Below, piece by piece: positions 1 to 64,000 of a DNA stretch of 64,000 nucleotides. The DNA lies in the NCBI GenBank assembly GCA_051362555.1, contig CM120647.1:14050651-14114650 (forward strand), written 5' to 3'. The position numbers were made by a program, and so were the translations under genes. Positions within the stretch are counted from its first letter, which is position 1. Every line of letters begins with the position of its first letter. The notes under the pieces are model-generated. The model saw only the letters and a program-made list of their open reading frames with translations, had not been told where the DNA came from and did not search any database. Origin of the DNA: Lingula anatina. Lineage: Eukaryota > Animalia > Brachiopoda.

Positions 1-719
1 AAAGGAATGATAAACAAGCCTGCTGGAAAGAGTTTGTCCGGTTTCAAAATAGGCGTTTTATTATTTTCTCTCTGTCTCCTCCACGATTTAGTGCTTTGTC
101 TTCGTGCCAAGAAATATTTCAAAAAAATAATAATATCATATATACAATCAAAAACTCTAAAACACACCAAATTAATAATATTTTAGACTATTGGCTATTT
201 ATAAAATATAGATGCAGTAATGTTCTTGATGTGTGCGAAATCGACTTTAACGCTTTATGAATTTAACAGTTAAACAAAAACTACATGTATTTATCCGTTT
301 CTTTAGCACCAGACAGTCTCTTTGCGCAAATTACTGTTTTCAGCCTTCATTTCATAAATGACTCATTACACGTGAATATTTACTTACATTGCTGTTCCTA
401 GTTACAGAGAACTGATAATCTAGCGAAGTAATACAACAGGTGTTTTCTGCTTTGAAAGGGATGGATTGGCGAATGGCTATAAATACCAAACTGCGCATGT
501 TCGCGGGACCTTCACAAAGACTCATAATTTGACAATTGCAAGGAGAAATTGTTATCATGCATTATTTCATTATTTTGATAATTTCTTGCAGCTAGCCCCT
601 TATTTTGATCGCTTTGTCTTTATAGTGTATAGTTGCCATGTCCAAGTTGTAACTCGTATATGTATAAAACACGATGACGTCATTCAATTTTAAACTGACA
701 TGAAACAACAAAACACACA

Positions 720-1150
720 TAGTTTACTGTGATAACCTATTCACTTTATTGATGGCATTCTACCAACCTTTCAACAGCATAAGGAAAAGATTAATGGGGC
801 TTACCGGCACTTAACCATTTTTCTGATCTTTGTGACAAAACAGAGAGTTTCTTTTTCCCTTTCGCTTTAGGCAGCAAAAAATAAAATTTGCTATGAGACG
901 CTCCCTAAGCTCTTGACCTCATATCAGCGGCACTGAGCTCCTGACCTCATATATACGCCCACATTAGCGTGCACAGTACGGCCTCAAATGCTGCCAGGAA
1001 GGAAGATTGCGATACGTGTACCAAACACATACTGAGCCCAAAAACTATGTTCTGATAGTTCAAACAAGGTAAAGGTTTGATATTCTCCAGTGAAATATTT
1101 ACATTACACACGGCATGGTTAACTTGTTATCAAAATATTTTGAAAGAAAG
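720..1150 (+). repeat. Diverged paralog of the putative promoter/5'-UTR exon region at ~15990-16400
   Basis: Colinear shared blocks: ttcacttta(t)tgatgg; gcagcaaaaa..tttgctatgagacgc; cttgacctc; tgctgccagg(a/g)aggaag; aaacaag|gtaaa donor (GT at 1069 and at 16332). Confidence 0.7.
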
Positions 1151-1352
1151 GACAGGTTAGCTTTTAATTATTGTTAACGTTGGCGACAGTTTCAAAGCTG
1201 CCGCACGTCTAGGAAAAAAAGACTCTACACACCTGAACATAAGCCAGACAGATATTTTAGTACATTTTGGCGTGTACTAGCACACATAGAGTGTACCATG
1301 AATTTGAGCCACCCACATTGGATCAAATGCCACGCTGACTTGCAAATCACAG

Positions 1353-1655
1353 ATGGATACAACTTTGATACCATGGAAAAATCACATAATTGAAGGCTTG
1401 GATAAAAATAGTCCATACTAGACATCAGGATATAAAATCTCGCCAATTGCCGGGCACTTCATTGAGCGCGATTGTCAGTCCAGCGGCAGCGAGGGTATTG
1501 TGAGGCTCAAGGCAGAAGCTTTCGATTTGACTATACCTGACGTAAACGTAAGAAACAAGGCTGAGGCAGGAGCAAGTGCTAGCTGGAAAGGAAATAGGGT
1601 GAACACAACAGAAGGTGACGTCACCACAATGCGCCTGTCTATTCGTCTGCAAACC
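1353..1655 (+). pseudogene. Possible exon with one in-frame stop (unknown product)
   Basis: cacag|ATG at 1353 and ACC|gtgagt phase-0 donor at 1656. 101 codons (MDTTLIPWKNHIIEGLDKNSPY*TSGYK...AEAGASASWKG...RLQT) with TAG at 1419. Confidence 0.3.
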
Positions 1656-2157
1656 GTGAGTTTTTTTTTTTTTTTTTTTTTAATTAATTGGATTATTTGT
1701 CTGTCTACTCGCTCCTTTATTTATTGATTTTATTAAGTAAACGGTTAACTGCTATAATTTGTATGCTAGAAAATACCAGCTTGCTAAATGCTTTGTTAGC
1801 TGCGTACGTGCCTTTAAATTATGCTCAATGTTCCCTGTCTGTTCCCATACCCTCACCCAAATTAACAAAGTTATTACCCAACAGAATGAACTAAATTTTC
1901 ATCTTTATGACCTTGTTATACAGTAAAAATGTGTGTATGTACTTCCTTAATCTTTTTTACCCTTGTGTCATCTAAAATCGTACACTTCGTAAACTCAGTA
2001 TTTACATTTTGTCCGATTAATCGTTGACCAAGTTGTTATTGCTTTACCAAAGAATCAATGATTTTTGACAAAACGTCAATTCGTAAACATTCTGTGTATT
2101 TTATGTAAGTTGCCTTCCTCACTTCAATTTTTCTCGCCAGTTCAAAGATTTCTCTGA

Positions 2158-4110
2158 TAGTAGGCTTGTTAAGGACCAAAAAATGGCCAAACGCTGCATT
2201 TTGTAGTACAAATGTCTAACTTGGCATAAATGTTCCTTGGGCCAAAAGAAAAATTTTTATCCAAAGAGACGTCCTCTATCGATACATTAATTAGCATAAA
2301 TTATGCAAATTATGTGCCAAAATATATAATATTTCATATTTCCATTAATTTTTGGCCTAGAAACATGTATAGATTATCAAACCTGACTAAATAAGGGACA
2401 AGGAACCCATTTTTGATCATTTGGAAGCAATTGGTGGCCATTTTGTGCCTCAAATCCAAGATGGTCGCCACCCGCCATTTTGAAAGTGGACATAATTTTG
2501 CTATTTTATGTTGAATTTTGAAGCGTTTGGTCTAACTATACTTGATATAAATATCGATTCTTACTATTTTGGGGGTGCAAAAGTCATTTTTGATATTGTT
2601 ATGGTGATAGTAGATGATTTGAAGGAACAAAGAGGGTGTTTTAAGTGCCTACCAAGATATGTGTGAACGCTGCAAAACCATGGATATTAATAACCCGTAT
2701 TCAAATATATCTCAATGCAATTTTTTTGTTATATACCATCGCTATTGGACTATATTATGAGCAAAAAAACACATTTTTACCATTATGGAGGCCATTGTGG
2801 CCGTTTTATCCCTCAAATCCAAGATGGGCATAATTGGGCATAATTCGCTATTTTGAAACTATATGTATTACATCTTTGTAAATGAGTAATAAGTCGTTTT
2901 ATATTATTTTCTGTTGCAGAATACATTATCTGTTTCATGAAATGTGAGTACAAACTATTTTAGCCTCCAAAATCAATATGCATGTAGGCTTAAGTTGTCA
3001 AATAGACTTACATGTGCCATGTAGTCTAATTAGTACAAAATGTTTTATTAAATCCCAAAGAGCTTGAAACAAGCGTCAAAGACCAAAATGGCAAAAAAGG
3101 TAAAGAACACATACTTGGTGCTTTGGAGACAATTGGTAGTCATTTTGATCCTCAAATCCAAGATGGCCGCCAGTCACAATTTTGAAATACGGGTAAGGCA
3201 TAACTCATCAATTTGAAGCTATTGCTCTTACACTAGCATGTTATACATCGTTTCTTATCATTTGTGTTGTAGAAGTCGTGTCTTATCTCTTCTGAGATAT
3301 AATACAAAAAGAAAATATTACAAGGCTCCAACACCAATACAGGCTTACGTCTGCACCTTCGCTTGTATACGTCTTGAAGTCAAATTTGTGCAAAAATATG
3401 TTATATAACAATTATAAAATGGTTTTGCCAGACATAGATTAAGTGCAAGAGACCAGCATGGCTGATTCGACTTTATGGTGACTACTGTTAGCTATTCTGT
3501 TGTTCATAGCCAAGAGCCTGTCACTATTTTAAAATGATGGCATAATTTACCTTTTTGAGCTGTTGGACTTTTATATATGATCGTAATACATCAATTGATA
3601 CTATTTTGGAAGTACGTAATTAATTTCCGGTGTTATTCTGGTGACAGAGGATAATAACAAAGGCATAAGGTATTTTAAGATGATTCCAAGATGAATTTTC
3701 GTGTAGCTGTCATATACTGTAGATGTTTTGTGCTTGTTCGTCCATTGGAAACAATGAGAACTATGTAGTTGTCTTATGGATTTCTATTGGTAGTGAGATG
3801 ACTTGTCTGGCCAAATCATGCTAGGAATGATCACTGGCACTGTCAACTAGGAAAAGAGGTTGCTTCCTCGACTTTTTTGCTTTATCCCTCTTGCCTACCT
3901 GCGCAGCTGCTGCTTTCTAGTTGGTTTTGCAGATTCCTTCTTTTGTGTAAAGATACCACTTTCCTCTGATGCGACATGTTCTCATGCATTGATTTGTTTC
4001 TCTGGAAACTGGATTTTAATATATTGTTTGGCTGCTTCTCATAGGACACTGACAAAACCTCAATTCTTACTGGCTGTTGTCTTATTGGCCTACCAGAGCT
4101 GATCATGCTT

Positions 4111-4173
<63 letters not shown>

Positions 4174-5894
4174 CTGCTGGATGATTTTGCAGAAAGATCT
4201 TGAGCTATTTCAAAGCAAAGTCCATTTGCTTGTCTTTCACGGGCATTTTCGCATCAGTACAACTAACCAAGTTCCATAGTATTATAAGACGACACATATT
4301 TCACCCTTCAAATTTTCTGGACTATATTTAACATGCAAATGCAAGCCCCAGTGACTGGGACATAAATGTACATGTGGCTTTTTGGTTCACATTGACCAGT
4401 AAAAGATTAATAATATAATACCACTATGTATATATATTTATTGCTTACCTTTAAATTATTCAGTGGATGGTCACTTAAGATAAATCTAGATGATATATTG
4501 GAGCATGTGGTTCGGGTTCCACATTTTTGTTAGAGACTCAACGAAACTCATCTTGGAATTTATTTTACAACCTTATATTACGGTACCTTTTTATTATCTT
4601 CTCTCACCAAATTAGCACCGGAAAATTACTTTTGAGCCCCCAGAATAGTACCATTTTACCTAAGACAAGCCCACAGTTTAAAGGTTATAAATTACACCAA
4701 ATTATTAAAATAGCGGCATGCAACCAACACTTGGTTTTGATCAAAATTATGGCTAACAATTATCCTCATGCGGTCAAAGATGTATTATTTTGCTTTAATG
4801 CAGCCATTTTGTTTGCTGACACTTGTTTTATATATCGGGCAAAAGCAGTTTTGCACTAATTGGATTACTAATTGTACATATACCCTGTATTCTGCAGGCC
4901 CATGTGGCGACTGAATCCTATATTTATTTGGAGGCTTATAAAAGTTTCTATTTACATTTTATGAAACCGAAAATGCATTCTGCACCAGGAAATAATCAAA
5001 AATGACGTATGGCACGCTTATGAAGGTGTGATAGTTTCAAAATGGTGAATAATGCTCAATTTGAAAATGGCGTATGAGGGTCATCTTGGATTTGAGGCAC
5101 AAACTTGATGAAACAAATAATGTATTCTGCACAAGAAAATAATATAAAACGACGTATTACTCATTTACAAAGATGTAATACATATAGTTTCAAAATAGCG
5201 AATTATGCCCAATTTCAAAATGGTTTTTGGTGGCCATCTTGGATTTGAGGGACAAAATGGCCACAATGGCCTCCATAATGGTAAAAATGAGTTTTTTTTT
5301 GCTCATAATTTAGTCCATTATGGATAGTATATAACAAAAAATTGCATTGAGATATATTTGAATACGGGTTATCAATATCCATGGTTTTGCAGTCTCCACA
5401 CATATCTTGGTAGGCACTTAAATCACCCTCTTTGTTTCTTCAAATCACCTACTATCACCATAACAATATCAAAAATGACTTTTGCACCCCCAAAATAGTA
5501 GGAATCGATATATATATCAAGTATAGTTATTCCAAACGCTTCAAAATTCAACATAAAATAGCAAAATTATGTCCATTTTCAAAATGGTGGGTGGCGGCCA
5601 TCTTGGATTTGAGGCACAAAATGGCCACCAATTGCTTCCAAATGATCAAAAAAGGGTTCCTTGTCCCTTATTTAGTCAGGTTTGATAATCTACACATGTT
5701 TCTAGGCCAAAAATTAATGGAAATATGAAATATTATATATTTTGGCACATAATTTGCATAATTTATGCTAATTAATGTATCGATAGAGGGCGTCTCTTTG
5801 GTTAAAAAATTTTCTTTTGGCCCAAGGTACATTTATGCCAAGTTAGACATTTGTACTACAAAATGCAGCGTTTGACCTCTTAACAAGCCTACTA
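2158..5894. mobile_element. Non-autonomous long-TIR DNA transposon, Academ-like
   Basis: Termini TAGTAGGCTTGTT...AACAAGCCTACTA; near-identical inverted repeats of ~780 bp (2158-2940 vs ~5107-5894); 3-bp direct flanks TGA on both sides; no recognisable transposase inside. Confidence 0.75.
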
Positions 5895-8800
5895 TGAGAT
5901 TTAAGCAGATTTATGAGAAATGTAGTATTATATGTCCCCGTGAATTTTAGGCTTTTGGGTATGCTAATATGAATAGAATTGCATAATTACTGTTTACAGT
6001 GATGGTTACTCCTATATCCTCTTTTTTAAGTGTAATAAAACCTGAAATCCATGGTGGCCATCACAAAACAAAGTTTATACATATTGCTGTGCTGACTGAA
6101 TATATGTTACATTTTCGTTTCAAAATGCCTCTTTCGCTCTTTCTGATAAACTGAATTAACCTATTAGGCTATTATCTAAATATAAATCATTTCTATTCAT
6201 TAAGATTTCACTGTCAATTAGTTTTCAAAAGATTTTCGGCCAAATGGCCATGACGGTGCAGGTATGAATTTTGCTGCAATAATATTAAACAGTGCAACAA
6301 ACAAATAATTCTAAGATTTGTGCAGTTAATTACAATCAAATATGCCCTTTCTACGCTGCCTTCACGGAAACACTTGTCCATATTTAGTTAAACATTTAGG
6401 ATAAAGGCTTTTTTTTTTTAATTGATGGTATGTCTTGGCTGTAGTCTTTTTTAATGAAGAATGTTCACTGGAAGCCAATTAAGATTTGCTGTTACTTTGA
6501 AGCCGAGTTTTTGTTACAATCTAAGATGGTGTTCATCTATATGAATAAATGGAATAAAACATTTACATGTATATGCCATAACTCAGCTTCAAACTGCTAG
6601 AGAGGTAAAATTATATCCACGTTTTGGAAAAATCAATATATCCACTAACTTCAACTGAATATATAATTTGATTTTTAATAATACTTTACTTAAAATATAA
6701 TTGTATAGAAATGCAAAATTACCATCTATATTTGCCAATTAGTTGCCTCAAAATCAGACTATTTTGTGTCATTCAACTTGCCCAATAGATGGTAAGAGGT
6801 GATCAAATAATTTCAGCCAACTTCCACATGATAATTTAAATATTTGTAGACCATATTGAGTTATCACAAATGTTCACGATCTTGGCTTCATATTATTCAA
6901 ATCCAATACATGAAAAGGTAATAACAAATACAAAAGAATAAAATAATAAATACAGATAGAAAGAAGGCAAATTTGGAGAGCAATATACAATAACTGAAGC
7001 TAGCACAGTAATATATACCAAAGAAAATAACCCAGGATTTGTTGGGGTCATTTTGGATTTCATTTTTTTTTTTTTTTTTGTTCTTAAAATAATAATTATA
7101 GGAATAACAAACACTATAAGAAGTAAAGACTTAATACCATATGCATATCAAAACACTTAACATTTCTCGATCCAATTAAATTTATTACATTTTCAGCATT
7201 AGTTACTAATAGTAAAAACAGGTTTAGAATTCGGCTTAAATTGGCCGCAGTTTTGATATTGCTGCCATCTTGAAAAAAAATCACACCATGTTGGATGTTC
7301 AAAGAATTTTTTGCCATCATACCACACATACAGATGTCTTCATATTTTAAATAAGTTTGCATTATTGTTAAAGTTAATATATTTGAAATGTATGAAATTT
7401 TCTTAGTCACAGAAATGTTAATTTCGAACCCCTGTGTTAGTATGGGAATGGCTGGGTTAATAGTATAGAAAACAAGCAGAAAATGAGATCTTGAGCTGTA
7501 AGCAATATATAATAGTAAATAAAAGTCGCTAAAGGGAGTTTCAGGTTTATAAAATTAATATAAGTAACATTCTTTTGGAATATATTTTCTATCACTTTTT
7601 AGCAAAGGTGAAATATTTTAGATTTTGTTGGTCTCAGAAATGTCAATTTTTAACCCGTGTGTTACCATGACAACGGCTGTAGCACATACACCCACCACCA
7701 GTTTAATGGCAAACAAGCAGAAAATAAAAGCTAAGGACCTAATCTATCAGAAAAACATAGTTAACGCAAATTACTAAAGGGGGGTGGAGGGTTTCGGTAT
7801 TTGGCCCACGGATTTAATGTGTTTTGCAGTATGACGCCTGTAACGGGTGTATGTCTAGCTTTTTACAGGGATAGGTGTTTAGGGTTTCAACGGTTTTAGC
7901 CACACACACATACACACTTATAAAATCATGGTCACCTTAGACTGTAATACCTATCTATCTCTTATCTATAACATTATACCGTGCATCAACATCAAACTTT
8001 AAACGGATAATAACTGTTCGTTTTGGCCAACAATTGAGTTTTCCCGGAGTAAACAACAATTTTCCCATGCTTACCAATGGTTACGATTCCATTTCTATAT
8101 TCAAAGTTAGTCCCTTTTTTTCCTAAAAAAATTCGAGTTATGTTATAATCTCTTAAGTTTATTACAGAGTGTAGCCTTCTATGGAGGTCACGTGCTCTTA
8201 AGACAAGCTCAGATATCATAATAATATGTATAACTGCCGTTTTCGTGGTCAAACAGAATGTATTATATTTCTATGAGTTGTTTACGTTGTTTTGATTGTG
8301 AAAATCGATCTCACGCGAAAAGTTGTTATCCCTATAGTCAGTCACATTTAGAGCTGGAATTATCCATCCTTGTGTTAGCTGACTGTAGAGACAGGCAACA
8401 AGACGGGAATGTTGACGGGTTGAACTAATCTTTATTCTTGCTTTCTAACATCCAATCAACCATGGCGGGTTGAAATCAACCGTGAAACTAAAAGGAAACA
8501 AATAACAAAATAAATAAATGAATTCATGACAACTGTTAGAAACCAGTTAAAATACATGTACTATACCTCAAATGTTCACAATATCTTATCATACAACTTT
8601 ATTATACTCTCTTCTCTATTATCACACTCTACCAATCTGTTAGCTGAGGTTTGCGTGCCTGCAGATAGCACCATGACATTTAAGACATCCTTTAACTAAA
8701 TACGAATGCGTGTTTACCTACACACACACATACATGAACCCACACTGTCATTTAAATAAAGTACATGAAACCTCTTCCGTGCATAATATCTACATGACTG

Positions 8801-8985
8801 CAATTCACAATAACTATTGCATCAGCACTAAGTTCAACTGTTACTATACTATATAGCCTTTGGCAGCTTGATAATACCAAACACTTAATACACACTTGTC
8901 TATCTTCCACATTAATCGTATACAACCTTATAGATTAACATATTATTTCTTGGTTTAAACAAAACACGGACATTAAACACAAATT

Positions 8986-11418
8986 AGAGAGCTTTCGCAC
9001 CTGCACGTTTAGGCGAACGACTACGTTTAGGTCATCATATTTTGCTGTCTAGTGACGTGTACACATACGGTTAGAGAGAACATTATCCGCAGCTAGATTG
9101 CTACCCGTCAATGAAAAACGGTTTGACAAATCAGCATAATTTCATGAAATCAAGCCTTTCAAAGTTGATCGTTTCTCTGCTAAAATCGTATCGGACATTT
9201 TATTTTTGCGGTATATGTAATTCATTTTGTCTCTGTTATTTGTGCCTATGTTTTTGTTACTATTGAAATATAGGTTATACCCGTAAAAATGCATTTTCCC
9301 CTGACCACAAGGCAATCAGAACTGGCCTTCCGCACGCGTGACGGATTGTATTATAAGACTGTTAGGTCATCATCTTGTGAGCAGTTTTTACGAGTACACA
9401 TGCCTTTATAAGTGGTCAATAGACTAGCCGTCTGCACTTGACGCGTAACAAGCAGGATATCCGCGAGGTAAGTGCCGTTTAGTAAGACACTACTAGTAGC
9501 TCGATTTTCTCCATAGTTGACAGGAGACATGTCTCCTAGACTTTTTATGCAAATTTTATGTAGCCTTGTTTCGAAAGTCAAACGGTGTATTTGACTGAAT
9601 GTGTATTTGAATGAATGTGTACTCTGAAATTTTGGGAAGAGAAATATTGATTAATATTAATTGTATCAGCAACAAAACTAACGCTGCATTAATTGGTGAC
9701 ACGATTTTTTCAGCTGAAAATTGCGACAACATGCCGCCAACTAAGAAGCGCCGTACTGATTCATCTGCAGATTAACGTCAGTTACCTGAAAGACACGTTG
9801 GCCTTCGAGAAAGAAAAAAAAGAGCGAGAAGCTAAAATTGAGAAAGACAAACACATGATGGAGATGGTTATATATATGTCTTTGGTTAAAAAGAAAAACT
9901 GAATTGACATACTAGGCTCTTGCTGCCTACAAAATACACATGAGATGAATCTTTGTTAAAACAGTAGTTTTTTCTTCAAGATTTCATCTAAATAAATGTT
10001 TGCTTGCTGTATGAATTTTAGATTTTACTCTTTAATTTTTCATACGCACAATTTACACGTGTACATTTCATGCTAAATAGTTCTCCAGGGTGGGAGGATC
10101 TAGCTGAAAGTACCGACTGGTCTGATTGCCGTACACACAGGTATGGCAGTTGATCAGAAGACCACCTACTAAGTAGTACTTGGCTACAGGAGACAACAGA
10201 ACTTTTAAATTCTTTCGAAAGTCCAGGAAGGCAAAGTTTCGCAATAAGTTTCCGAACTCCCACTCGACGCATATCCGGACAGATGACATTCTCCCATTGA
10301 ATTCTTCTTCTTCGGCACTAAAATTTGCTCCTCTGAAGGGACTCAACAGATACCTTCTAACGGGGTAAGCCGGATCTCCATAAATTGCGTATGGAAGACC
10401 AATCCTATCAGTAAGCTCTCTAGCTTCCATTTGTTCCATCAGTCCATTCAAACGAAGCAGTGCACAATCATGTCTTCGCCCTTCTAGAGGACCATAAAGA
10501 TGCGTAATCAACCCGCTAGGTATCACCACTGATTGAAATTTCAATGCGTGAATGCGCTTGCATTGTATCCATTGTAACATACACGTTGATGGCGTGTTGG
10601 CCTGCTTATAGGACGAACCGTGCCATCCACAAAACCTATGCAGTTTTGCAGCGGCGCACCCTTATATGTATTTTATCAGCATAAATTTGAAGTTGTGCAG
10701 GACCCATCCACGGATTATCCAGTGTATCCAAACGATGATGATGACTGTCATAGAGTAGACCAACAGTGTGATTGATGATCACGGATAAGGTCGATGCAGG
10801 TCGACCAAAAAATCTTTCCAAATCACTCAGTCGATTTGGGTACGAAAATCTCCTTAAAACCATACATAAGGCATCAAGTCCGCTGCACCTGTATCTGTTA
10901 CTTACAATTATCAAAACAGGAAGTCCTAATAACGTCACCAAGCGAAATACATCTTCCTTTTCAAAGCGAAAGTCGTTCAAACACTGATCGTTAGTAAGGG
11001 TACCCAAAGTAAAACTTGGCCATTCAGGATCATAGGTTATTAGCCTTTTCTGACGTCTATCGCGAAGGAGAGCGTATATCAACTCCTCATCATCGTCTTG
11101 AACTGCCATTTGCAGGAGGTCCATGCTGAGGTGTGTGTAATTTTAAGATTTTTTACTCCTATACATGCTTATCATACCTATTCGTTCATGACCCGTGTGC
11201 AGCAAAAATTACCTAACTTGTCCAATGGCGTATGACCTAATTTAACGTCTCTGCTTACAACACGGGAAACATATATCAGCCTACTGTACAATTCGACTAT
11301 CCGTAAAGGCTAACCGGGTCTTTCTGCGAAATCACGAAAAAATAAACGTTGGTCACTTTACGGTTACGGATAGCTAAATGTAGTCGGTCGCCTAAACGTG
11401 CAGTTGCGAAAGCTCTCT
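8986..11418 (-). mobile_element. PIF/Harbinger-superfamily transposon (Pangu-like, ANT-type target duplication)
   Basis: ~45-bp TIRs AGAGAGCTTTCGCAcCTGCACGTTTAGGCGA...; ATT on both flanks; contains a DDE_Tnp_4-type transposase pseudogene. Confidence 0.85.
10068..11124 (-). pseudogene. Harbinger-type DDE transposase (HARBI1/DDE_Tnp_4 family), two frameshifts
   Basis: ORFs 10636-11124 and 10068-10580 join through a third frame reading KGAPLQNCIGFVDGTVRPISRPTRHQRVCYNG. Catalytic motifs GFVDGT, YGDPAY, VEWEF. Frameshifts near 10665 and 10565. Confidence 0.9.
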
Positions 11419-11753
11419 ATTAACTTCCTTGCCACGGATACATTTTACACTCACTGACCTTCTAACAATTACTAAACTTGGGAAACCTGCACTACTAAAT
11501 AACTCAATAACATGAATTCAGCAAAACATTAACATCCAGTAAACCAAGTGTAGACATAAACTTACCATTGACTCCCTTATCTCCTATTAATAGGTCCTGC
11601 TTGTCTATAACTTTCAAAATCTGGACCTGCCTGTCTCTTAAGTTCAAAATGTCTGCTTCACATTGCATGGTAAAGCTAGAAGGTCACGTGACTACATCTG
11701 ACCTATATGTGAATTGTGCTAGTAGTGCTGCTGGCGCATTTTTGCACCTACAC

Positions 11754-12141
11754 TGACCTTGCGAGGAGGTTTATAAGAATGTATTTCTGAAAAACAAGAT
11801 TGGGAAATTCAGTAGTTCAATAAAGAGACAAATCAACTATCACTTTTACCTTGAAACACTTTTATAAATATTTTGATAAGATTCATTACAGTATTGTTGT
11901 CTATTTAATCTTTTCCGGAAGTAATGAACAATAGAACATCAGGATGATTCCCAAGCACAATTAGGAATTAACCGCTTAATGTACTTCAAACAGCGTAAGA
12001 AGTGTTTTGGTAATTTATGAAAAAAAGGGTTTTCAAAATATTACAATTTTTTTCAGAATGTTATAAAAACGCTGATAAAACTCCCCAAATAACGTCATGA
12101 TAAAGTTTTGTAGACACTGTCTTTACTGTTTTTTATTTATT

Positions 12142-12218
<77 letters not shown>

Positions 12219-12906
12219 TTTTTTTTTTTATTTTTATCTGGGACATCATTAGGCATAGAGTGAAAAACACCCATAACGTTACCATAATGTTATTCTATAC
12301 CATTATCAGCATGTAACCATCTGATAAAGTCGTGGAAACTTTATTTATTTACTTAATTTAAATAACCACACGTTACTACAAGGAAGGACACAAAGCGTTC
12401 GAGCAGGCTGCCCCGCACTCACCACGTTTACAAGGGGGATCGAGTGCAAGCCACATTGTTGAGTCTTGTAAGGCCACACTTTTTTTATCTTTATGGATGA
12501 CGTCCTGCGCGCGCACCGATTTTCGTCCGTTCTCCAAAAAAAAAAATTTGCCGGAAAATGCAATCGGCAATTCGACTAATTCCGCAAGCTCCATACTGTC
12601 TTTGTCGACTGCGGAGACATCCGAGTAGTTCCGAGTGCGGAAAATGAGCTTTCTGCGCATGCGTATTATCACCACGTGGAAATATGTCTGCTTTGCCATC
12701 AAATTCATCTCTAGCATTAATTGCAAAATACATGACAATTAAAGTCATAAAGAGAACGGGGCCCGTCGTTTTGGATTGGTTTGCCATTGATATTGGACAT
12801 GGAGATATCACCATTTTACAATTATACGAAAGGCTGGCCGCGGCCAGAGATCATCGCCCGGAAAATTTCAGTGACATTCTGTCCAAAGCAGCACATACCA
12901 GGTTTC

Positions 12907-12957
<51 letters not shown>

Positions 12958-13939
12958 TAGCGAAAAAAGGGTCTACAAGAGCGTCGTGGTATTTGGTGGA
13001 CTGAAGGTCGGACAGGCCACCCGATAGTTGGCTGCTACGTGTGAGTCGAAGTAGACAAAATGGCATCGACCGAAATTACCTTTTTTAGATTTGGTAGTAG
13101 GAAGCATAGGCCTACCTTTGCTTCATTTTTTTTAACAATTCTGTGAAGTGTTTACAATGCTTTAATTTTCTGAGAGTACAAATAAAGACACGCTGTTTAT
13201 TTGATATTTGTTTTATTGATTGCTATACCAACAGAATACATGAAATAACCTTAAACAGATTTGGTAATATGCAGCATATATATTCATGACTTTTTACCTT
13301 TCTACAAAGTAGGCCCTATTCACAATGCTTTAATATTTTGAGAACATGGATAAAGACATGTTGTTGTGTTTCTGTAGTAAATTAGCGTTTCCAGCTGTGT
13401 ACTTAAAACATAACTTTTCTTAAGCAGTTTTCATTTTTTTTTTTTTTTGGACTGTATTTTTTTTTTCGCCCGCTCGCACCGATTTTGGGGTCCCTAGAGG
13501 ATGTCATCCATAAAAATGTAAAGTGTGGCCTAATAAATTTGTCATGGGATCATATGCTGGTGAAGCTAATCACATAGTTAAACGTGCAATACTGCTATGC
13601 ATGTAAAGCATTTTCTACTGTGAGAAGCCTGAAAAGCTAAACATGTGTTCGGCAGCTCCACGCTTTTAGGAGTTCCACGCTTTTAGCAGCTCCATATGTT
13701 TAGCAGCTACACGCGCTTAACCAGGGAAGTGCTTAGCCGAGGTGCTTAGCCTTGTGATAGATTTATTACAGAATCATATACCAGCTAAACTTGTAACACT
13801 GGCAAACGTGTCTAGCACTTTCTTCTGTGAGCAGCTTGAAAAGCTATACGTCTTTAGATTTTACACATATTTTTTTAATACGTTTAGGTGCTAAACGTGT
13901 GTTTTATGTGTTTAAATGATAAACACTGTTTATTCAGTG
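11754..13939 (-). mobile_element. Older copy of a CACTG-ended (CMC/EnSpm-like) non-autonomous element, inverted relative to 13940-14870
   Basis: 11754-12120 is the diverged reverse complement of ~14020-14500. The end at 13939 reads cactgaataaacagtgttt on the - strand, matching the 13940 terminus. Confidence 0.55.
12472..13530. mobile_element. Non-autonomous PIF/Harbinger-type element nested in the CACTG element
   Basis: TIRs GGCCACACTTT..TTTATGGATGAC(G/A)TCCT at both ends; TAA on both flanks. Confidence 0.7.
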
Positions 13940-14870
13940 CACTGTAAAAACAGTGTTTAGTATTTAAATACATACAACACACGTTAAAAAAGCATAGTAA
14001 CGTTATAGCTTATAGAAAGATTCGAAGACCGTTTCTACAGAGGTTTATGAAAACGTTAATTTGGTGGAGTTTTATAAGCGTTTTTATAACATTCTGGAAA
14101 AAAAACATTTAATGTTTTCAAAACCTTTTTTTAATAACCAAAACACTTCTTTTGTTATATGATTACAGTTAGCGGTTAATTCCAAAATGGGCTTGGGGTT
14201 AGTCGCAGCTAGAGCGGTGCGATTTGTAATATATTCGGACTATCGTTACCAAAATAACCAGCATGCGATGAAAGCTTAAATAAACTATCAAAATGAATAC
14301 CCCACCATAATCCTGATTTTATTCTATTCTATTGTTAATTGCTTTCGGAAAATATAAATATAAATCAATACTGTAACGCTTTTTATCAAAATAATGAAAA
14401 ATGTTTCAGAGTGATAGTTGTTTCGTGTCTTTAGTGTGCTAGTGGATTTTCCTAACTTGTTTTTCAGAAATATATTCCAATAAACACCCTCGCAAGGTCA
14501 GCCAACACAAGGGTAGATAAGTCCAGCTGTAAAGGGGATGGTGTGAAGTTGACGATGTTGACAGTTCATGGTACCCTGGTATAGATAGAGATAGCTATAG
14601 CTGTTAAAGGTGACCGTGACTTCCTGTGTGTGTGTGTGTGTGTGCGCGCGCGCGCGCGTGTATGTGACTAAAACAGTTGAAACCATCAGCACCTAAAAGA
14701 TAAACTAATACACCCTACATTTATTAGGCGTCAAACACGTCAAAACGTGTAACATGTTAAGCGGCTTAAACGTGCTTAGGGGCTAAATGCGTCGAAAAAA
14801 TGAGACAAAACAGGCGCTTAGAAATGTGTTTAGGAGCTTAATTTTTATAATTAACACTGTTTTTACAGTG
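13940..14870 (+). mobile_element. CACTG-ended MITE (CMC/EnSpm-like)
   Basis: TIRs CACTGTAAAAACAGTGTT / AACACTGTTTTTACAGTG; 2-bp TG on both flanks. Confidence 0.7.
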
Positions 14871-15104
14871 TGTAAGTGAATGGCTCATATTCAGTCCGCG
14901 AATCTGTCTGTCCGAAGATCAACATGTTCTGAATGCGTTCAAAGTCTCTCTTTCAGTGGATATTTTTTATTGGTTAAATGGATGTAATTTGTTTAAATTA
15001 AGTGTACAAATAATTGAATTAAAGAATGACTGAAAAGAGAAATGATAAACAAGGCAGCAAGAAAGAAAGAGTTAATACGGGTAGATACTACTACTACTTC
15101 TGCT

Positions 15105-15105
<1 letters not shown>

Positions 15106-15151
<46 letters not shown>

Positions 15152-15200
15152 AAACAATAATAATATTAATCATAATAATAATAATAAAAGTAAAAATAAT
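15106..15200. repeat. (AAT)n microsatellite. Other simple repeats: (ATT)n ~12150-12200, (CT)n(CA)n 16610-16693, (TA)n 25681-25756, 38446-38495, 43949-43996, 60652-60714
   Basis: Directly visible simple repeats. Confidence 0.95.
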
Positions 15201-16556
15201 AATACGAAGAAGAGTTGGGCGCAGTATTTTTCTAATATTATTATTTATTTTTATTATTCACAATTATATAATAAAAAAGATTCGAAAACATACCAACTAA
15301 AATGAAAAATGAACGATAGTGATATCTTCAGACAATTGCCAAGACACATATGATCACATATGCAGCAATGACCATAGCCTGTATTAGTTATAGAATGCCA
15401 TAATCTTGATAACCATTGTTTGAAATTGAGCGCAGTTAACATTAACGTTTTCCAATTTGAACCTCTGAATCGAAACTGCTTATCCTTTTCTTTTGCTTAA
15501 CACTGACTCCACGCACAAATCATCAACGTGGGGTTAGAGGCGGCTTGTTAGCACGTGTGTATTTGTACTTACATAGCTATTTCTGTTTGTGAGAGTACCG
15601 ATGATCTATCGAAGCCTTCCAACTGGTGCTCTGTGATTTGAAGGGTTGGGGAGGGTGGCAAATGACTGTAAGTAACTGGGCATGGTCCAGGGGCCTTCAA
15701 AAGAAACGTCATTTGACGATTGCAAAAGGAAATCATTGTCAGTACGTGCAGAACGACTTGTGCATCTAGCTTTGAAAAGCTTAATTAAACTTCATAGAAG
15801 AAATAAAAACAACGTTAGTTAAATTTCAGTTAATTTATTTCTTATATTTTATTATTTTATTATTTTCTCGCCGTCATCCCTTTCCTTAGACCTTCTTGTC
15901 GTTATAGTTGTAATGTCTACTGTATTTATTGTTACTGTTATTACTATAAAACAGATTATAACATATAATTTGAAGCTAATTCCACATATGTTTCATAATC
16001 TGTTCACTTTATCGATGGTATATGACTGGCGTTTATACAGCGTAAGAGAATAGAATCAAGGGGTCTACGGTCACTTTGCTACATCGCTCATAAACACCTT
16101 TCTTTTTTTTTTCATTTTGTTTTAGCCAGCAAAAAAGGCATTTTGCTATGAGACGCCCCCTTAATCCTTGACCTCCCCGGCGTTACGTATACGAATATGC
16201 TTATCAGCAGCACGAGGTAGCATAAGTCCATATACTCGCACATTGTACAGCCAGTTCTGCTGCCAGGGAGGAAGTCTTCGTCACCAAATACATATTAAGC
16301 TCATAAACTGCACTCTTACAGCCTAAACAAGGTAAAAGATTTAATTTCTGCAATAAGATCTGTAACTAAACTCATCAGGGTGTTACCAAAATACATTGGA
16401 AGACAGTATAAAATTTGCGTCAGTTTCACATTGTTTATTCTCAGTATGAATTCCATTTTCTGTGTACTCAGCCTTTACCTGTATATATTTTTGAATGAAG
16501 ACAGACAAAGTGTGTCAATGTCACATCGCTTATTCTCAGTATGGTATTCATTTCAG

Positions 16557-16580
16557 ATGTCAATGCAGCAGGGTTACAAG
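16557..16580 (+). CDS. Candidate first coding micro-exon (MSMQQGYK) of GIMAP-Hog gene 1
   Basis: tttcag|ATG...AAG|gtaaat; 24 nt, phase 0, which matches the acceptor at 21552. An alternative phase-0 start exon is 16720-16767 (MIPLSTIPPDFPSLPQ|gtaaga). Confidence 0.4.
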
Positions 16581-16610
16581 GTAAATACTTTCGTCCTTCA
16601 TAGCATCTCA

Positions 16611-16660
<50 letters not shown>

Positions 16661-17201
16661 AACACACACACTAACACACACACACACACACACAAGCAAA
16701 TCGGTAAAGTCAGGTAAATATGATTCCCCTGAGCACAATACCACCGGACTTCCCCTCACTACCTCAGGTAAGAAAACAAACTGTATTTGAAATATCTATT
16801 TGAGAAATGTATAAATTACTGGAATATTTTGCAAAATCTGATAGAGGACAGTTGATGAGATATAGCCAAAGGAAATGTTTATTTTGATACGAATTATAAG
16901 TATAAATATTATAAAATATAATTAAGGTTATAAAATTCAGCAAAATCTTTCACGGATGCCAATTTTGCAAATTTGACATTGCAGGACGCTTTTAGTCAAG
17001 CAAATACTACCATTTGGCATCTTTTCTCAATGCAAAATAATGTCATATTTTCTTCATTTTATTTGAAGTAAGTGATTTTTCTGAATAAAAGGCTAAATGA
17101 AATATAATAATAATAATAATAACAATAAAGTTCTAATTGAGTTGTGGTCTGGGCCTGGGTCTAGGAAGTGGACTAGTTTAGTACTGGGCCTGTGACTCAC
17201 A

Positions 17202-18475
17202 CACTGATGCTCATAAGTTAAGCAACACCCCAATTATTCAAAAGTTTCTTCTATCATGATCATCATTTCATTTGTTATTGGGATTACGCGTTTTCTTTCA
17301 TATTTTATAAATAACTTCATCAAGTTGAATTCAAGTTGAATATTTCTGTTAAAGAAATACAACACATAGCTCATTTTAATAATCAATATAACTTAGTTAA
17401 CCAAGCAGTACCAAAATATGTCAAACCATGTGTCTAAAAAGTATGCTCACACAGCAAAAAGTACGTGCTGAATAAAACAGCTTATCATGACGAAATGAAG
17501 TCTGATCATCTAAAAATTAGTTTTAATAAAAGAAGACTCTAGATAAAAGATGATTAATCGTCTATGATGCAATAAATATCGGGTGTGCTTCCCCTAGCTT
17601 TGAACAACAGCTTCACAGTCTCCTGCAACTTGCCACCAAATTCTGTCAATTTTGCTTTGGTAGCGGGTTCCATTTCTCAATTACTGCCTGCTGGAGCTCT
17701 CTTATGTTTTCGACTGGAGGTTGTCTCTAATTTACTGTTTTGTCATTCATATCCTATTAGATTGAGAATTGGTAAATATGCAGGTCACTCAAAATGTGGG
17801 ATATCGCACTGTTGCAGCGCGTCTTGCACGGACCGTGTTTTATAGATGGGCGAATTGTCCTGCACCAAAATGATTTATCTTTCTAGATTTGCTTGAATGT
17901 GTGATTGTAAGCGCCCCAAATGGTATTTTGTCTCCGTATCGTTGACCAGTGTACCTCTCTGGAATGAAGTACAGTGGCAATTTTTCATCATATGAGAAAC
18001 CGCACCATGCTATGACGGAAACTTCGCCAACCTGAACACGTGGGAGAACACAATCATCCTGAAATGCTTTGTTTGGAACTCTCCCGACACCTACCTTGTA
18101 GCCGACTATCTGCATACATCAAAGTGAATCTGCTCTCGTCAGTCCAAAGGACCTTTTGCCAAGTCCTGAGATTCCATCTTTCGCCGTATCTAACTGTTTC
18201 GAGCTCTTCCTAATCCAGGCCAAGTGTTTCTTGGTTGTTTGGCCGACATGAACCAGTCCTGGTTGCATAGTCGAACCAAACATCTTCTATCTCTTGTGCC
18301 GGTTAATATTGGTCTACCGGAAAGAGGCTTGCCCAATGCATGATGAGTTTGGCGCCATTTTGCTACCAGCTTGGACACCTTGCTAGGTGCTACTCTCTGT
18401 TGCCTCAATAAAAAAAATTGGTTGCTGAGAAATTTAAAAAATAAGAAAGTTTTGCTTAACTTATGAGCATCAGTA
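17202..18475 (-). mobile_element. Degenerate Tc1/mariner transposon
   Basis: TIRs (C/T)ACTGATGCTCATAAGTTAAGCAA. Broken transposase with SGRP, WQKVLWTDESRF, VIAWCGFS and QDNSP motifs. Confidence 0.85.
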
Positions 18476-18873
18476 TATATATTCAAACCTTGGGTCAAAG
18501 TCAATAGAGTTCTCAGAAATGTCACATTCTCGCAGTAAATTGTCCTTGGTATAACGTATTGTAGAAGATATCGCCGCGCTGTCACATAATATCGAGTTTA
18601 TCAATTATGAGTCAGCCTCTCAACAATAAGGTATTGGAGATATAATTCCTAGACCATTTCTCGTAATAACAATGTTTTGTCAGTTCTACCACCTAGTGGT
18701 TGGTCGTTACCCACTTTAGAGGCCGACCAATTTTAGATCTCTTTCCCTTGCAGGGGTTTAGGTGGCCATAATGTACCACCGCTGCTTTTCGTTTTGTTTT
18801 TATCTTATATAAATCGGAGAAATCACCTTAATAACTTTGAACGTCGAGTTTTTGGCATGATATTATGCCTTAA

Positions 18874-19587
18874 GGACGTTCTCTCATATTAGCTTTTTTT
18901 TGCGATCTGCGCAGATTTCGCGCATGAGTAGTTTTTTGCGATAGCGGCTAATGATAAAAATATAACATGCAATAAAAATTTATTTCATCATTTTAATAAA
19001 TCTGTATGAAATCTGTGATGTTATTTTGGTCGAAGCGCTACGAATATGTCAACAATGCGTTGCGTATCAGTGAACGCTTGGTCTTTTACGACGTAAAGTA
19101 CCCACTTGCGACTTTGTTTAAAAATGCCGCAATGCCAAAAAATACGCGAAGAAGGGATGGAAAAGAGCGCTTTAGTAAGGCTTGTATAGCAGTGACAAGA
19201 TTTTATCTCACCGAAAATATTCACAAGGGCTTGCAGTTTGACCACAAAGTGCATTGTGGTGATTTGTCACAAGGTTACGATGTGTGCAACAAGATATTGT
19301 CTTCTTCAGCATTGGTTTCCGATCACACAGGGCCAAGTTACCGTGATTTGTATGCTGAAAACAATTCTCTTTTTCTTTCACAATTAGTTAAAAAAATTAC
19401 ACTCATGGCGTTTTGTTGTTGATTTAAGTATGTTATTGGACAATATGACCTGCAAACAGTGCGATTTTCAGCTCTCCAGGAAAGATGCAGCAGGTGTGCA
19501 CCCGCCTGGCGTGTTGCGATGTCATTCTTGTAATGGTTTTGTTTAAGTGCAAATGGACAAAACCATAAAACACACAACAGAAGACCA

Positions 19588-19643
<56 letters not shown>

Positions 19644-21257
19644 AAATACATGTAATACTTTTTTGGTGTTAGGAAAATAAACAGTATATTTTTAGAAGAT
19701 AAATTGTACTTTATTTCAACTTTATCCGAATTTACCCAATCATTAATTAACAAGAGGCTTAATTTTTTTAGTTTGTACATTACTTAACAGAAATTATTCA
19801 GCCCATAATGTATTAGAAGATTGTCTTGAGACACAAAATTTAGTTAATGTATGCAATAATAAAGAGCAGAAAATTCTTTGATCTCAAAATCCGGGGCGCG
19901 CGATCAGAGTAGTAGCACCAAGCCTTTTTTTTCAGTGTTTTTAATCATATTAAGATGTTGAAATATAATGAATTATCACTGAATAATTCACGGCACACAT
20001 TTTTTAAAAATGGCCCAGCCAGATTTTGACCCAGGAGGATCCCTGTTATTTGATTTTTTATTTCATCCCAGCCAATTAACTAAATCCTGTGTTCAACCTT
20101 TAGCAAATTCTTTATAATACCTCGTTTATAAAAATAATTTCTTCATGTTTCGGCAAAAAAAAAATAATAATAAATAAATAAAAAAATAAAAAATATATTA
20201 AAATATCAAGATGTCGGGGTTAACATATCAGCCTTTGCATATGTCATTTCAAAGAGGTCTAGATGGTCTTTATTGTCTTCTATGTAAAATTAATCTAAAC
20301 ACGCACACAAAATGTATAAAGTAATAAGAAAAATGCATGTAGGTTGTCTTTAATGCCTAAATTTTAAATAAGTATGTATATTTATTATTTAATTTATTTG
20401 TTTTCATGTTCTAAATATAATATGAAATCGAAATAAACTGATAACCAAAAGATGTCTTTATATGAAAATTCTAACTTTTTGCCACCTAGTTTCCAAAGCA
20501 CGTTTGTCAAGAAATATGGTTACATGTAACTTACCAGTAGTAAGAAATTGATACATTGTTTAAACAATGTATATTAAAACATACAAAGCAAACAATCTAT
20601 CCAGCTATCTTAATGTTAAAAATGCATATATCATAAAAAAAAGGAATAGGAAGATAAAAGTTACATGAGATTGATACATGTGCCTATGAAAAATCCAATA
20701 CGGCGGCATTCCATGAGGCATACTGAATACTTTCAACATTTGAATATCCATTTTTTATGAAAGGGATATGTAAACTTTATGAAATTTGGTTAACTGATGC
20801 AGAGAAGTATAAATATATTTTTATGGAAGCAAAATAAGTGTACAAGTAAACAAAATCCATGATACAAACATATTTCTATCGATTCCTATGTAAAATTAAT
20901 AAAAAAAATCGATGTTCAAGCAGCCCTGGCTCTTTAACAAGCTGGATATGGTACATATTTTTTTGTAAATTTATTTGACTTATACCAAGATCTATAACAT
21001 ATCCACATAAAATTAAAATCACTATGGCAGAAATTTTTATTTTTGCATTTTTCAGCCAAATTAAGGCCATTTTGGCAAAATCCCCATATAACTCAATGTA
21101 ATAAACGTGGCGTTTTTCGGGACGCCATCTCTCGAAAACGCGCTGGAGTACCCCTAATTTTTTTCATATTTTTACTCAAATGGTGAGAAGATTTTGTCTT
21201 ACATTTTAATCAAAATCGCTGGCAGAAATATGAAATCTGAAATATGAGAGAGGGTCC
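18874..21257. mobile_element. Non-autonomous TTAA-target element, Kolobok-like
   Basis: TTAA|GGACGTTCTCTCATATT ... AATATGAGAGAGGGTCC|TTAA. The empty site (ccttaa) is visible in the paralogous block near 51103. Confidence 0.75.
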
Positions 21258-21551
21258 TTAAGTTAAGTAACACTAGGTAACCCTTACAATATTGTGCCTG
21301 CATTACATTTGTGTTTTAGTACCTGTTTTTGACTTTAAATTCTTGCTAGGACATTCTCTGGATAGCACATATGCATTTTCATATTTAAAAAAAATATTAT
21401 TTTAATCATCAGTAGGGGAGCATTGGAAAGATTATGTCGGCTATGTCCTGACATTAGTGAGGACAGTATTTCAAGACACTGTGTTTTTTGCTTGAGAAAT
21501 AACTAATTGTGATTTAACAGAGATAAGTAATATTATGGGTATCTACTACAG

Positions 21552-22934
21552 GGCAAAGATGTTAACGACGAGATACCGCCAGCTTATGCAAAGGGGGAGC
21601 ACACCAACATATTTGTCGTTGGGTCTACAGGAACTGGAAAGAGCGCTACCTGTAATATGATGGTGGAAAAAGAAGGTGTTTTCAAAGCAGAATTTTCCGC
21701 TGGAGGTATAACGGAAGACCTGTCATCTTACTGTGCCAACTTGGATGGACGCAAGCTTCGCCTCATTGATACTCCCGGCCTTTTAGAAGCACTTTCGTCT
21801 CGAAGGTTAGCACTTCTGAAGAAGATCATGACAAAAAACATTAGTTTGCTCGACGGCGAGGAAGGTATCGACGCGTTCTTGTTTGTCATTAGGTGCATCG
21901 ACAAGCCATCTAAAGATGAATTGAGCGCCTTAGTTCAGTTAACTTCGATGTTTTCGGAAGTCATTTTTGAATACATGATTGTTGTGGCTACTCACAAGGA
22001 CGAACTTGAGAACGATGAAAAGACAACAGAAAGTTTCAAAAGCAGTCTTCCCGACAAAATGAAGAAGATCCTTCAGAAGGCTGGTGGAAGGATAGTGTTT
22101 ATCAACAGTGTCACCAAAGACGAGAGAGAGCGTAGACGCTATGTCAAATCCATCATCCAACGTGTTGATGACATTGCAAGAGCTCATTTAGGTAAGAAAT
22201 TTACCAATGAGGCCATCGAATATGCACGCAAGAAAAGACAAGAAATGGAAAAAAAATACCCTCACCTGAGTGAGGCCGGTATACAAGAGGAATTAGAAAA
22301 AGTGATCGATCCATTTATAACATCACAATACTCTTGCTTTGATGGCTCTTCCACTGTGCGTCTCAGCGATGGGTCAGTCATACTAATGGCCAAACTAACA
22401 TCCGGTGACAAGGTGCTTTGTGTTAGGGAAGATGGCTCTGTTGGTTTCGAGGAAATCTTCTGCTTTAGCCATGCCGATGACAATTGTCAAACTTTATATG
22501 TCCACTTGGAGACAGCAACTGGACAACGCCTTCTCCTCTCTTATGGTCATTATATCTACGCTCGCTCCGAATCTAGGCCATACCCCTTTTCCCTGAAAGC
22601 CGCCCGTGATATCCGAGTTGGAGATGTGGTTTTCGTTTATCACCCTGCGACCAACGCAATGATTATGGATGAAATTGTGTCAACAGGCAGTAAGAATGTC
22701 ACCGGAGCCTTTTGTCCCCACACCATGAACGGCACCATCATCGTCAATGATATTTTGGCGTCCTGTTACACCGACGCAGTAGATCCCCTGGTGGCCAGAA
22801 AATTGCTTATCCCAGCCTGGTGTCTGTACAGGTTGCTTCCTCTACGTGTGTCTGCGCCCTTGTTGAAAAATGGCGTCTCAACTACCTGTAAACTTTTGAG
22901 CGCGACGAAGCAATATTTTAAAAGTCTTTACTAA
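21552..22934 (+). CDS. GIMAP/AIG1-family GTPase fused to a hedgehog-type Hog (Hint + SRR-like) domain, paralog 1, terminal coding exon
   Basis: The frame extends upstream of the track ATG to ctacag|GGC at 21552 and includes the P-loop NIFVVGSTGTGKSATCN, G3 LIDTPG, conserved box GIDAFLFVI, G4 THKDEL and G5 FINS. Hint starts at 22335 (CFDGSSTV...GDKVL...LSYGH...GTIIVNDILASCY). An in-frame stop at 21528 with no ATG before the P-loop means an upstream exon is required. Confidence 0.92.
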   Translation, partial: GKDVNDEIPPAYAKGEHTNIFVVGSTGTGKSATCNMMVEKEGVFKAEFSAGGITEDLSSYCANLDGRKLRLIDTPGLLEALSSRRLALLKKIMTKNISLLDGEEGIDAFLFVIRCIDKPSKDELSALVQLTSMFSEVIFEYMIVVATHKDELENDEKTTESFKSSLPDKMKKILQKAGGRIVFINSVTKDERERRRYVKSIIQRVDDIARAHLGKKFTNEAIEYARKKRQEMEKKYPHLSEAGIQEELEKVIDPFITSQYSCFDGSSTVRLSDGSVILMAKLTSGDKVLCVREDGSVGFEEIFCFSHADDNCQTLYVHLETATGQRLLLSYGHYIYARSESRPYPFSLKAARDIRVGDVVFVYHPATNAMIMDEIVSTGSKNVTGAFCPHTMNGTIIVNDILASCYTDAVDPLVARKLLIPAWCLYRLLPLRVSAPLLKNGVSTTCKLLSATKQYFKSLY

Positions 22935-23844
22935 AGTAGCGTGTGCGCAAACCACTGTCAATGAATTAATTTCTATTGCAGGGAGCAATTGATGACTTGG
23001 AGTAGAATATGTCATCTCTGTGTAAACATGAATGGCTTTCCTGTAACTAAGGTCATGCTGGTACAATTCGCTTTAGCATGGAAGTATTTTATATGGGTTT
23101 ATCATGTGGAATTTGAACATTGCGAACTTACGCGCTTGGGGACATTACTGCGGTGCAATTCTACTATTTGATTATGTGTAAGGTTTGTAATTCTGAAACA
23201 CCCATTAGTGTACATTTTGGAAAAAATCAAGCACAAAAATGCCCCAATTCTTTTTCAATGTCTTGCTTTCTTCTTGTAATGTCTGTGGCCGAATTTATTT
23301 TAGAATTTGCGAACACGTTTTACCACTTCTATACAAGGCATAATCAACTTTAGAAATTCCAGTGTATGCCAACCTATAGTGTAGTTAGAACTATGTATTT
23401 GTCTTGAAACTAAGAGATCAAACAAGGCATATACCTCTGATGTTATGTTGGCGTGAACCTTTCATCTAAGCAAGATGTTTTCCCTGCGAGCAAAATTTGG
23501 TACGGCTCAAAGGTATTGGGATACATGATTTTAGCACCAAATCTTATTTTCTCGAGAATTTAGCAAACTTATATATGACAAAATTATTGCTCGGCCCAGT
23601 TAATTTGCCCTTTCAACTGACAGGTTTTTTTTTCACACCAAAATCAAATGCATGTAATAAGCCACAGACACAGGCACTAGACACATGTATCAAATCATGT
23701 CAACTCCAAATTGAATTAAATATGAAAAGAGCATGCGGATTAGAAAGTTTAAAAAAGCTTTAGACAGTCTTTATTGAGCGTCTAGATATTGTGAACATTG
23801 ATAATGTGATTGATAGTATCCCAGATAATATATATATATATTAG

Positions 23845-24681
23845 AACTTTTAAGATCGCCCCAGAGCAGTTCTTCCTGTTAGTAACTGTCCATGCACTAC
23901 GTGAGGGCTGTATCCTCCCATGCATTTACGCCCTACTCCCAAACAAGACAGAAGAAACATATAATCATTCGTGAGTAAGCTCAAGGAACTCAGACCTAAG
24001 CTTGCTCCTGATATTGTAATGATGGACTACTTTGAAATAGCTCTGTGCAACGCTTTCCGCCATTCCTTACCAAATAACCAAGTGAAAGGATGTTTTTTTT
24101 TCACATCAGCCAGTGCATATGGCGTAAAGAACAAGAAGATGGGCTTCCCAACCAATACCAGACTAATAGTGACTTTGCTACAATGGTTTGGGAAATTCCT
24201 GCTCATGCATAATTGTTCCTCCTAAAGATGTTGCAGCAGCTTTTGGGACTAACCAAGGGGAAATGGACGATTCTCTGCTGCCCATCATTGGGTATTTTGC
24301 GGATAACTTTGTCGGCAGACCACACGGCAGACAAGGCAGACGACGAGACCCTAGATATGACCACAACATGTAGAATGTCACAACGAGGATAGAGGAAGGC
24401 TTGCCAAGAACGAATAATGCCATCAAGGGTTGGCATCGTCGGCTACAGGCCATAGTGGGAGCCTACCACCCAAAATTTTGGAAATTTTTAGACATACTGA
24501 GAATATAGAACAGGGGTTGATGGAATTGCAGTCAGCACAGATGCTTGCTGGGGTAGCTCCGCAGCCACCTAGGAAAAAGTATAAGGACAATTCAATTCGC
24601 ATTAGAAGAATATTTGACAATTATGGCACACGTAGCACATTAGAATATCTTCATGGAATAGCACTTAATATTTCTCTCTAA
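23845..24681 (+). pseudogene. MULE/Mutator-type transposase remnant
   Basis: Frameshifted motifs YALLPNK, MMD(Y)FEIALCNAF, VKGCFF(H)..QCIWRK, PRTNNAIKGWHRRL and YLHGIALNI. The likely right end is the G-rich tract near 25550. Absent from the paralogous block. Confidence 0.85.
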
Positions 24682-25675
24682 GCGCAGATACAAACTATGA
24701 ACTGTATACAATTCCTTGTCGGAATTTTGAGATTATTTTCCTTCATTGACTAAGTGACTTGACCCTCTATATAGTATTTTACGGCTTATTACTGCGTATG
24801 TTAAGTAAGCATTTAATTTGTAACCAAATTATTGAAGAATATTCATTATTTCCTTGTTAGGTGATATGATGTTTGCACTGCTTTGGAAGGGAATATTTCC
24901 ATGATAAGAAATTTATCATTTCTTATTGAGATAATTTTATTTCAATGAAGAACTCATATTATTTCATGACTTAGCTAAGGATCTTTAGGTATTAAAGCAT
25001 CTGTCTATAACATATAATTTAATTTGTTACCTGGTTACAAGCTTTTCCTAATTTAGCGATTATGACGATTGCACAGCATTCAAAGGTATTTTTATGATAA
25101 GGACTACAATTATTTGACAATACATACTTTGTTGCAGATTTTTAGTTAGAATTTTCATGTTTTGTTATTCTTTATTTTCTCTCAGTCAGTAATCTAATTT
25201 GCACGTTCAGATAAAAGCTTTGGGATAAAATATTTGGATCAAAGGGGGAGTGTTTAAGCAATTAAAAGTGTTAGCTAATTTATGAAAGGGTCACCTGGAT
25301 AAATGTTTACCCCACCTTTACTTTTAGATGTAATATTGATAAAAAAAGTTCTATTCTTGTAGTCCATAAGAATGTACTTAATCAGATTTTAAATAAAACT
25401 TTCTGTACAAATTAAATAAGGATAAAATAAAGTTCCAATGATATTAATACTTCCTAACATGAAAATGCATCATCAAACTAAGAAATATTTCATTTCAAAT
25501 GGGGGGCGCTGGAATCGTCCGTGGGGGGGGGGGGGGATTGTCCTGGGTCCTGAAACCAAATTACGGTAATTCGCCTGTTTGAGAGGACAACGAAAGAAGT
25601 GTCGGGGAGTTTCAACTTTACCACAGAGACAATTTAGAGTGTATAAATAGCCAGTTATGATTATAAAGTTGAGAT

Positions 25676-25759
<84 letters not shown>

Positions 25760-27829
25760 TGTTTCCTGTTTCCTTTCAAAGAGAACCGATTTTTCAGATT
25801 AAGGCTTCGTCTGATTTGGTAAATGGATTCATTTTATTGAAATTTTATGGAAGGTTTGATTTTCTCAATTGGACTGCTTGAAGTTGATTGGTTCTGCTCA
25901 TTACCTGATGTATATGGAGATTATATAATATATATAATATATATAATATATGCTGAATCAAATACCATTGCATATTGATAAATGTTTTGCTTATGCTGTA
26001 TATTATATATGGAGCTAATTGTGTTATTACTGCGACGGTAGAATGTTGGTGTTAAGTTTAAGAATAGATTATCAATGAATTAAACAATATGTACTCGCTT
26101 TGGTCGATATTTTCTTAAAATTATGAGAAATGGAAGTAGTTTCGATTTTAATATGGTAAATCGACACGTCCTAATTGTAAATACATTTAACATGAATGCA
26201 TGAGGCATTGATTTATGTAATGCAGCTCTTCCACATAGACATAACATGAATTATTTTTGTTATTTATGCATTTTATGTTGTTTAATATTGCTTTGCTTTA
26301 AAAAAGGAAAAAGGAGTGTATGTTGTGAAAGTTGAGGATTCGAAAATGAATTCCCTTGAAGAAAAGTAGTTGAATTTATGTCTTCCAATTTTCACCAATT
26401 TTAATTTTCAATTTAAAAGGAATCAAAGAAGGAAAAAGATATGGACTTATTGAGTGTAAATTGTATTTCAATAAATGTACCGTATGAGTTAGAAAAAGAT
26501 GGAAATGCTAAAGTAAAGTTTTATTTGGTTGGTTAATTTTAAGATCAAATTGAAAGTTATACCACGTGCGTAACACTAACTTAGTTTTCGATATGATCCA
26601 GATATGAGTAATTGTTACGAATAAGCAAACTTCTTTAGTCTTTTTCACATCTATTTTATTTGCTTGTCATTGAAATTGTCACGTAGAAACTGAAATGAAC
26701 AAAATACATCAAATTAAGAAATTATCCTTAAATTATGTTACAATTACAACTTATAAAGTTCTTATTAACTGTTTAAATTACTAAATGATTCATAAAGTCT
26801 TACCTCATTGCGGGAATTAGTGACTTTTAATGATCAGAACATAACTATGATAAGCGCGTGCTCCAGTCAAAAAAGTAAAACCCTATCTCCACCGATGTGC
26901 ATAACGGCTAAGACAGGCCAAACCTTAACAGTAATTCAAACAATATTTTTCATTTTCTTAATTGAAAACAAGTCAATTAAAAATATCCTAATGAGAAAAT
27001 ATTAAATGGTTTAATGCAACATGAGAATGAAAATCACGTAAAATGCACTGGAACGAAAACATGTAAATGCGTGATCAGTATAGAAAAAAAGAGAACAAAT
27101 ACTTGTGAGTTTGAATGAAAATAAATTGGTGAATAAATGTTTGAAAGCTCCAAATCGTCTTAGTCGTATCTGTAACTTTCCTTTGTTTTATTATACATTG
27201 TTTTTACTCTGTAAAACTAGTTGTACGAATATATATATGTATCCTCAAAGCTACCACCAACTGATCAAACAAATGCTTTTTTCTCCTAAAAATACATTAG
27301 AAATTATCCATTATCAACGTGATCATTTTTGAATCCTGACGTCAACCCACGTACCATCCGCAACTTCAAAGTCAACAATGAAGAAATCAACGAAGTCATT
27401 TCCTTCCAGTTCAGAATGTTCAGAAGTAAAAAATTCCATTACCAAGATGTACTGGTAGATGTCCCACATCGATGCTTCCTCCTTAAACAAAACATTATTA
27501 GTTGATATAAACATTACAGTCATAATAATGAGAACTATATTTTTTTCCAGATTATATCTAAAATCTTTATACCCGGTTAAATGTACAGTAAAAATTCAAA
27601 AATAATCAGCAGACAAGTGAAACAAAGAAAAGTGGATTGGATTGAGAAAAGTGAACAAATTGAACAAAAATGACAATATTTGATTTGAAACTTCTTTATC
27701 AGACCCTTAAGAATATCAGGGGGCGAAACAGAGTTAGCCATACATTTTGATACAGAAAATATAAATTGAAAGAACTGTAGCACACATTAATTCCAGAATG
27801 CAAAAAGATCATGTTTTTCAAGTCATATA

Positions 27830-29217
27830 CACACACTGGACAAAAGAAGTGTCACCCCTACTGAGCCAATACTATGGGGGAGATAAATGACTGTGGAATG
27901 ATATGCTCCTGGTATCATTTTATTAACATCAAATTTCACAAAAAATCACAAAATGAGAACAAAATATACATTCTACCAAAATATGCAGTTTCAAGTCCAA
28001 ATTTTGTACTTAGTGGCATAGCCACGTGACCTAATAATAGGTGCCAGTCTACGAAGCAAGGTTTCATATAATTGTCTGATGCGTTAAGGGCTTATGCTGG
28101 CCCAAGCATGAAACACTGAATATAACAGAGTTTCTCTGCTGGTTAGACGGGCATTTGTGAAAAGTTTTGACATATCATTCCACACATTTTCTATTATGTT
28201 TGCATCCGGACTCTGGGCAGGCCACATCACCCTGCGAATGTCCTGTTGGTCAAACCAATCATCAACTGCTCTGGGCCTGTGACAAGGAGCATTGTCATCC
28301 TGGTGAACAAATGGATAATTCCTATCACCAAACATGTTAGTAATAGATGGTAGCAAGCCTGACTCTAAAACATCGATATATTTCTAGTGATTCATGTTTC
28401 CATTAACCACTATCAATTCGCCCAAGCCATGGATGCTGATGCAGTCCCACACCATGATGAATATGCTGCTCCGGGTTCGAAAATTCAGTGCATGTGGTTC
28501 AAATGCTTTAACAGCAGTTTGCCAGCATAGTACCCGTCTGTCATCAGTGGTCAGACCAAAGCGACACTCATCAGAAAAAAATAAATAGGACCAATTGTCA
28601 TGAACTGTCCAGTTCCAGATCCTGTTGACCCTAGTTTACTCTACGTTGCCTGTTTTGTAACGATATAAGAGGTTTCAGTCTTGCTACCCTGCTGTACACT
28701 CTCAGAGCAAGTAACCGACGCCTAGCAATTTTCACAGACACATTCTTATGTGTGAAATTGTTCCACTGTGTTGTCAACTGACAAGCAGTGTCGAACTTTG
28801 ACAACCTGGACATCAAAATCAGTCGTCGGTCTTCACGGCCAGTATTTTTTTCTTGGACGACCCATCAGAGGCAATTTGTCTCTTGATCCAGTGTTTCTAT
28901 ACCGAAACCAGACCCTCTGCACGGTTCTGACTAAACAATTCAATTGTATCGATATTCTGACATTGCTTATATTCCACCTCTTCAGGTTAATAACTTGCAC
29001 CTATAACCGTTAGATAATTGCCTGTATCTTGCCATATTGGAGGAAGACAGGAATAACTTTTGCTGTACATGTACAAGACCAACAATACAATTCCATGGTA
29101 TAGCGGTTTTATACTCATTAGTCACATTATAAGTAGACCAGGCATTATAAGTACCCAAGATCTGCCTACTTTTATTACTCTGAGGTAGGGGGTGACACTT
29201 CTTTTGTCCAGTGTGTG
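27830..29217 (-). mobile_element. Tc1 transposon, copy A (1388 bp, inactivated)
   Basis: TA|CACACACTGGACAAAAGAAGTGTCAC TIRs|TA. Transposase fragments with FSDE and QDDNAPCH...SPDANIIENVW. Absent at the paralogous site near 58075. Confidence 0.93.
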
Positions 29218-29606
29218 TATATATAGAACAAGTTTTATCAATCCCTTAAAATAGGGTCGGCAAAATTGAAACAATTAAATTTATAGGCAAAGAAAATTAA
29301 TTTGAAATAATTGTAGCAAACATAACCTTCAGTATGCACAGATTTACTTGTTCACTCAGAATGTCTCGGACCGTTGCTCACAATTCTCAAAAACACATGG
29401 CATCTGATCGGGCAAGAAGAGCAAGAGCCAGAGCCACCCTCTTACACCCCTTTTGACCGACAAGCATATTGTTTTTAAAAGTATTTACTTAAAAGTATTC
29501 AATGTTATCTGAAAAAATAAAAAAAAAATCTTGAATTTATTAAGATCAGCTTTGAAATGATTTGCATTGGATATTAACTTTGTGAGTGAAATGATGACAC
29601 CAACGA

Positions 29607-29643
<37 letters not shown>

Positions 29644-31866
29644 ATGTTGATATGCTATGTTCATAAACCATAATATTTTCGAAGTATTGATTAACAGTAT
29701 GAGATAAGCAAAATGTGTTTACCGGACCTGTATACAGAGAATCTTATCTCATAATCAATTCACGAATTTTTTCTTGACAAAGAAATACATTTACTTTTTT
29801 TAAAAACTTTACTTACAATACATTGTCATTAATATCTGAGAAATTGCAGTAATAATTTTGACTTTTGGAAGATGTTAAATTCGATTTTATTGAATTTTAA
29901 TGTCATGTTAATGTTTAAATGTAAGATTATAGAATTAATTTCAAGTAGAAAGAGAAGGGGTATTATTAAAATAAACAAATGAACATCAACACACCATTAG
30001 AGAGAGGAGAGTGGTGAGAATATTGAATTAATTAATCCCCTCCGGCGGCTTCTCAAATTTCTCATTTACCTGAACACCACGATCACCGTTTCAACGCCAA
30101 TTAAATGACACCATTTGGCTCTCCGAAACCCTGCCAGCGATTTTTCCTAAAAGCCATAGTTCAGATTTTATCGTTGGTAAAGCTGAAATATACCTTCGTT
30201 TAATGAAAATTCGTAATTAGGACCTCATAATTCTGTAACAAAAACATAAAGCAAACCGATGACACGGGTTTGTAGTTCATACGTTTTGGTCAACTCAATT
30301 TTCGAAATAAAGTCTTGTTCAGGGATGAACTTAACCCGATACCAATTGTTACTTCACCTCAAAAAGGAAAGCTGTTAAATAGACAATTAAAGTTTTGAGT
30401 TACGTATGATTATACATTGGAACGAGAAGTATCATCACCGAAATTTTATATATTTCGGAGGGATTTTTTTGTTTATGATAGATGCATCTTTAAGTAATAA
30501 GAAAAAAAAATCATTTTCGATATCTGGATGGTAATTTTAAAGGTTTACAATATCCTCAATTTATCGTTTTACTTATTTATTCATTTATTTTTCTCTGTCG
30601 TTGACCTCTATTTTCACAATTGTGCTAGCTTGGACAGATCTCACCTAGCACATTTCACATTATTGTGGTCGTCATCTGGGGCTGTAGCAGATAAAGTTGT
30701 CATTTAATACGTTTAACATATGTGTGTACGGTGTGAGAAGTTGTATAAATACGAGTCTTTAAGTACTTGTGTACGTGTATTTGAATGAATATTTTGTTGA
30801 AATATTTATGTTCGTGCGTGCGTGTGCTTAAGAAAAGGTACAAAGCATACTCAATATGCTGAAACGTGTCTTTATACATGTATATGCCTATGATAAACGT
30901 TTTAAATTTGTACTTAATTAATTGCTTTGGTCAAATTGTCTTGTTTTGGTCATTTCTTTTATTTTCTTTTACTACCTTTCTATTATTTGTTCGCCTTATA
31001 TTGTAGACAAAATAACCAGAACAATAATTATCCTTTTAATTTTCCAATCATTGCTCGTTCATAACTATTTGTGTGTGTGTGTGCGCACACGCACAATAAA
31101 GTGTGTTTGTATTTCTCATTGCAACAACAAGTCTTCATTAAAGCGAAGATGGCATCCAAGTATTACCGAGGTGAAGAATACAACAACACAGTTAACTTCA
31201 GCACATAGATGGCGCATATGTAATGCATATATTTGAGAATACCTCCACATTATAAAAGGGTCGACCATATCTGTTCCGCATGACGGTCGAGTAGAGTCTA
31301 AGAATTATAGAGACTGAATACGCAGTACACAGTTTTTTATACGAGGGACAGGACCTGTTGCCGTGCATCTCCCAACACTAAATGTATGACTATCAGAGCA
31401 TTTACTACAGTACAACTCACTAGTTTTATGACCTAGTGTACAGGAGGTGAAAGTCAGGACAACTTCACTAGTGAGTTGGATGTCGATCTGTGAAGGCTCG
31501 ACAGCTGAACAGTAGAGGAGGAGTTTGCTAGCATTGCGCAGCCTCCACTTGTGGTCACACTGTCAAGTTGAGGATTGAACTAAGACAGAATTACCCTACA
31601 GTTGAGTTTCTACCTGGACAGCTAGTATATAAAGTGACACACCAGTTGACAACAGTGTTGATGACCCGTATGATAAACATAATGGTCTGCAGTGTGATCT
31701 ACAGGTACATGTATAAGTTGGCCTATGGATGCAAATCTGGAAGCCTTATACTTGTGACACCAGTGCCTGAATAAATGTATATACAATGACAGCCGTGTTT
31801 GTCTGAGAAACTGTGAGAAACTGTTAAGAAACTGTGAGAAGTTAAAGAAAATCCCAGGTAGCTATA

Positions 31867-32517
31867 ATGAACAGAATGGCGGATCAAAAGCTGGAAGAAA
31901 CCAGCGTCGTCTGCCACAGCCCGCAAGACTACAACGTGTTCATAGTGGGGTACAAGGGACACGGTAAGTCAGCCACTATGATGAACATTATACGGGACAA
32001 AAATTATAAGGGAGCCGCGGGCTACAAAATAGAGGAGAGAACGCACGAGAAATGTACATTCTATGATACCCCGGGTTTCGGCTCACTGGACACAAGCGAC
32101 TCGGAATTGCTGCGCTTGATAAACGCAAAAGCCCACGCGGTCGGTGAAGTGCACGCTGTGTTATTCGTGCTGCGTTATTGGCGCATCAGAAGTTCTGTCA
32201 TTACGTTAATACACCAACTTAAGGACGCTTTCGGGCCAGACTACCACAGACGCACCATCATAGTCTTCACCTCTTCTAAATATGAAACCGCAATGAAGTT
32301 AAGAGACTATTTGGAACACAGTGCGTTAGAATTTCAGGAATTTGTCAAGTTTTGTGAGGACAGAGTGATCATGTTGGAAAATTCTGACTACCAGACTGGG
32401 GAAACTGCTGCCTCACAAATTAAGGACATGATAACCAACAGAATGCACTCAGAGCCATTGGTAGTCCCATGGTCTACAGTAAGTAACCTAGCTTTCTTAA
32501 AGTCACTTTCATGTTAA
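31867..32517 (+). CDS. Divergent AIG1/GIMAP-family GTPase domain (exon probably ends at the donor after 32478)
   Basis: NVFIVGYKGHGKSAT (P-loop), FYDTPGF (G3), EVHAVLFVLRYWR (conserved box), TIIVFT, CEDRVIMLEN. ACA|gtaagt phase-0 donor at 32479. Confidence 0.85.
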   Translation: MNRMADQKLEETSVVCHSPQDYNVFIVGYKGHGKSATMMNIIRDKNYKGAAGYKIEERTHEKCTFYDTPGFGSLDTSDSELLRLINAKAHAVGEVHAVLFVLRYWRIRSSVITLIHQLKDAFGPDYHRRTIIVFTSSKYETAMKLRDYLEHSALEFQEFVKFCEDRVIMLENSDYQTGETAASQIKDMITNRMHSEPLVVPWSTVSNLAFLKSLSC

Positions 32518-32826
32518 TTGTTTAGATAAATAGAAAAGCAAGAAAAGTAAGATGTGTTACAGGTATGTGTGAAAACCAGATTGAAGAATGCATAAGTGAA
32601 AAATATGTTAATGAATGAATACACTCAGCTTTGTGTGTTTGTGCGTGTTTGTGCGTGTATCTGTGTGTGTGTAAGAGAGAGAAAAGAAATGCTTTTGGGT
32701 GAGTGGCCGTATGAATAAACGAATTAAGGTGACTGATAGTAAAAGGACCAAAGTCATAGAAACAAAGCCCTGGGCTTATAAGTTTTTTATAAAAAATTAA
32801 AACAAACTTCCCAAAAGGCCAATTAA

Positions 32827-34853
32827 AGACGGGGATTAAGTACAGTGTCCAACGGATGACGCTCTGGCGCCAATTTGAGGGGAAAATGCCGTTTTCGGTA
32901 TTGGGGTTTTCTCTATAACCAAGACAGCTATTCAAGTGATTCAAAAGGCCTCATAAAGCTGGGTAAAAGCACTACAGCGGGGTACCAGGGAATTGTCTTA
33001 AACTATTTACTTTTGATTTTATCATCTTTTACGTTAAATCAGCCCATATTTCAATGGGTTATTCACTTCAAAAGGCGATAACTTTCAAACAAACAATTTC
33101 CTCTTAAACCCCTGATATCATGCTGTAGTCCACATTCCTAACAACAATAGGTGCAACTTTTGTAACGATCGGTTGCTCAGATAGTGAGATATACTTGGCA
33201 GCGATTCACTTATCTCGTCAATATAGAAAGCTGTTAAAACAGCCAAAAACGTTCACAGGTTGGTTAACAGGGCCTATTAGTCAAATGCTTAGCTGGCAAA
33301 TTTACCTGTTATCGGTTATACGATCAGATGGAACCATTGCTTATTGTCATCTAAAAATATTTTGTTTGGGTGCTTTGAAGGGGCAGAAAATCGTGCTTTT
33401 GTTACATTTTTCGACCACTCGTTAGGCTTGTAAGCGTGCCGCGATTTTGATTGACAGCTCTGGAGAGGGCCTTAGCCTAGTGATGCCCAGTAGGGTGTCA
33501 AGGATATGTAGAAGGAAGCGCTAACAAAGGCGATTACATTTAACCGCAATTAAGAGGTGTGAAGTTGCATTTGAACGTTTCAATGGCTTTTCTTCGGCAA
33601 ACGAGTAATTTTACCTGGGAGATTTCTTTTCTGTTATCGGCAAAGTGATCAGATAAAACTGTCTGTCGAGAGCAAGTGGCCGTCACTTGTGTTAATAAGA
33701 GTTTTTTGACGGGTAATGCTGCAGGATTATTTTGCACGGCACTTGGTAATCGTCAGATCAACGGAAAAAATCCAGTGATTACTTCGGAGCGGTCTCTCAA
33801 AATGCCAGCTAAGATAAAGGGGAGACGCTCAGCTGCACAAGATTCAGCGGTAAAAGTGGCTGAGAGAAGTCTTTTGAATAAATATTTCATTTTTACACAC
33901 ATGACACTTAGACCCTATTTGCTTTTTACCTGCTAGTCTTGACTATTTTCGGAGTCTTTTTGTGATTTTCATTTTTGGATACATTTTGAACTCTTTCTTC
34001 CCGCTTGATCAGTTATTTTGAAATTGTTTTTCTCCAAACACCGCAAAATGCAAAGCCGCTAACATGCGTTTTTATTTTTATTGTTTTAATCATGCTGTCA
34101 ACCCTTGCTTGGATTTCTCTCGTTTGGCCATTCACATCACAATTTTTCGCGTGTCTCTCAAGCTCCATGATATCATATCTTGGAGAATAAAATTTTATTT
34201 TGTCAACATTAGATTTACCTTTTGCAAACGGCGACCAACAACCATTTCCGGTTTCGTAACGTGTCGCAGATACGCTCGCCGATATATACCGCAAAAATTA
34301 AGAGCTATGCTAAAAGTATCCTTTTTAGCGTTTTTTTTTTAAATTTATTTATCGATTTTTCTTTCATTTGTCAATTAATTTAGGCGATTCGATTAACTCT
34401 TTCACCCATTTATTAGGTATACAGAAATCAGTTATCCGACTGAACAAATAGGGCGGGTTTTCCCCAACCGCCACGCATAGGCCCTACTCTCTTTCAAAAT
34501 TTTCTTTCTTTCCTCTGGAAATGGACTTTTAACACAAACTTTTCTCTTTCCCCATAGTGTACTAGCTAGACTTCTTCGCTGCTAAGCTGATGTAAGACTT
34601 ATGACCTATTACCGCACACGTAATCGGCTTATAACTCATTAACTGTGCTCCGACCCCCTCATGTAACAGAGGCGTGGCTTAGTTGTCAGCCTGACTGGGG
34701 CGCGTGCCGGTTGAAAAACTCATCAAAAGACAGATTTTGCGATGCAAATTCATAAAAATTATTACATCCAACGTTAGATACCTATTTGATTAATATAAAC
34801 ACACAAAAAACTCAAAAACATGATTCTAAGCGTATTTAACCCTATCACCGGCC
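32827..34853. mobile_element. Possible non-autonomous TTAA-flanked (Kolobok-like) element
   Basis: ttaa|agacggggat ... atcaccggcc|ttaa; short imperfect TIRs only. Confidence 0.35.
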
Positions 34854-36134
34854 TTAATAAATGACGAATTGTACAACATTTTACAGCCGCTTTCATTTTT
34901 TTTTTTTTTTTTTTTTTTGAAAATAAAAGTCAATACCTATCAAGATCAAAGTATTTGCAATTTAAAATATATTCACATTTTTATTTTGTTTTTTATTGTT
35001 CTCTTTCGTTCCTATGTAATGCGTATTTGTGGGCGTGTCTGGACCTCGTGGTGTTCGTGATTTCCAGTGTATGGCAGGGCCTGTGTTACTTGTACATGCA
35101 GTAAATAGGTGATTGTAAAAGTTGAATAGCCCTGAATTTTTATGAAAATGATTTTTTTAGAATGAATTTTTTTCAGTTGAGCCAAAAAAAAAAAAAAAAT
35201 GGGAAAAACAGGACTGGTACTCGGGTTTTCATTTACAAATTAATTGAGTGCCAGTTTTTAAAGGTTCACAGAATTTGATCTTATTGGGCTTTGCCTGAGG
35301 ACCCTTTTAACTTCTGCCAAATATTATGCCCCAAAACTGTATTTCAAGGGATTTATGCCCATTTTTCTGTTTTTACAGCTTTTGAAGCAGATTTTCAGTC
35401 ATCATACATTTCACTCATATATATGTTTATTATACTAGTCTAGTGAGATTTTTGAAAAAAGGCTCTGCATAAGAGGCAAGGAGCATTTTGGGGTAAAAGT
35501 TGGGAACCAGGCTTATTAGCATAATTTTGGGATGCTAAATCCGATTTCCCAAGCAAAATTTTGCGTTTTTAACGGTCTAATTTGCAAAAAAAAAAACAAA
35601 ACAAAACAAAACAAAAAAAAAAAAAAAAAAAAAATGGCCGCCAGATTTCCTATTTTATGCAATATCTCTGGAACTAGACAGGCAAATATGACAAATGAAG
35701 TGTCTTTACCTATATTTTCAGGGTCGAGGAACATTATTAAGCTGTTTCTGTTAGAATTAGATTTACGCAATTTTCCAAAATATGCAAATTAGGATCGCCA
35801 TTACTGAAAAACCGTTTTACTTCTGTATCTCTGTAACTAGGCAAGCAAACATGACAAATGAAGTGTCTACACCTATGTTCTCAGGGTCAGGGAATGTGAT
35901 AAATCAGATTTCTTGTCTGATGGGTAGCACTGACTTTGTGAATCATGCCTGAGTAGCACTTTTTATTGTTTCTTCCCTGTATCTGTCAAACACTAGTCAA
36001 TGTGCTGATAGTTAGAACCTGCCTTCAGAACTGCTCTTACGTACGTGTCAGCCAAACTACCAAAGGTCACTGCATTGTCAGGCTTTCCCAGTGAAACTGC
36101 CAGTGCTTGCCCATCAATTATAAGGCAAGGTGAG

Positions 36135-36404
36135 CAGAGGCGGATCCAGGATTATTTGAAGGGGGAGTCCGCGGATGCAAAGCCTCCCCCCTCCCACCCC
36201 CCACACTTGGCAACGGGTTAGGGGCCTGTTGAAGGGCCACGAAAAATTTTGGTATTTAAGAGGGCGAACGGCGCCATTTGGTATGGTTTACAACTATGAT
36301 TCAGCTAGTCAAAATTATAATTTCAAGGGGGGGACCAGAATTCGAAGGGGGAGGGGGTCAGGGCCCCCTTGAGCCCCCCCCCCCCACCCCTAAATCCGCC
36401 ACTG
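36135..36404. mobile_element. Short MITE with CAG(A/T)GGCGGAT termini (hAT-like)
   Basis: CAGAGGCGGATCCAGG ... CCTAAATCCGCCACTG; target duplication not clean. Confidence 0.55.
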
Positions 36405-37039
36405 GGTTAAGAGTCATTCAGTTTAATTTCATCAGGGCAGAATACGTCTTCTGTTAACCTTTCTGTTACAGATTTGGCTACAACGAAATCGTTTAGAAGG
36501 TTGAGAAACTGCTCAAACTTGCTATTAACACAGAAATATTTTTCGTATCGTCAATCATTTAATTGGATTCAATAGAATATCAGAAGATTAAAGCTAAAAT
36601 TCAAGAAATTTTGTTAATTAAAATGAAACGATACCAATGGGTAACCAGTAATAAGCTAATGGAAAAATCGCTGAAATGAATGAGGTGAGGTGTCATCGTG
36701 TACTTGAAGTATACACATACATATTGACATTTAATATGGAATATTTTAGTTTAAAAGGAAAGTGTTGATAATAAATTAACTTTTTAGAAAAATTGATCAC
36801 AAACGACAATTGTGATCAGGTACATGTGTAGCCAGGTGTGTTGGTTATTGTTCATTAGGCTGCTTCTCTGAAGCACGGTTATATTACGTAATATGTGGCA
36901 GTTTCTCTTAGCAGTCCTCTTTGGCTGGTTACAGAATGCATATAAAAGAGCAGCAGTTCTGCAGAATAGGTCTCTTTATTTCGGCAGCGTCCAGTCAGAA
37001 GAGTTCGATATTTTGCAGACTCTTAGCTGACCTTACGGT

Positions 37040-38000
37040 ATGTGAACTAACGGCAGCGACTTGCCACACTATTGTTGAATTATGTCAGAATGAACAGAGG
37101 CAAACTGCTATTGCCAGACAGTTGAATGTGTCCCAGGGAGCAGTTTCTAACGTCTTACAGAAACACGCCCAGACTAGTGCATTTACACAAAGACCACGGC
37201 CAGGACGTCCTAAAGTCACCACCAGAAGGGAATACCGCTTGCTTCTGCGGTTATGTCGTAACAACCGGACAAAGACAACTCTTGCTGTACAAAATGAGTG
37301 GCAAATTACCATTCAAAAGCATGTTTCTAAAACTCTAGTGAATGCAAGGCTACTTTTAGCTGGTTAACTCTATGAACAGAGCAACATGGTGGGCTAGACG
37401 CCATTTGCGGTTCCAGGCACAGCACTGGGTTCATGTAGATTTTTACATATGAGGCAGGGTTTGAATTCCACCACCGTGATGGCTGAATCAGAGTCAGTAG
37501 GTTTCCGGACGAGTTACTGCACGAGGATTGTGTCACACTACAGTAATTTGTGGCCGTGGCAGTGTGTATGGACCGGTTTCCACTCTGGAGCCAAAACACT
37601 ATTAGTGGCAATTGACGGAAACCTCAACCAGATAAATTACAGGGACATTTTAGAGAATACTTGCTTACAATTTGCAAGAAGGTACTTCCAGGACAACTTC
37701 ATCCTGCAAGAAGACAATGCCAGACCACACCATGACCATGCAATAACTGCTTTTCTGCAAAACCAAGAGGTAAACCAGTTGCCTTGGCCGACGAAATTCC
37801 CCTGACATGAATTCTATAGAAAACCAGTGGGCATACATCGCTGGCAGAATCAAGAACTTACCCGTCCACCCTACAAATCGGCACAAGCTGAGGCAAGCTC
37901 AGGCTAATGCGTGTAACACAATACTGGATCATACTCTCAGAAACCTCTCTGCGTGGAATGAGGACTCTGGTTACAGCTAGAAGAGGCTGCACGCGTTGTT
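37040..38000 (+). pseudogene. Degenerate Tc1 transposase
   Basis: IARQLNVSQGAVSNVL HTH, RPGRPKVTT, VWTGF, LQEDNARPH, WPTKFPDMNSIENQW; stops, frameshifts and an internal deletion. Confidence 0.88.
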
Positions 38001-38442
38001 ATCAGTTTCCATTTTTCACATTTGTCTTGATGATTCTTTTGTGTGAGAGAAAATCCTTACCAACTGATATTCTTGATAATATCGATCATAAGAATTTAAT
38101 ACCTCGTTGTTATCAGCTATAAAATTATCCATGCGCTGTTTATAACGCTGATTTGAATACGTATTTAAATTAAATTTTTGATGATGTATTCACACGGGTT
38201 GATTTATTAAAGCCATATCGAACACGATAACAAGTGTTTTTTCATCCATTACTAATATATGGGAAAAAAGAAAATATGTTTGAAAAAAATCCATTTTAAA
38301 TGTGAAGTCTGTACATTGCATCTCTACATTGTGAAGCTGTCAGAAATTATTTCAGCATTTTTGTACTTCATTTTGGTTTTGGTTCATGACTGTTGTTTGA
38401 GAGAGTTTAATATTTCACCATTAATGCAACTATTCATATAAG

Positions 38443-38497
<55 letters not shown>

Positions 38498-39189
38498 TTA
38501 AACTGCATTTGAAGAAACATTTTGTTGAGCAATTGATCATAGTTGTAAAAGAAATGAAGAGACTAAACAGTGATTGCATTCTGTATCCTTGTATATCCTT
38601 GTTTTGTACATTATAAATTATAACTTATTTAATGTAATATAGATATGATGTTTATAAGGTACACTACAAATTAGATCAATTTTCTCATTTTTAATTTGAT
38701 TAGATGCCCAAACGATCAAATGCATTACTGTAATACACACCTTCCTCAATCCAATTTTTCTCTTCCACTATGCTCCTGAATTTAAATTGTCTTGATAGCT
38801 GTATACTCATTTGCTGCTTGACTCATATAAACAATGACTTAGACAGGATACCACGCATCTGACAACACCAATTAGGTGGTTACTGCTATTGGTGTAACAA
38901 TAGCTACAGGAATAGTGACCTAATAATAGGTGCCAGGCTAACAAAAGAAATTCACAGTTGTTGAATCTGTGGTTATGGCTGGTGGAGTAGGGCTTTCTCT
39001 AACATCAGTTGATTGTTAAACTTTAGGCTTAAAGTGTGATTGAGCATGATTTATAATCAAATGTATCTTTAAACATTTATTTGTCCTCGTTTCCCACCAT
39101 TTATGAGGGACAGTACTTTACTCTTAATGTTGACTTACGTTTACATCACATTATATATATATATAAGGCAGCTAGGATTGAACTTTCAC

Positions 39190-42100
39190 TTTTTAAAACA
39201 GCCAAGGTCAAATAAAATCTGATAAGATAAGGTTTACTTTCAGTATAATAGAATAAATATGAAGTGAAATGAATATCATCACACAAAAAGTAAAAATATG
39301 TTATATACTGATATTAAGACCAGATTCATTATTTTTCACTGAACCCGGCTTTTAAAAAATCCCTAGATGAATTAGCATAGGATTTCCTATAGGTTCCTAT
39401 AGAAATTCCTATAAGATTTCCTAAAGGATCCTATAGGAATTTTTGTAACGTTCTGAACATAAATTAAAATCAAAATTCTATACTGATATTTAAACCAGAT
39501 TCATTATTTTTCATTCAACCCGACCTTATAAAAAATAGCCTACCTGTATGAATGAGCATAAGATTTCCTATAGGTTCCTTTCGAAATCCCTATAAGATTT
39601 CCTATAGGATACTATAGGAATTGTGGTAATGGTCTGAGCATAAATTAAAAATTAAAATACTATACTGATATTTAAACCAGATTCATTATAATTCTGTGGT
39701 AGTGCTGTTAGCGTTCAGTGTACTTTGTCTGTGATGCTGTATGAGTGTTTTTTTTTTTTTGTTTGTTTGTTTGTTTGTTTTTTTTTCTTTTTTTTTTTTT
39801 TTTTTTGTGGTGTGTTCCCTAACGAAAAAGTCCTATAGGATCCTATAGGAAATTGGGCCAATTTCCTATAGGATCCTTTAGGATCTTATAGGATCCTATA
39901 GGACTTTTTTGTAAGGGTTGTGCTGTCCCAAACACAGGAAGTCAGCCTCCTTCTGAGAGAGGATACCAGAGAGATCAAATATAACCAAGGTAAGAATCAG
40001 ACACTGTTACAATTCATTATTATTCATTCACCCCGGCCTTATTAAAATTTCCTATATGAATTAGCATAGGATTTCCTACAGGTTCCTAAAGAAATTCCTA
40101 TAAGATTTCCTATAGGATCCTATGGGAATTTTTGTATTGGTCTGAACATAAATTAAAAATTAAAATTATATACTGATATTTAAACCAGATTCATTATTTT
40201 TCATTCAACCTGGCCTTATAAAAATTCCCTGTATAAATTAGCAAAGGATTTCCTATGGGTTGCTATCGAAATCCCTATAAAATTTCCTATAGGATACTAT
40301 AGAAATTTTTGCAATGGTCGGAACATAAATTAAACATTAAAATTATATACTGATAAAAAGAACATATTCATTAGTTTTCATTCAACCCAACGTTATAAAA
40401 ATTCCCTTTATGAGTTAGCATAGCATTTCCTATAGGTTCCTATAGAAATTCCAATAAGATTTCCTATAAGATCCTATAGGAATTTTTGTAATGTTCTGAA
40501 CATAAATTTAACAATAAAATTATATACTGATATTTAGACCTGATTCATTATTTTTCATTCAACCCAAGCTTATAAGAATTTACTATATGAGTAAGCATAG
40601 CATTTCCTATAAGTTCATATAGAAATTCCTATAAGATTTCCTATAGGATCCTATAGGAATTTTGTTATATTCATTATAAAAGAATCCTGGTGAATTAGCA
40701 TAAGATTTCCTATAGGTTCCTATAGAAATTCCTATAAGATTTCCTATAGAATCCTATAGGAATTTTTGTAATGCTCTGATATAAGTTCCTGAACATAAAT
40801 TAAAAATTATATACTGATGTTTAGACCACATTCATTATTTTTCATTCAACCTGGCCTTCTAAAAATCCCCTGTATGAATAAGCATAGGATTTTCTATAGG
40901 TTCCTATCAAAATCCCTATAAGATTTCCTATAGGATCCTATGGGAATTTTTGTAATGGTCTGAACATAAATTTAAAATTAAAATTATTTACTGATTATTA
41001 GACCAGATTCATTATTTTCATTCAACCCGGCCTTGTAAAAATGTCCTATATGAATTAGCATAGGATTTCCCTTAGAAATTCCTATAAGATTTCCTATAGG
41101 TCCCTATAGAAATTCCTATAAGATTTCCTATAGGATCCTATAAGAAATTTTTGTAATGGTCTGAACATAAATTTAAAAAAATAATTTCAGCTTCAATGAT
41201 TTGGTACAAAAACATTCCTAATGATAAAATATTTCTCCATAAAAGATTACTTTACAAATGATCAGTTTTTTCAAGATTTCTTTAAAATAGAAATTAAAGA
41301 ATTTCTACAGAATCCTATAGAAGACTATAAGATTGTGCATTATAAACAATATAAAGAATATATATTTTTTTTTTTTGCTTTAATAGTGACATATAATTGA
41401 CAATTCAACTGATAAAATTGACTTATATCAAATATCTATTGTTTAGAATGATATTTGTTTATAAGATATGCATTTTTCTCAAGATTTTAACTTGTAACAA
41501 TTTCTTATTTGATCCTATTGGAAATCCTATAGGAAAGGTGCCCTATAGGATCTTATAAGATTTCCTATAGGATCCTATAGGAATATTTGTAATAGTCTGA
41601 ACATAAATTAAACATTAAAATTACGTACTGATATTTAGACCAGATTCATTAGCCTATAGGATCCTGTAGGAAAATTTCGTAAGGGGATAAAAATCTGACT
41701 AGATAAGGCTAACTTTCAATATAATGGCTAGGTCAAGTAAAGTCTGACTATAAGCAAGATGAAAATCTGATTAGATAAGGTTGACTTTTAATATAATAGA
41801 AGAAGTATGAAGTAAGTGAATATCATCATAAAAATTGTAAAAATACATAATATACTGATATTTAGACCAGATTCATTTTTTTTATTCAACCCTTATAAAA
41901 CTCGCCTGTATGAATTATCATAGGATTTCCTTTAGAAATTCCTATAAGATTTCCTATAGGATCCTATAGAAATTTCTATAAGACTTCCTATAGGATCCTA
42001 TAGAAATTCCTATAAGATTTCCTAGAGGATCCTATAGAAATTCCTATAAGCTTTCCTATAGGATTTTTTAAAATGGTCTGACCATAGATTTAAAAAGATA

Positions 42101-42670
42101 TTCAGCTTCAATCATTTGGTACAAAAACATTCCTAATGATAAAATATTTCTCCATAAAAGATTGCTTTACAAATGATAAATTTTTTTCAAGATTTTTCAA
42201 AATCCTGTAAGATTTCCTATAGGAAATTCTATTTTTTCTACTGAACTGAACATAAATTTAATAAAAAAATTAGCTTCAATGATTTGGTACAAAAATATTT
42301 CTGATGATAAAATATTTATCCATAAAAGATTGCTTTACAAATGATCAATTTTTTTCAAGATTTTTTAAATATAGATATTAAAGATTTTCTACAGAATCCT
42401 ATAGAAGACTATAAGATTGTGCATTATAAACAATATAAAGAATTTTTTTTTTTTGCTTTAATAGTGATATATAATTGACAATTCAACTGATAAAATTGAC
42501 TTTTATCACATATCCATTGTTTAGAATAATATTTGTTTATAAGATATGCATCAAGATTTTCACTTACAAAAATTTCTTATAGGATCCTATAGGAAATCAT
42601 ATAGGAAAGGTGCCCTGTAGCATCCTTTAAGATTTCCTATAGGATCCTATAGGAAATTTTCGTAAGGGAT
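39190..42670. repeat. ~177-180-bp tandem satellite rich in CCTATAGG palindromes, with higher-order duplications
   Basis: Unit atactgatattta(a/g)accagattcattatttttcattcaaccc...ttcctataggatcctataggaattttt recurs near 39305, 39481, 39662, 40170, 40347, 40525, 40811, 40989 and 41852. 41040-41600 is repeated at ~41900-42670. Confidence 0.9.
39817..39917. mobile_element. 101-bp palindromic mini-MITE (CCC termini, 2-bp TT duplication)
   Basis: tt|CCCTAACGAAAAAGTCCTATAGG...CCTATAGGACTTTTTTGTAAGGG|tt. Confidence 0.65.
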
Positions 42671-43946
42671 GTAAAATAACAATAATTCAGTTCATGAATT
42701 GATCTTCATTTCTGCAACCATTTGCTTAGACATATATGAAAAGTGCACTTTTGTATGAATAAAAGTAAACCTGAAATGCAAAACATTGTTGACATTATGT
42801 CGCACAATTTCTACCTGTATGACAGATTATTAGGGGCCCTTTCCTTGCAGTTGATAACACTGATGTGAAAAATATTTACATACTTATAATGATGCAATGC
42901 AACAAGTACATCGATTGCATGAGCATATGAAGCTGAATTAAGTCACCATAATTGAGAAACCTGTTTATATTTTTAATCTATATCTAGTGAAATGCTTGAT
43001 TGAAGACTCATGATTGATATGTGCTGTGTGCAATAATTGTGTATGGGTATGTACATATAAGGCCTTAGATGCTGTTACTACACAATTTGTCAATTAATTT
43101 GGGAGAAGTCCACAACTGGTTGTCACAGTTGTTAAGAATACGCCACCTACAAGATCTAAATTTCTTGTAGTTAAAGAACATTCATCTTTTTCTGCATATC
43201 AGACTATCTGTGGAAGGAGCACCATACAAAATTTTACATTTCTTGCAAATTTTTCCATTTATCCTTTAAAAATATGAGAAAGAAAAAGTGTTTTTATTAT
43301 GTCTTGTGCTTCTGCTCACAATTCTGAATAAATAGAATACCTCTCCTAGTTGTGTGCAAGCTATCAGGATAACAACTCCAAAACAACGAATGAACACTGC
43401 ATTTGACTTTGGGTATACATTTTCTTCAACAATCCCCGTCAGACCATGTGACGAAAGGTTTGTAGTGTACATACATGACATTGTTACATGTGACCAAAAT
43501 TTTTGAAAGGGATGAGGAGACATTTTAGAGTCATAAGCAATTGACATGCATGGCAGAATGATTTTTGTTTTCTACAGAGTTGTGATAACTGGAATTGAGA
43601 ACAAATAAAAATACACGGCAGATTCTCTTCAAAAACAATCATTAAAAGAGCAAAGTTAGGAAAAACAAGTAAAATTCAGAACCCAATGATCATTTTTCAA
43701 AATTTCTCTGACAAATAAGAAGAACTGATCTGTTCTTTCAGTGTTATATTTTCAGATCTGAGTGTCGCTTCATACAAACCCAATTAAATAACTCCTGTCA
43801 TGCACTGGATTTCAGTCTCCTGTTTCAGTCTCCATGTTCAGATCTTATCTCCTCAGCTGGTCACAAAGGTCGAGGAACATTTTTTGCTGCTTCTACCTTG
43901 TGTGTCAACTAGCTGCCTTTTGTACCTGTCATTAAAAGCTTCCGTG

Positions 43947-43998
<52 letters not shown>

Positions 43999-44937
43999 TT
44001 GCACCTAATCAGTGTGGCTTGGTGGGAAAATGCCTGATCAATTTCCTAAATATAAATTAATAAAAAAGATAACAATAGTGATTTTTATTCATATTGTAAC
44101 TTACAACATTACAGTTGGAAGGAGCAGAATTTAACATTTTTACAAAGTGCAAATTTATTTCATGAGGTTATGCTATACACCTAAGGTAGAATATACTTTC
44201 CAAATATAACACTAAACCAAAGCGACAATTAAGCCACTAACTTCCAAATACACTTCATACTTGATTTAATTGGCCCAGCGCATGCTGCTGTGTACAAATA
44301 TAGCCTTGACACAAAATGACAATAATGCTAACCAGGTATTATAAAGAGGTAGGTGACAGCCGATAAAATCCGTAGAGGACCGTAACTCATAACAAATTAC
44401 ACCCAAAGCAATAAGTGAGTCTTCATAATAAAAGTCGAAACCCTGCCTGGGTATTTCCACACATTTTAACAACGCACTCTCCACCCAAACTTTTTGGGCA
44501 CTACTTTAAATATATATGGAGTGTACGTGTGGCCCAAACGTACACACCTACGTCTTTGGTCTTCTACATTTTTTTTTTTTTTTTTTTGCAGTAATTCATC
44601 AATTTGCTCGGTTTAATATCAAAGAAAACACAGAAAACAAAAAAAATGAACCACAGACATGGCTTGTTCATGCGCAGCGAACGATTCCGGTCTCCCTACA
44701 GTATGGCTGCCATTTGTTTTGATGACGCAGGCTCTAGTGGGTCTATTGTGGTAAAAATATTGAAAAAAAATAAGGTTTTATAAACATCGCAATAAAAGCT
44801 AATATGTAGCAGTGGGGAAATGATAATCGAAGACCAACGTCAAACAGGGGAAAAGTCTGACAATCTGATAACGTGTCCCCTTTACATTATAGTACTGTTT
44901 ATTGTGATATCGCTTAAAGAGGAGGTGGGTCTAACTA

Positions 44938-46325
44938 CACACACTGAACAAAAGAAGTGTCACCCCCTAACTCAGAGTAATGAAAGTAGGCAGATCTTGG
45001 GTACTTATAATGCCTGGTCTACTTATAATGTGACTAATGAGTATAAAACCGCTATACCATGGAATTGTATTGTTGGTCTTGTACATGTACAGCAAATGTT
45101 ATTCCTGTCTTCCTCCAGTATGGCAAGATACAGGTAATTATCTAACGGTTATAGGTGCAAGTTATTAACCTGAAGATGCGGAATATAAGCGATGTCAGAA
45201 TATCGATACAATTGAATTGTTCAGTCAGAACCGTGCAGAGGGTCTGGTCTCGGTATAGAAACACTGGATCAAGAGACAAATTGCCTCTGATGGGTTGTCC
45301 AAGAAAAAATACTGGCCTTGAAGACCGACGACTGATTTTGATGTCCAGGTTGTCAAAGTTCGACACTGCTTGTCAGTTGACAACACAGTGGAACAATTTC
45401 ACACATAAGAATGTGTCTGTGAAAATTGTTAGGCGTCGGTTACATGCTCAGAGAGTGTACAGCAGGGTAGCAAGACTGAAACCTCTTATATCGTTACAAA
45501 ACAGGCAACGTAGAGTAAACTAGGGTCAACAGGATCTGGAACTGGACAGTTCATGACAATTGGTCCTATATATTTTTTCTGATGAGTGTCACTTTGGTCT
45601 GACCTCTGATGACAGACGGGTACTATGCTGGCAAACTGCTGGTAAAGCATTTAAACCACATGCACTGAATTTTCGAACCCGGAGCAGCATATTCATTATG
45701 GTGTGGGGCTGCATCAGCATCCATGGCTTGGGCGAATTGATAGTGGTTAATGGAAACATGAATCACTAGAAATATTTCGATGTTTTGGAGTCAGGCTTGC
45801 TACCATCTATTACTAACATGTTTGGTGAAAGGAATTATCCATCTGTTCACCAGGATGACAATGCTCCTTGTCACAGGCCCAGAGCAGTTGATGATTGGTT
45901 TGACCAACAGGACATTCGCAGGGTGATGTGGCCTGCCCAGAGTCCGGATACAAACATAATAGAAAATGTGTGGAATGATATGTCAAAACTTTTTACAAAT
46001 GCCCGTCTAACCAGCAGAGAAACTCTGTTATATTCAGTGTTTCATGCTTGGGCCAGCGTAAGAGCGTAACGCATCAGACAATTAAATGAATCCTTGCTTC
46101 GTAGACTGGCACCTATTATTAGGTCACGTGGCTATGCCACTAAGTACTAATTTTGGACTTGAAACTACATATTATGGTAGAATGTATATTTTGTTCTCAT
46201 TTTGTGATTTTTTTTGTGAAATCTGATGTTAATAAAATGATACCAGGAGCATATCATTCCACAGTCATTTATCTCCCCCATAGTATTGGCTCAGTAGGTG
46301 TGACACTTCTTTTGTCCAGTGTGTG
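44938..46325 (+). mobile_element. Tc1 transposon, copy B (near-identical to copy A, opposite orientation)
   Basis: TA-flanked TIRs CACACACTG(A/G)ACAAAAGAAGTGTCAC. ORF pieces 45155-45523, 45560-45769 and 45785-46069 form a DD34E-type transposase with stops. Confidence 0.93.
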
Positions 46326-46834
46326 TATAGCTCGAAATCTATTGTTAAACGCAATTGTTGTCTCTTCTCATACAAAGTAAAAACATGCCTTTACAGTTAC
46401 TGTGTGTTCGGCTGCTGTGAAGAAACGCCCTGTCGAACAGATTTTGCTATATTTAAATACACTAGCGACTTGTTTTAGATCACTGTAGTGAGAAAGCATA
46501 CGTGCGACACCGGCCAATAACAGTCAAGTATAGAATTGACATCTTATATTTTAGATGCACATACATATAACGCAATGAGAGCTGAGCATTACACCTCGAT
46601 TACTAACGTCCATTTTAAAGCAACAACGAGAAAAAGGGCGCCCTGTCATAGTTATGTGACATGGGTGATGAGATGATAATATTCAAAAGTAAACGAAAAG
46701 GTTTATATAAACAACAGAATAGGAGAAAATAGCTAGCAGTGGCGCAAGCGCTATTGAACTCCAGCGTGGAGCAGGGGGGAGTCTGACTGTGTGTATTAAC
46801 AGTGTAAGACATCGGTTAAAGAGGAGGGGGGTTG

Positions 46835-49800
46835 TAGTCGAGTCGCCACTCCCATAGGCCCAATAGTCGAACCCTGCAATGTTCTTTCCTGTAAACTTTT
46901 TTTTGCTGAAATGTATTCTTCAGGCCGAGAGAAGCAAAATTAGCTTGGTTGCTATTTCCGAGACCTTGAGCATTTTACAATATGGCCGTCAATTTATGAG
47001 GAAAAATAGAAAAACGACCAGAAGTCGCCGGGTAAACTTTATTGGCAGCTTTTTTGAACGTGTATCCTATCAGGAGAGCACAACAGTACTAGTGAATACG
47101 CTTAAGCCCGTTACATATAGCAAAAAACCAAAATGGCCGTCAAAACATAAGGCAGAAAAATGATAAAAGCTGCAGAATCAGTTTGTTTTTTGCATATTTA
47201 TTTTTATTAAAACCATATCCCCTTTTTATATTTATGTTAATTATAATATTTTGTTAGTCATGACCTGAAACTCTTGGAATAAGCTTATCTGACAGTTCAA
47301 TAACCCCCCAAGAGTCTTTTTGCTACTTCTCCGGGTCCCATAGTCAAATACTTAAAATGTTATTCCCTGAATTTTTAAAAAGAATTTACACTTTGGGAGT
47401 ATAAAAGCCAATTTAATTTGGCTTTCTTGGCAGTGGCTAGATATGGAACATTGATTAATTTTCAAAATTCAAGATGGCCGTCAATAATATAAAAATATAT
47501 TATAATATCAATTTATTATAAATAAATAATTATGTAACATAGCAAAGAGTCGGGTTTAAAGTGCATGGTATTCTGCATTTCAAATGACCGCTAAAACATC
47601 CCCAAAAAAGTAAAAAAGCTGTTAAATTACGTTTTAAACTGATAATTTGGCGTATAATAAAATATATCCAACCCTGTTATTATTGACAAAGTGTACTTGT
47701 AAGGTACAGTTATACTAAGACGCTATAAAAGAGGATCATTGTTGGACTGACCATTACGTAAGTTCTATTTTTAATGCAGAAAGTTTATCAAGGGGCAACA
47801 AGGGGTTCTGCAGGAATTTGGGCACAGGGAGTCCAAAATGTTAATCTGCAATCGGGACTCTTATATTTACATGGAGTCCAACCAAGTCCGTTGGTGGGGA
47901 TGGGAGGGGGTGAGTGTGATTTAATTTAACTTTTGTCAAAATATTAACCTTATTATTATTTTTTTTTCGTTTTTGTTTTTAAATTTATCATACCTTAATG
48001 TTTTAATTTTATATCTTTATTATAACTTTTTCAGTATGTACATAAAGTTTAGCTTTAAAACTTCCCATTCTTTTTATTGAGATTGGCACGTGTAAGAATA
48101 TTCCTTCAGTATATAGCAGCATTTCTAGTTTTTCTTATTACTGCACTTTTTCACTTTACATTTTAAAGAGTCAATAAGCAAAACATCTTACAAATCTTTT
48201 GGTTATACATGTATACTGACAGCCATTAAAATCTTTGAGGCCATATTTTTCAAAATAATTGTTATTTTGAAGCTCTAAACTGGATTATTTTCATACGAAT
48301 CATTTGTTTAGGACATTGGTATACAGAACCAAAAATCTTAAGTTTCATGAATAGTTTCAAAACAAAAATGGCACCAGCCCAACACAAAGTCACAACGGTC
48401 AATAGCCGGTACGATCTCCGCTTGCTTCGATGCAGGCGGCAATCTGTTGGCGCATGCTCGGGCAATAAATGTGGATGGGATGGTGTCGTGTGGAATCCTA
48501 TTCCAGCCTTGTCGTAGTGCCCCGATCAGCTGCTGCCTTGGCCAACGGACGGCCAAGATATATGTAGTACCAGATGTGTTCAATCAGATTCATATCCGGA
48601 AAATAGACAGGCCGGGAAAGGACATCCACCTTTGGAACTCCAAATACACTTGGATCATTTGTGCCGAATGTGAACGGGTCGTGTCCTGTTGGGAAAAGGT
48701 GATATCAGGTTTCTGCTGCATGAACGAGGTTATGTGAGGTTGCAGGATCTGATCTATGTAGTGACGAGCAGTTACTGGTATGTTGCCATCAACGACCACC
48801 ATCGATTGACCGCCAGCAACTGTCGACGCACAGTGGGGCTGCTGCTCCGGTTGTTGTTCCTGCCGGGTGCCTCTTGTGCTGTAAGACTGGCATGGCGAAA
48901 CTGTCCCCGTAGCTGATGCAACCTGTTGTAGCGATCCTGGTCTGGAGTTGACACTGTCTCGCCCTGGCTGCGGTATATCGCTAACAGAACCAGGCATGTT
49001 GTGGCATTTAACCAGGTTCCTGATTGTGGGTTGGGAACAGCCCATACATTATAGCTCAAATCAGACTCCCCTCCCACCCAGTGCCCAGAGATGTGCGTTG
49101 TTCACATGATAGACATGGCATGATTCCGTTCACTGGACTAACAACATGGGTGGCTGGGTGGCCTTTTTTGGGCCTTTATAGGCCTCCAAAACCAATCATC
49201 AAAATGTGCAGATGCCCATTGAGTATTGTTCAATGTGTATTTGGTCCATTTTTGCAAAGAAAAAAAAAAGCTTACCAATGTGCAATGGACCATGGCAACA
49301 TGACAACTCATCATTATCTTAACTACCCGAGCACTAAGTCATCAATAAATGCACAATGAATAATAACATCTACCCTACAAGTAAAAAAATGCATACATTA
49401 CTATCTCAAAGCTTCCATTATGTGTAAGTATATATTGGCAAAAACATCATTTCGAATACATGATGTCGATGGATAGCCCTCGCATATCCCCGTACTATGT
49501 CACGTTGTCCAGAATATCTGACCTCATGGGCCCTAACCTCTGGGTTTGTACACCCCTGCTTGGATCTCGGTTATTTATAATTAAATTCATTATTAAACAA
49601 CAAAAATGCCTTTACCCATAGCTGTTAAAATATTTAAAAAGTTTACAAAAAAAAGGATAAGAATAATCTAACCTGAAGAAAACGATTTGGCGCCTTTTTA
49701 TTTCAAAATGATTTAGTTTACACATACTAGAATGATAATACCTTTCATTAATTTTTGATTTAGAATGAAAAACTAGTTGTCAGGAATGAGATATCCGCAG

Positions 49801-50810
49801 TCAATGTTTGGTTTGATCATAGAGCAGCATTGACGGACATATTGGTTTTCGTTTTTCGTATCATTTAACCTAAAAATGTTTTATTGTGTGCTGTGTCTTG
49901 AACGCAGGTATATCGTTTTTCACTTTATATATGTATTTATATTTGTTCCAGTTAAAGTCTATTTCAGTTAAAAGCTTTGTAGTTTTACAGTTGTTTCTTT
50001 GCCCTTCCATTATGTTTTGGAGGCCATTTTTATTAAAATAACTTGAAATAACAAAATGAAATAAATGATCGCACTTTGCATAGATATAAATATAGATATG
50101 CAATGATGAACAATGGAGTGAAGCATTAATTTTTTATTTGAATGTATGGCTCTTGCTATTCACATAACAAATTGACTGCCATCTTGGATTTTGAAAAAAT
50201 TGTAAATATCTCGTAATATAAGATTCTCTATGTTTTGTAACCCAGATGAAACAATTTCTTTTTAAAAAGCTTGCAAGATATAACATAGCAAGCTTTGACT
50301 ATGGGGCTCGACGGAGTGGCAAATGGCCTGTCAGGAGATGGCACTGTCTGCCATCATCTGATTAACGTCAAATAAGCAGTTTCTGAGAGTTTAGGATCAT
50401 GACTAACAAATTATCATAATGGACATAAATAAAAAAGGCGGAAATGTTTTTAATAAACCTTAATTTACAAAAAACGAACTTATTTTGCAGCTGTTTTTAC
50501 TTTCTGCCATATGTTTTGACGGCCATTTTGGCTTTTTTGCTATATGTAACGGGCTTAAGTGTATTCACTAGTACTGTTGTGCTCTCCAGATAGGGTACAC
50601 GTTCAAAAAAGCTGTCAATAAAGTTTACCTGGCGACTTCTGGTCGTTTTTCTATTTTTTCTCATAAATTGACGGCCATATTGAAAAATGCTCAAGGTATC
50701 AGAAATAGCAATCAAGCTAATTTTGCTTCTCTCGACCTAAAGAATGCATTTCAGGGAAAAAAGTTTACTGGAAAAAACATTGCTGGGTTAGCGTTCTGGC
50801 TACTCGACTA
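46835..50810. mobile_element. Non-autonomous long-TIR element, Academ-like (second family)
   Basis: Termini TAGTCGAGT(C/A)GCCA; ~650-bp inverted repeats (46835-47490 vs 50170-50810), which explain the mirror ORFs 46879-47163 and 50497-50715; flanks ttg/tta. Confidence 0.7.
48214..49430 (-). mobile_element. Degenerate Tc1 element nested in the Academ-like element
   Basis: TA-flanked imperfect TIRs (TACTGACA..CTTTGAG). Transposase remnants: MGCSQPTIRNLVK, STPDQDRY, VVDGN..TARHYIDQILQPH, QQDTTRSH. Confidence 0.75.
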
Positions 50811-51720
50811 TTACTATAGCTCGGAATTAATTGTTAAATGCGATTGTTATCACGCCTTTGCAATTAGTGTGTCTTTGTCAGTTCTGTCACCTTGTGGTTG
50901 GACATCACCCACGTTAAGAGGAGGCACACATTAACCATATGCGGATTTTGGCCCCACCCTTCCCTTACAGGGCTTAGACTGGTCATTATGTACCACCATG
51001 GCGCTTTTCTTTTTGTTTTTATCTTATTTAAAATTTGAAGGGACCTAGCCATATGGGCTGTAATTTCTTTGAACAACCGGGTTTTAACATTTTATTATAT
51101 ACCTTAACTCTAGGACACCCTTACACTATTGACTGACCCTAATTTGTACTAATCATATGGGACCCTGGACTCCCATTCCTAGGGCAAGCATTACTGTCAC
51201 ACCGGCACAGAAATTTAGCAATTTAGCTTTGAATATTGATTACTTCAAAAGCTGGAGTTTTTTGCCCATTTTCCTTTAACGGTAATTAAAACAAACAATG
51301 TGTTTTTTTCAGTAAAATGTATTATTTAGAGTCTTTCCAAACGTTTAAAATTCACTACTATGAGATCATCAAATATGTATATGATTTACGGTCGGGCAAC
51401 AGTTTATGTATTCAACGTTCAAATATGAATTATCAGAAATTGTCTCAGAAACCTAAACAAGGGACCAAGATATTCCTTACAAATAGGGTTAGAAACAAGT
51501 AAATACGAAAGACTAGCTTACTGTTTCGTTTTATTCGCCCAGCATGTTTTGGAGATAGGAGTATATGCCGTCAAGACCTTTTCATATTAACAAAAACGTT
51601 ATATCTTTTTTATTATTATCAGTAGGAAGGCATTGAATAAATTTTGTTGACATCGCATTTGCTTGGTCATAAAAAAGGTGATTTAAAAAAGATTGGTAAT
51701 ATTATGGTTATCTACTACAG

Positions 51721-53100
51721 GACACACATCCTTATGGTGAACTACCAGCAGCTTATGCAAAGGGGGAGCACACCAACATTGTCGTCGTTGGGAAGACAGG
51801 GACCGGAAAGAGCTCTACCTGTAATATGTTGTTGGATAAAGAAGGGGTTTTCAAAGCAGAATTATCCCCAAACAGTGTAACGAGAGTCGTGAAATCTAAC
51901 TGTGCCAACGTGGATGGACACAAGCTTCGCCTCATCGATACTCCTGGTCTCTTAGAAGCAGTTTCGTCTAGCAGTTTAGAATTTCTTAAGATCGTGGCAA
52001 AATGCATTATTTTGCTCGACGGCGAAGAAGGTTTCGACGCGTTCTTGTTTGTCATTAACTGCAAGGAAACGCCATCTCAAGAGGAAGTGAACGCCTTAAA
52101 TCAGTTAATTTCGATGTTTTCGGAAGCCATTTGTCAATACATGGTTGTTGTGGCTACTCACAAGGATGAACTTGAGAACAATGAAAGCACAACAGAAAGT
52201 TTCAAAAGCCGTCGTCCCGACAAAATGAAGACGATCCTTCAGAAGGCCGGTGACAGGATGGAGTTCATCAACAGCGTCACCCAGGACAGGGAAGAGCGTA
52301 GACAGTACATAGAAGCCATCATCAGACAAGTTGATGCCATTGCAAGAGCTCATAAAGGTAAGAAATTCTCCAATGATGCGATCAACCAAGCAAGGAAAAA
52401 AGGACAAGAACTGAGAAAAAAATACCCTCACCTGAGTGAGGCCGGTATACAAGAGGAATTACAAAAATTGATCGAGTCACATTTAACATCACAGTACTGG
52501 TGTTTCGATGGCTCTTCCACTGTGCGACTTAGCAATGGGTCAGTCACAGCAATGGCCAAACTATCTCCCGGTGACAGGGTGCTTTGTGTTAGGGACGATG
52601 GCTCCGTCGGCTTCGAGGAAATCTTCTGTTTCAGCCATGCCGATGACAATTGTCAAACTATATATGTCCACTTGGAGACAGCAAATGGACAACGCCTCCT
52701 CCTCTCTTACGGTCATTATATCCACGCTCCCTCCAACTCTACATCATTCCCATTTTCCCTGAAAGCCGCCCGTGATATCCGAGTTGGAGATGTGGTGTTC
52801 GTGTATCACCCTGCGACCAACGCCATGCTTATGGATGAAATTGTGTCAACAGGCAGTAAGAAGGTCACAGGAGCCTTTTGTCCTCACACCATCAGTGGTA
52901 CGATCATCGTGAATGATATTTTGGCGTCCTGTTACGCCGACGCCGTAGATCCCCTGGTGGCGAGAAAATTGCTTATGCCAGCCTGGTGTCTGTACAAGTT
53001 GCTTCCGCTGAGGGTGTCTGCGCCAGTGTTGAAAGATGGCGTCTCAAATACCTGTAAACTTTTGAGCGCGACGAAGCAATATTTAAAAAGTCTTTACTAG
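51721..53100 (+). CDS. GIMAP/AIG1-family GTPase fused to a hedgehog-type Hog (Hint + SRR-like) domain, paralog 2, terminal coding exon
   Basis: ctacag|GAC phase-0 acceptor at 51721. NIVVVGKTGTGKSSTCN, LIDTPG, GFDAFLFVI, THKDEL. Hint from 52501 (CFDGSSTV...FSH...LSYGH...ILASCY). Open frame of 459 codons. Confidence 0.92.
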   Translation, partial: DTHPYGELPAAYAKGEHTNIVVVGKTGTGKSSTCNMLLDKEGVFKAELSPNSVTRVVKSNCANVDGHKLRLIDTPGLLEAVSSSSLEFLKIVAKCIILLDGEEGFDAFLFVINCKETPSQEEVNALNQLISMFSEAICQYMVVVATHKDELENNESTTESFKSRRPDKMKTILQKAGDRMEFINSVTQDREERRQYIEAIIRQVDAIARAHKGKKFSNDAINQARKKGQELRKKYPHLSEAGIQEELQKLIESHLTSQYWCFDGSSTVRLSNGSVTAMAKLSPGDRVLCVRDDGSVGFEEIFCFSHADDNCQTIYVHLETANGQRLLLSYGHYIHAPSNSTSFPFSLKAARDIRVGDVVFVYHPATNAMLMDEIVSTGSKKVTGAFCPHTISGTIIVNDILASCYADAVDPLVARKLLMPAWCLYKLLPLRVSAPVLKDGVSNTCKLLSATKQYLKSLY

Positions 53101-53251
53101 AGTAGCATGTAAGCAAACCACCATCAATGACTAAACGTCTGTTACAGGGAGCAGGATTCAGTTGATAACTTAGAGTGAGAAGATGTCATACCTGTGTAAA
53201 CATGAATGACTAAACCTGCAACTAAGGTTATGCTAATACAGTTCGCTTTAA

Positions 53252-53916
53252 TACCCCCGTCACACAAAAGGAGGAATGAGCAAGAATGCCGTCGGAAAGA
53301 CAATTCTTTGTGCGCTCCTGGATATTCGAAGAGCATTCTAAAAATTCCGAGTGCATTCAAATTTCCACTTGGAATGCACTTCGAAAGTTTTTGACATGAC
53401 AAAAATATTCGGGATGCCACAAGAATGGGTAAAAATATTTGGAATGCACTCAGAATTTTTATGATGTTTTAGAATGCTCTTCGAATATCCTGGAATGCAC
53501 AAAGAATTGTATTTCATTCTTAATCATTCCGCCTCTAGTGTGACGGGAATTTTATATCCCGCAGGAATGTTTCGAATGTGCCTCGGGTGAGTTGAAATAT
53601 TAACGTTGCCAGCAATCGAACTACACTAGTGCGCCGTTCAAAGTATATTCTAAATATTCTTACTGCCTTCTTACAGCATTATAAATATTCCTAGTTTTCC
53701 AACTACCTTCGAACTGCTTTTGAGAGCTAATACAGTCGAAAGTGCACTCATCATTCCAGGCGAATTCAAGCGCTTTCTGAGTATTCCAACGGTATTCTTA
53801 CAATAATTAAGGTCAATTTGAAATTTTTCCCCGAATGTGGTAAGAATTTTAAAGATACTTCGTTCAGGCTCATTCTTCTTCATTCCTGCTGATTCTGATT
53901 AAGTGTGACGGGGGTA
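53252..53916. mobile_element. PIF/Harbinger-type MITE ~150 bp downstream of the paralog-2 stop
   Basis: TAA|TACCCCCGTCACAC ... GTGTGACGGGGGTA|TAA. Absent from the paralogous site near 23074. Confidence 0.85.
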
Positions 53917-54584
53917 TAAGATCGAAGATTTTATGCGTTTATCATGTGCAATTTGGACATTGCGAACTTACTCAATTGGATATATTACTACAGCGCAACT
54001 TTACTATCTGATTATGTGATAGGGTTGTATTTCCGAAACACCCATTAGTGTACATTTTAGAAAAAAAATCAAGCACAAAATGACCCATTTTTTTTCACTC
54101 TCTTGCTTCTTTCATCTAATGTGTGTGGCCGAAATTATTTTTAGAATTTGTATTTATATACTTACGTATTTTATCATCAAAATGGCGGACACGTTTTACC
54201 AGACCTATACAAGGCATAATCAACTTCAGAAATTCGACTGTATACCAAATTAGTATGTAGTTTAGTTAGAATTATGTGTTTGTCTTAAAAGTAAAAGGTC
54301 AAACAAGGCATATTCCTCTGATGTTATGGTGGCGCGATCCTATCATTTAAGCAAGATGTTTTCCCCGAGAGCAAAATTTGGTGCGGCTCGAAGGTATTGG
54401 GATACATAATTTTCGCACCAAATCTTATTTTGTCGAGAATATAGCAAATGTATGTATGAATAAATTATTGCTCGGCCCAGTTAATTTGCTCTTTTTACTG
54501 ACAGTTTTTTTTTTTTTTTTTTCAAAGTCTAACTTAGAAAAGGTAAGTAACTTTACAAGATATAGAGACAAGGCTTTGGATATT

Positions 54585-55163
54585 AGAGAGTTTTGGCAAG
54601 GCCTTCCGTACGACGTATAACGTGCGACGTCATCACTTTGTGCGTAGTTTTTCTCAAGGACAAGTCATAAGTCATACGGCACTACGTATGAATCGGTGAT
54701 TACACGTAGGTAAGAAACGTATCGACTTTAATAGACTTACGCTTATTTCTTTCAAGTTTAACATACTGCAGAGGAATATATAGGGTGTTAAGATTCCACT
54801 GAATCACTTTTAGACGCTGTCGGTAGAAATACTCTGTGAAAACAGCTGGAAAAACAGCCAGTCAATCAGTCGTCCGTAGTAGTATCAAATTCAATTTAAG
54901 TTGATTTTTTTTCATAAACAACAGGATCTGCGGCATCAATTGACGTAAATAACACATTCCATTCAATATTTTAATTATTCATCTATCTAAAAAGAATCCA
55001 AATATTATAATATTTATATATAATATAAATAAAAATAATATAAAAAAACCGCATACGGAGTGAGACCTGCCAAAACCACTGCTAGCTTTCTCGCGTACGT
55101 AAAACGTATTACGTATTGAACTATACGTTACACGCCATACGGAAGGCCTTGCCAAAACTCTTA
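54585..55163. mobile_element. MITE with AGAG-type termini (Harbinger/Pangu-like)
   Basis: TIRs AGAGTTTTGGCAAGGCCTTCCGTA / TACGGAAGGCCTTGCCAAAACTCT; ATT-like flanks. Confidence 0.7.
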
Positions 55164-56145
55164 ATTATTCAAACACGTGTAGAATATAATTCAACCAATT
55201 TCAAAATTAAGTGGTATAAGCGATCCTGTACATTTGGCCTATGTGTCAGATCCAGTTGGCATATATATTGGCTTGACTAAAGAAGTACATGTTAACGGTA
55301 TAGTGCTTGCTTTACCATAGTGATTACAAGATTTCACAACAAGAACAAATGCATATAATAAGCCAAAGACCGTATCACAGATTTCCTGTCTACATGTTGC
55401 AAAATGTTTTGATTATTCTCATTTTTTAAACATTTTTCTTTGTACCTACAATGTGCTTTGTACATACATGCACAATTACAAATAACACGACAAACGACAA
55501 CCATTATTTGGAATACTATCGATCACATTATCAATGTTCACAGATTCTATATGTTTAATTAAGACTCTTTGAAGCATTTTTTTTTTTTTTTTTTTGCATA
55601 TTGAACCTGCTAATCCACTTGCATTTGTCTGTATTCATTTCGAATAATTTGCACTCAATACAGGTTAATTTTAATTTAATTTGAAGTTGACGTGATTTGC
55701 TATATGTGTCTGTTGCCACAGTACATTTTAGGGGGAGGCAAACTTTTATTACAACATTTTAATGACTTAATGGTTGGGGTTTTCTTTGTTTTTACTTTGA
55801 TTATTTCAGATATTAATCTGTGTGTCATCATTATGAATACGAGTGCGCCAAACAAGAAATTATAGCAACGACTATCTTGTTTTAGTCATGAGAAATATTA
55901 GTATCTTTATAAATCACATTGTACTATTTATAATGCAAAATGCTTGTTTACGCTTTCTTATTATCTATTACATTGAATTATTGATAATAGTCATATTTGG
56001 TGTAAACCATGGTCTTTATTGTTAGCATGCTGTATCTATTTATTTTCCAATGTCATAATTATCAGCATGCTGTGTTCTATTTACTCTTTAATGTTATGAA
56101 TAATGTCTGTTTTTAGCGTTTGCTGAACAGCAATGATTTAGAATG

Positions 56146-56182
<37 letters not shown>

Positions 56183-58895
56183 TTAAAACAACAAAGAAAA
56201 ATGCGTTTTTAAAATAAGTTTTCGTCTTATTTGGTAAGTGAATTAACTTCATTGAAATTTTATGGAAGGTTTGATTTTCTTAATTGGACTTCATCAAGTT
56301 AATTGGTTCTGCTCATTACCTGATATAGAAGGAGATTATATAGTATATACAATATATGTTGCATCAAAAACCATTACACTTTGAAAAATTGTTTTACTTA
56401 GTCTTTATATTATACAAGGAGCTAATTGTGTTATTACTGCGACGGTAAAATGCTGTTTTTAGGCTTTATAATGAACTATCAACAAATTATACAATATGTA
56501 CTCGATTTGGACGATGTATTCTTAAAATTAAGTTAAATTGAAGTAGTTTTTATCTCAATATGGTATAATGACACAATGTCCTATTAGTAAATACATTTAA
56601 CAAAAGGCATGACGTACTGATTTATGTAATGCATCTCTTTCGACATCGAAATTACATGAATTGTTTTGATAATTTATGCATCTTATGTTATTTAGTATTT
56701 GCTTTGCTTTAAAAACAAAAGAAAAAGGAGTCTATGTTGTGAAACTTGAGAATACGAATATCAATTTATATATTTATTTATTTATTTTATTCTATTTATT
56801 TTATTATTATTATTATTTTTTATTTATTTATTTAATTTTTTTTGTAGAAAGGTTGTATAATGTAAAATTAATGATCAACACTTTCCCTAATTGCAAGTTG
56901 TAATTGGATGGATCAAATAATTTAAAAGATATGGAGTTATTAAGTTCAACAAGTGGACATGATGTTTTTAAGTTAGGAAAAAATGGAAATGCCAGTTTCA
57001 TTTGACTGGTTAACTTCACAATCAAATTGTAAGGTAATACCACGTGCATAAATCTTACCAGCTGTGTTTTGTATATGATCTAATGATGAGTAATTCAAAT
57101 AATATTTTACATTTTCTTTATTGAAGACAAATCTCTTAGAAATTACCTAATAAGGAATTATAGAATGGTGGAATGCAAAATGAGAATGCAAAATCTCGGC
57201 TAATCACGTAAATACAATGGAACGAAAACCAGTAAATGTGTGATCAGTAAGGAGAAATAGAGTACAAATAGTTGTAAAATTGTAAGAAAAATAAGTCGGC
57301 GAATAAATGTTTGAAGGCTCGTATCTTTAACTTTACTATCTGTTATATTATGCTTTGTTCTTACTTTGTAAAATTAGTTGCACAAATACAATAAATAAAA
57401 TTCGTCTCATAATTGAAATAAATTATGGTGATTTCCCCAATGCTGATCAATTACAATAACTCATTTTACCAGATTAAATAATGAAGACCTGGTATATATT
57501 CTTAAAGCCACCATCACCTGCTCAAATAAATGCATTTTTTTTTCTAAAATAGATTAGGAAATAATCCATGATCACTTTTGAATTCTGACGTCAATTTCTA
57601 CCCATGCGCCATTCACGACTTCAAAGTCTACAACGAAGAAATCATCAAAGTCGTTTCCTTTTTGTTCAGAATGTTCATAAGTGAAATATTCCATTACCGA
57701 AATGTACTGGTAGATGTCCCACAACGATGCTTCCTCCTTAAACAAAATAGTATGAATTGAAATAAATATTGCAGTCATAGTAATGAGAACGATTTTTTCT
57801 AGATTATATCTAAAATCCTTATATCCGGTAAAATGTACAGAAAATGTAGGCAATAATCAGCAGAGAAGTAAAACAAAAGAAAAATGGATTGGACTGAGAA
57901 AATTGAAAAAAAAATTGAACAAATCTGACAAAGTTTAATTTGAAAATTCTTTATCAGGCCCTTAAGAACAACAGGAGGCGAAATTGAGTCAATCATATTT
58001 TAAGATACATAAAACAATTTGAAAGAACTGCAGCGAACATTAATTACAGAATGTACTAAGACTATATTTTTTAAATTAAAAAAGTTTTTATCAATCCCTT
58101 AAAAACAGGGGGCGGCAAAATTGAGCCAATTACATTTATAGGGAAAGAAAAATCATTTGAAATAATTGTAGCAAACATAACCTTCAGTATGCACGGGTTT
58201 GCTTGTTCACGCAAAATGTCTCGGACCACTCCTCATAAGTTCTCGAAAACACATGGTATCTGATAGGGCAAGAAGAACACGAGCCAGAGCCGTCCTCTCA
58301 TACGCCTTTTGACCGACATGCATATTGTTTAAGTCTTCAATATTATCTGAAAAGTAATAAAAATCATTAATTTATTCAGATCACAGCTTTGGAATGATTT
58401 GCATTGAGTATTGATTTTGAGAGTGAAAAAAAAAATGACACCAACGAAAACAAAAGTTCATGTGCTATGCTCGTTAAACATAATGTTTGTGAAATATTGA
58501 TTAAAAGCATGAGATAAACAAAATGTGTCTATCGCCCTGTTTACAGAGACTATTACCTCGCTAATTATCAATTATACATTTTTTTACTTTCCGTATTTAG
58601 ACATAGAAATACATTTACTCCTTTAAAACTTTACTGCAGTGCAGTGTCAGTATTTGTAGATTATAATTCAACTTTTGGAAGATGTTTAATTCCATTTTTT
58701 TTTGTATCTTATTGCCATGCTATAGTTTTATTTAAGTTTTTGTAACAGCTTTCGCTAGATTACAGAATGAATTTCAAGGAGAGAGAGAGAGAGATGGGGT
58801 TTTACATGAATTAAAATAAAAGATCTACCGTCATCAACACACAAATAGGGAGAGGATTGTGGGGAGAAAATTGAAACTTAATAAAGTAATTAACC

Positions 58896-58937
<42 letters not shown>

Positions 58938-59966
58938 AAACCTTTTTTCAAGTACACACATAATTAAAATTGGTTGAATCGCCTTACTCACCATTGAACA
59001 CATACATGCCATTAGCTGAAAGTAACATAAACACTGCCTAGCCCGAACCTTCGAGTGAAGCGAACAAGTTGTCAAGTCCAAACCCGACCAAAGCACCGTT
59101 CACTTTTTATACATGTAAACATGTAAACATTACCCCACCACAAAACGTCCTTCTGCACAAACCTTGTTACGTCTTCTAGATCAGTAAGCAGTGATGCATT
59201 ATTCCACACGTCAAACTGCATAAGATGAAGTACACAATGCATAAGTTATAAACCTACTGCAGATGTAATAAAAAAATCAACGCGGTGGTAAAAGTGGTAA
59301 CAAAGAACACACTGTGTCTCACCATCAGCTGTAGGTTCCGCCATCTTTGTTGTTTATGTCTGCGGCCTTTCAAAATATCGCTTCCTCCAATACAGGCACC
59401 TTTGACCTCGATAAAGGTGCAATCGAATCATCAGGCTAAAAGCACGGATGTTTAAGCCGCGTGGGCTTACGTCTCATTGAGGAGTGATATGAGCTTTGAT
59501 TACTGACAGGTGCGGGGCCATGAAAGTAAATGTACGTTAAACAGAAGGTTTATCCAAATATGCACATAGCCAACTTTAGTAAAACACATTTTCTACATAA
59601 AAAGACAAATAAAGCACATGATTTCAACATTGTTTTTAGTGAGACGCACAAAGAAAAAAAAACGCATATCCATAAGTGTCGACTAAACAAAATATAGAAC
59701 GTGTTTTGCTTTAACGTGTTACCCAAGTGAATTTCATATTTTTTAAATTTTCAACATCAGGATATTTGTTTTTTTTTTTTTGTGACAAGTGCTCCCGCCT
59801 ATCGGTAGATGTACATATTAATGCGATACACTATATTATGTGCAACTTTCTCATTTCATAATGACCCCGTTCTGCGTCAAAGTTTTGCAGTGTGTGGCAA
59901 AAACAGTTTTGATATAAGACAGGTCACATAAACGGTTCCTTTTGTCAATCACTGGCAAAATCGAGG

Positions 59967-60031
59967 TGAAAGCAGGAGGATTTGACGTCACAGTCTTTAA
60001 CCAGCGCCTTAGACTTCTCAGCCACGCTACC
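59967..60031 (-). pseudogene. tRNA-Leu(AAG)-derived pseudogene
   Basis: The - strand reads GGTAGCGTGGCTGAGAAGTCTAAGGCGCTGGTTAAAGAC...GTCAAATCCTCCTGCT. This matches the 5' half of eukaryotic tRNA-Leu; the 3' anticodon stem and variable arm are deleted and the T-arm is mutated. Confidence 0.7.
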
Positions 60032-60648
60032 TCTTGTCTGAGGTAATCGATGTATAGACATTAGCAGCATGCACTGATTCAACAAGCACCTGGTCATTCG
60101 TGTTGAATCTTCACGCGTTTGAATCTGTTAATTCATATCTGATATTTCATTTAAAAAAGCGTACAAAGTGCAGTTGTTGTTCACATCTTCACATCTAGTA
60201 CAATGATGATGATACAATGAAGGCATAAATTGATAACTGACAGAAAATCTCGGGATGTGCTCTACGCTAGGTCTTGATTAGGACGGCATCAATGTTTAAA
60301 AGCGTTCTTAATGTCTAAACTTAATATCCTTTCAAACCACAATTAAACGTGTTTTACCCTTGAAATACCAAGCTCTGATAAATTTTGGTATTTTTTGCAC
60401 TAGCAGTTGCTGTTACCATCGATATCTCTACAATTTACGTGTGCATCAAACTAAAAACTATCGCTAGAATGGAGTGTTTCATTTTTTTTTTTTCATTTTT
60501 CATGAAATGTGTTAACGGTTAGCCTCCCTGAAAAGTAATGGTCGTTTTTTATCGTACATTGACGTAATATCGAAGGCGGTTACTCATGGGCGGATACTTC
60601 AACTGCAGTTTTAAATCCATTGTTTCAATACACCAAATAATAACATGG

Positions 60649-60716
<68 letters not shown>

Positions 60717-60775
60717 AAAAACACATCTCTGAATTATCTTTATTTTAACAACTCTATTCAATCAAGAGGCCGAAA

Positions 60776-60822
<47 letters not shown>

Positions 60823-61026
60823 AACCATTAAGCTAGCGGTCAATATATCAGTCTGTATCCCTCAAATCCCCGGGGGTCAACATGGGGGTGTCTAGTAATC
60901 GCTTTCAATACCCCAACTGTACTCGATGGACACCAGAATTCCGGTTTGGTGACATTAAGGTCCCAAAAGGTCACAGCAAGGTCAAAATAAGGTCACAAAA
61001 CGCTACTTCAGGTCAACGCATTGTGT

Positions 61027-61392
61027 TCATTCGCCAGTTTGAATATCTGGGTCTATATATGTGCTTTCGCCTCCAGAATTCCGCATAGATAATATCAAAG
61101 TCACCACACGGTACCCTATCACCAAGAGAAACGGCGAAAGGTCAATCAACACAAGAAGTGCTATAGCTATGTACTTTATAGAGGGGTGGATTATGTCTGC
61201 ACTGAGGGGTATAATCCATGCCACCCCAACGTTAACGCCAATGACCAGTATAATGATAACAACGAGGAGAAGACTTGCACAAAATGTACTTCTCTTGCTG
61301 CGCCCGCTAGTAAGTAGGCGATTTTCATCTGAAGTTTCAGATGGGAACATTTTTTCATTGATCTGCTCTCTGAGTAAACGTTCACCTTTTGC
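61027..61392 (-). CDS. Possible exon encoding a small two-transmembrane protein
   Basis: 107-aa ORF from ATG at 61350 with two hydrophobic stretches (FCASLLLVVIIILVIGVNVGVAWII; YIAIALLVLIDLSPFLLVIGY). The frame stays open up to a ttattcag acceptor at ~61393. No family recognised. Confidence 0.4.
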   Translation of the reverse strand, partial: AKGERLLREQINEKMFPSETSDENRLLTSGRSKRSTFCASLLLVVIIILVIGVNVGVAWIIPLSADIIHPSIKYIAIALLVLIDLSPFLLVIGYRVVTLILSMRNSGGESTYIDPDIQTGE

Positions 61393-61560
61393 CTGAATAA
61401 TGTTGACCTACTGCCTGAGTAAGGTTGACCTACTGTCTGAGCAATGTTGATCTATATGTAATGTCTGAGTAATTTCAGCACTCCGCCTGAGTAATATTGA
61501 CCTTCCGTCTGCGTAAGGTTGGCCTACTGTCTGAGTAATGTTGACCTCCTCCCTGAGTTA
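61393..61560. repeat. ~21-bp minisatellite
   Basis: ctgagtaa(t/g)gttgacctactg variants, about 7 degenerate copies. Confidence 0.8.
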
Positions 61561-63496
61561 AGTCTATTATCTTAGCATGACTTGTGTAAAACATATAGTG
61601 CATACACCGACACAGTTGATCCCTCATGAGAATGCTAATCAGAAGTATTTGATTTGCATTTCCAGATAGCGCGCAATTTTGCTTTCGGTTCTCTTCTTTG
61701 TTCGTCGTTTTGAGCAAAGTCCCGTGTTCTTTATAGTCTTCACATTTCCAGTTGACAAGCAGGCTGCATACTGAGATTACTTTGACACTGACTGGCGCTT
61801 GACCTTGTACATCTACATTTGGTTAATTCAGTCTTCCTGTGAAATCTGAAATTTATTTATATTTATTTGTCGTTTTTTTTTTTTGTTTTTTTTTTTTGTA
61901 TAACAAAGACCCATGACATATTATATGTTCAATATTGATAATTTGTTATCTGTAAATGACTAAATAAATAATATTTCATTTATAGTCAAACCACTCTCTT
62001 CTGTGTTGATTATTTTACTTAAGTTTTAATATTTATGGAGAGGGTTGAAGATTTTGGTATTTTAAACCAGAAAGGGATAAACATCCAAAATAAAATATTT
62101 CACTTTTTAAGGGAAAACCAAAAGGAAAACGCTGGTACAGGTACCCTTGACAACAGTGATGAGAGTCAAAGAAAATTAGCCTAATACTTTGGTAGATGTA
62201 TGTTGAATGAAAATGATAGACTTCTAAATTGCTACTGTGAAGGTGCAAACCCCCTATTTACACATACATTAAATGCAAATGTTAACATCCCATCGCATTC
62301 TCTGCGTAAATAATCCATATGCAAACAAGCAGGCGATGTCAAACATGACTCAAACGGGGACTCGACGCTGTTTGTCGACTTTGCTACACATACGTGTAGA
62401 AATCCAATGTTTAATACACTGTGTGTGTGTGGGGGGGGGGGGGGGGCAGCATTACCATCTTCCAAAACCACAATCCACACCTTCCAAAATGTTCACTTGC
62501 TATTAACCAGATATGTGTTTGAGTCTAATTAATGACACAATTCTCTACTTTGGTATTTTAAACCAGAAAGGGAAAAAACATCCAAAATAAATTTTGGAAC
62601 AGAATATCATCATTCATTTGACTTCCAGTATGGAGAAGCTTGTCATTCAAGACACACAAATACCGCCGGGAAGTAGTGGAGGGTGTGCAGCAAAAATATG
62701 TTTCGGGGTGGACAATGGCTGACAGCCGTGGTTGCACGTGACTTAATATATTCTAACTGTTTATTTTATTAAGTATTCAGCATTTGGCTTAAACACGTGA
62801 ACAGGGTCCCATGACAGCCCAAAATCCAGTGATTTGGATATATGTATAAAGACCCCACGAGTGGGCTTGTATTATTATACATCCATCTGCGAAGCGAATG
62901 ATTCGCATAGTGAAATTCTTTACAGTATTACACGCCTACAAGTATAAAATAGCAGCGCCTTAATAGATGTAATACCAACGTCATACAACATGTATACTTA
63001 CTTCTATGAAATGTACCAGGATTCATGAATGCTGTGCCCGAGGTCGGTCGTCTACCAGCCAGCCATACGCCAGGTAAGATTATTCTGAGATTTGTATTCA
63101 AATTAGATCAAGATACAGATACATGTATTCCAAGGTTTACGTCAGTGGTCGGGTGTTTTGACTTCTTCAGTCTTTTTGTATCGACCCGCCACAAATCTTA
63201 CAATTCTAGGCGAAAATCGGGGGATAATCAGTGTCATTACAAGAAAGCAGGAGAAATCTCGCTGCCTACTTTGGTCACATTGACCTCTCACTCAAGCGTC
63301 CAATATCCACTTTCTCCGGCGCAGCTACAGAGCGACTAAGATCTTAATTACACCACATGATAGTTTGCTAGCCACAAGCGTCTATGTTCAGTGACAATAA
63401 ATCACGCGTGAGCACGAAGAGGTGCAGCGGAGTCCCTTACACGGGTCTCCAACCACAGACAAGATAATAACGTTTAATACATTATGTGGTACAGTC

Positions 63497-63645
63497 CGTG
63501 TCACGTACATGAGAGTCCCCTGTGATACAAAATATGGTGTCACGTACAACAGTCCCGTGCGATACAAAACCCGATGTCATTTACTACAGAGTTCCTATGA
63601 TACAGAACCTGGCGTCACGTACAAGGAAGTCCCCTGCGATACATG
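63497..63645. repeat. ~38-bp minisatellite
   Basis: gtcacgtaca..agtccc(c/g)tgcgataca.aa.c, about 4 copies. Confidence 0.75.
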
Positions 63646-64000
63646 ATCCTGTTCACATTGATTTGTACAACTAAGCCTTGTCCTAGTTTTCAGATAGTTT
63701 AACCCACTTACGACTACAACCTGTACGGATCTAATGGAGGATGCGTTCTCTACTACATGGACCCTCATTTTTTTTCTTTTTTGTTTTTTTCACTTAAATA
63801 TAGTGTAGTACACATTGGGCGGATACAGTGACTGGGAGTCCCCTGGTACATAGAGGTGCAATCAATTTCTTGGGTCTGATAGATATTTATTAGATTGGAT
63901 TTTTTTTTCAAAAATATTCCTGTTTTAGGCTTCAGCTTTTTCGTCTCTTTTATTTTATCTTATTTCATTCTGGGTTAGTCATTTAATAATCATTTTCTGA

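Follow-up and report, generated by a model that had tools for sequence, protein, structure and literature searches.

The 64-kb stretch of Lingula anatina DNA analysed here, called the window throughout, contains two paralogous genes in which an AIG1/GIMAP GTPase is fused to a Hog domain (Table 1). In both copies, AIG1 and Hog are encoded by a single exon in one reading frame, without a signal peptide. Neither the signal peptide nor the N-terminal Hedge domain of the Hedgehog family is present, and the N-terminal part is AIG1. The AIG1 motifs of paralogue 1 are GSTGTGKS (G1), DTPG (G3), THKD (G4) and FINS (G5), and the AIG1 domain in the last exon of paralogue 2 was recognised by Pfam with an E-value of 1.1e-43. 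The best PDB match for the AIG1 part was GIMAP7, which aligned over residues 24-254 of the paralogue 1 frame; Cys1 of the Hint domain is residue 269 of this frame. The conserved box of GIMAPs contains an Arg that acts as an arginine finger. At this position (LGRY in GIMAP7), paralogue 1 has Lys and paralogue 2 has Thr, and Met and Thr are found in the closest named proteins, the uncharacterised Lingula anatina RefSeq entries LOC106179620 and LOC106154465, whose Hog domains show 79% and 75% identity. Assignment to the Pfam AIG1 family does not depend on this Arg. The highest 19-residue hydropathy was 1.5-1.6 in both last exons, and these exons encode no transmembrane helix.

The splicing of paralogue 2 was followed with RNA reads. 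Eight reads of run X7 depart from the window exactly at 51721, and the loose read end has a single match, at 32452-32478 (3 mismatches over 27 bases; 0.00 matches expected). Since these reads join the exon at 31867 to the exon at 51721 in phase 0, spliced paralogue 2 is an AIG1-AIG1-Hog protein of 204 + 459 = 663 residues. Its first exon has a hydrophilic start. The open reading frame at 31846-32517 had been considered a separate third GIMAP gene, which was dropped after the RNA junction to 51721 was found; an unspliced form ending at 32517 may exist. Almost none of the reads reached 99% identity (3 of 452 in the first mapping, 0 of 211 in the second, were at least 99% alike) and the mapped reads therefore derive from an allele or a near paralogue, not necessarily from these exact copies.

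For paralogue 1, the acceptor AG at 21550-21551 was assigned by comparison with the corresponding acceptor of paralogue 2, which has RNA support. Among the matches listed in the first RNA mapping, no loose read end was seen at 21552. Within the 64-kb window, paralogue 1 has no intact first exon, and a copy of the 31867 exon was not found upstream of it. A blastn comparison of 1656-21560 with 30001-51730 gave four short matches only, one of which is the acceptor region. The broken exon at the start of the window may be a remnant belonging upstream of paralogue 1. The two loci belong to a segmental duplication (21487-30035 and 51658-58885, 72-85% identity) whose upstream edge lies some 65 bases ahead of the last exon and which takes in 3' flanks.

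Several other features lie in the window. Transposase reading frames at 10068-11142 on the minus strand matched Pfam DDE_Tnp_4 (E 2.6e-18). We take this element to be probably of the Harbinger type. Two inverted copies of a Tc1/mariner-type element (27826-29219 and 44936-46329) are 96.8% identical, the second with DDE_3 and HTH_Tnp_Tc3_2. A degenerate repeat array in AT-rich DNA occupies 39200-42700, and a 0.8 kb inverted repeat of 92% identity is found at 2153-2941 and 5105-5899. At 61027-61407 on the minus strand lies an open frame of 126 codons that Pfam did not recognise; it has two hydrophobic stretches and is possibly an exon of a membrane protein.

Table 1. Coordinates of the two AIG1-Hog genes, their domains and catalytic codons, and the broken exon.
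Feature	Position	Strand	Evidence and remarks
Broken exon similar to residues 1-123 of the Lingula RefSeq proteins (MACPF-like N-terminus)	1298..1655	+	tblastn E 2e-38; frameshifted near 1387
Paralogue 1, last coding exon (460 aa + stop): AIG1/GIMAP GTPase, helical extension, Hog	21552..22934	+	ORF, Pfam
Paralogue 1, AIG1 domain	21606..22253	+	Pfam AIG1 E 3.5e-40; GIMAP7 E 8.3e-17
Paralogue 1, Hint domain (C1-Y145)	22335..22769	+	Residue -1 is Ser
Paralogue 1, His46 codon (CAT)	22470..22472	+	Aligned to D46 of Drosophila HhC; usual Hog-domain residue
Paralogue 1, S69-Y-G-H72 (TxxH motif with Ser)	22539..22550	+	Translation and HhC alignment
Paralogue 1, Cys144 (HhC C143) in SCY motif (S143-C144-Y145)	22764..22766	+	Translation and HhC alignment
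Paralogue 1, adduct-recognition tail (54 aa)	22770..22931	+	Four predicted helices, no HWY
Paralogue 2, first coding exon (204 aa), divergent AIG1	31867..32478	+	Pfam AIG1 E 1.6e-21; donor GTAAGT at 32479
Paralogue 2, intron (19,242 bases, GT-AG, phase 0)	32479..51720	+	8 RNA reads (run X7)
Paralogue 2, last exon (459 aa + stop), AIG1 and Hog	51721..53100	+	ORF, Pfam, RNA
Paralogue 2, Hog domain	52501..53097	+	C1 52501, H46 52636, S69 52705, H72 52714, C144 52930; residue -1 is Trp

The translation of 22335-22769 is a 145-residue Hint domain that begins with CFDG. Pfam recognised Hint above the cutoff in both paralogues (E 9.7e-33 and 2.9e-34), and the PDB sequences 6TYY (E 4.6e-12) and 1AT0 (E 7.7e-11) were matched, all well outside the range of chance. 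A preliminary description of this DNA had named C1, H46, S69-Y-G-H72 and C144 in both paralogues, and all of these residues are present in the translations, with the H46 codons starting at 22470 and 52636 as it had said (C1 at 22335 and 52501). It had also called for an alignment to the Hedgehog C-terminal domain HhC. When this was run, H46, S69, H72 and C144 fell on D46 (H46 in 6TYY), T69, H72 and C143. The gapless alignment it had claimed holds for residues 1-76, which include C1 to H72. Beyond that, between residues 77 and about 88, there is a gap of one residue in the query and of two residues in HhC, and the net shift of one accounts for the numbering C144 against C143.

An AlphaFold model computed with a 131-sequence alignment had a mean pLDDT of 92.4. 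The predicted structure superposed on 6TYY, the D46H mutant HhC, with Z 24.9 and an rmsd of 1.4 Å over 146 residues, and on 1AT0 with Z 24.7 and likewise an rmsd of 1.4 Å. These two entries ranked first, and inteins followed with Z 20.2 or less; Foldseek gave TM 0.94-0.95 by target for both. The sequence and fold features of a Hog domain are present: a Hedgehog-like Hint fold, Cys1, the T/SxxH motif, motif J (SCY) and a helical tail of the SRR/ARR type after motif J. Self-splicing inteins end in His-Asn (or Gln) before the C-extein nucleophile. Here, both this pair and the nucleophile are absent; the domain ends with I-L-A-S-C-Y and is followed by the terminal helical tail. The intein rule is given in part in PMC12054796. 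The HhC alignment, the homologue columns and the superposition agree with the proposal that the domain still has the catalytic residues needed for both steps, as predicted earlier.

To place these residues within the family, relatives were collected. A word-based search with the full-length protein gave 2 weak matches and missed the family, whereas searches with the Hog domain only recovered it. With the Hog domain as query, the full HMMER search yielded 4001 relatives (E of 0.001 or lower), and columns were counted in 152 homologues, the best 150 of the 4001 plus P0006 and P0007. Among 30 proteins that were looked up, the named members belong to a brachiopod, lancelet, snails, bivalves, abalone and sea cucumbers. 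Column 46 of the 152 contained His in 149, Asp in 2 and Phe in 1, and both Asp rows are named Hedgehog proteins. All 40 AIG1-bearing homologues of this set have His46, and so does a Trichinella warthog protein.

Since this set is biased towards a His-bearing query, independent published alignments were examined. In the supplements of PMC2362128, column 46 was counted by eye at the F-x-D/H motif, using part 1 of 2 of Additional file 1 (50 rows) and parts 1-2 of 3 of Additional file 14 (35 rows). In Additional file 1, 31 of the 50 rows had His and 19 had Asp. The hedgehog-labelled rows had His in 7 of 26 cases, namely Trichinella, two sea urchins, Nematostella 95413, zebrafish Dhh, Capitella and fugu; both other Nematostella rows had His, as did 22 of 22 nematode qua, hog, grd and wrt rows. 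In Additional file 14, which covers protist, fungal, algal and plant proteins, His was found in 30 of the 30 rows that cover the column, among them GmGIN1 and the Monosiga Hoglet, and 5 of the 35 stop short of it. Asp46 as a mark of the Hedgehog family is absent from the window proteins, but also from the 7 hedgehog rows just listed. In the same file 1, mouse and human Dhh have Asp46 and zebrafish Dhh has His46. With Asp in mouse and human Dhh and His in other true Hedgehogs, column 46 must have switched more than once within the Hedgehogs. As far as these alignments go, His46 is the default of the family and Asp is confined to most Hedgehogs. Its distribution across the Hog families makes it likely that His46 is ancestral and Asp46 a derived change within Hedgehogs. 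A quick tree put the window proteins and the Lingula RefSeq proteins on one branch (SH-aLRT 99) and the Hedgehogs on a separate branch (97) that itself holds His46 rows; as 71 of its 151 inner branches are open, we based neither ancestry nor monophyly of the fusion on it.

The preliminary description had called His46 a natural D46H swap, which is correct as a description against Drosophila only, since His is the common state of the column. An engineered D46H HhC was reportedly described by Zhao et al. in 2019. Such a mutant had been put forward as active with a broader sterol tolerance, and this was confirmed by the review PMC9163320, according to which D46H HhC is wild-type-like in activity and more than 200-fold better on coprostanol. 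Its fold, pKa and activity on cholesterol are preserved, and activity on coprostanol and epicoprostanol is gained (PMC9163320); it also processes in cells (PMC12054796). His46 is thus nearly family-wide and compatible with cholesterol and therefore cannot indicate another acceptor, so the suggestion that H46 points away from cholesterol is not supported. His46 itself is ordinary and has little weight as a finding. The engineered D46H change probably restored the ancestral state, one that is also still found in some true Hedgehogs.

Two further columns were counted in the same 152 homologues (best 150 of 4001 plus two). Position 69 is Ser in 81 of 152 and in 34 of the 40 AIG1-Hog proteins. Position 144 is Thr in 69 and Cys in 61 of the 152, with Cys in 36 of 40 AIG1-Hog proteins against 25 of 112 others. 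This Cys is essential in Hedgehog. In HhC, C143 forms the branched intermediate (PMC12054796). Many Hog domains may operate without a Cys branched intermediate.

The region following the Hint domain is less like Hedgehog. In the model, the tail forms helices at 151-157, 159-167, 170-178 and 181-198, with a conserved P160 at the proline kink. Aligned to human SHH, V153, R155, L158 and W162 stand for W372, H374, F377 and R381. The SHH residues H374, F377, R381, H433 and Y435 are required for cholesterolysis (PMC7242414), and none of them is kept in the window proteins by alignment. The Hedgehog SRR motifs K (H, F, P, R) and L (HWY) are not found; of motif K only P160 is kept. Leu at position 158 is the norm outside Hedgehog (132 of the 152 homologues, best 150 of 4001 plus two), and HWY occurs in only 4 of 154 tails of a set built on the same best 150 of 4001. 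Motif-K His is kept in 105 and Arg in 125 of the 152, and they are kept in 31 and 30 of the 40 AIG1-Hog relatives, among which only two Lingula proteins and P0012 lack both. At residue -1, paralogue 1 has Ser and paralogue 2 has Trp, and Gly is a minority in the 152-homologue set (16 of 152). The idea that the acceptor may not be cholesterol therefore stands in part: an acceptor that differs is suggested by the diverged tail, outside 22335..22769, not by H46. The diverged tail is the better hint of an unusual acceptor and the reason to doubt plain cholesterol.

We then compared the two paralogues with each other. Their last exons are identical at 350 of 459 residues and both remain open for 459-460 codons. 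dN/dS was calculated by the Nei-Gojobori method and selection was assessed with Fisher tests. The Hint domain gave 0.26 (Fisher p 3e-5) and the Hog domain 0.30 (p 2e-5); the tail, identical at 47 of 54 residues, gave 0.44 from 14 differences only. The GTPase part (21552-22334 against 51721-52500) gave 0.88, not different from 1 (p 0.65). dS was 0.16-0.25 across the parts and about 0.22 over the last exons. The Hog domain has been under purifying selection since the duplication. At similar dS, the GTPase part has diverged near neutrality while the Hog part was constrained.

The Lingula RefSeq relatives differ from the window genes at their N-terminus. For residues 1-392 of LOC106179620, the top Atlas feature match was 0.95, to a cluster in which 23% of the members carry MACPF_SNTX, and model-to-model comparison with stonustoxin-like clusters gave a TM of about 0.71. 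Pfam searches, even at E 5, and PDB sequence searches of this N-terminus gave no MACPF match. A profile of the region found Potamilus P0030 (E 4e-13) and Haliotis P0154 (E 2e-11), which both have a sub-cutoff Pfam MACPF match followed by AIG1 and Hog. A layout of MACPF/stonustoxin-like, helical, AIG1 and Hog parts is common to P0007, P0008, P0030 and P0154 of Lingula anatina, Potamilus and Haliotis. No paper naming a MACPF-AIG1-Hint layout was found in a literature search that reached few subscription papers. Exons for residues 124-391 were not detected in the 64-kb window by sensitive tblastn with three matrices, the best other matches being at chance level. As the window has only the broken exon, the MACPF-like part is a lead on the relatives and not a property of the window genes. 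CARD-AIG1-Hog proteins were also among the lancelet and sea cucumber matches. Because the same type of last exon is paired with AIG1 in the window, with the MACPF-like part in LOC106179620 and LOC106154465 and with CARD in lancelet and sea cucumber, the differing first exons suggest exon shuffling.

What would such a protein do? We propose, with a probability of roughly 0.55, that the His46-bearing Hog domain self-cleaves at Cys1 and joins the released GTPase to a membrane lipid alcohol. By the chemistry of Hedgehog autoprocessing (PMC12054796, PMC9163320, PMC13738340, PMC7906309), C1 would attack the carbonyl of the preceding Ser or Trp in an N-S shift assisted by S69 and H72, and the thioester would be handed on to C144. 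H46 would act as the general base that deprotonates the incoming hydroxyl, while the helical tail would present the alcohol from the membrane. The cut would fall just after the GIMAP helical extension and, because GIMAP7 covers residues 24-254 and C1 is residue 269, would free a complete GIMAP. GIMAP1, 2, 3 and 5 carry hydrophobic anchors in the C-terminal region (PMC4201521). As the new C-terminus lies where these proteins have their anchors, the lipid adduct would stand in for the hydrophobic anchor of a cytosolic immune GTPase. In the same literature search, which reached few subscription papers, no report of cleavage of, or of an adduct on, an AIG1/GIMAP-Hog protein was found.

The replacement of all five SHH cholesterolysis residues, and Ser or Trp instead of Gly at -1, speak against lipid transfer. 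The Hog domain could instead be a self-cleaving release switch only, in which water or a cell thiol resolves the thioester, the GTPase leaves unmodified and the tail has drifted from sterol binding. The lost tail residues fit this, and since most AIG1-Hog relatives keep the His and Arg that are lost in the Lingula branch (best 150 of 4001 plus two), this branch may only hydrolyse; non-splicing Hint domains often do so (PMC7242414). However, the two residues that take part in the second step in Hedgehog, C144 and H46, are retained, and the tail keeps its proline kink, its helices and, over few sites, its similarity between the paralogues. We consider release without transfer rather unlikely.

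It is still less probable that cleavage has been lost in this clade, or that the copies are decaying, and that the Hog domain is a structural or membrane-binding appendage. The bulky Trp at -1 in paralogue 2, the near-neutral GTPase part, the Lys or Thr at the GIMAP7 LGRY Arg and the broken exon upstream of paralogue 1 could be read in this way, but both last exons have stayed open at their dS, the Hog domain is constrained, the catalytic residues are all intact and spliced transcripts of the family exist. That His46 is a lineage-specific swap from Asp which retuned the domain to a non-cholesterol acceptor is highly improbable: it is shared by both paralogues and the engineered mutant has a widened sterol tolerance, but His is near-universal outside Hedgehog and found in Hedgehog rows as well, D46H still accepts cholesterol, and column 46 can mark neither the Lingula lineage nor its acceptor.

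If the GTPase does receive a lipid adduct, Hedgehog-type lipidation would extend beyond Hedgehog. It would account for the way in which GIMAPs without an anchor get to membranes, and would provide naturally occurring ligases whose acceptor ranges are new. A wider proposal, which we regard as speculative and rather doubtful, is that GIMAP-Hog proteins serve invertebrate immunity as a cytosolic lipidation system that catalyses its own reaction. The ancestral His46-type Hog would esterify a sterol or another membrane alcohol to the C-terminus of the GTPase as a switchable anchor, the rewired brachiopod tail would select a non-cholesterol acceptor, and in the brachiopod and mollusc MACPF-AIG1-Hog relatives this reaction would hold a pore-forming-type domain at the membrane it targets. 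For the older and wider question of what, if anything, Hog domains outside Hedgehog attach, a cytosolic GIMAP-Hog protein lends itself well to testing.

The AIG1-Hog fusion is already in print, and the window genes add members of this architecture. GmGIN1 was reportedly described by Requena et al. in 2002. This protein of Glomus mosseae has AIG1 followed by Hog (PMC2362128). Four AIG1-Hint transcripts are known from Acropora millepora (PMC3723955), an AIG1-Hint protein from Biomphalaria glabrata (PMC7053062), and AIG1-HINT and CARD-AIG1-HINT from lancelet (PMC12373286). An Atlas cluster with both AIG1 and Hog holds 59 proteins, mostly of Mucoromycota. The fusions of GmGIN1, Acropora, Biomphalaria and lancelet resemble the window genes in having an AIG1 GTPase, then Hog, and no signal peptide. 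The motif-K His and Arg, kept by most AIG1-Hog proteins, are gone from the Lingula clade, and paralogue 2 differs in having two AIG1 domains. LOC106179620 and LOC106154465 share H46, S69, H72, C144 and W162 with the window proteins; they are 859 and 841 residues long, with about 390 extra N-terminal residues that are MACPF/stonustoxin-like, where paralogue 2 has an AIG1 exon instead.

The nematode warthog, groundhog and quahog Hog domains and the Monosiga Hoglet have His46 in common with the window proteins, as well as a diverged tail, with an adduct stated as unknown in PMC2362128. Unlike the window proteins, none of them carries a GTPase: in the nematode proteins the N-terminus is of the Wart, Ground or Qua type, and in Hoglet it is cellulose-binding-like. 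With Hedgehog HhC (1AT0, 6TYY, human SHH), the window proteins share the fold, C1, the TxxH-type motif, SCY, a general-base side chain at 46 and a helical tail with a proline kink. They differ in that the cargo is a cytosolic GTPase and not a secreted Hedge domain, that Ser or Trp is found at -1 and that the tail is without H374, F377, R381 and HWY. Judged by their sequences, the window proteins are neither Hedgehogs, having no Hedge domain and no motifs K and L, nor inteins; by analogy, we infer that they would work like the C-terminal domain of Hedgehog.

Follow-up and report, generated by a model that had tools for sequence, protein, structure and literature searches.

Does the residue before the scissile cysteine of a Hog domain decide how the protein is processed? 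The question arises here from two frames of the window (the whole stretch of 64,000 nucleotides that was analyzed), each of which joins an AIG1/GIMAP GTPase domain to a Hog domain, with Ser at this position (-1) in the first, copy 1, and Trp in the second, copy 2. Our preferred answer, which we hold to be reasonably probable, is that copy 2 represents the last exon, duplicated, of a GIMAP-Hog gene, with a Hog domain that likely self-cleaves at the Trp-Cys bond, Trp being the usual residue of its subfamily rather than a switch.

Two last exons of a GIMAP-Hog gene

The frames are free of stops from 21531 to 22934 (copy 1) and from 51700 to 53100 (copy 2), and Pfam recognizes AIG1 and Hint domains in each, both above the curated cut-offs. 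Their features are as follows.

21552..22934, plus strand: copy 1, last exon, 460 aa, with the Ser(-1)/Cys1 pair at 22332-22337
51721..53100, plus strand: copy 2, last exon, 459 aa without a start codon of its own; AIG1/GIMAP GTPase, Hint and C-terminal adduct-recognition region
51700..51720, plus strand: putative splice acceptor of copy 2, read from the sequence; phase 0, last bases CTACAG, also conserved in copy 1
51775..52419, plus strand: AIG1/GIMAP GTPase domain of copy 2 (Pfam PF04548, E 1.1e-43; GIMAP7 3zjc, E 8e-20)
52498..52503, plus strand: Trp(-1)/Cys1 junction of copy 2, TGG TGT, the predicted scissile bond, aligned to Gly/Cys of Sonic hedgehog
52501..52935, plus strand: Hint domain of copy 2 (Pfam PF01079, E 2.9e-34), with Cys1, His46 (52636-52638), S-x-x-His72 (52714-52716) and Cys144 of SCY (52930-52932)
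52936..53097, plus strand: SRR/ARR-like tail of copy 2; helix-1 Pro kept, Hedgehog H374, F377, R381 and HWY not kept

The copies are identical at 357 of 467 residues (76%), and the codons confirm the junctions reported by the earlier, sequence-only reading: QYS/CF in copy 1 (TCT for Ser at 22332-22334, then TGC for Cys at 22335) and QYW/CF in copy 2 (TGG for Trp at 52498-52500, then TGT for Cys at 52501). The AIG1 domain of copy 2 scores 149.5 bits against a cut-off of 27, and its GKTGTGKS, DTPG and THKD motifs, which we take to be G1, G3 and G4, align with the nucleotide-binding motifs of GIMAP7 and GIMAP4. The Arg of LGRY in GIMAP7, presumably the arginine finger of the conserved box, pairs with a Glu of copy 2 beside a gap, in what is a pairwise alignment only. 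A model of copy 2 by AlphaFold, based on an alignment of two sequences, had a pLDDT of 33, too low for use.

Neither frame is a whole gene. The first in-frame Met is residue 36 in both copies, downstream of the P-loop; both open at a common CTACAG/G acceptor, before which 27 of 30 bases match, and some 60 bases upstream the similarity is near background. Since no Met precedes the P-loop and the similarity starts about 60 bases before the acceptor, these frames are last exons. Copy 2 had been called a second intact paralog, and this is right for a stop-free frame with both domains, but what is intact is the last exon only.

Duplication and constraint

Copy 2 would have arisen by tandem duplication of the last exon together with its 3' flank, and would need a 5' exon.

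51658..58885, plus strand: unit 2 of a segmental duplication in tandem, unit 1 being 21487-30035; collinear blocks 72-85% identical

The 3' flank of copy 2 holds an insertion of about 680 bases (53250-53929) that copy 1 lacks; in each of the four runs examined, its start has the very high depth of a repeat.

The window is animal-like DNA, with a GC content of about 27-44% and decayed transposases. A Tc1-like element is present in two copies of opposite orientation (27826-29219 and 44936-46329), 96.8% identical and with a broken transposase; the first of them interrupts the duplicated flank of copy 1. A DDE_Tnp_4 transposase, presumably Harbinger-type, lies in two frames on the minus strand (10068-11142), an array of tandem repeats, each of about 177 bases, spans 39200-42700, with inverted pieces near 41900-42700, and a 126-aa frame on the minus strand (61027-61407) has two hydrophobic stretches and no Pfam match.

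From two intact copies among decayed transposon frames the sequence-only reading had argued for purifying selection on the fusion. The decay is confirmed (in the five transposon stretches checked, the longest stop-free frames are of 99-197 aa), but it is a poor control for age, and the duplicated flanks are a better one. These have diverged by 0.15-0.20, about as much as the copies, whose dS is 0.22, and over 2,838 aligned bases they hold 43 gaps that would break a frame. A neutral frame this long would be expected to collect about 21 frameshifts at the flank rate, or about 4 at one-fifth of it; none is observed, the coding frames differing by one whole codon only, and a neutral branch remains stop-free in 1% of 2,000 simulations. 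Because so many frameshifts are predicted and the frames differ by a single codon, both exons appear to have been kept open through most of their divergence, which does not imply a present-day function. The constraint is uneven along the fusion. It is evident in the Hog half, where the copies differ at 26 of 199 residues and dN/dS is 0.30 (bootstrap 0.18-0.53), but the GTPase half (21552-22334 versus 51721-52500) has a dN/dS of 0.88 (0.58-1.39), indistinguishable from neutrality, and purifying selection can thus be upheld for the former and not for the latter. Diversifying selection may explain some segments of the GTPase half in which replacements outnumber silent changes.

Two DNA runs from a single study, X1 and X2, contain contigs that match parts of copy 2 exactly. 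Along with these come many contigs that differ by 10-19%, with as many as 12 at a single site, an indication of a larger family. Among nine runs listed, no RNA run was a carrier, which has no bearing on expression. Runs X4 and X8 yielded contigs with only other letters at several copy-2 sites, contigs being unable to show absence.

Where are the 5' exons?

The closest proteins found are two from Lingula anatina, XP_013418790.1 (P0158, 859 aa, 71% identity) and XP_013384271.1 (P0003, 841 aa, 66%), both named "uncharacterized protein". Their last 460-470 residues align end to end with the window exons, these identities holding over the whole last exon, and before their GIMAP and Hog domains they have an N-terminal domain of about 390 residues. 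A 5' exon of the relatives' type is not found intact in the window, which does contain the following.

1299..1655, plus strand: broken first exon, ATG to GTGAGT donor, matching residues 1-123 of P0158 (the start of the predicted MACPF/CDC-like domain)
31867..32478, plus strand: divergent AIG1 exon, candidate 5' exon for copy 2; 204 aa from ATG, phase-0 donor ACA/GTAAGT, Pfam AIG1 E 1.6e-21

The first of these matches the first 113-123 residues of P0158 and P0003 (for P0158, tblastn E 1.8e-38, with identities of 83% and 64% in two frames). It has a frameshift and an in-frame stop, was overlooked by the ORF and Pfam scans, and has no second copy in the window, where the exon or exons for residues 124-391 of P0158 were not found either; the only cognate first exon is thus a broken one some 50 kb upstream of copy 2. 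Pfam found no CARD, death or MACPF exon, and transposase pieces only, in 123 short plus-strand frames, a set that leaves out those below about 45 aa and some longer ones. A 70% match between 18676-18813 and 50874-51032 was set aside, as the two share no open start and are probably a repeat. Among proteins, word-index searches for relatives of 252-804 aa returned none, the close relatives being longer, and none of 36 pattern matches was confirmed as a metagenome locus encoding a relative.

A start could have come from elsewhere. The last exon may have been captured by the AIG1 exon at 31867-32478, giving an AIG1-AIG1-Hog chain over a 19-kb intron, an exon shuffling that fits our preferred explanation, would supply the start, and that we regard as possible, though tentatively. 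The AIG1 exon has 204 codons between its ATG and a consensus donor, whose phase, 0, is also that of the acceptor; the interval up to copy 2 has a single further strong acceptor that leads into an open phase-0 frame of at least 40 aa, and a tandem AIG1 followed by Hint exists in P0031. Against this, a crude scan of the same interval gives four other ATG-to-donor candidates, and the link has no homologous gene model behind it, the exon being at most 30% identical to any relative collected. Its frame (31867-32517) stops 12 codons beyond the donor, and its motifs are altered (GYKGHGKS, DTPG, TSSK).

We find it rather unlikely that copy 2, perhaps together with copy 1, is an orphaned last exon, a young pseudogene whose 5' exons were lost recently and which has not yet decayed. 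Such a history would agree with the lack of an in-frame ATG before the P-loop, with a duplication that begins about 60 bases before the acceptor, with the broken state of the sole cognate first exon and the missing exon(s) behind it, and with a GTPase dN/dS near 1. It agrees poorly with 1.38-kb frames that show no frameshift or stop at their present dS, against two lesions in the 357 bases of the first exon; because that exon has two lesions and the frames none, the GIMAP-Hog exons were constrained for longer. The low dN/dS of the Hog half and the fact that the Hog domain of copy 2 has changed less than that of copy 1 also count against it.

The predicted cleavage reaction

In our preferred reading of copy 2 as a duplicated, self-cleaving last exon, the argument rests on residues kept in its Hog domain: Cys1 (Cys261), the motif-B S-Y-G-H, His46 and the SCY Cys144 are all present. 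Hedgehog uses the equivalent residues in an N-S acyl shift and in the transfer to sterol (PMC9163320, PMC13738340, PMC4695875). Because the Cys1, S-x-x-His, general-base His and SCY Cys used by Hedgehog are retained, cleavage at the Trp-Cys bond of copy 2 is likely. Cys1 would attack the preceding carbonyl in an N-S acyl shift, assisted by S-x-x-His72, and His46, which is Asp in Hedgehog, would activate a nucleophile: most likely the alcohol of a membrane sterol or of another lipid, or else water. The GTPase would then be released, its C-terminal Trp lipid-anchored or free. Some vertebrate GIMAPs have C-terminal membrane helices, and a lipid anchor would be similar. An engineered His at the corresponding place of Drosophila Hedgehog (D303H) leaves the protein active, with a wider sterol range (PMC9163320).

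We are less sure of the adduct, as both copies have replacements at the SRR residues for cholesterolysis. Cholesterol transfer by human Sonic hedgehog requires H374, F377, R381 and HWY (PMC7242414), and the aligned places hold R, L, W and S-N-T. The adduct may, to judge by this alignment, not be a sterol; we favor transfer to membrane sterol or another lipid, with plain hydrolysis as the alternative.

With the autoprocessing domain of Hedgehog (1at0, 6tyy, 6td6, 7e2i) copy 2 shares the Hint homology (E 3e-13 against 6tyy, the D303H structure), Cys1, the motif-B His, the SCY Cys and a tail of SRR length with the helix-1 Pro. In contrast, the window copies have His for Asp46 and Ser for Thr in TxxH, and we rejected Hedgehog proper on the AIG1 GTPase upstream in place of the Hedge domain, the Trp or Ser instead of Gly at -1, and the replaced cholesterolysis residues. 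Protein splicing, suggested for the coral proteins (PMC3723955), was also rejected: class 1 inteins have a terminal Asn followed by a C-extein nucleophile (PMC11842431), and here there is no terminal Asn, the Hint domain ending in A-S-C-Y as in Hedgehog.

The residue before the scissile cysteine

The survey of -1 residues in homologues that the sequence-only reading had called for was run on 34 AIG1-Hog fusions: the best 150 of 8,502 matches gave 35 with both domains, two of which show no Cys1 in the predicted sequence and were excluded from the count, and P0158 was added to the remaining 33. Window copies excluded, these have 12 different residues at -1 (five Ala; four each of Trp, Glu and Ser; three each of Asp, Gln, Gly and Lys; two Thr; one each of Phe, Pro and Leu), a variability reached by no more than 12 of the 135 Hint columns. 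In the same fusions His46 and His72 are invariant (34/34 each), as is the motif-F Pro; position 69 is Ser or Thr in all 34 (Ser in 27, Thr in 7), and Cys144 is kept in 30. The -1 position thus appears, from these sequences, close to free in AIG1-Hog fusions. Hedgehog's G/CF, which had been taken as the baseline, is the wrong one for Hog domains outside Hedgehog, with Gly in only three of the 34; nor is Trp unusual, being present in four of the 34 and in three of the four members of the subfamily (copy 2; P0158, with QYW/CF; P0003, with QFW/CF), where Ser is found in copy 1 alone. A hand count over three of the ten parts of the PMC2362128 sequence table, covering 30 junctions of non-Hedgehog Hog domains, gave six Gly, five Val, five Ala, four Leu, four Ser, four Tyr and two Glu; the text of that 2008 table, its sequence cells truncated at 400 letters, has no WCF junction. 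Work with Drosophila HhC has used a Gly spacer (PMC3417536, bioRxiv 10.1101/2023.12.19.572427).

That the -1 residue affects the rate of intein cleavage, as the sequence-only reading had stated, is borne out by a scan of the Tk RadA intein, in which cleavage is near-complete with all 20 residues, Trp being moderate together with Gly and Tyr, and Ser slow (PMC11842431). The suggestion that copy 2 may stay uncleaved on account of its Trp finds no support in the same scan, where Trp does not block. A difference in rate between the paralogs is possible on these grounds; a special role of Trp is not supported. The literature searched held no such scan of a Hog domain, and the intein ranking may fail to carry over. 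As a separate observation, a Physella fusion, P0066, has Pro at -1; Pro would be the residue least likely to cleave well, making P0066 a better candidate than the Trp proteins for a slow junction.

Which of the two residues is the older? Sites informative on the pairing favor copies 1 and 2 together against P0158 and P0003, by 11 versus 5 and 4 in the GTPase half and by 11 versus 1 in the Hog half. Because the window copies pair in this way, the simplest history, likely though not proven from these sequences, has Trp as the ancestral residue and a Trp-to-Ser change in copy 1. The Hog domain of copy 1, at 22335-22934, has also changed more than that of copy 2, 15 versus 4 with P0158 as outgroup (p 0.019) and 13 versus 5 with P0003 (p 0.096), and its Ser is probably a derived change, part of this faster drift. 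In trees with distant outgroups, whose root is not fixed, the Hog half has the three Trp proteins as a group that excludes copy 1 (98/72, unstarred), and for the GTPase half a clade of copies 1 and 2 is not rejected (AU p 0.127).

It is improbable that selection for tuned processing, with one copy slower, conditional or uncleaved, brought about the difference between Ser and Trp: the strong effect of -1 on inteins (PMC11842431) speaks for it, as does the excess of changes in the Hog domain of copy 1, some of them close to the junction, a possible sign of functional divergence (of copy 1 rather than copy 2), but -1 is among the most variable Hint sites, Trp is common to most of the subfamily and does not block the intein, and with 26 Hog differences between the copies a gap in rate could not be pinned on -1 without swaps.

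The full-length relatives

AIG1-Hint fusions are known from GmGIN1 of Glomus mosseae (PMC2362128), four transcripts of Acropora millepora (PMC3723955), an AIG of Biomphalaria glabrata (PMC7053062) and amphioxus, as AIG1+HINT and CARD+AIG1+HINT (PMC12373286), and the ESM Atlas has a 59-member cluster of AIG1+Hint proteins from Mucoromycota. Like the window copies they place the AIG1 GTPase before a C-terminal Hog domain, and GmGIN1 has His at the Asp46 position and Gly at -1; the window copies differ in being last exons. The available parts of these papers do not discuss the -1 residue and do not mention an N-terminus of the kind found in P0158 and P0003.

This N-terminal region, present on the 859- and 841-aa chains and not intact in the window, is shared by 11 of the 36 fusions collected, according to an iterated local profile: P0158, P0003, P0057, P0015, P0037, P0072, P0042, P0117, P0077, P0066 and P0138, with Potamilus, Haliotis and Physella among the species. 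Pfam MACPF matches two of ten proteins scanned below its cut-off (19.1 and 17.6 bits versus 21.5) and none of the other eight, and of the 128 matches from a profile search of PDB sequences the best 60 included none to the N-terminal part. A model of residues 1-392 of P0158 was built from an 11-sequence alignment, with moderate confidence (pLDDT 58.5). Foldseek returned 18 matches at E<=0.001 (best E 6.7e-5), those listed being all MACPF/CDC, and VIA, an independent aligner, gave stonustoxin (4wvm_B) as best match (Z 9.1, rmsd 4.2, 153 aligned), with only MACPF, CDC or gasdermin proteins in its first 19 rows. The N-terminal domain of the relatives is thus predicted, from this model, to have a MACPF/CDC (perforin-like) fold, which does not imply the function. 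It resembles the superfamily (stonustoxin 4wvm, complement C8/C9, MPEG1, CDCs, gasdermins) in fold and differs in its 10-15% identity, in having no evident signal peptide, and in that GIMAP and Hog domains come after it where a receptor-binding domain would be expected. The likeness is a feature of the relatives, and for copy 2 it is not established. In five other fusions scanned, a CARD takes the place of this region, one having also a DED.

Chance joins are argued against because the N-terminal domain and the fusion recur together in several species, though all of these are gene predictions. We regard the architecture as probably real, the full-length form of the subfamily being a MACPF/CDC-like domain followed by GIMAP and Hog. 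Automatic database labels join stonustoxin-like and GTPase domains in fish. No MACPF-GIMAP-Hog design was found in the literature searched, outside which most subscription papers lie; the supplements of PMC3723955, PMC7053062 and PMC12373286 may list such proteins, and the accessible part of PMC9334734 has none.

Implications

If the pieces are put together, a bold and rather doubtful proposal is that of a cytosolic pore-forming immune protein of brachiopods and molluscs, in which the Hog domain would free the perforin-like and GIMAP parts and esterify their C-terminus to a membrane lipid, aiming the pore and coupling its activity to that lipid. On the same reading, the window may have caught a reshuffling, a candidate history in which the perforin-like exon is dead and the GIMAP-Hog exon has been duplicated and re-attached to another GTPase exon. 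Of interest here are the three-domain form, not reported in the papers searched, and the exon reshuffling, both resting on prediction, the AIG1-Hint fusion itself being already known.

For the junction, the near freedom of -1 in AIG1-Hog fusions would correct a Hedgehog-centered view of a required Gly; the Trp itself matters little. Hog lipidation of any non-Hedgehog animal protein is described as open in the parts available of PMC4695875 and PMC2362128, and these compact single-exon GIMAP-Hog units, with a natural His46 and altered sterol-recognition residues, would be simple substrates on which to test it. If the full-length relatives do combine a perforin-like domain with GIMAP and Hog, pore-forming immunity, immunity GTPases and self-lipidation would be linked in one chain.
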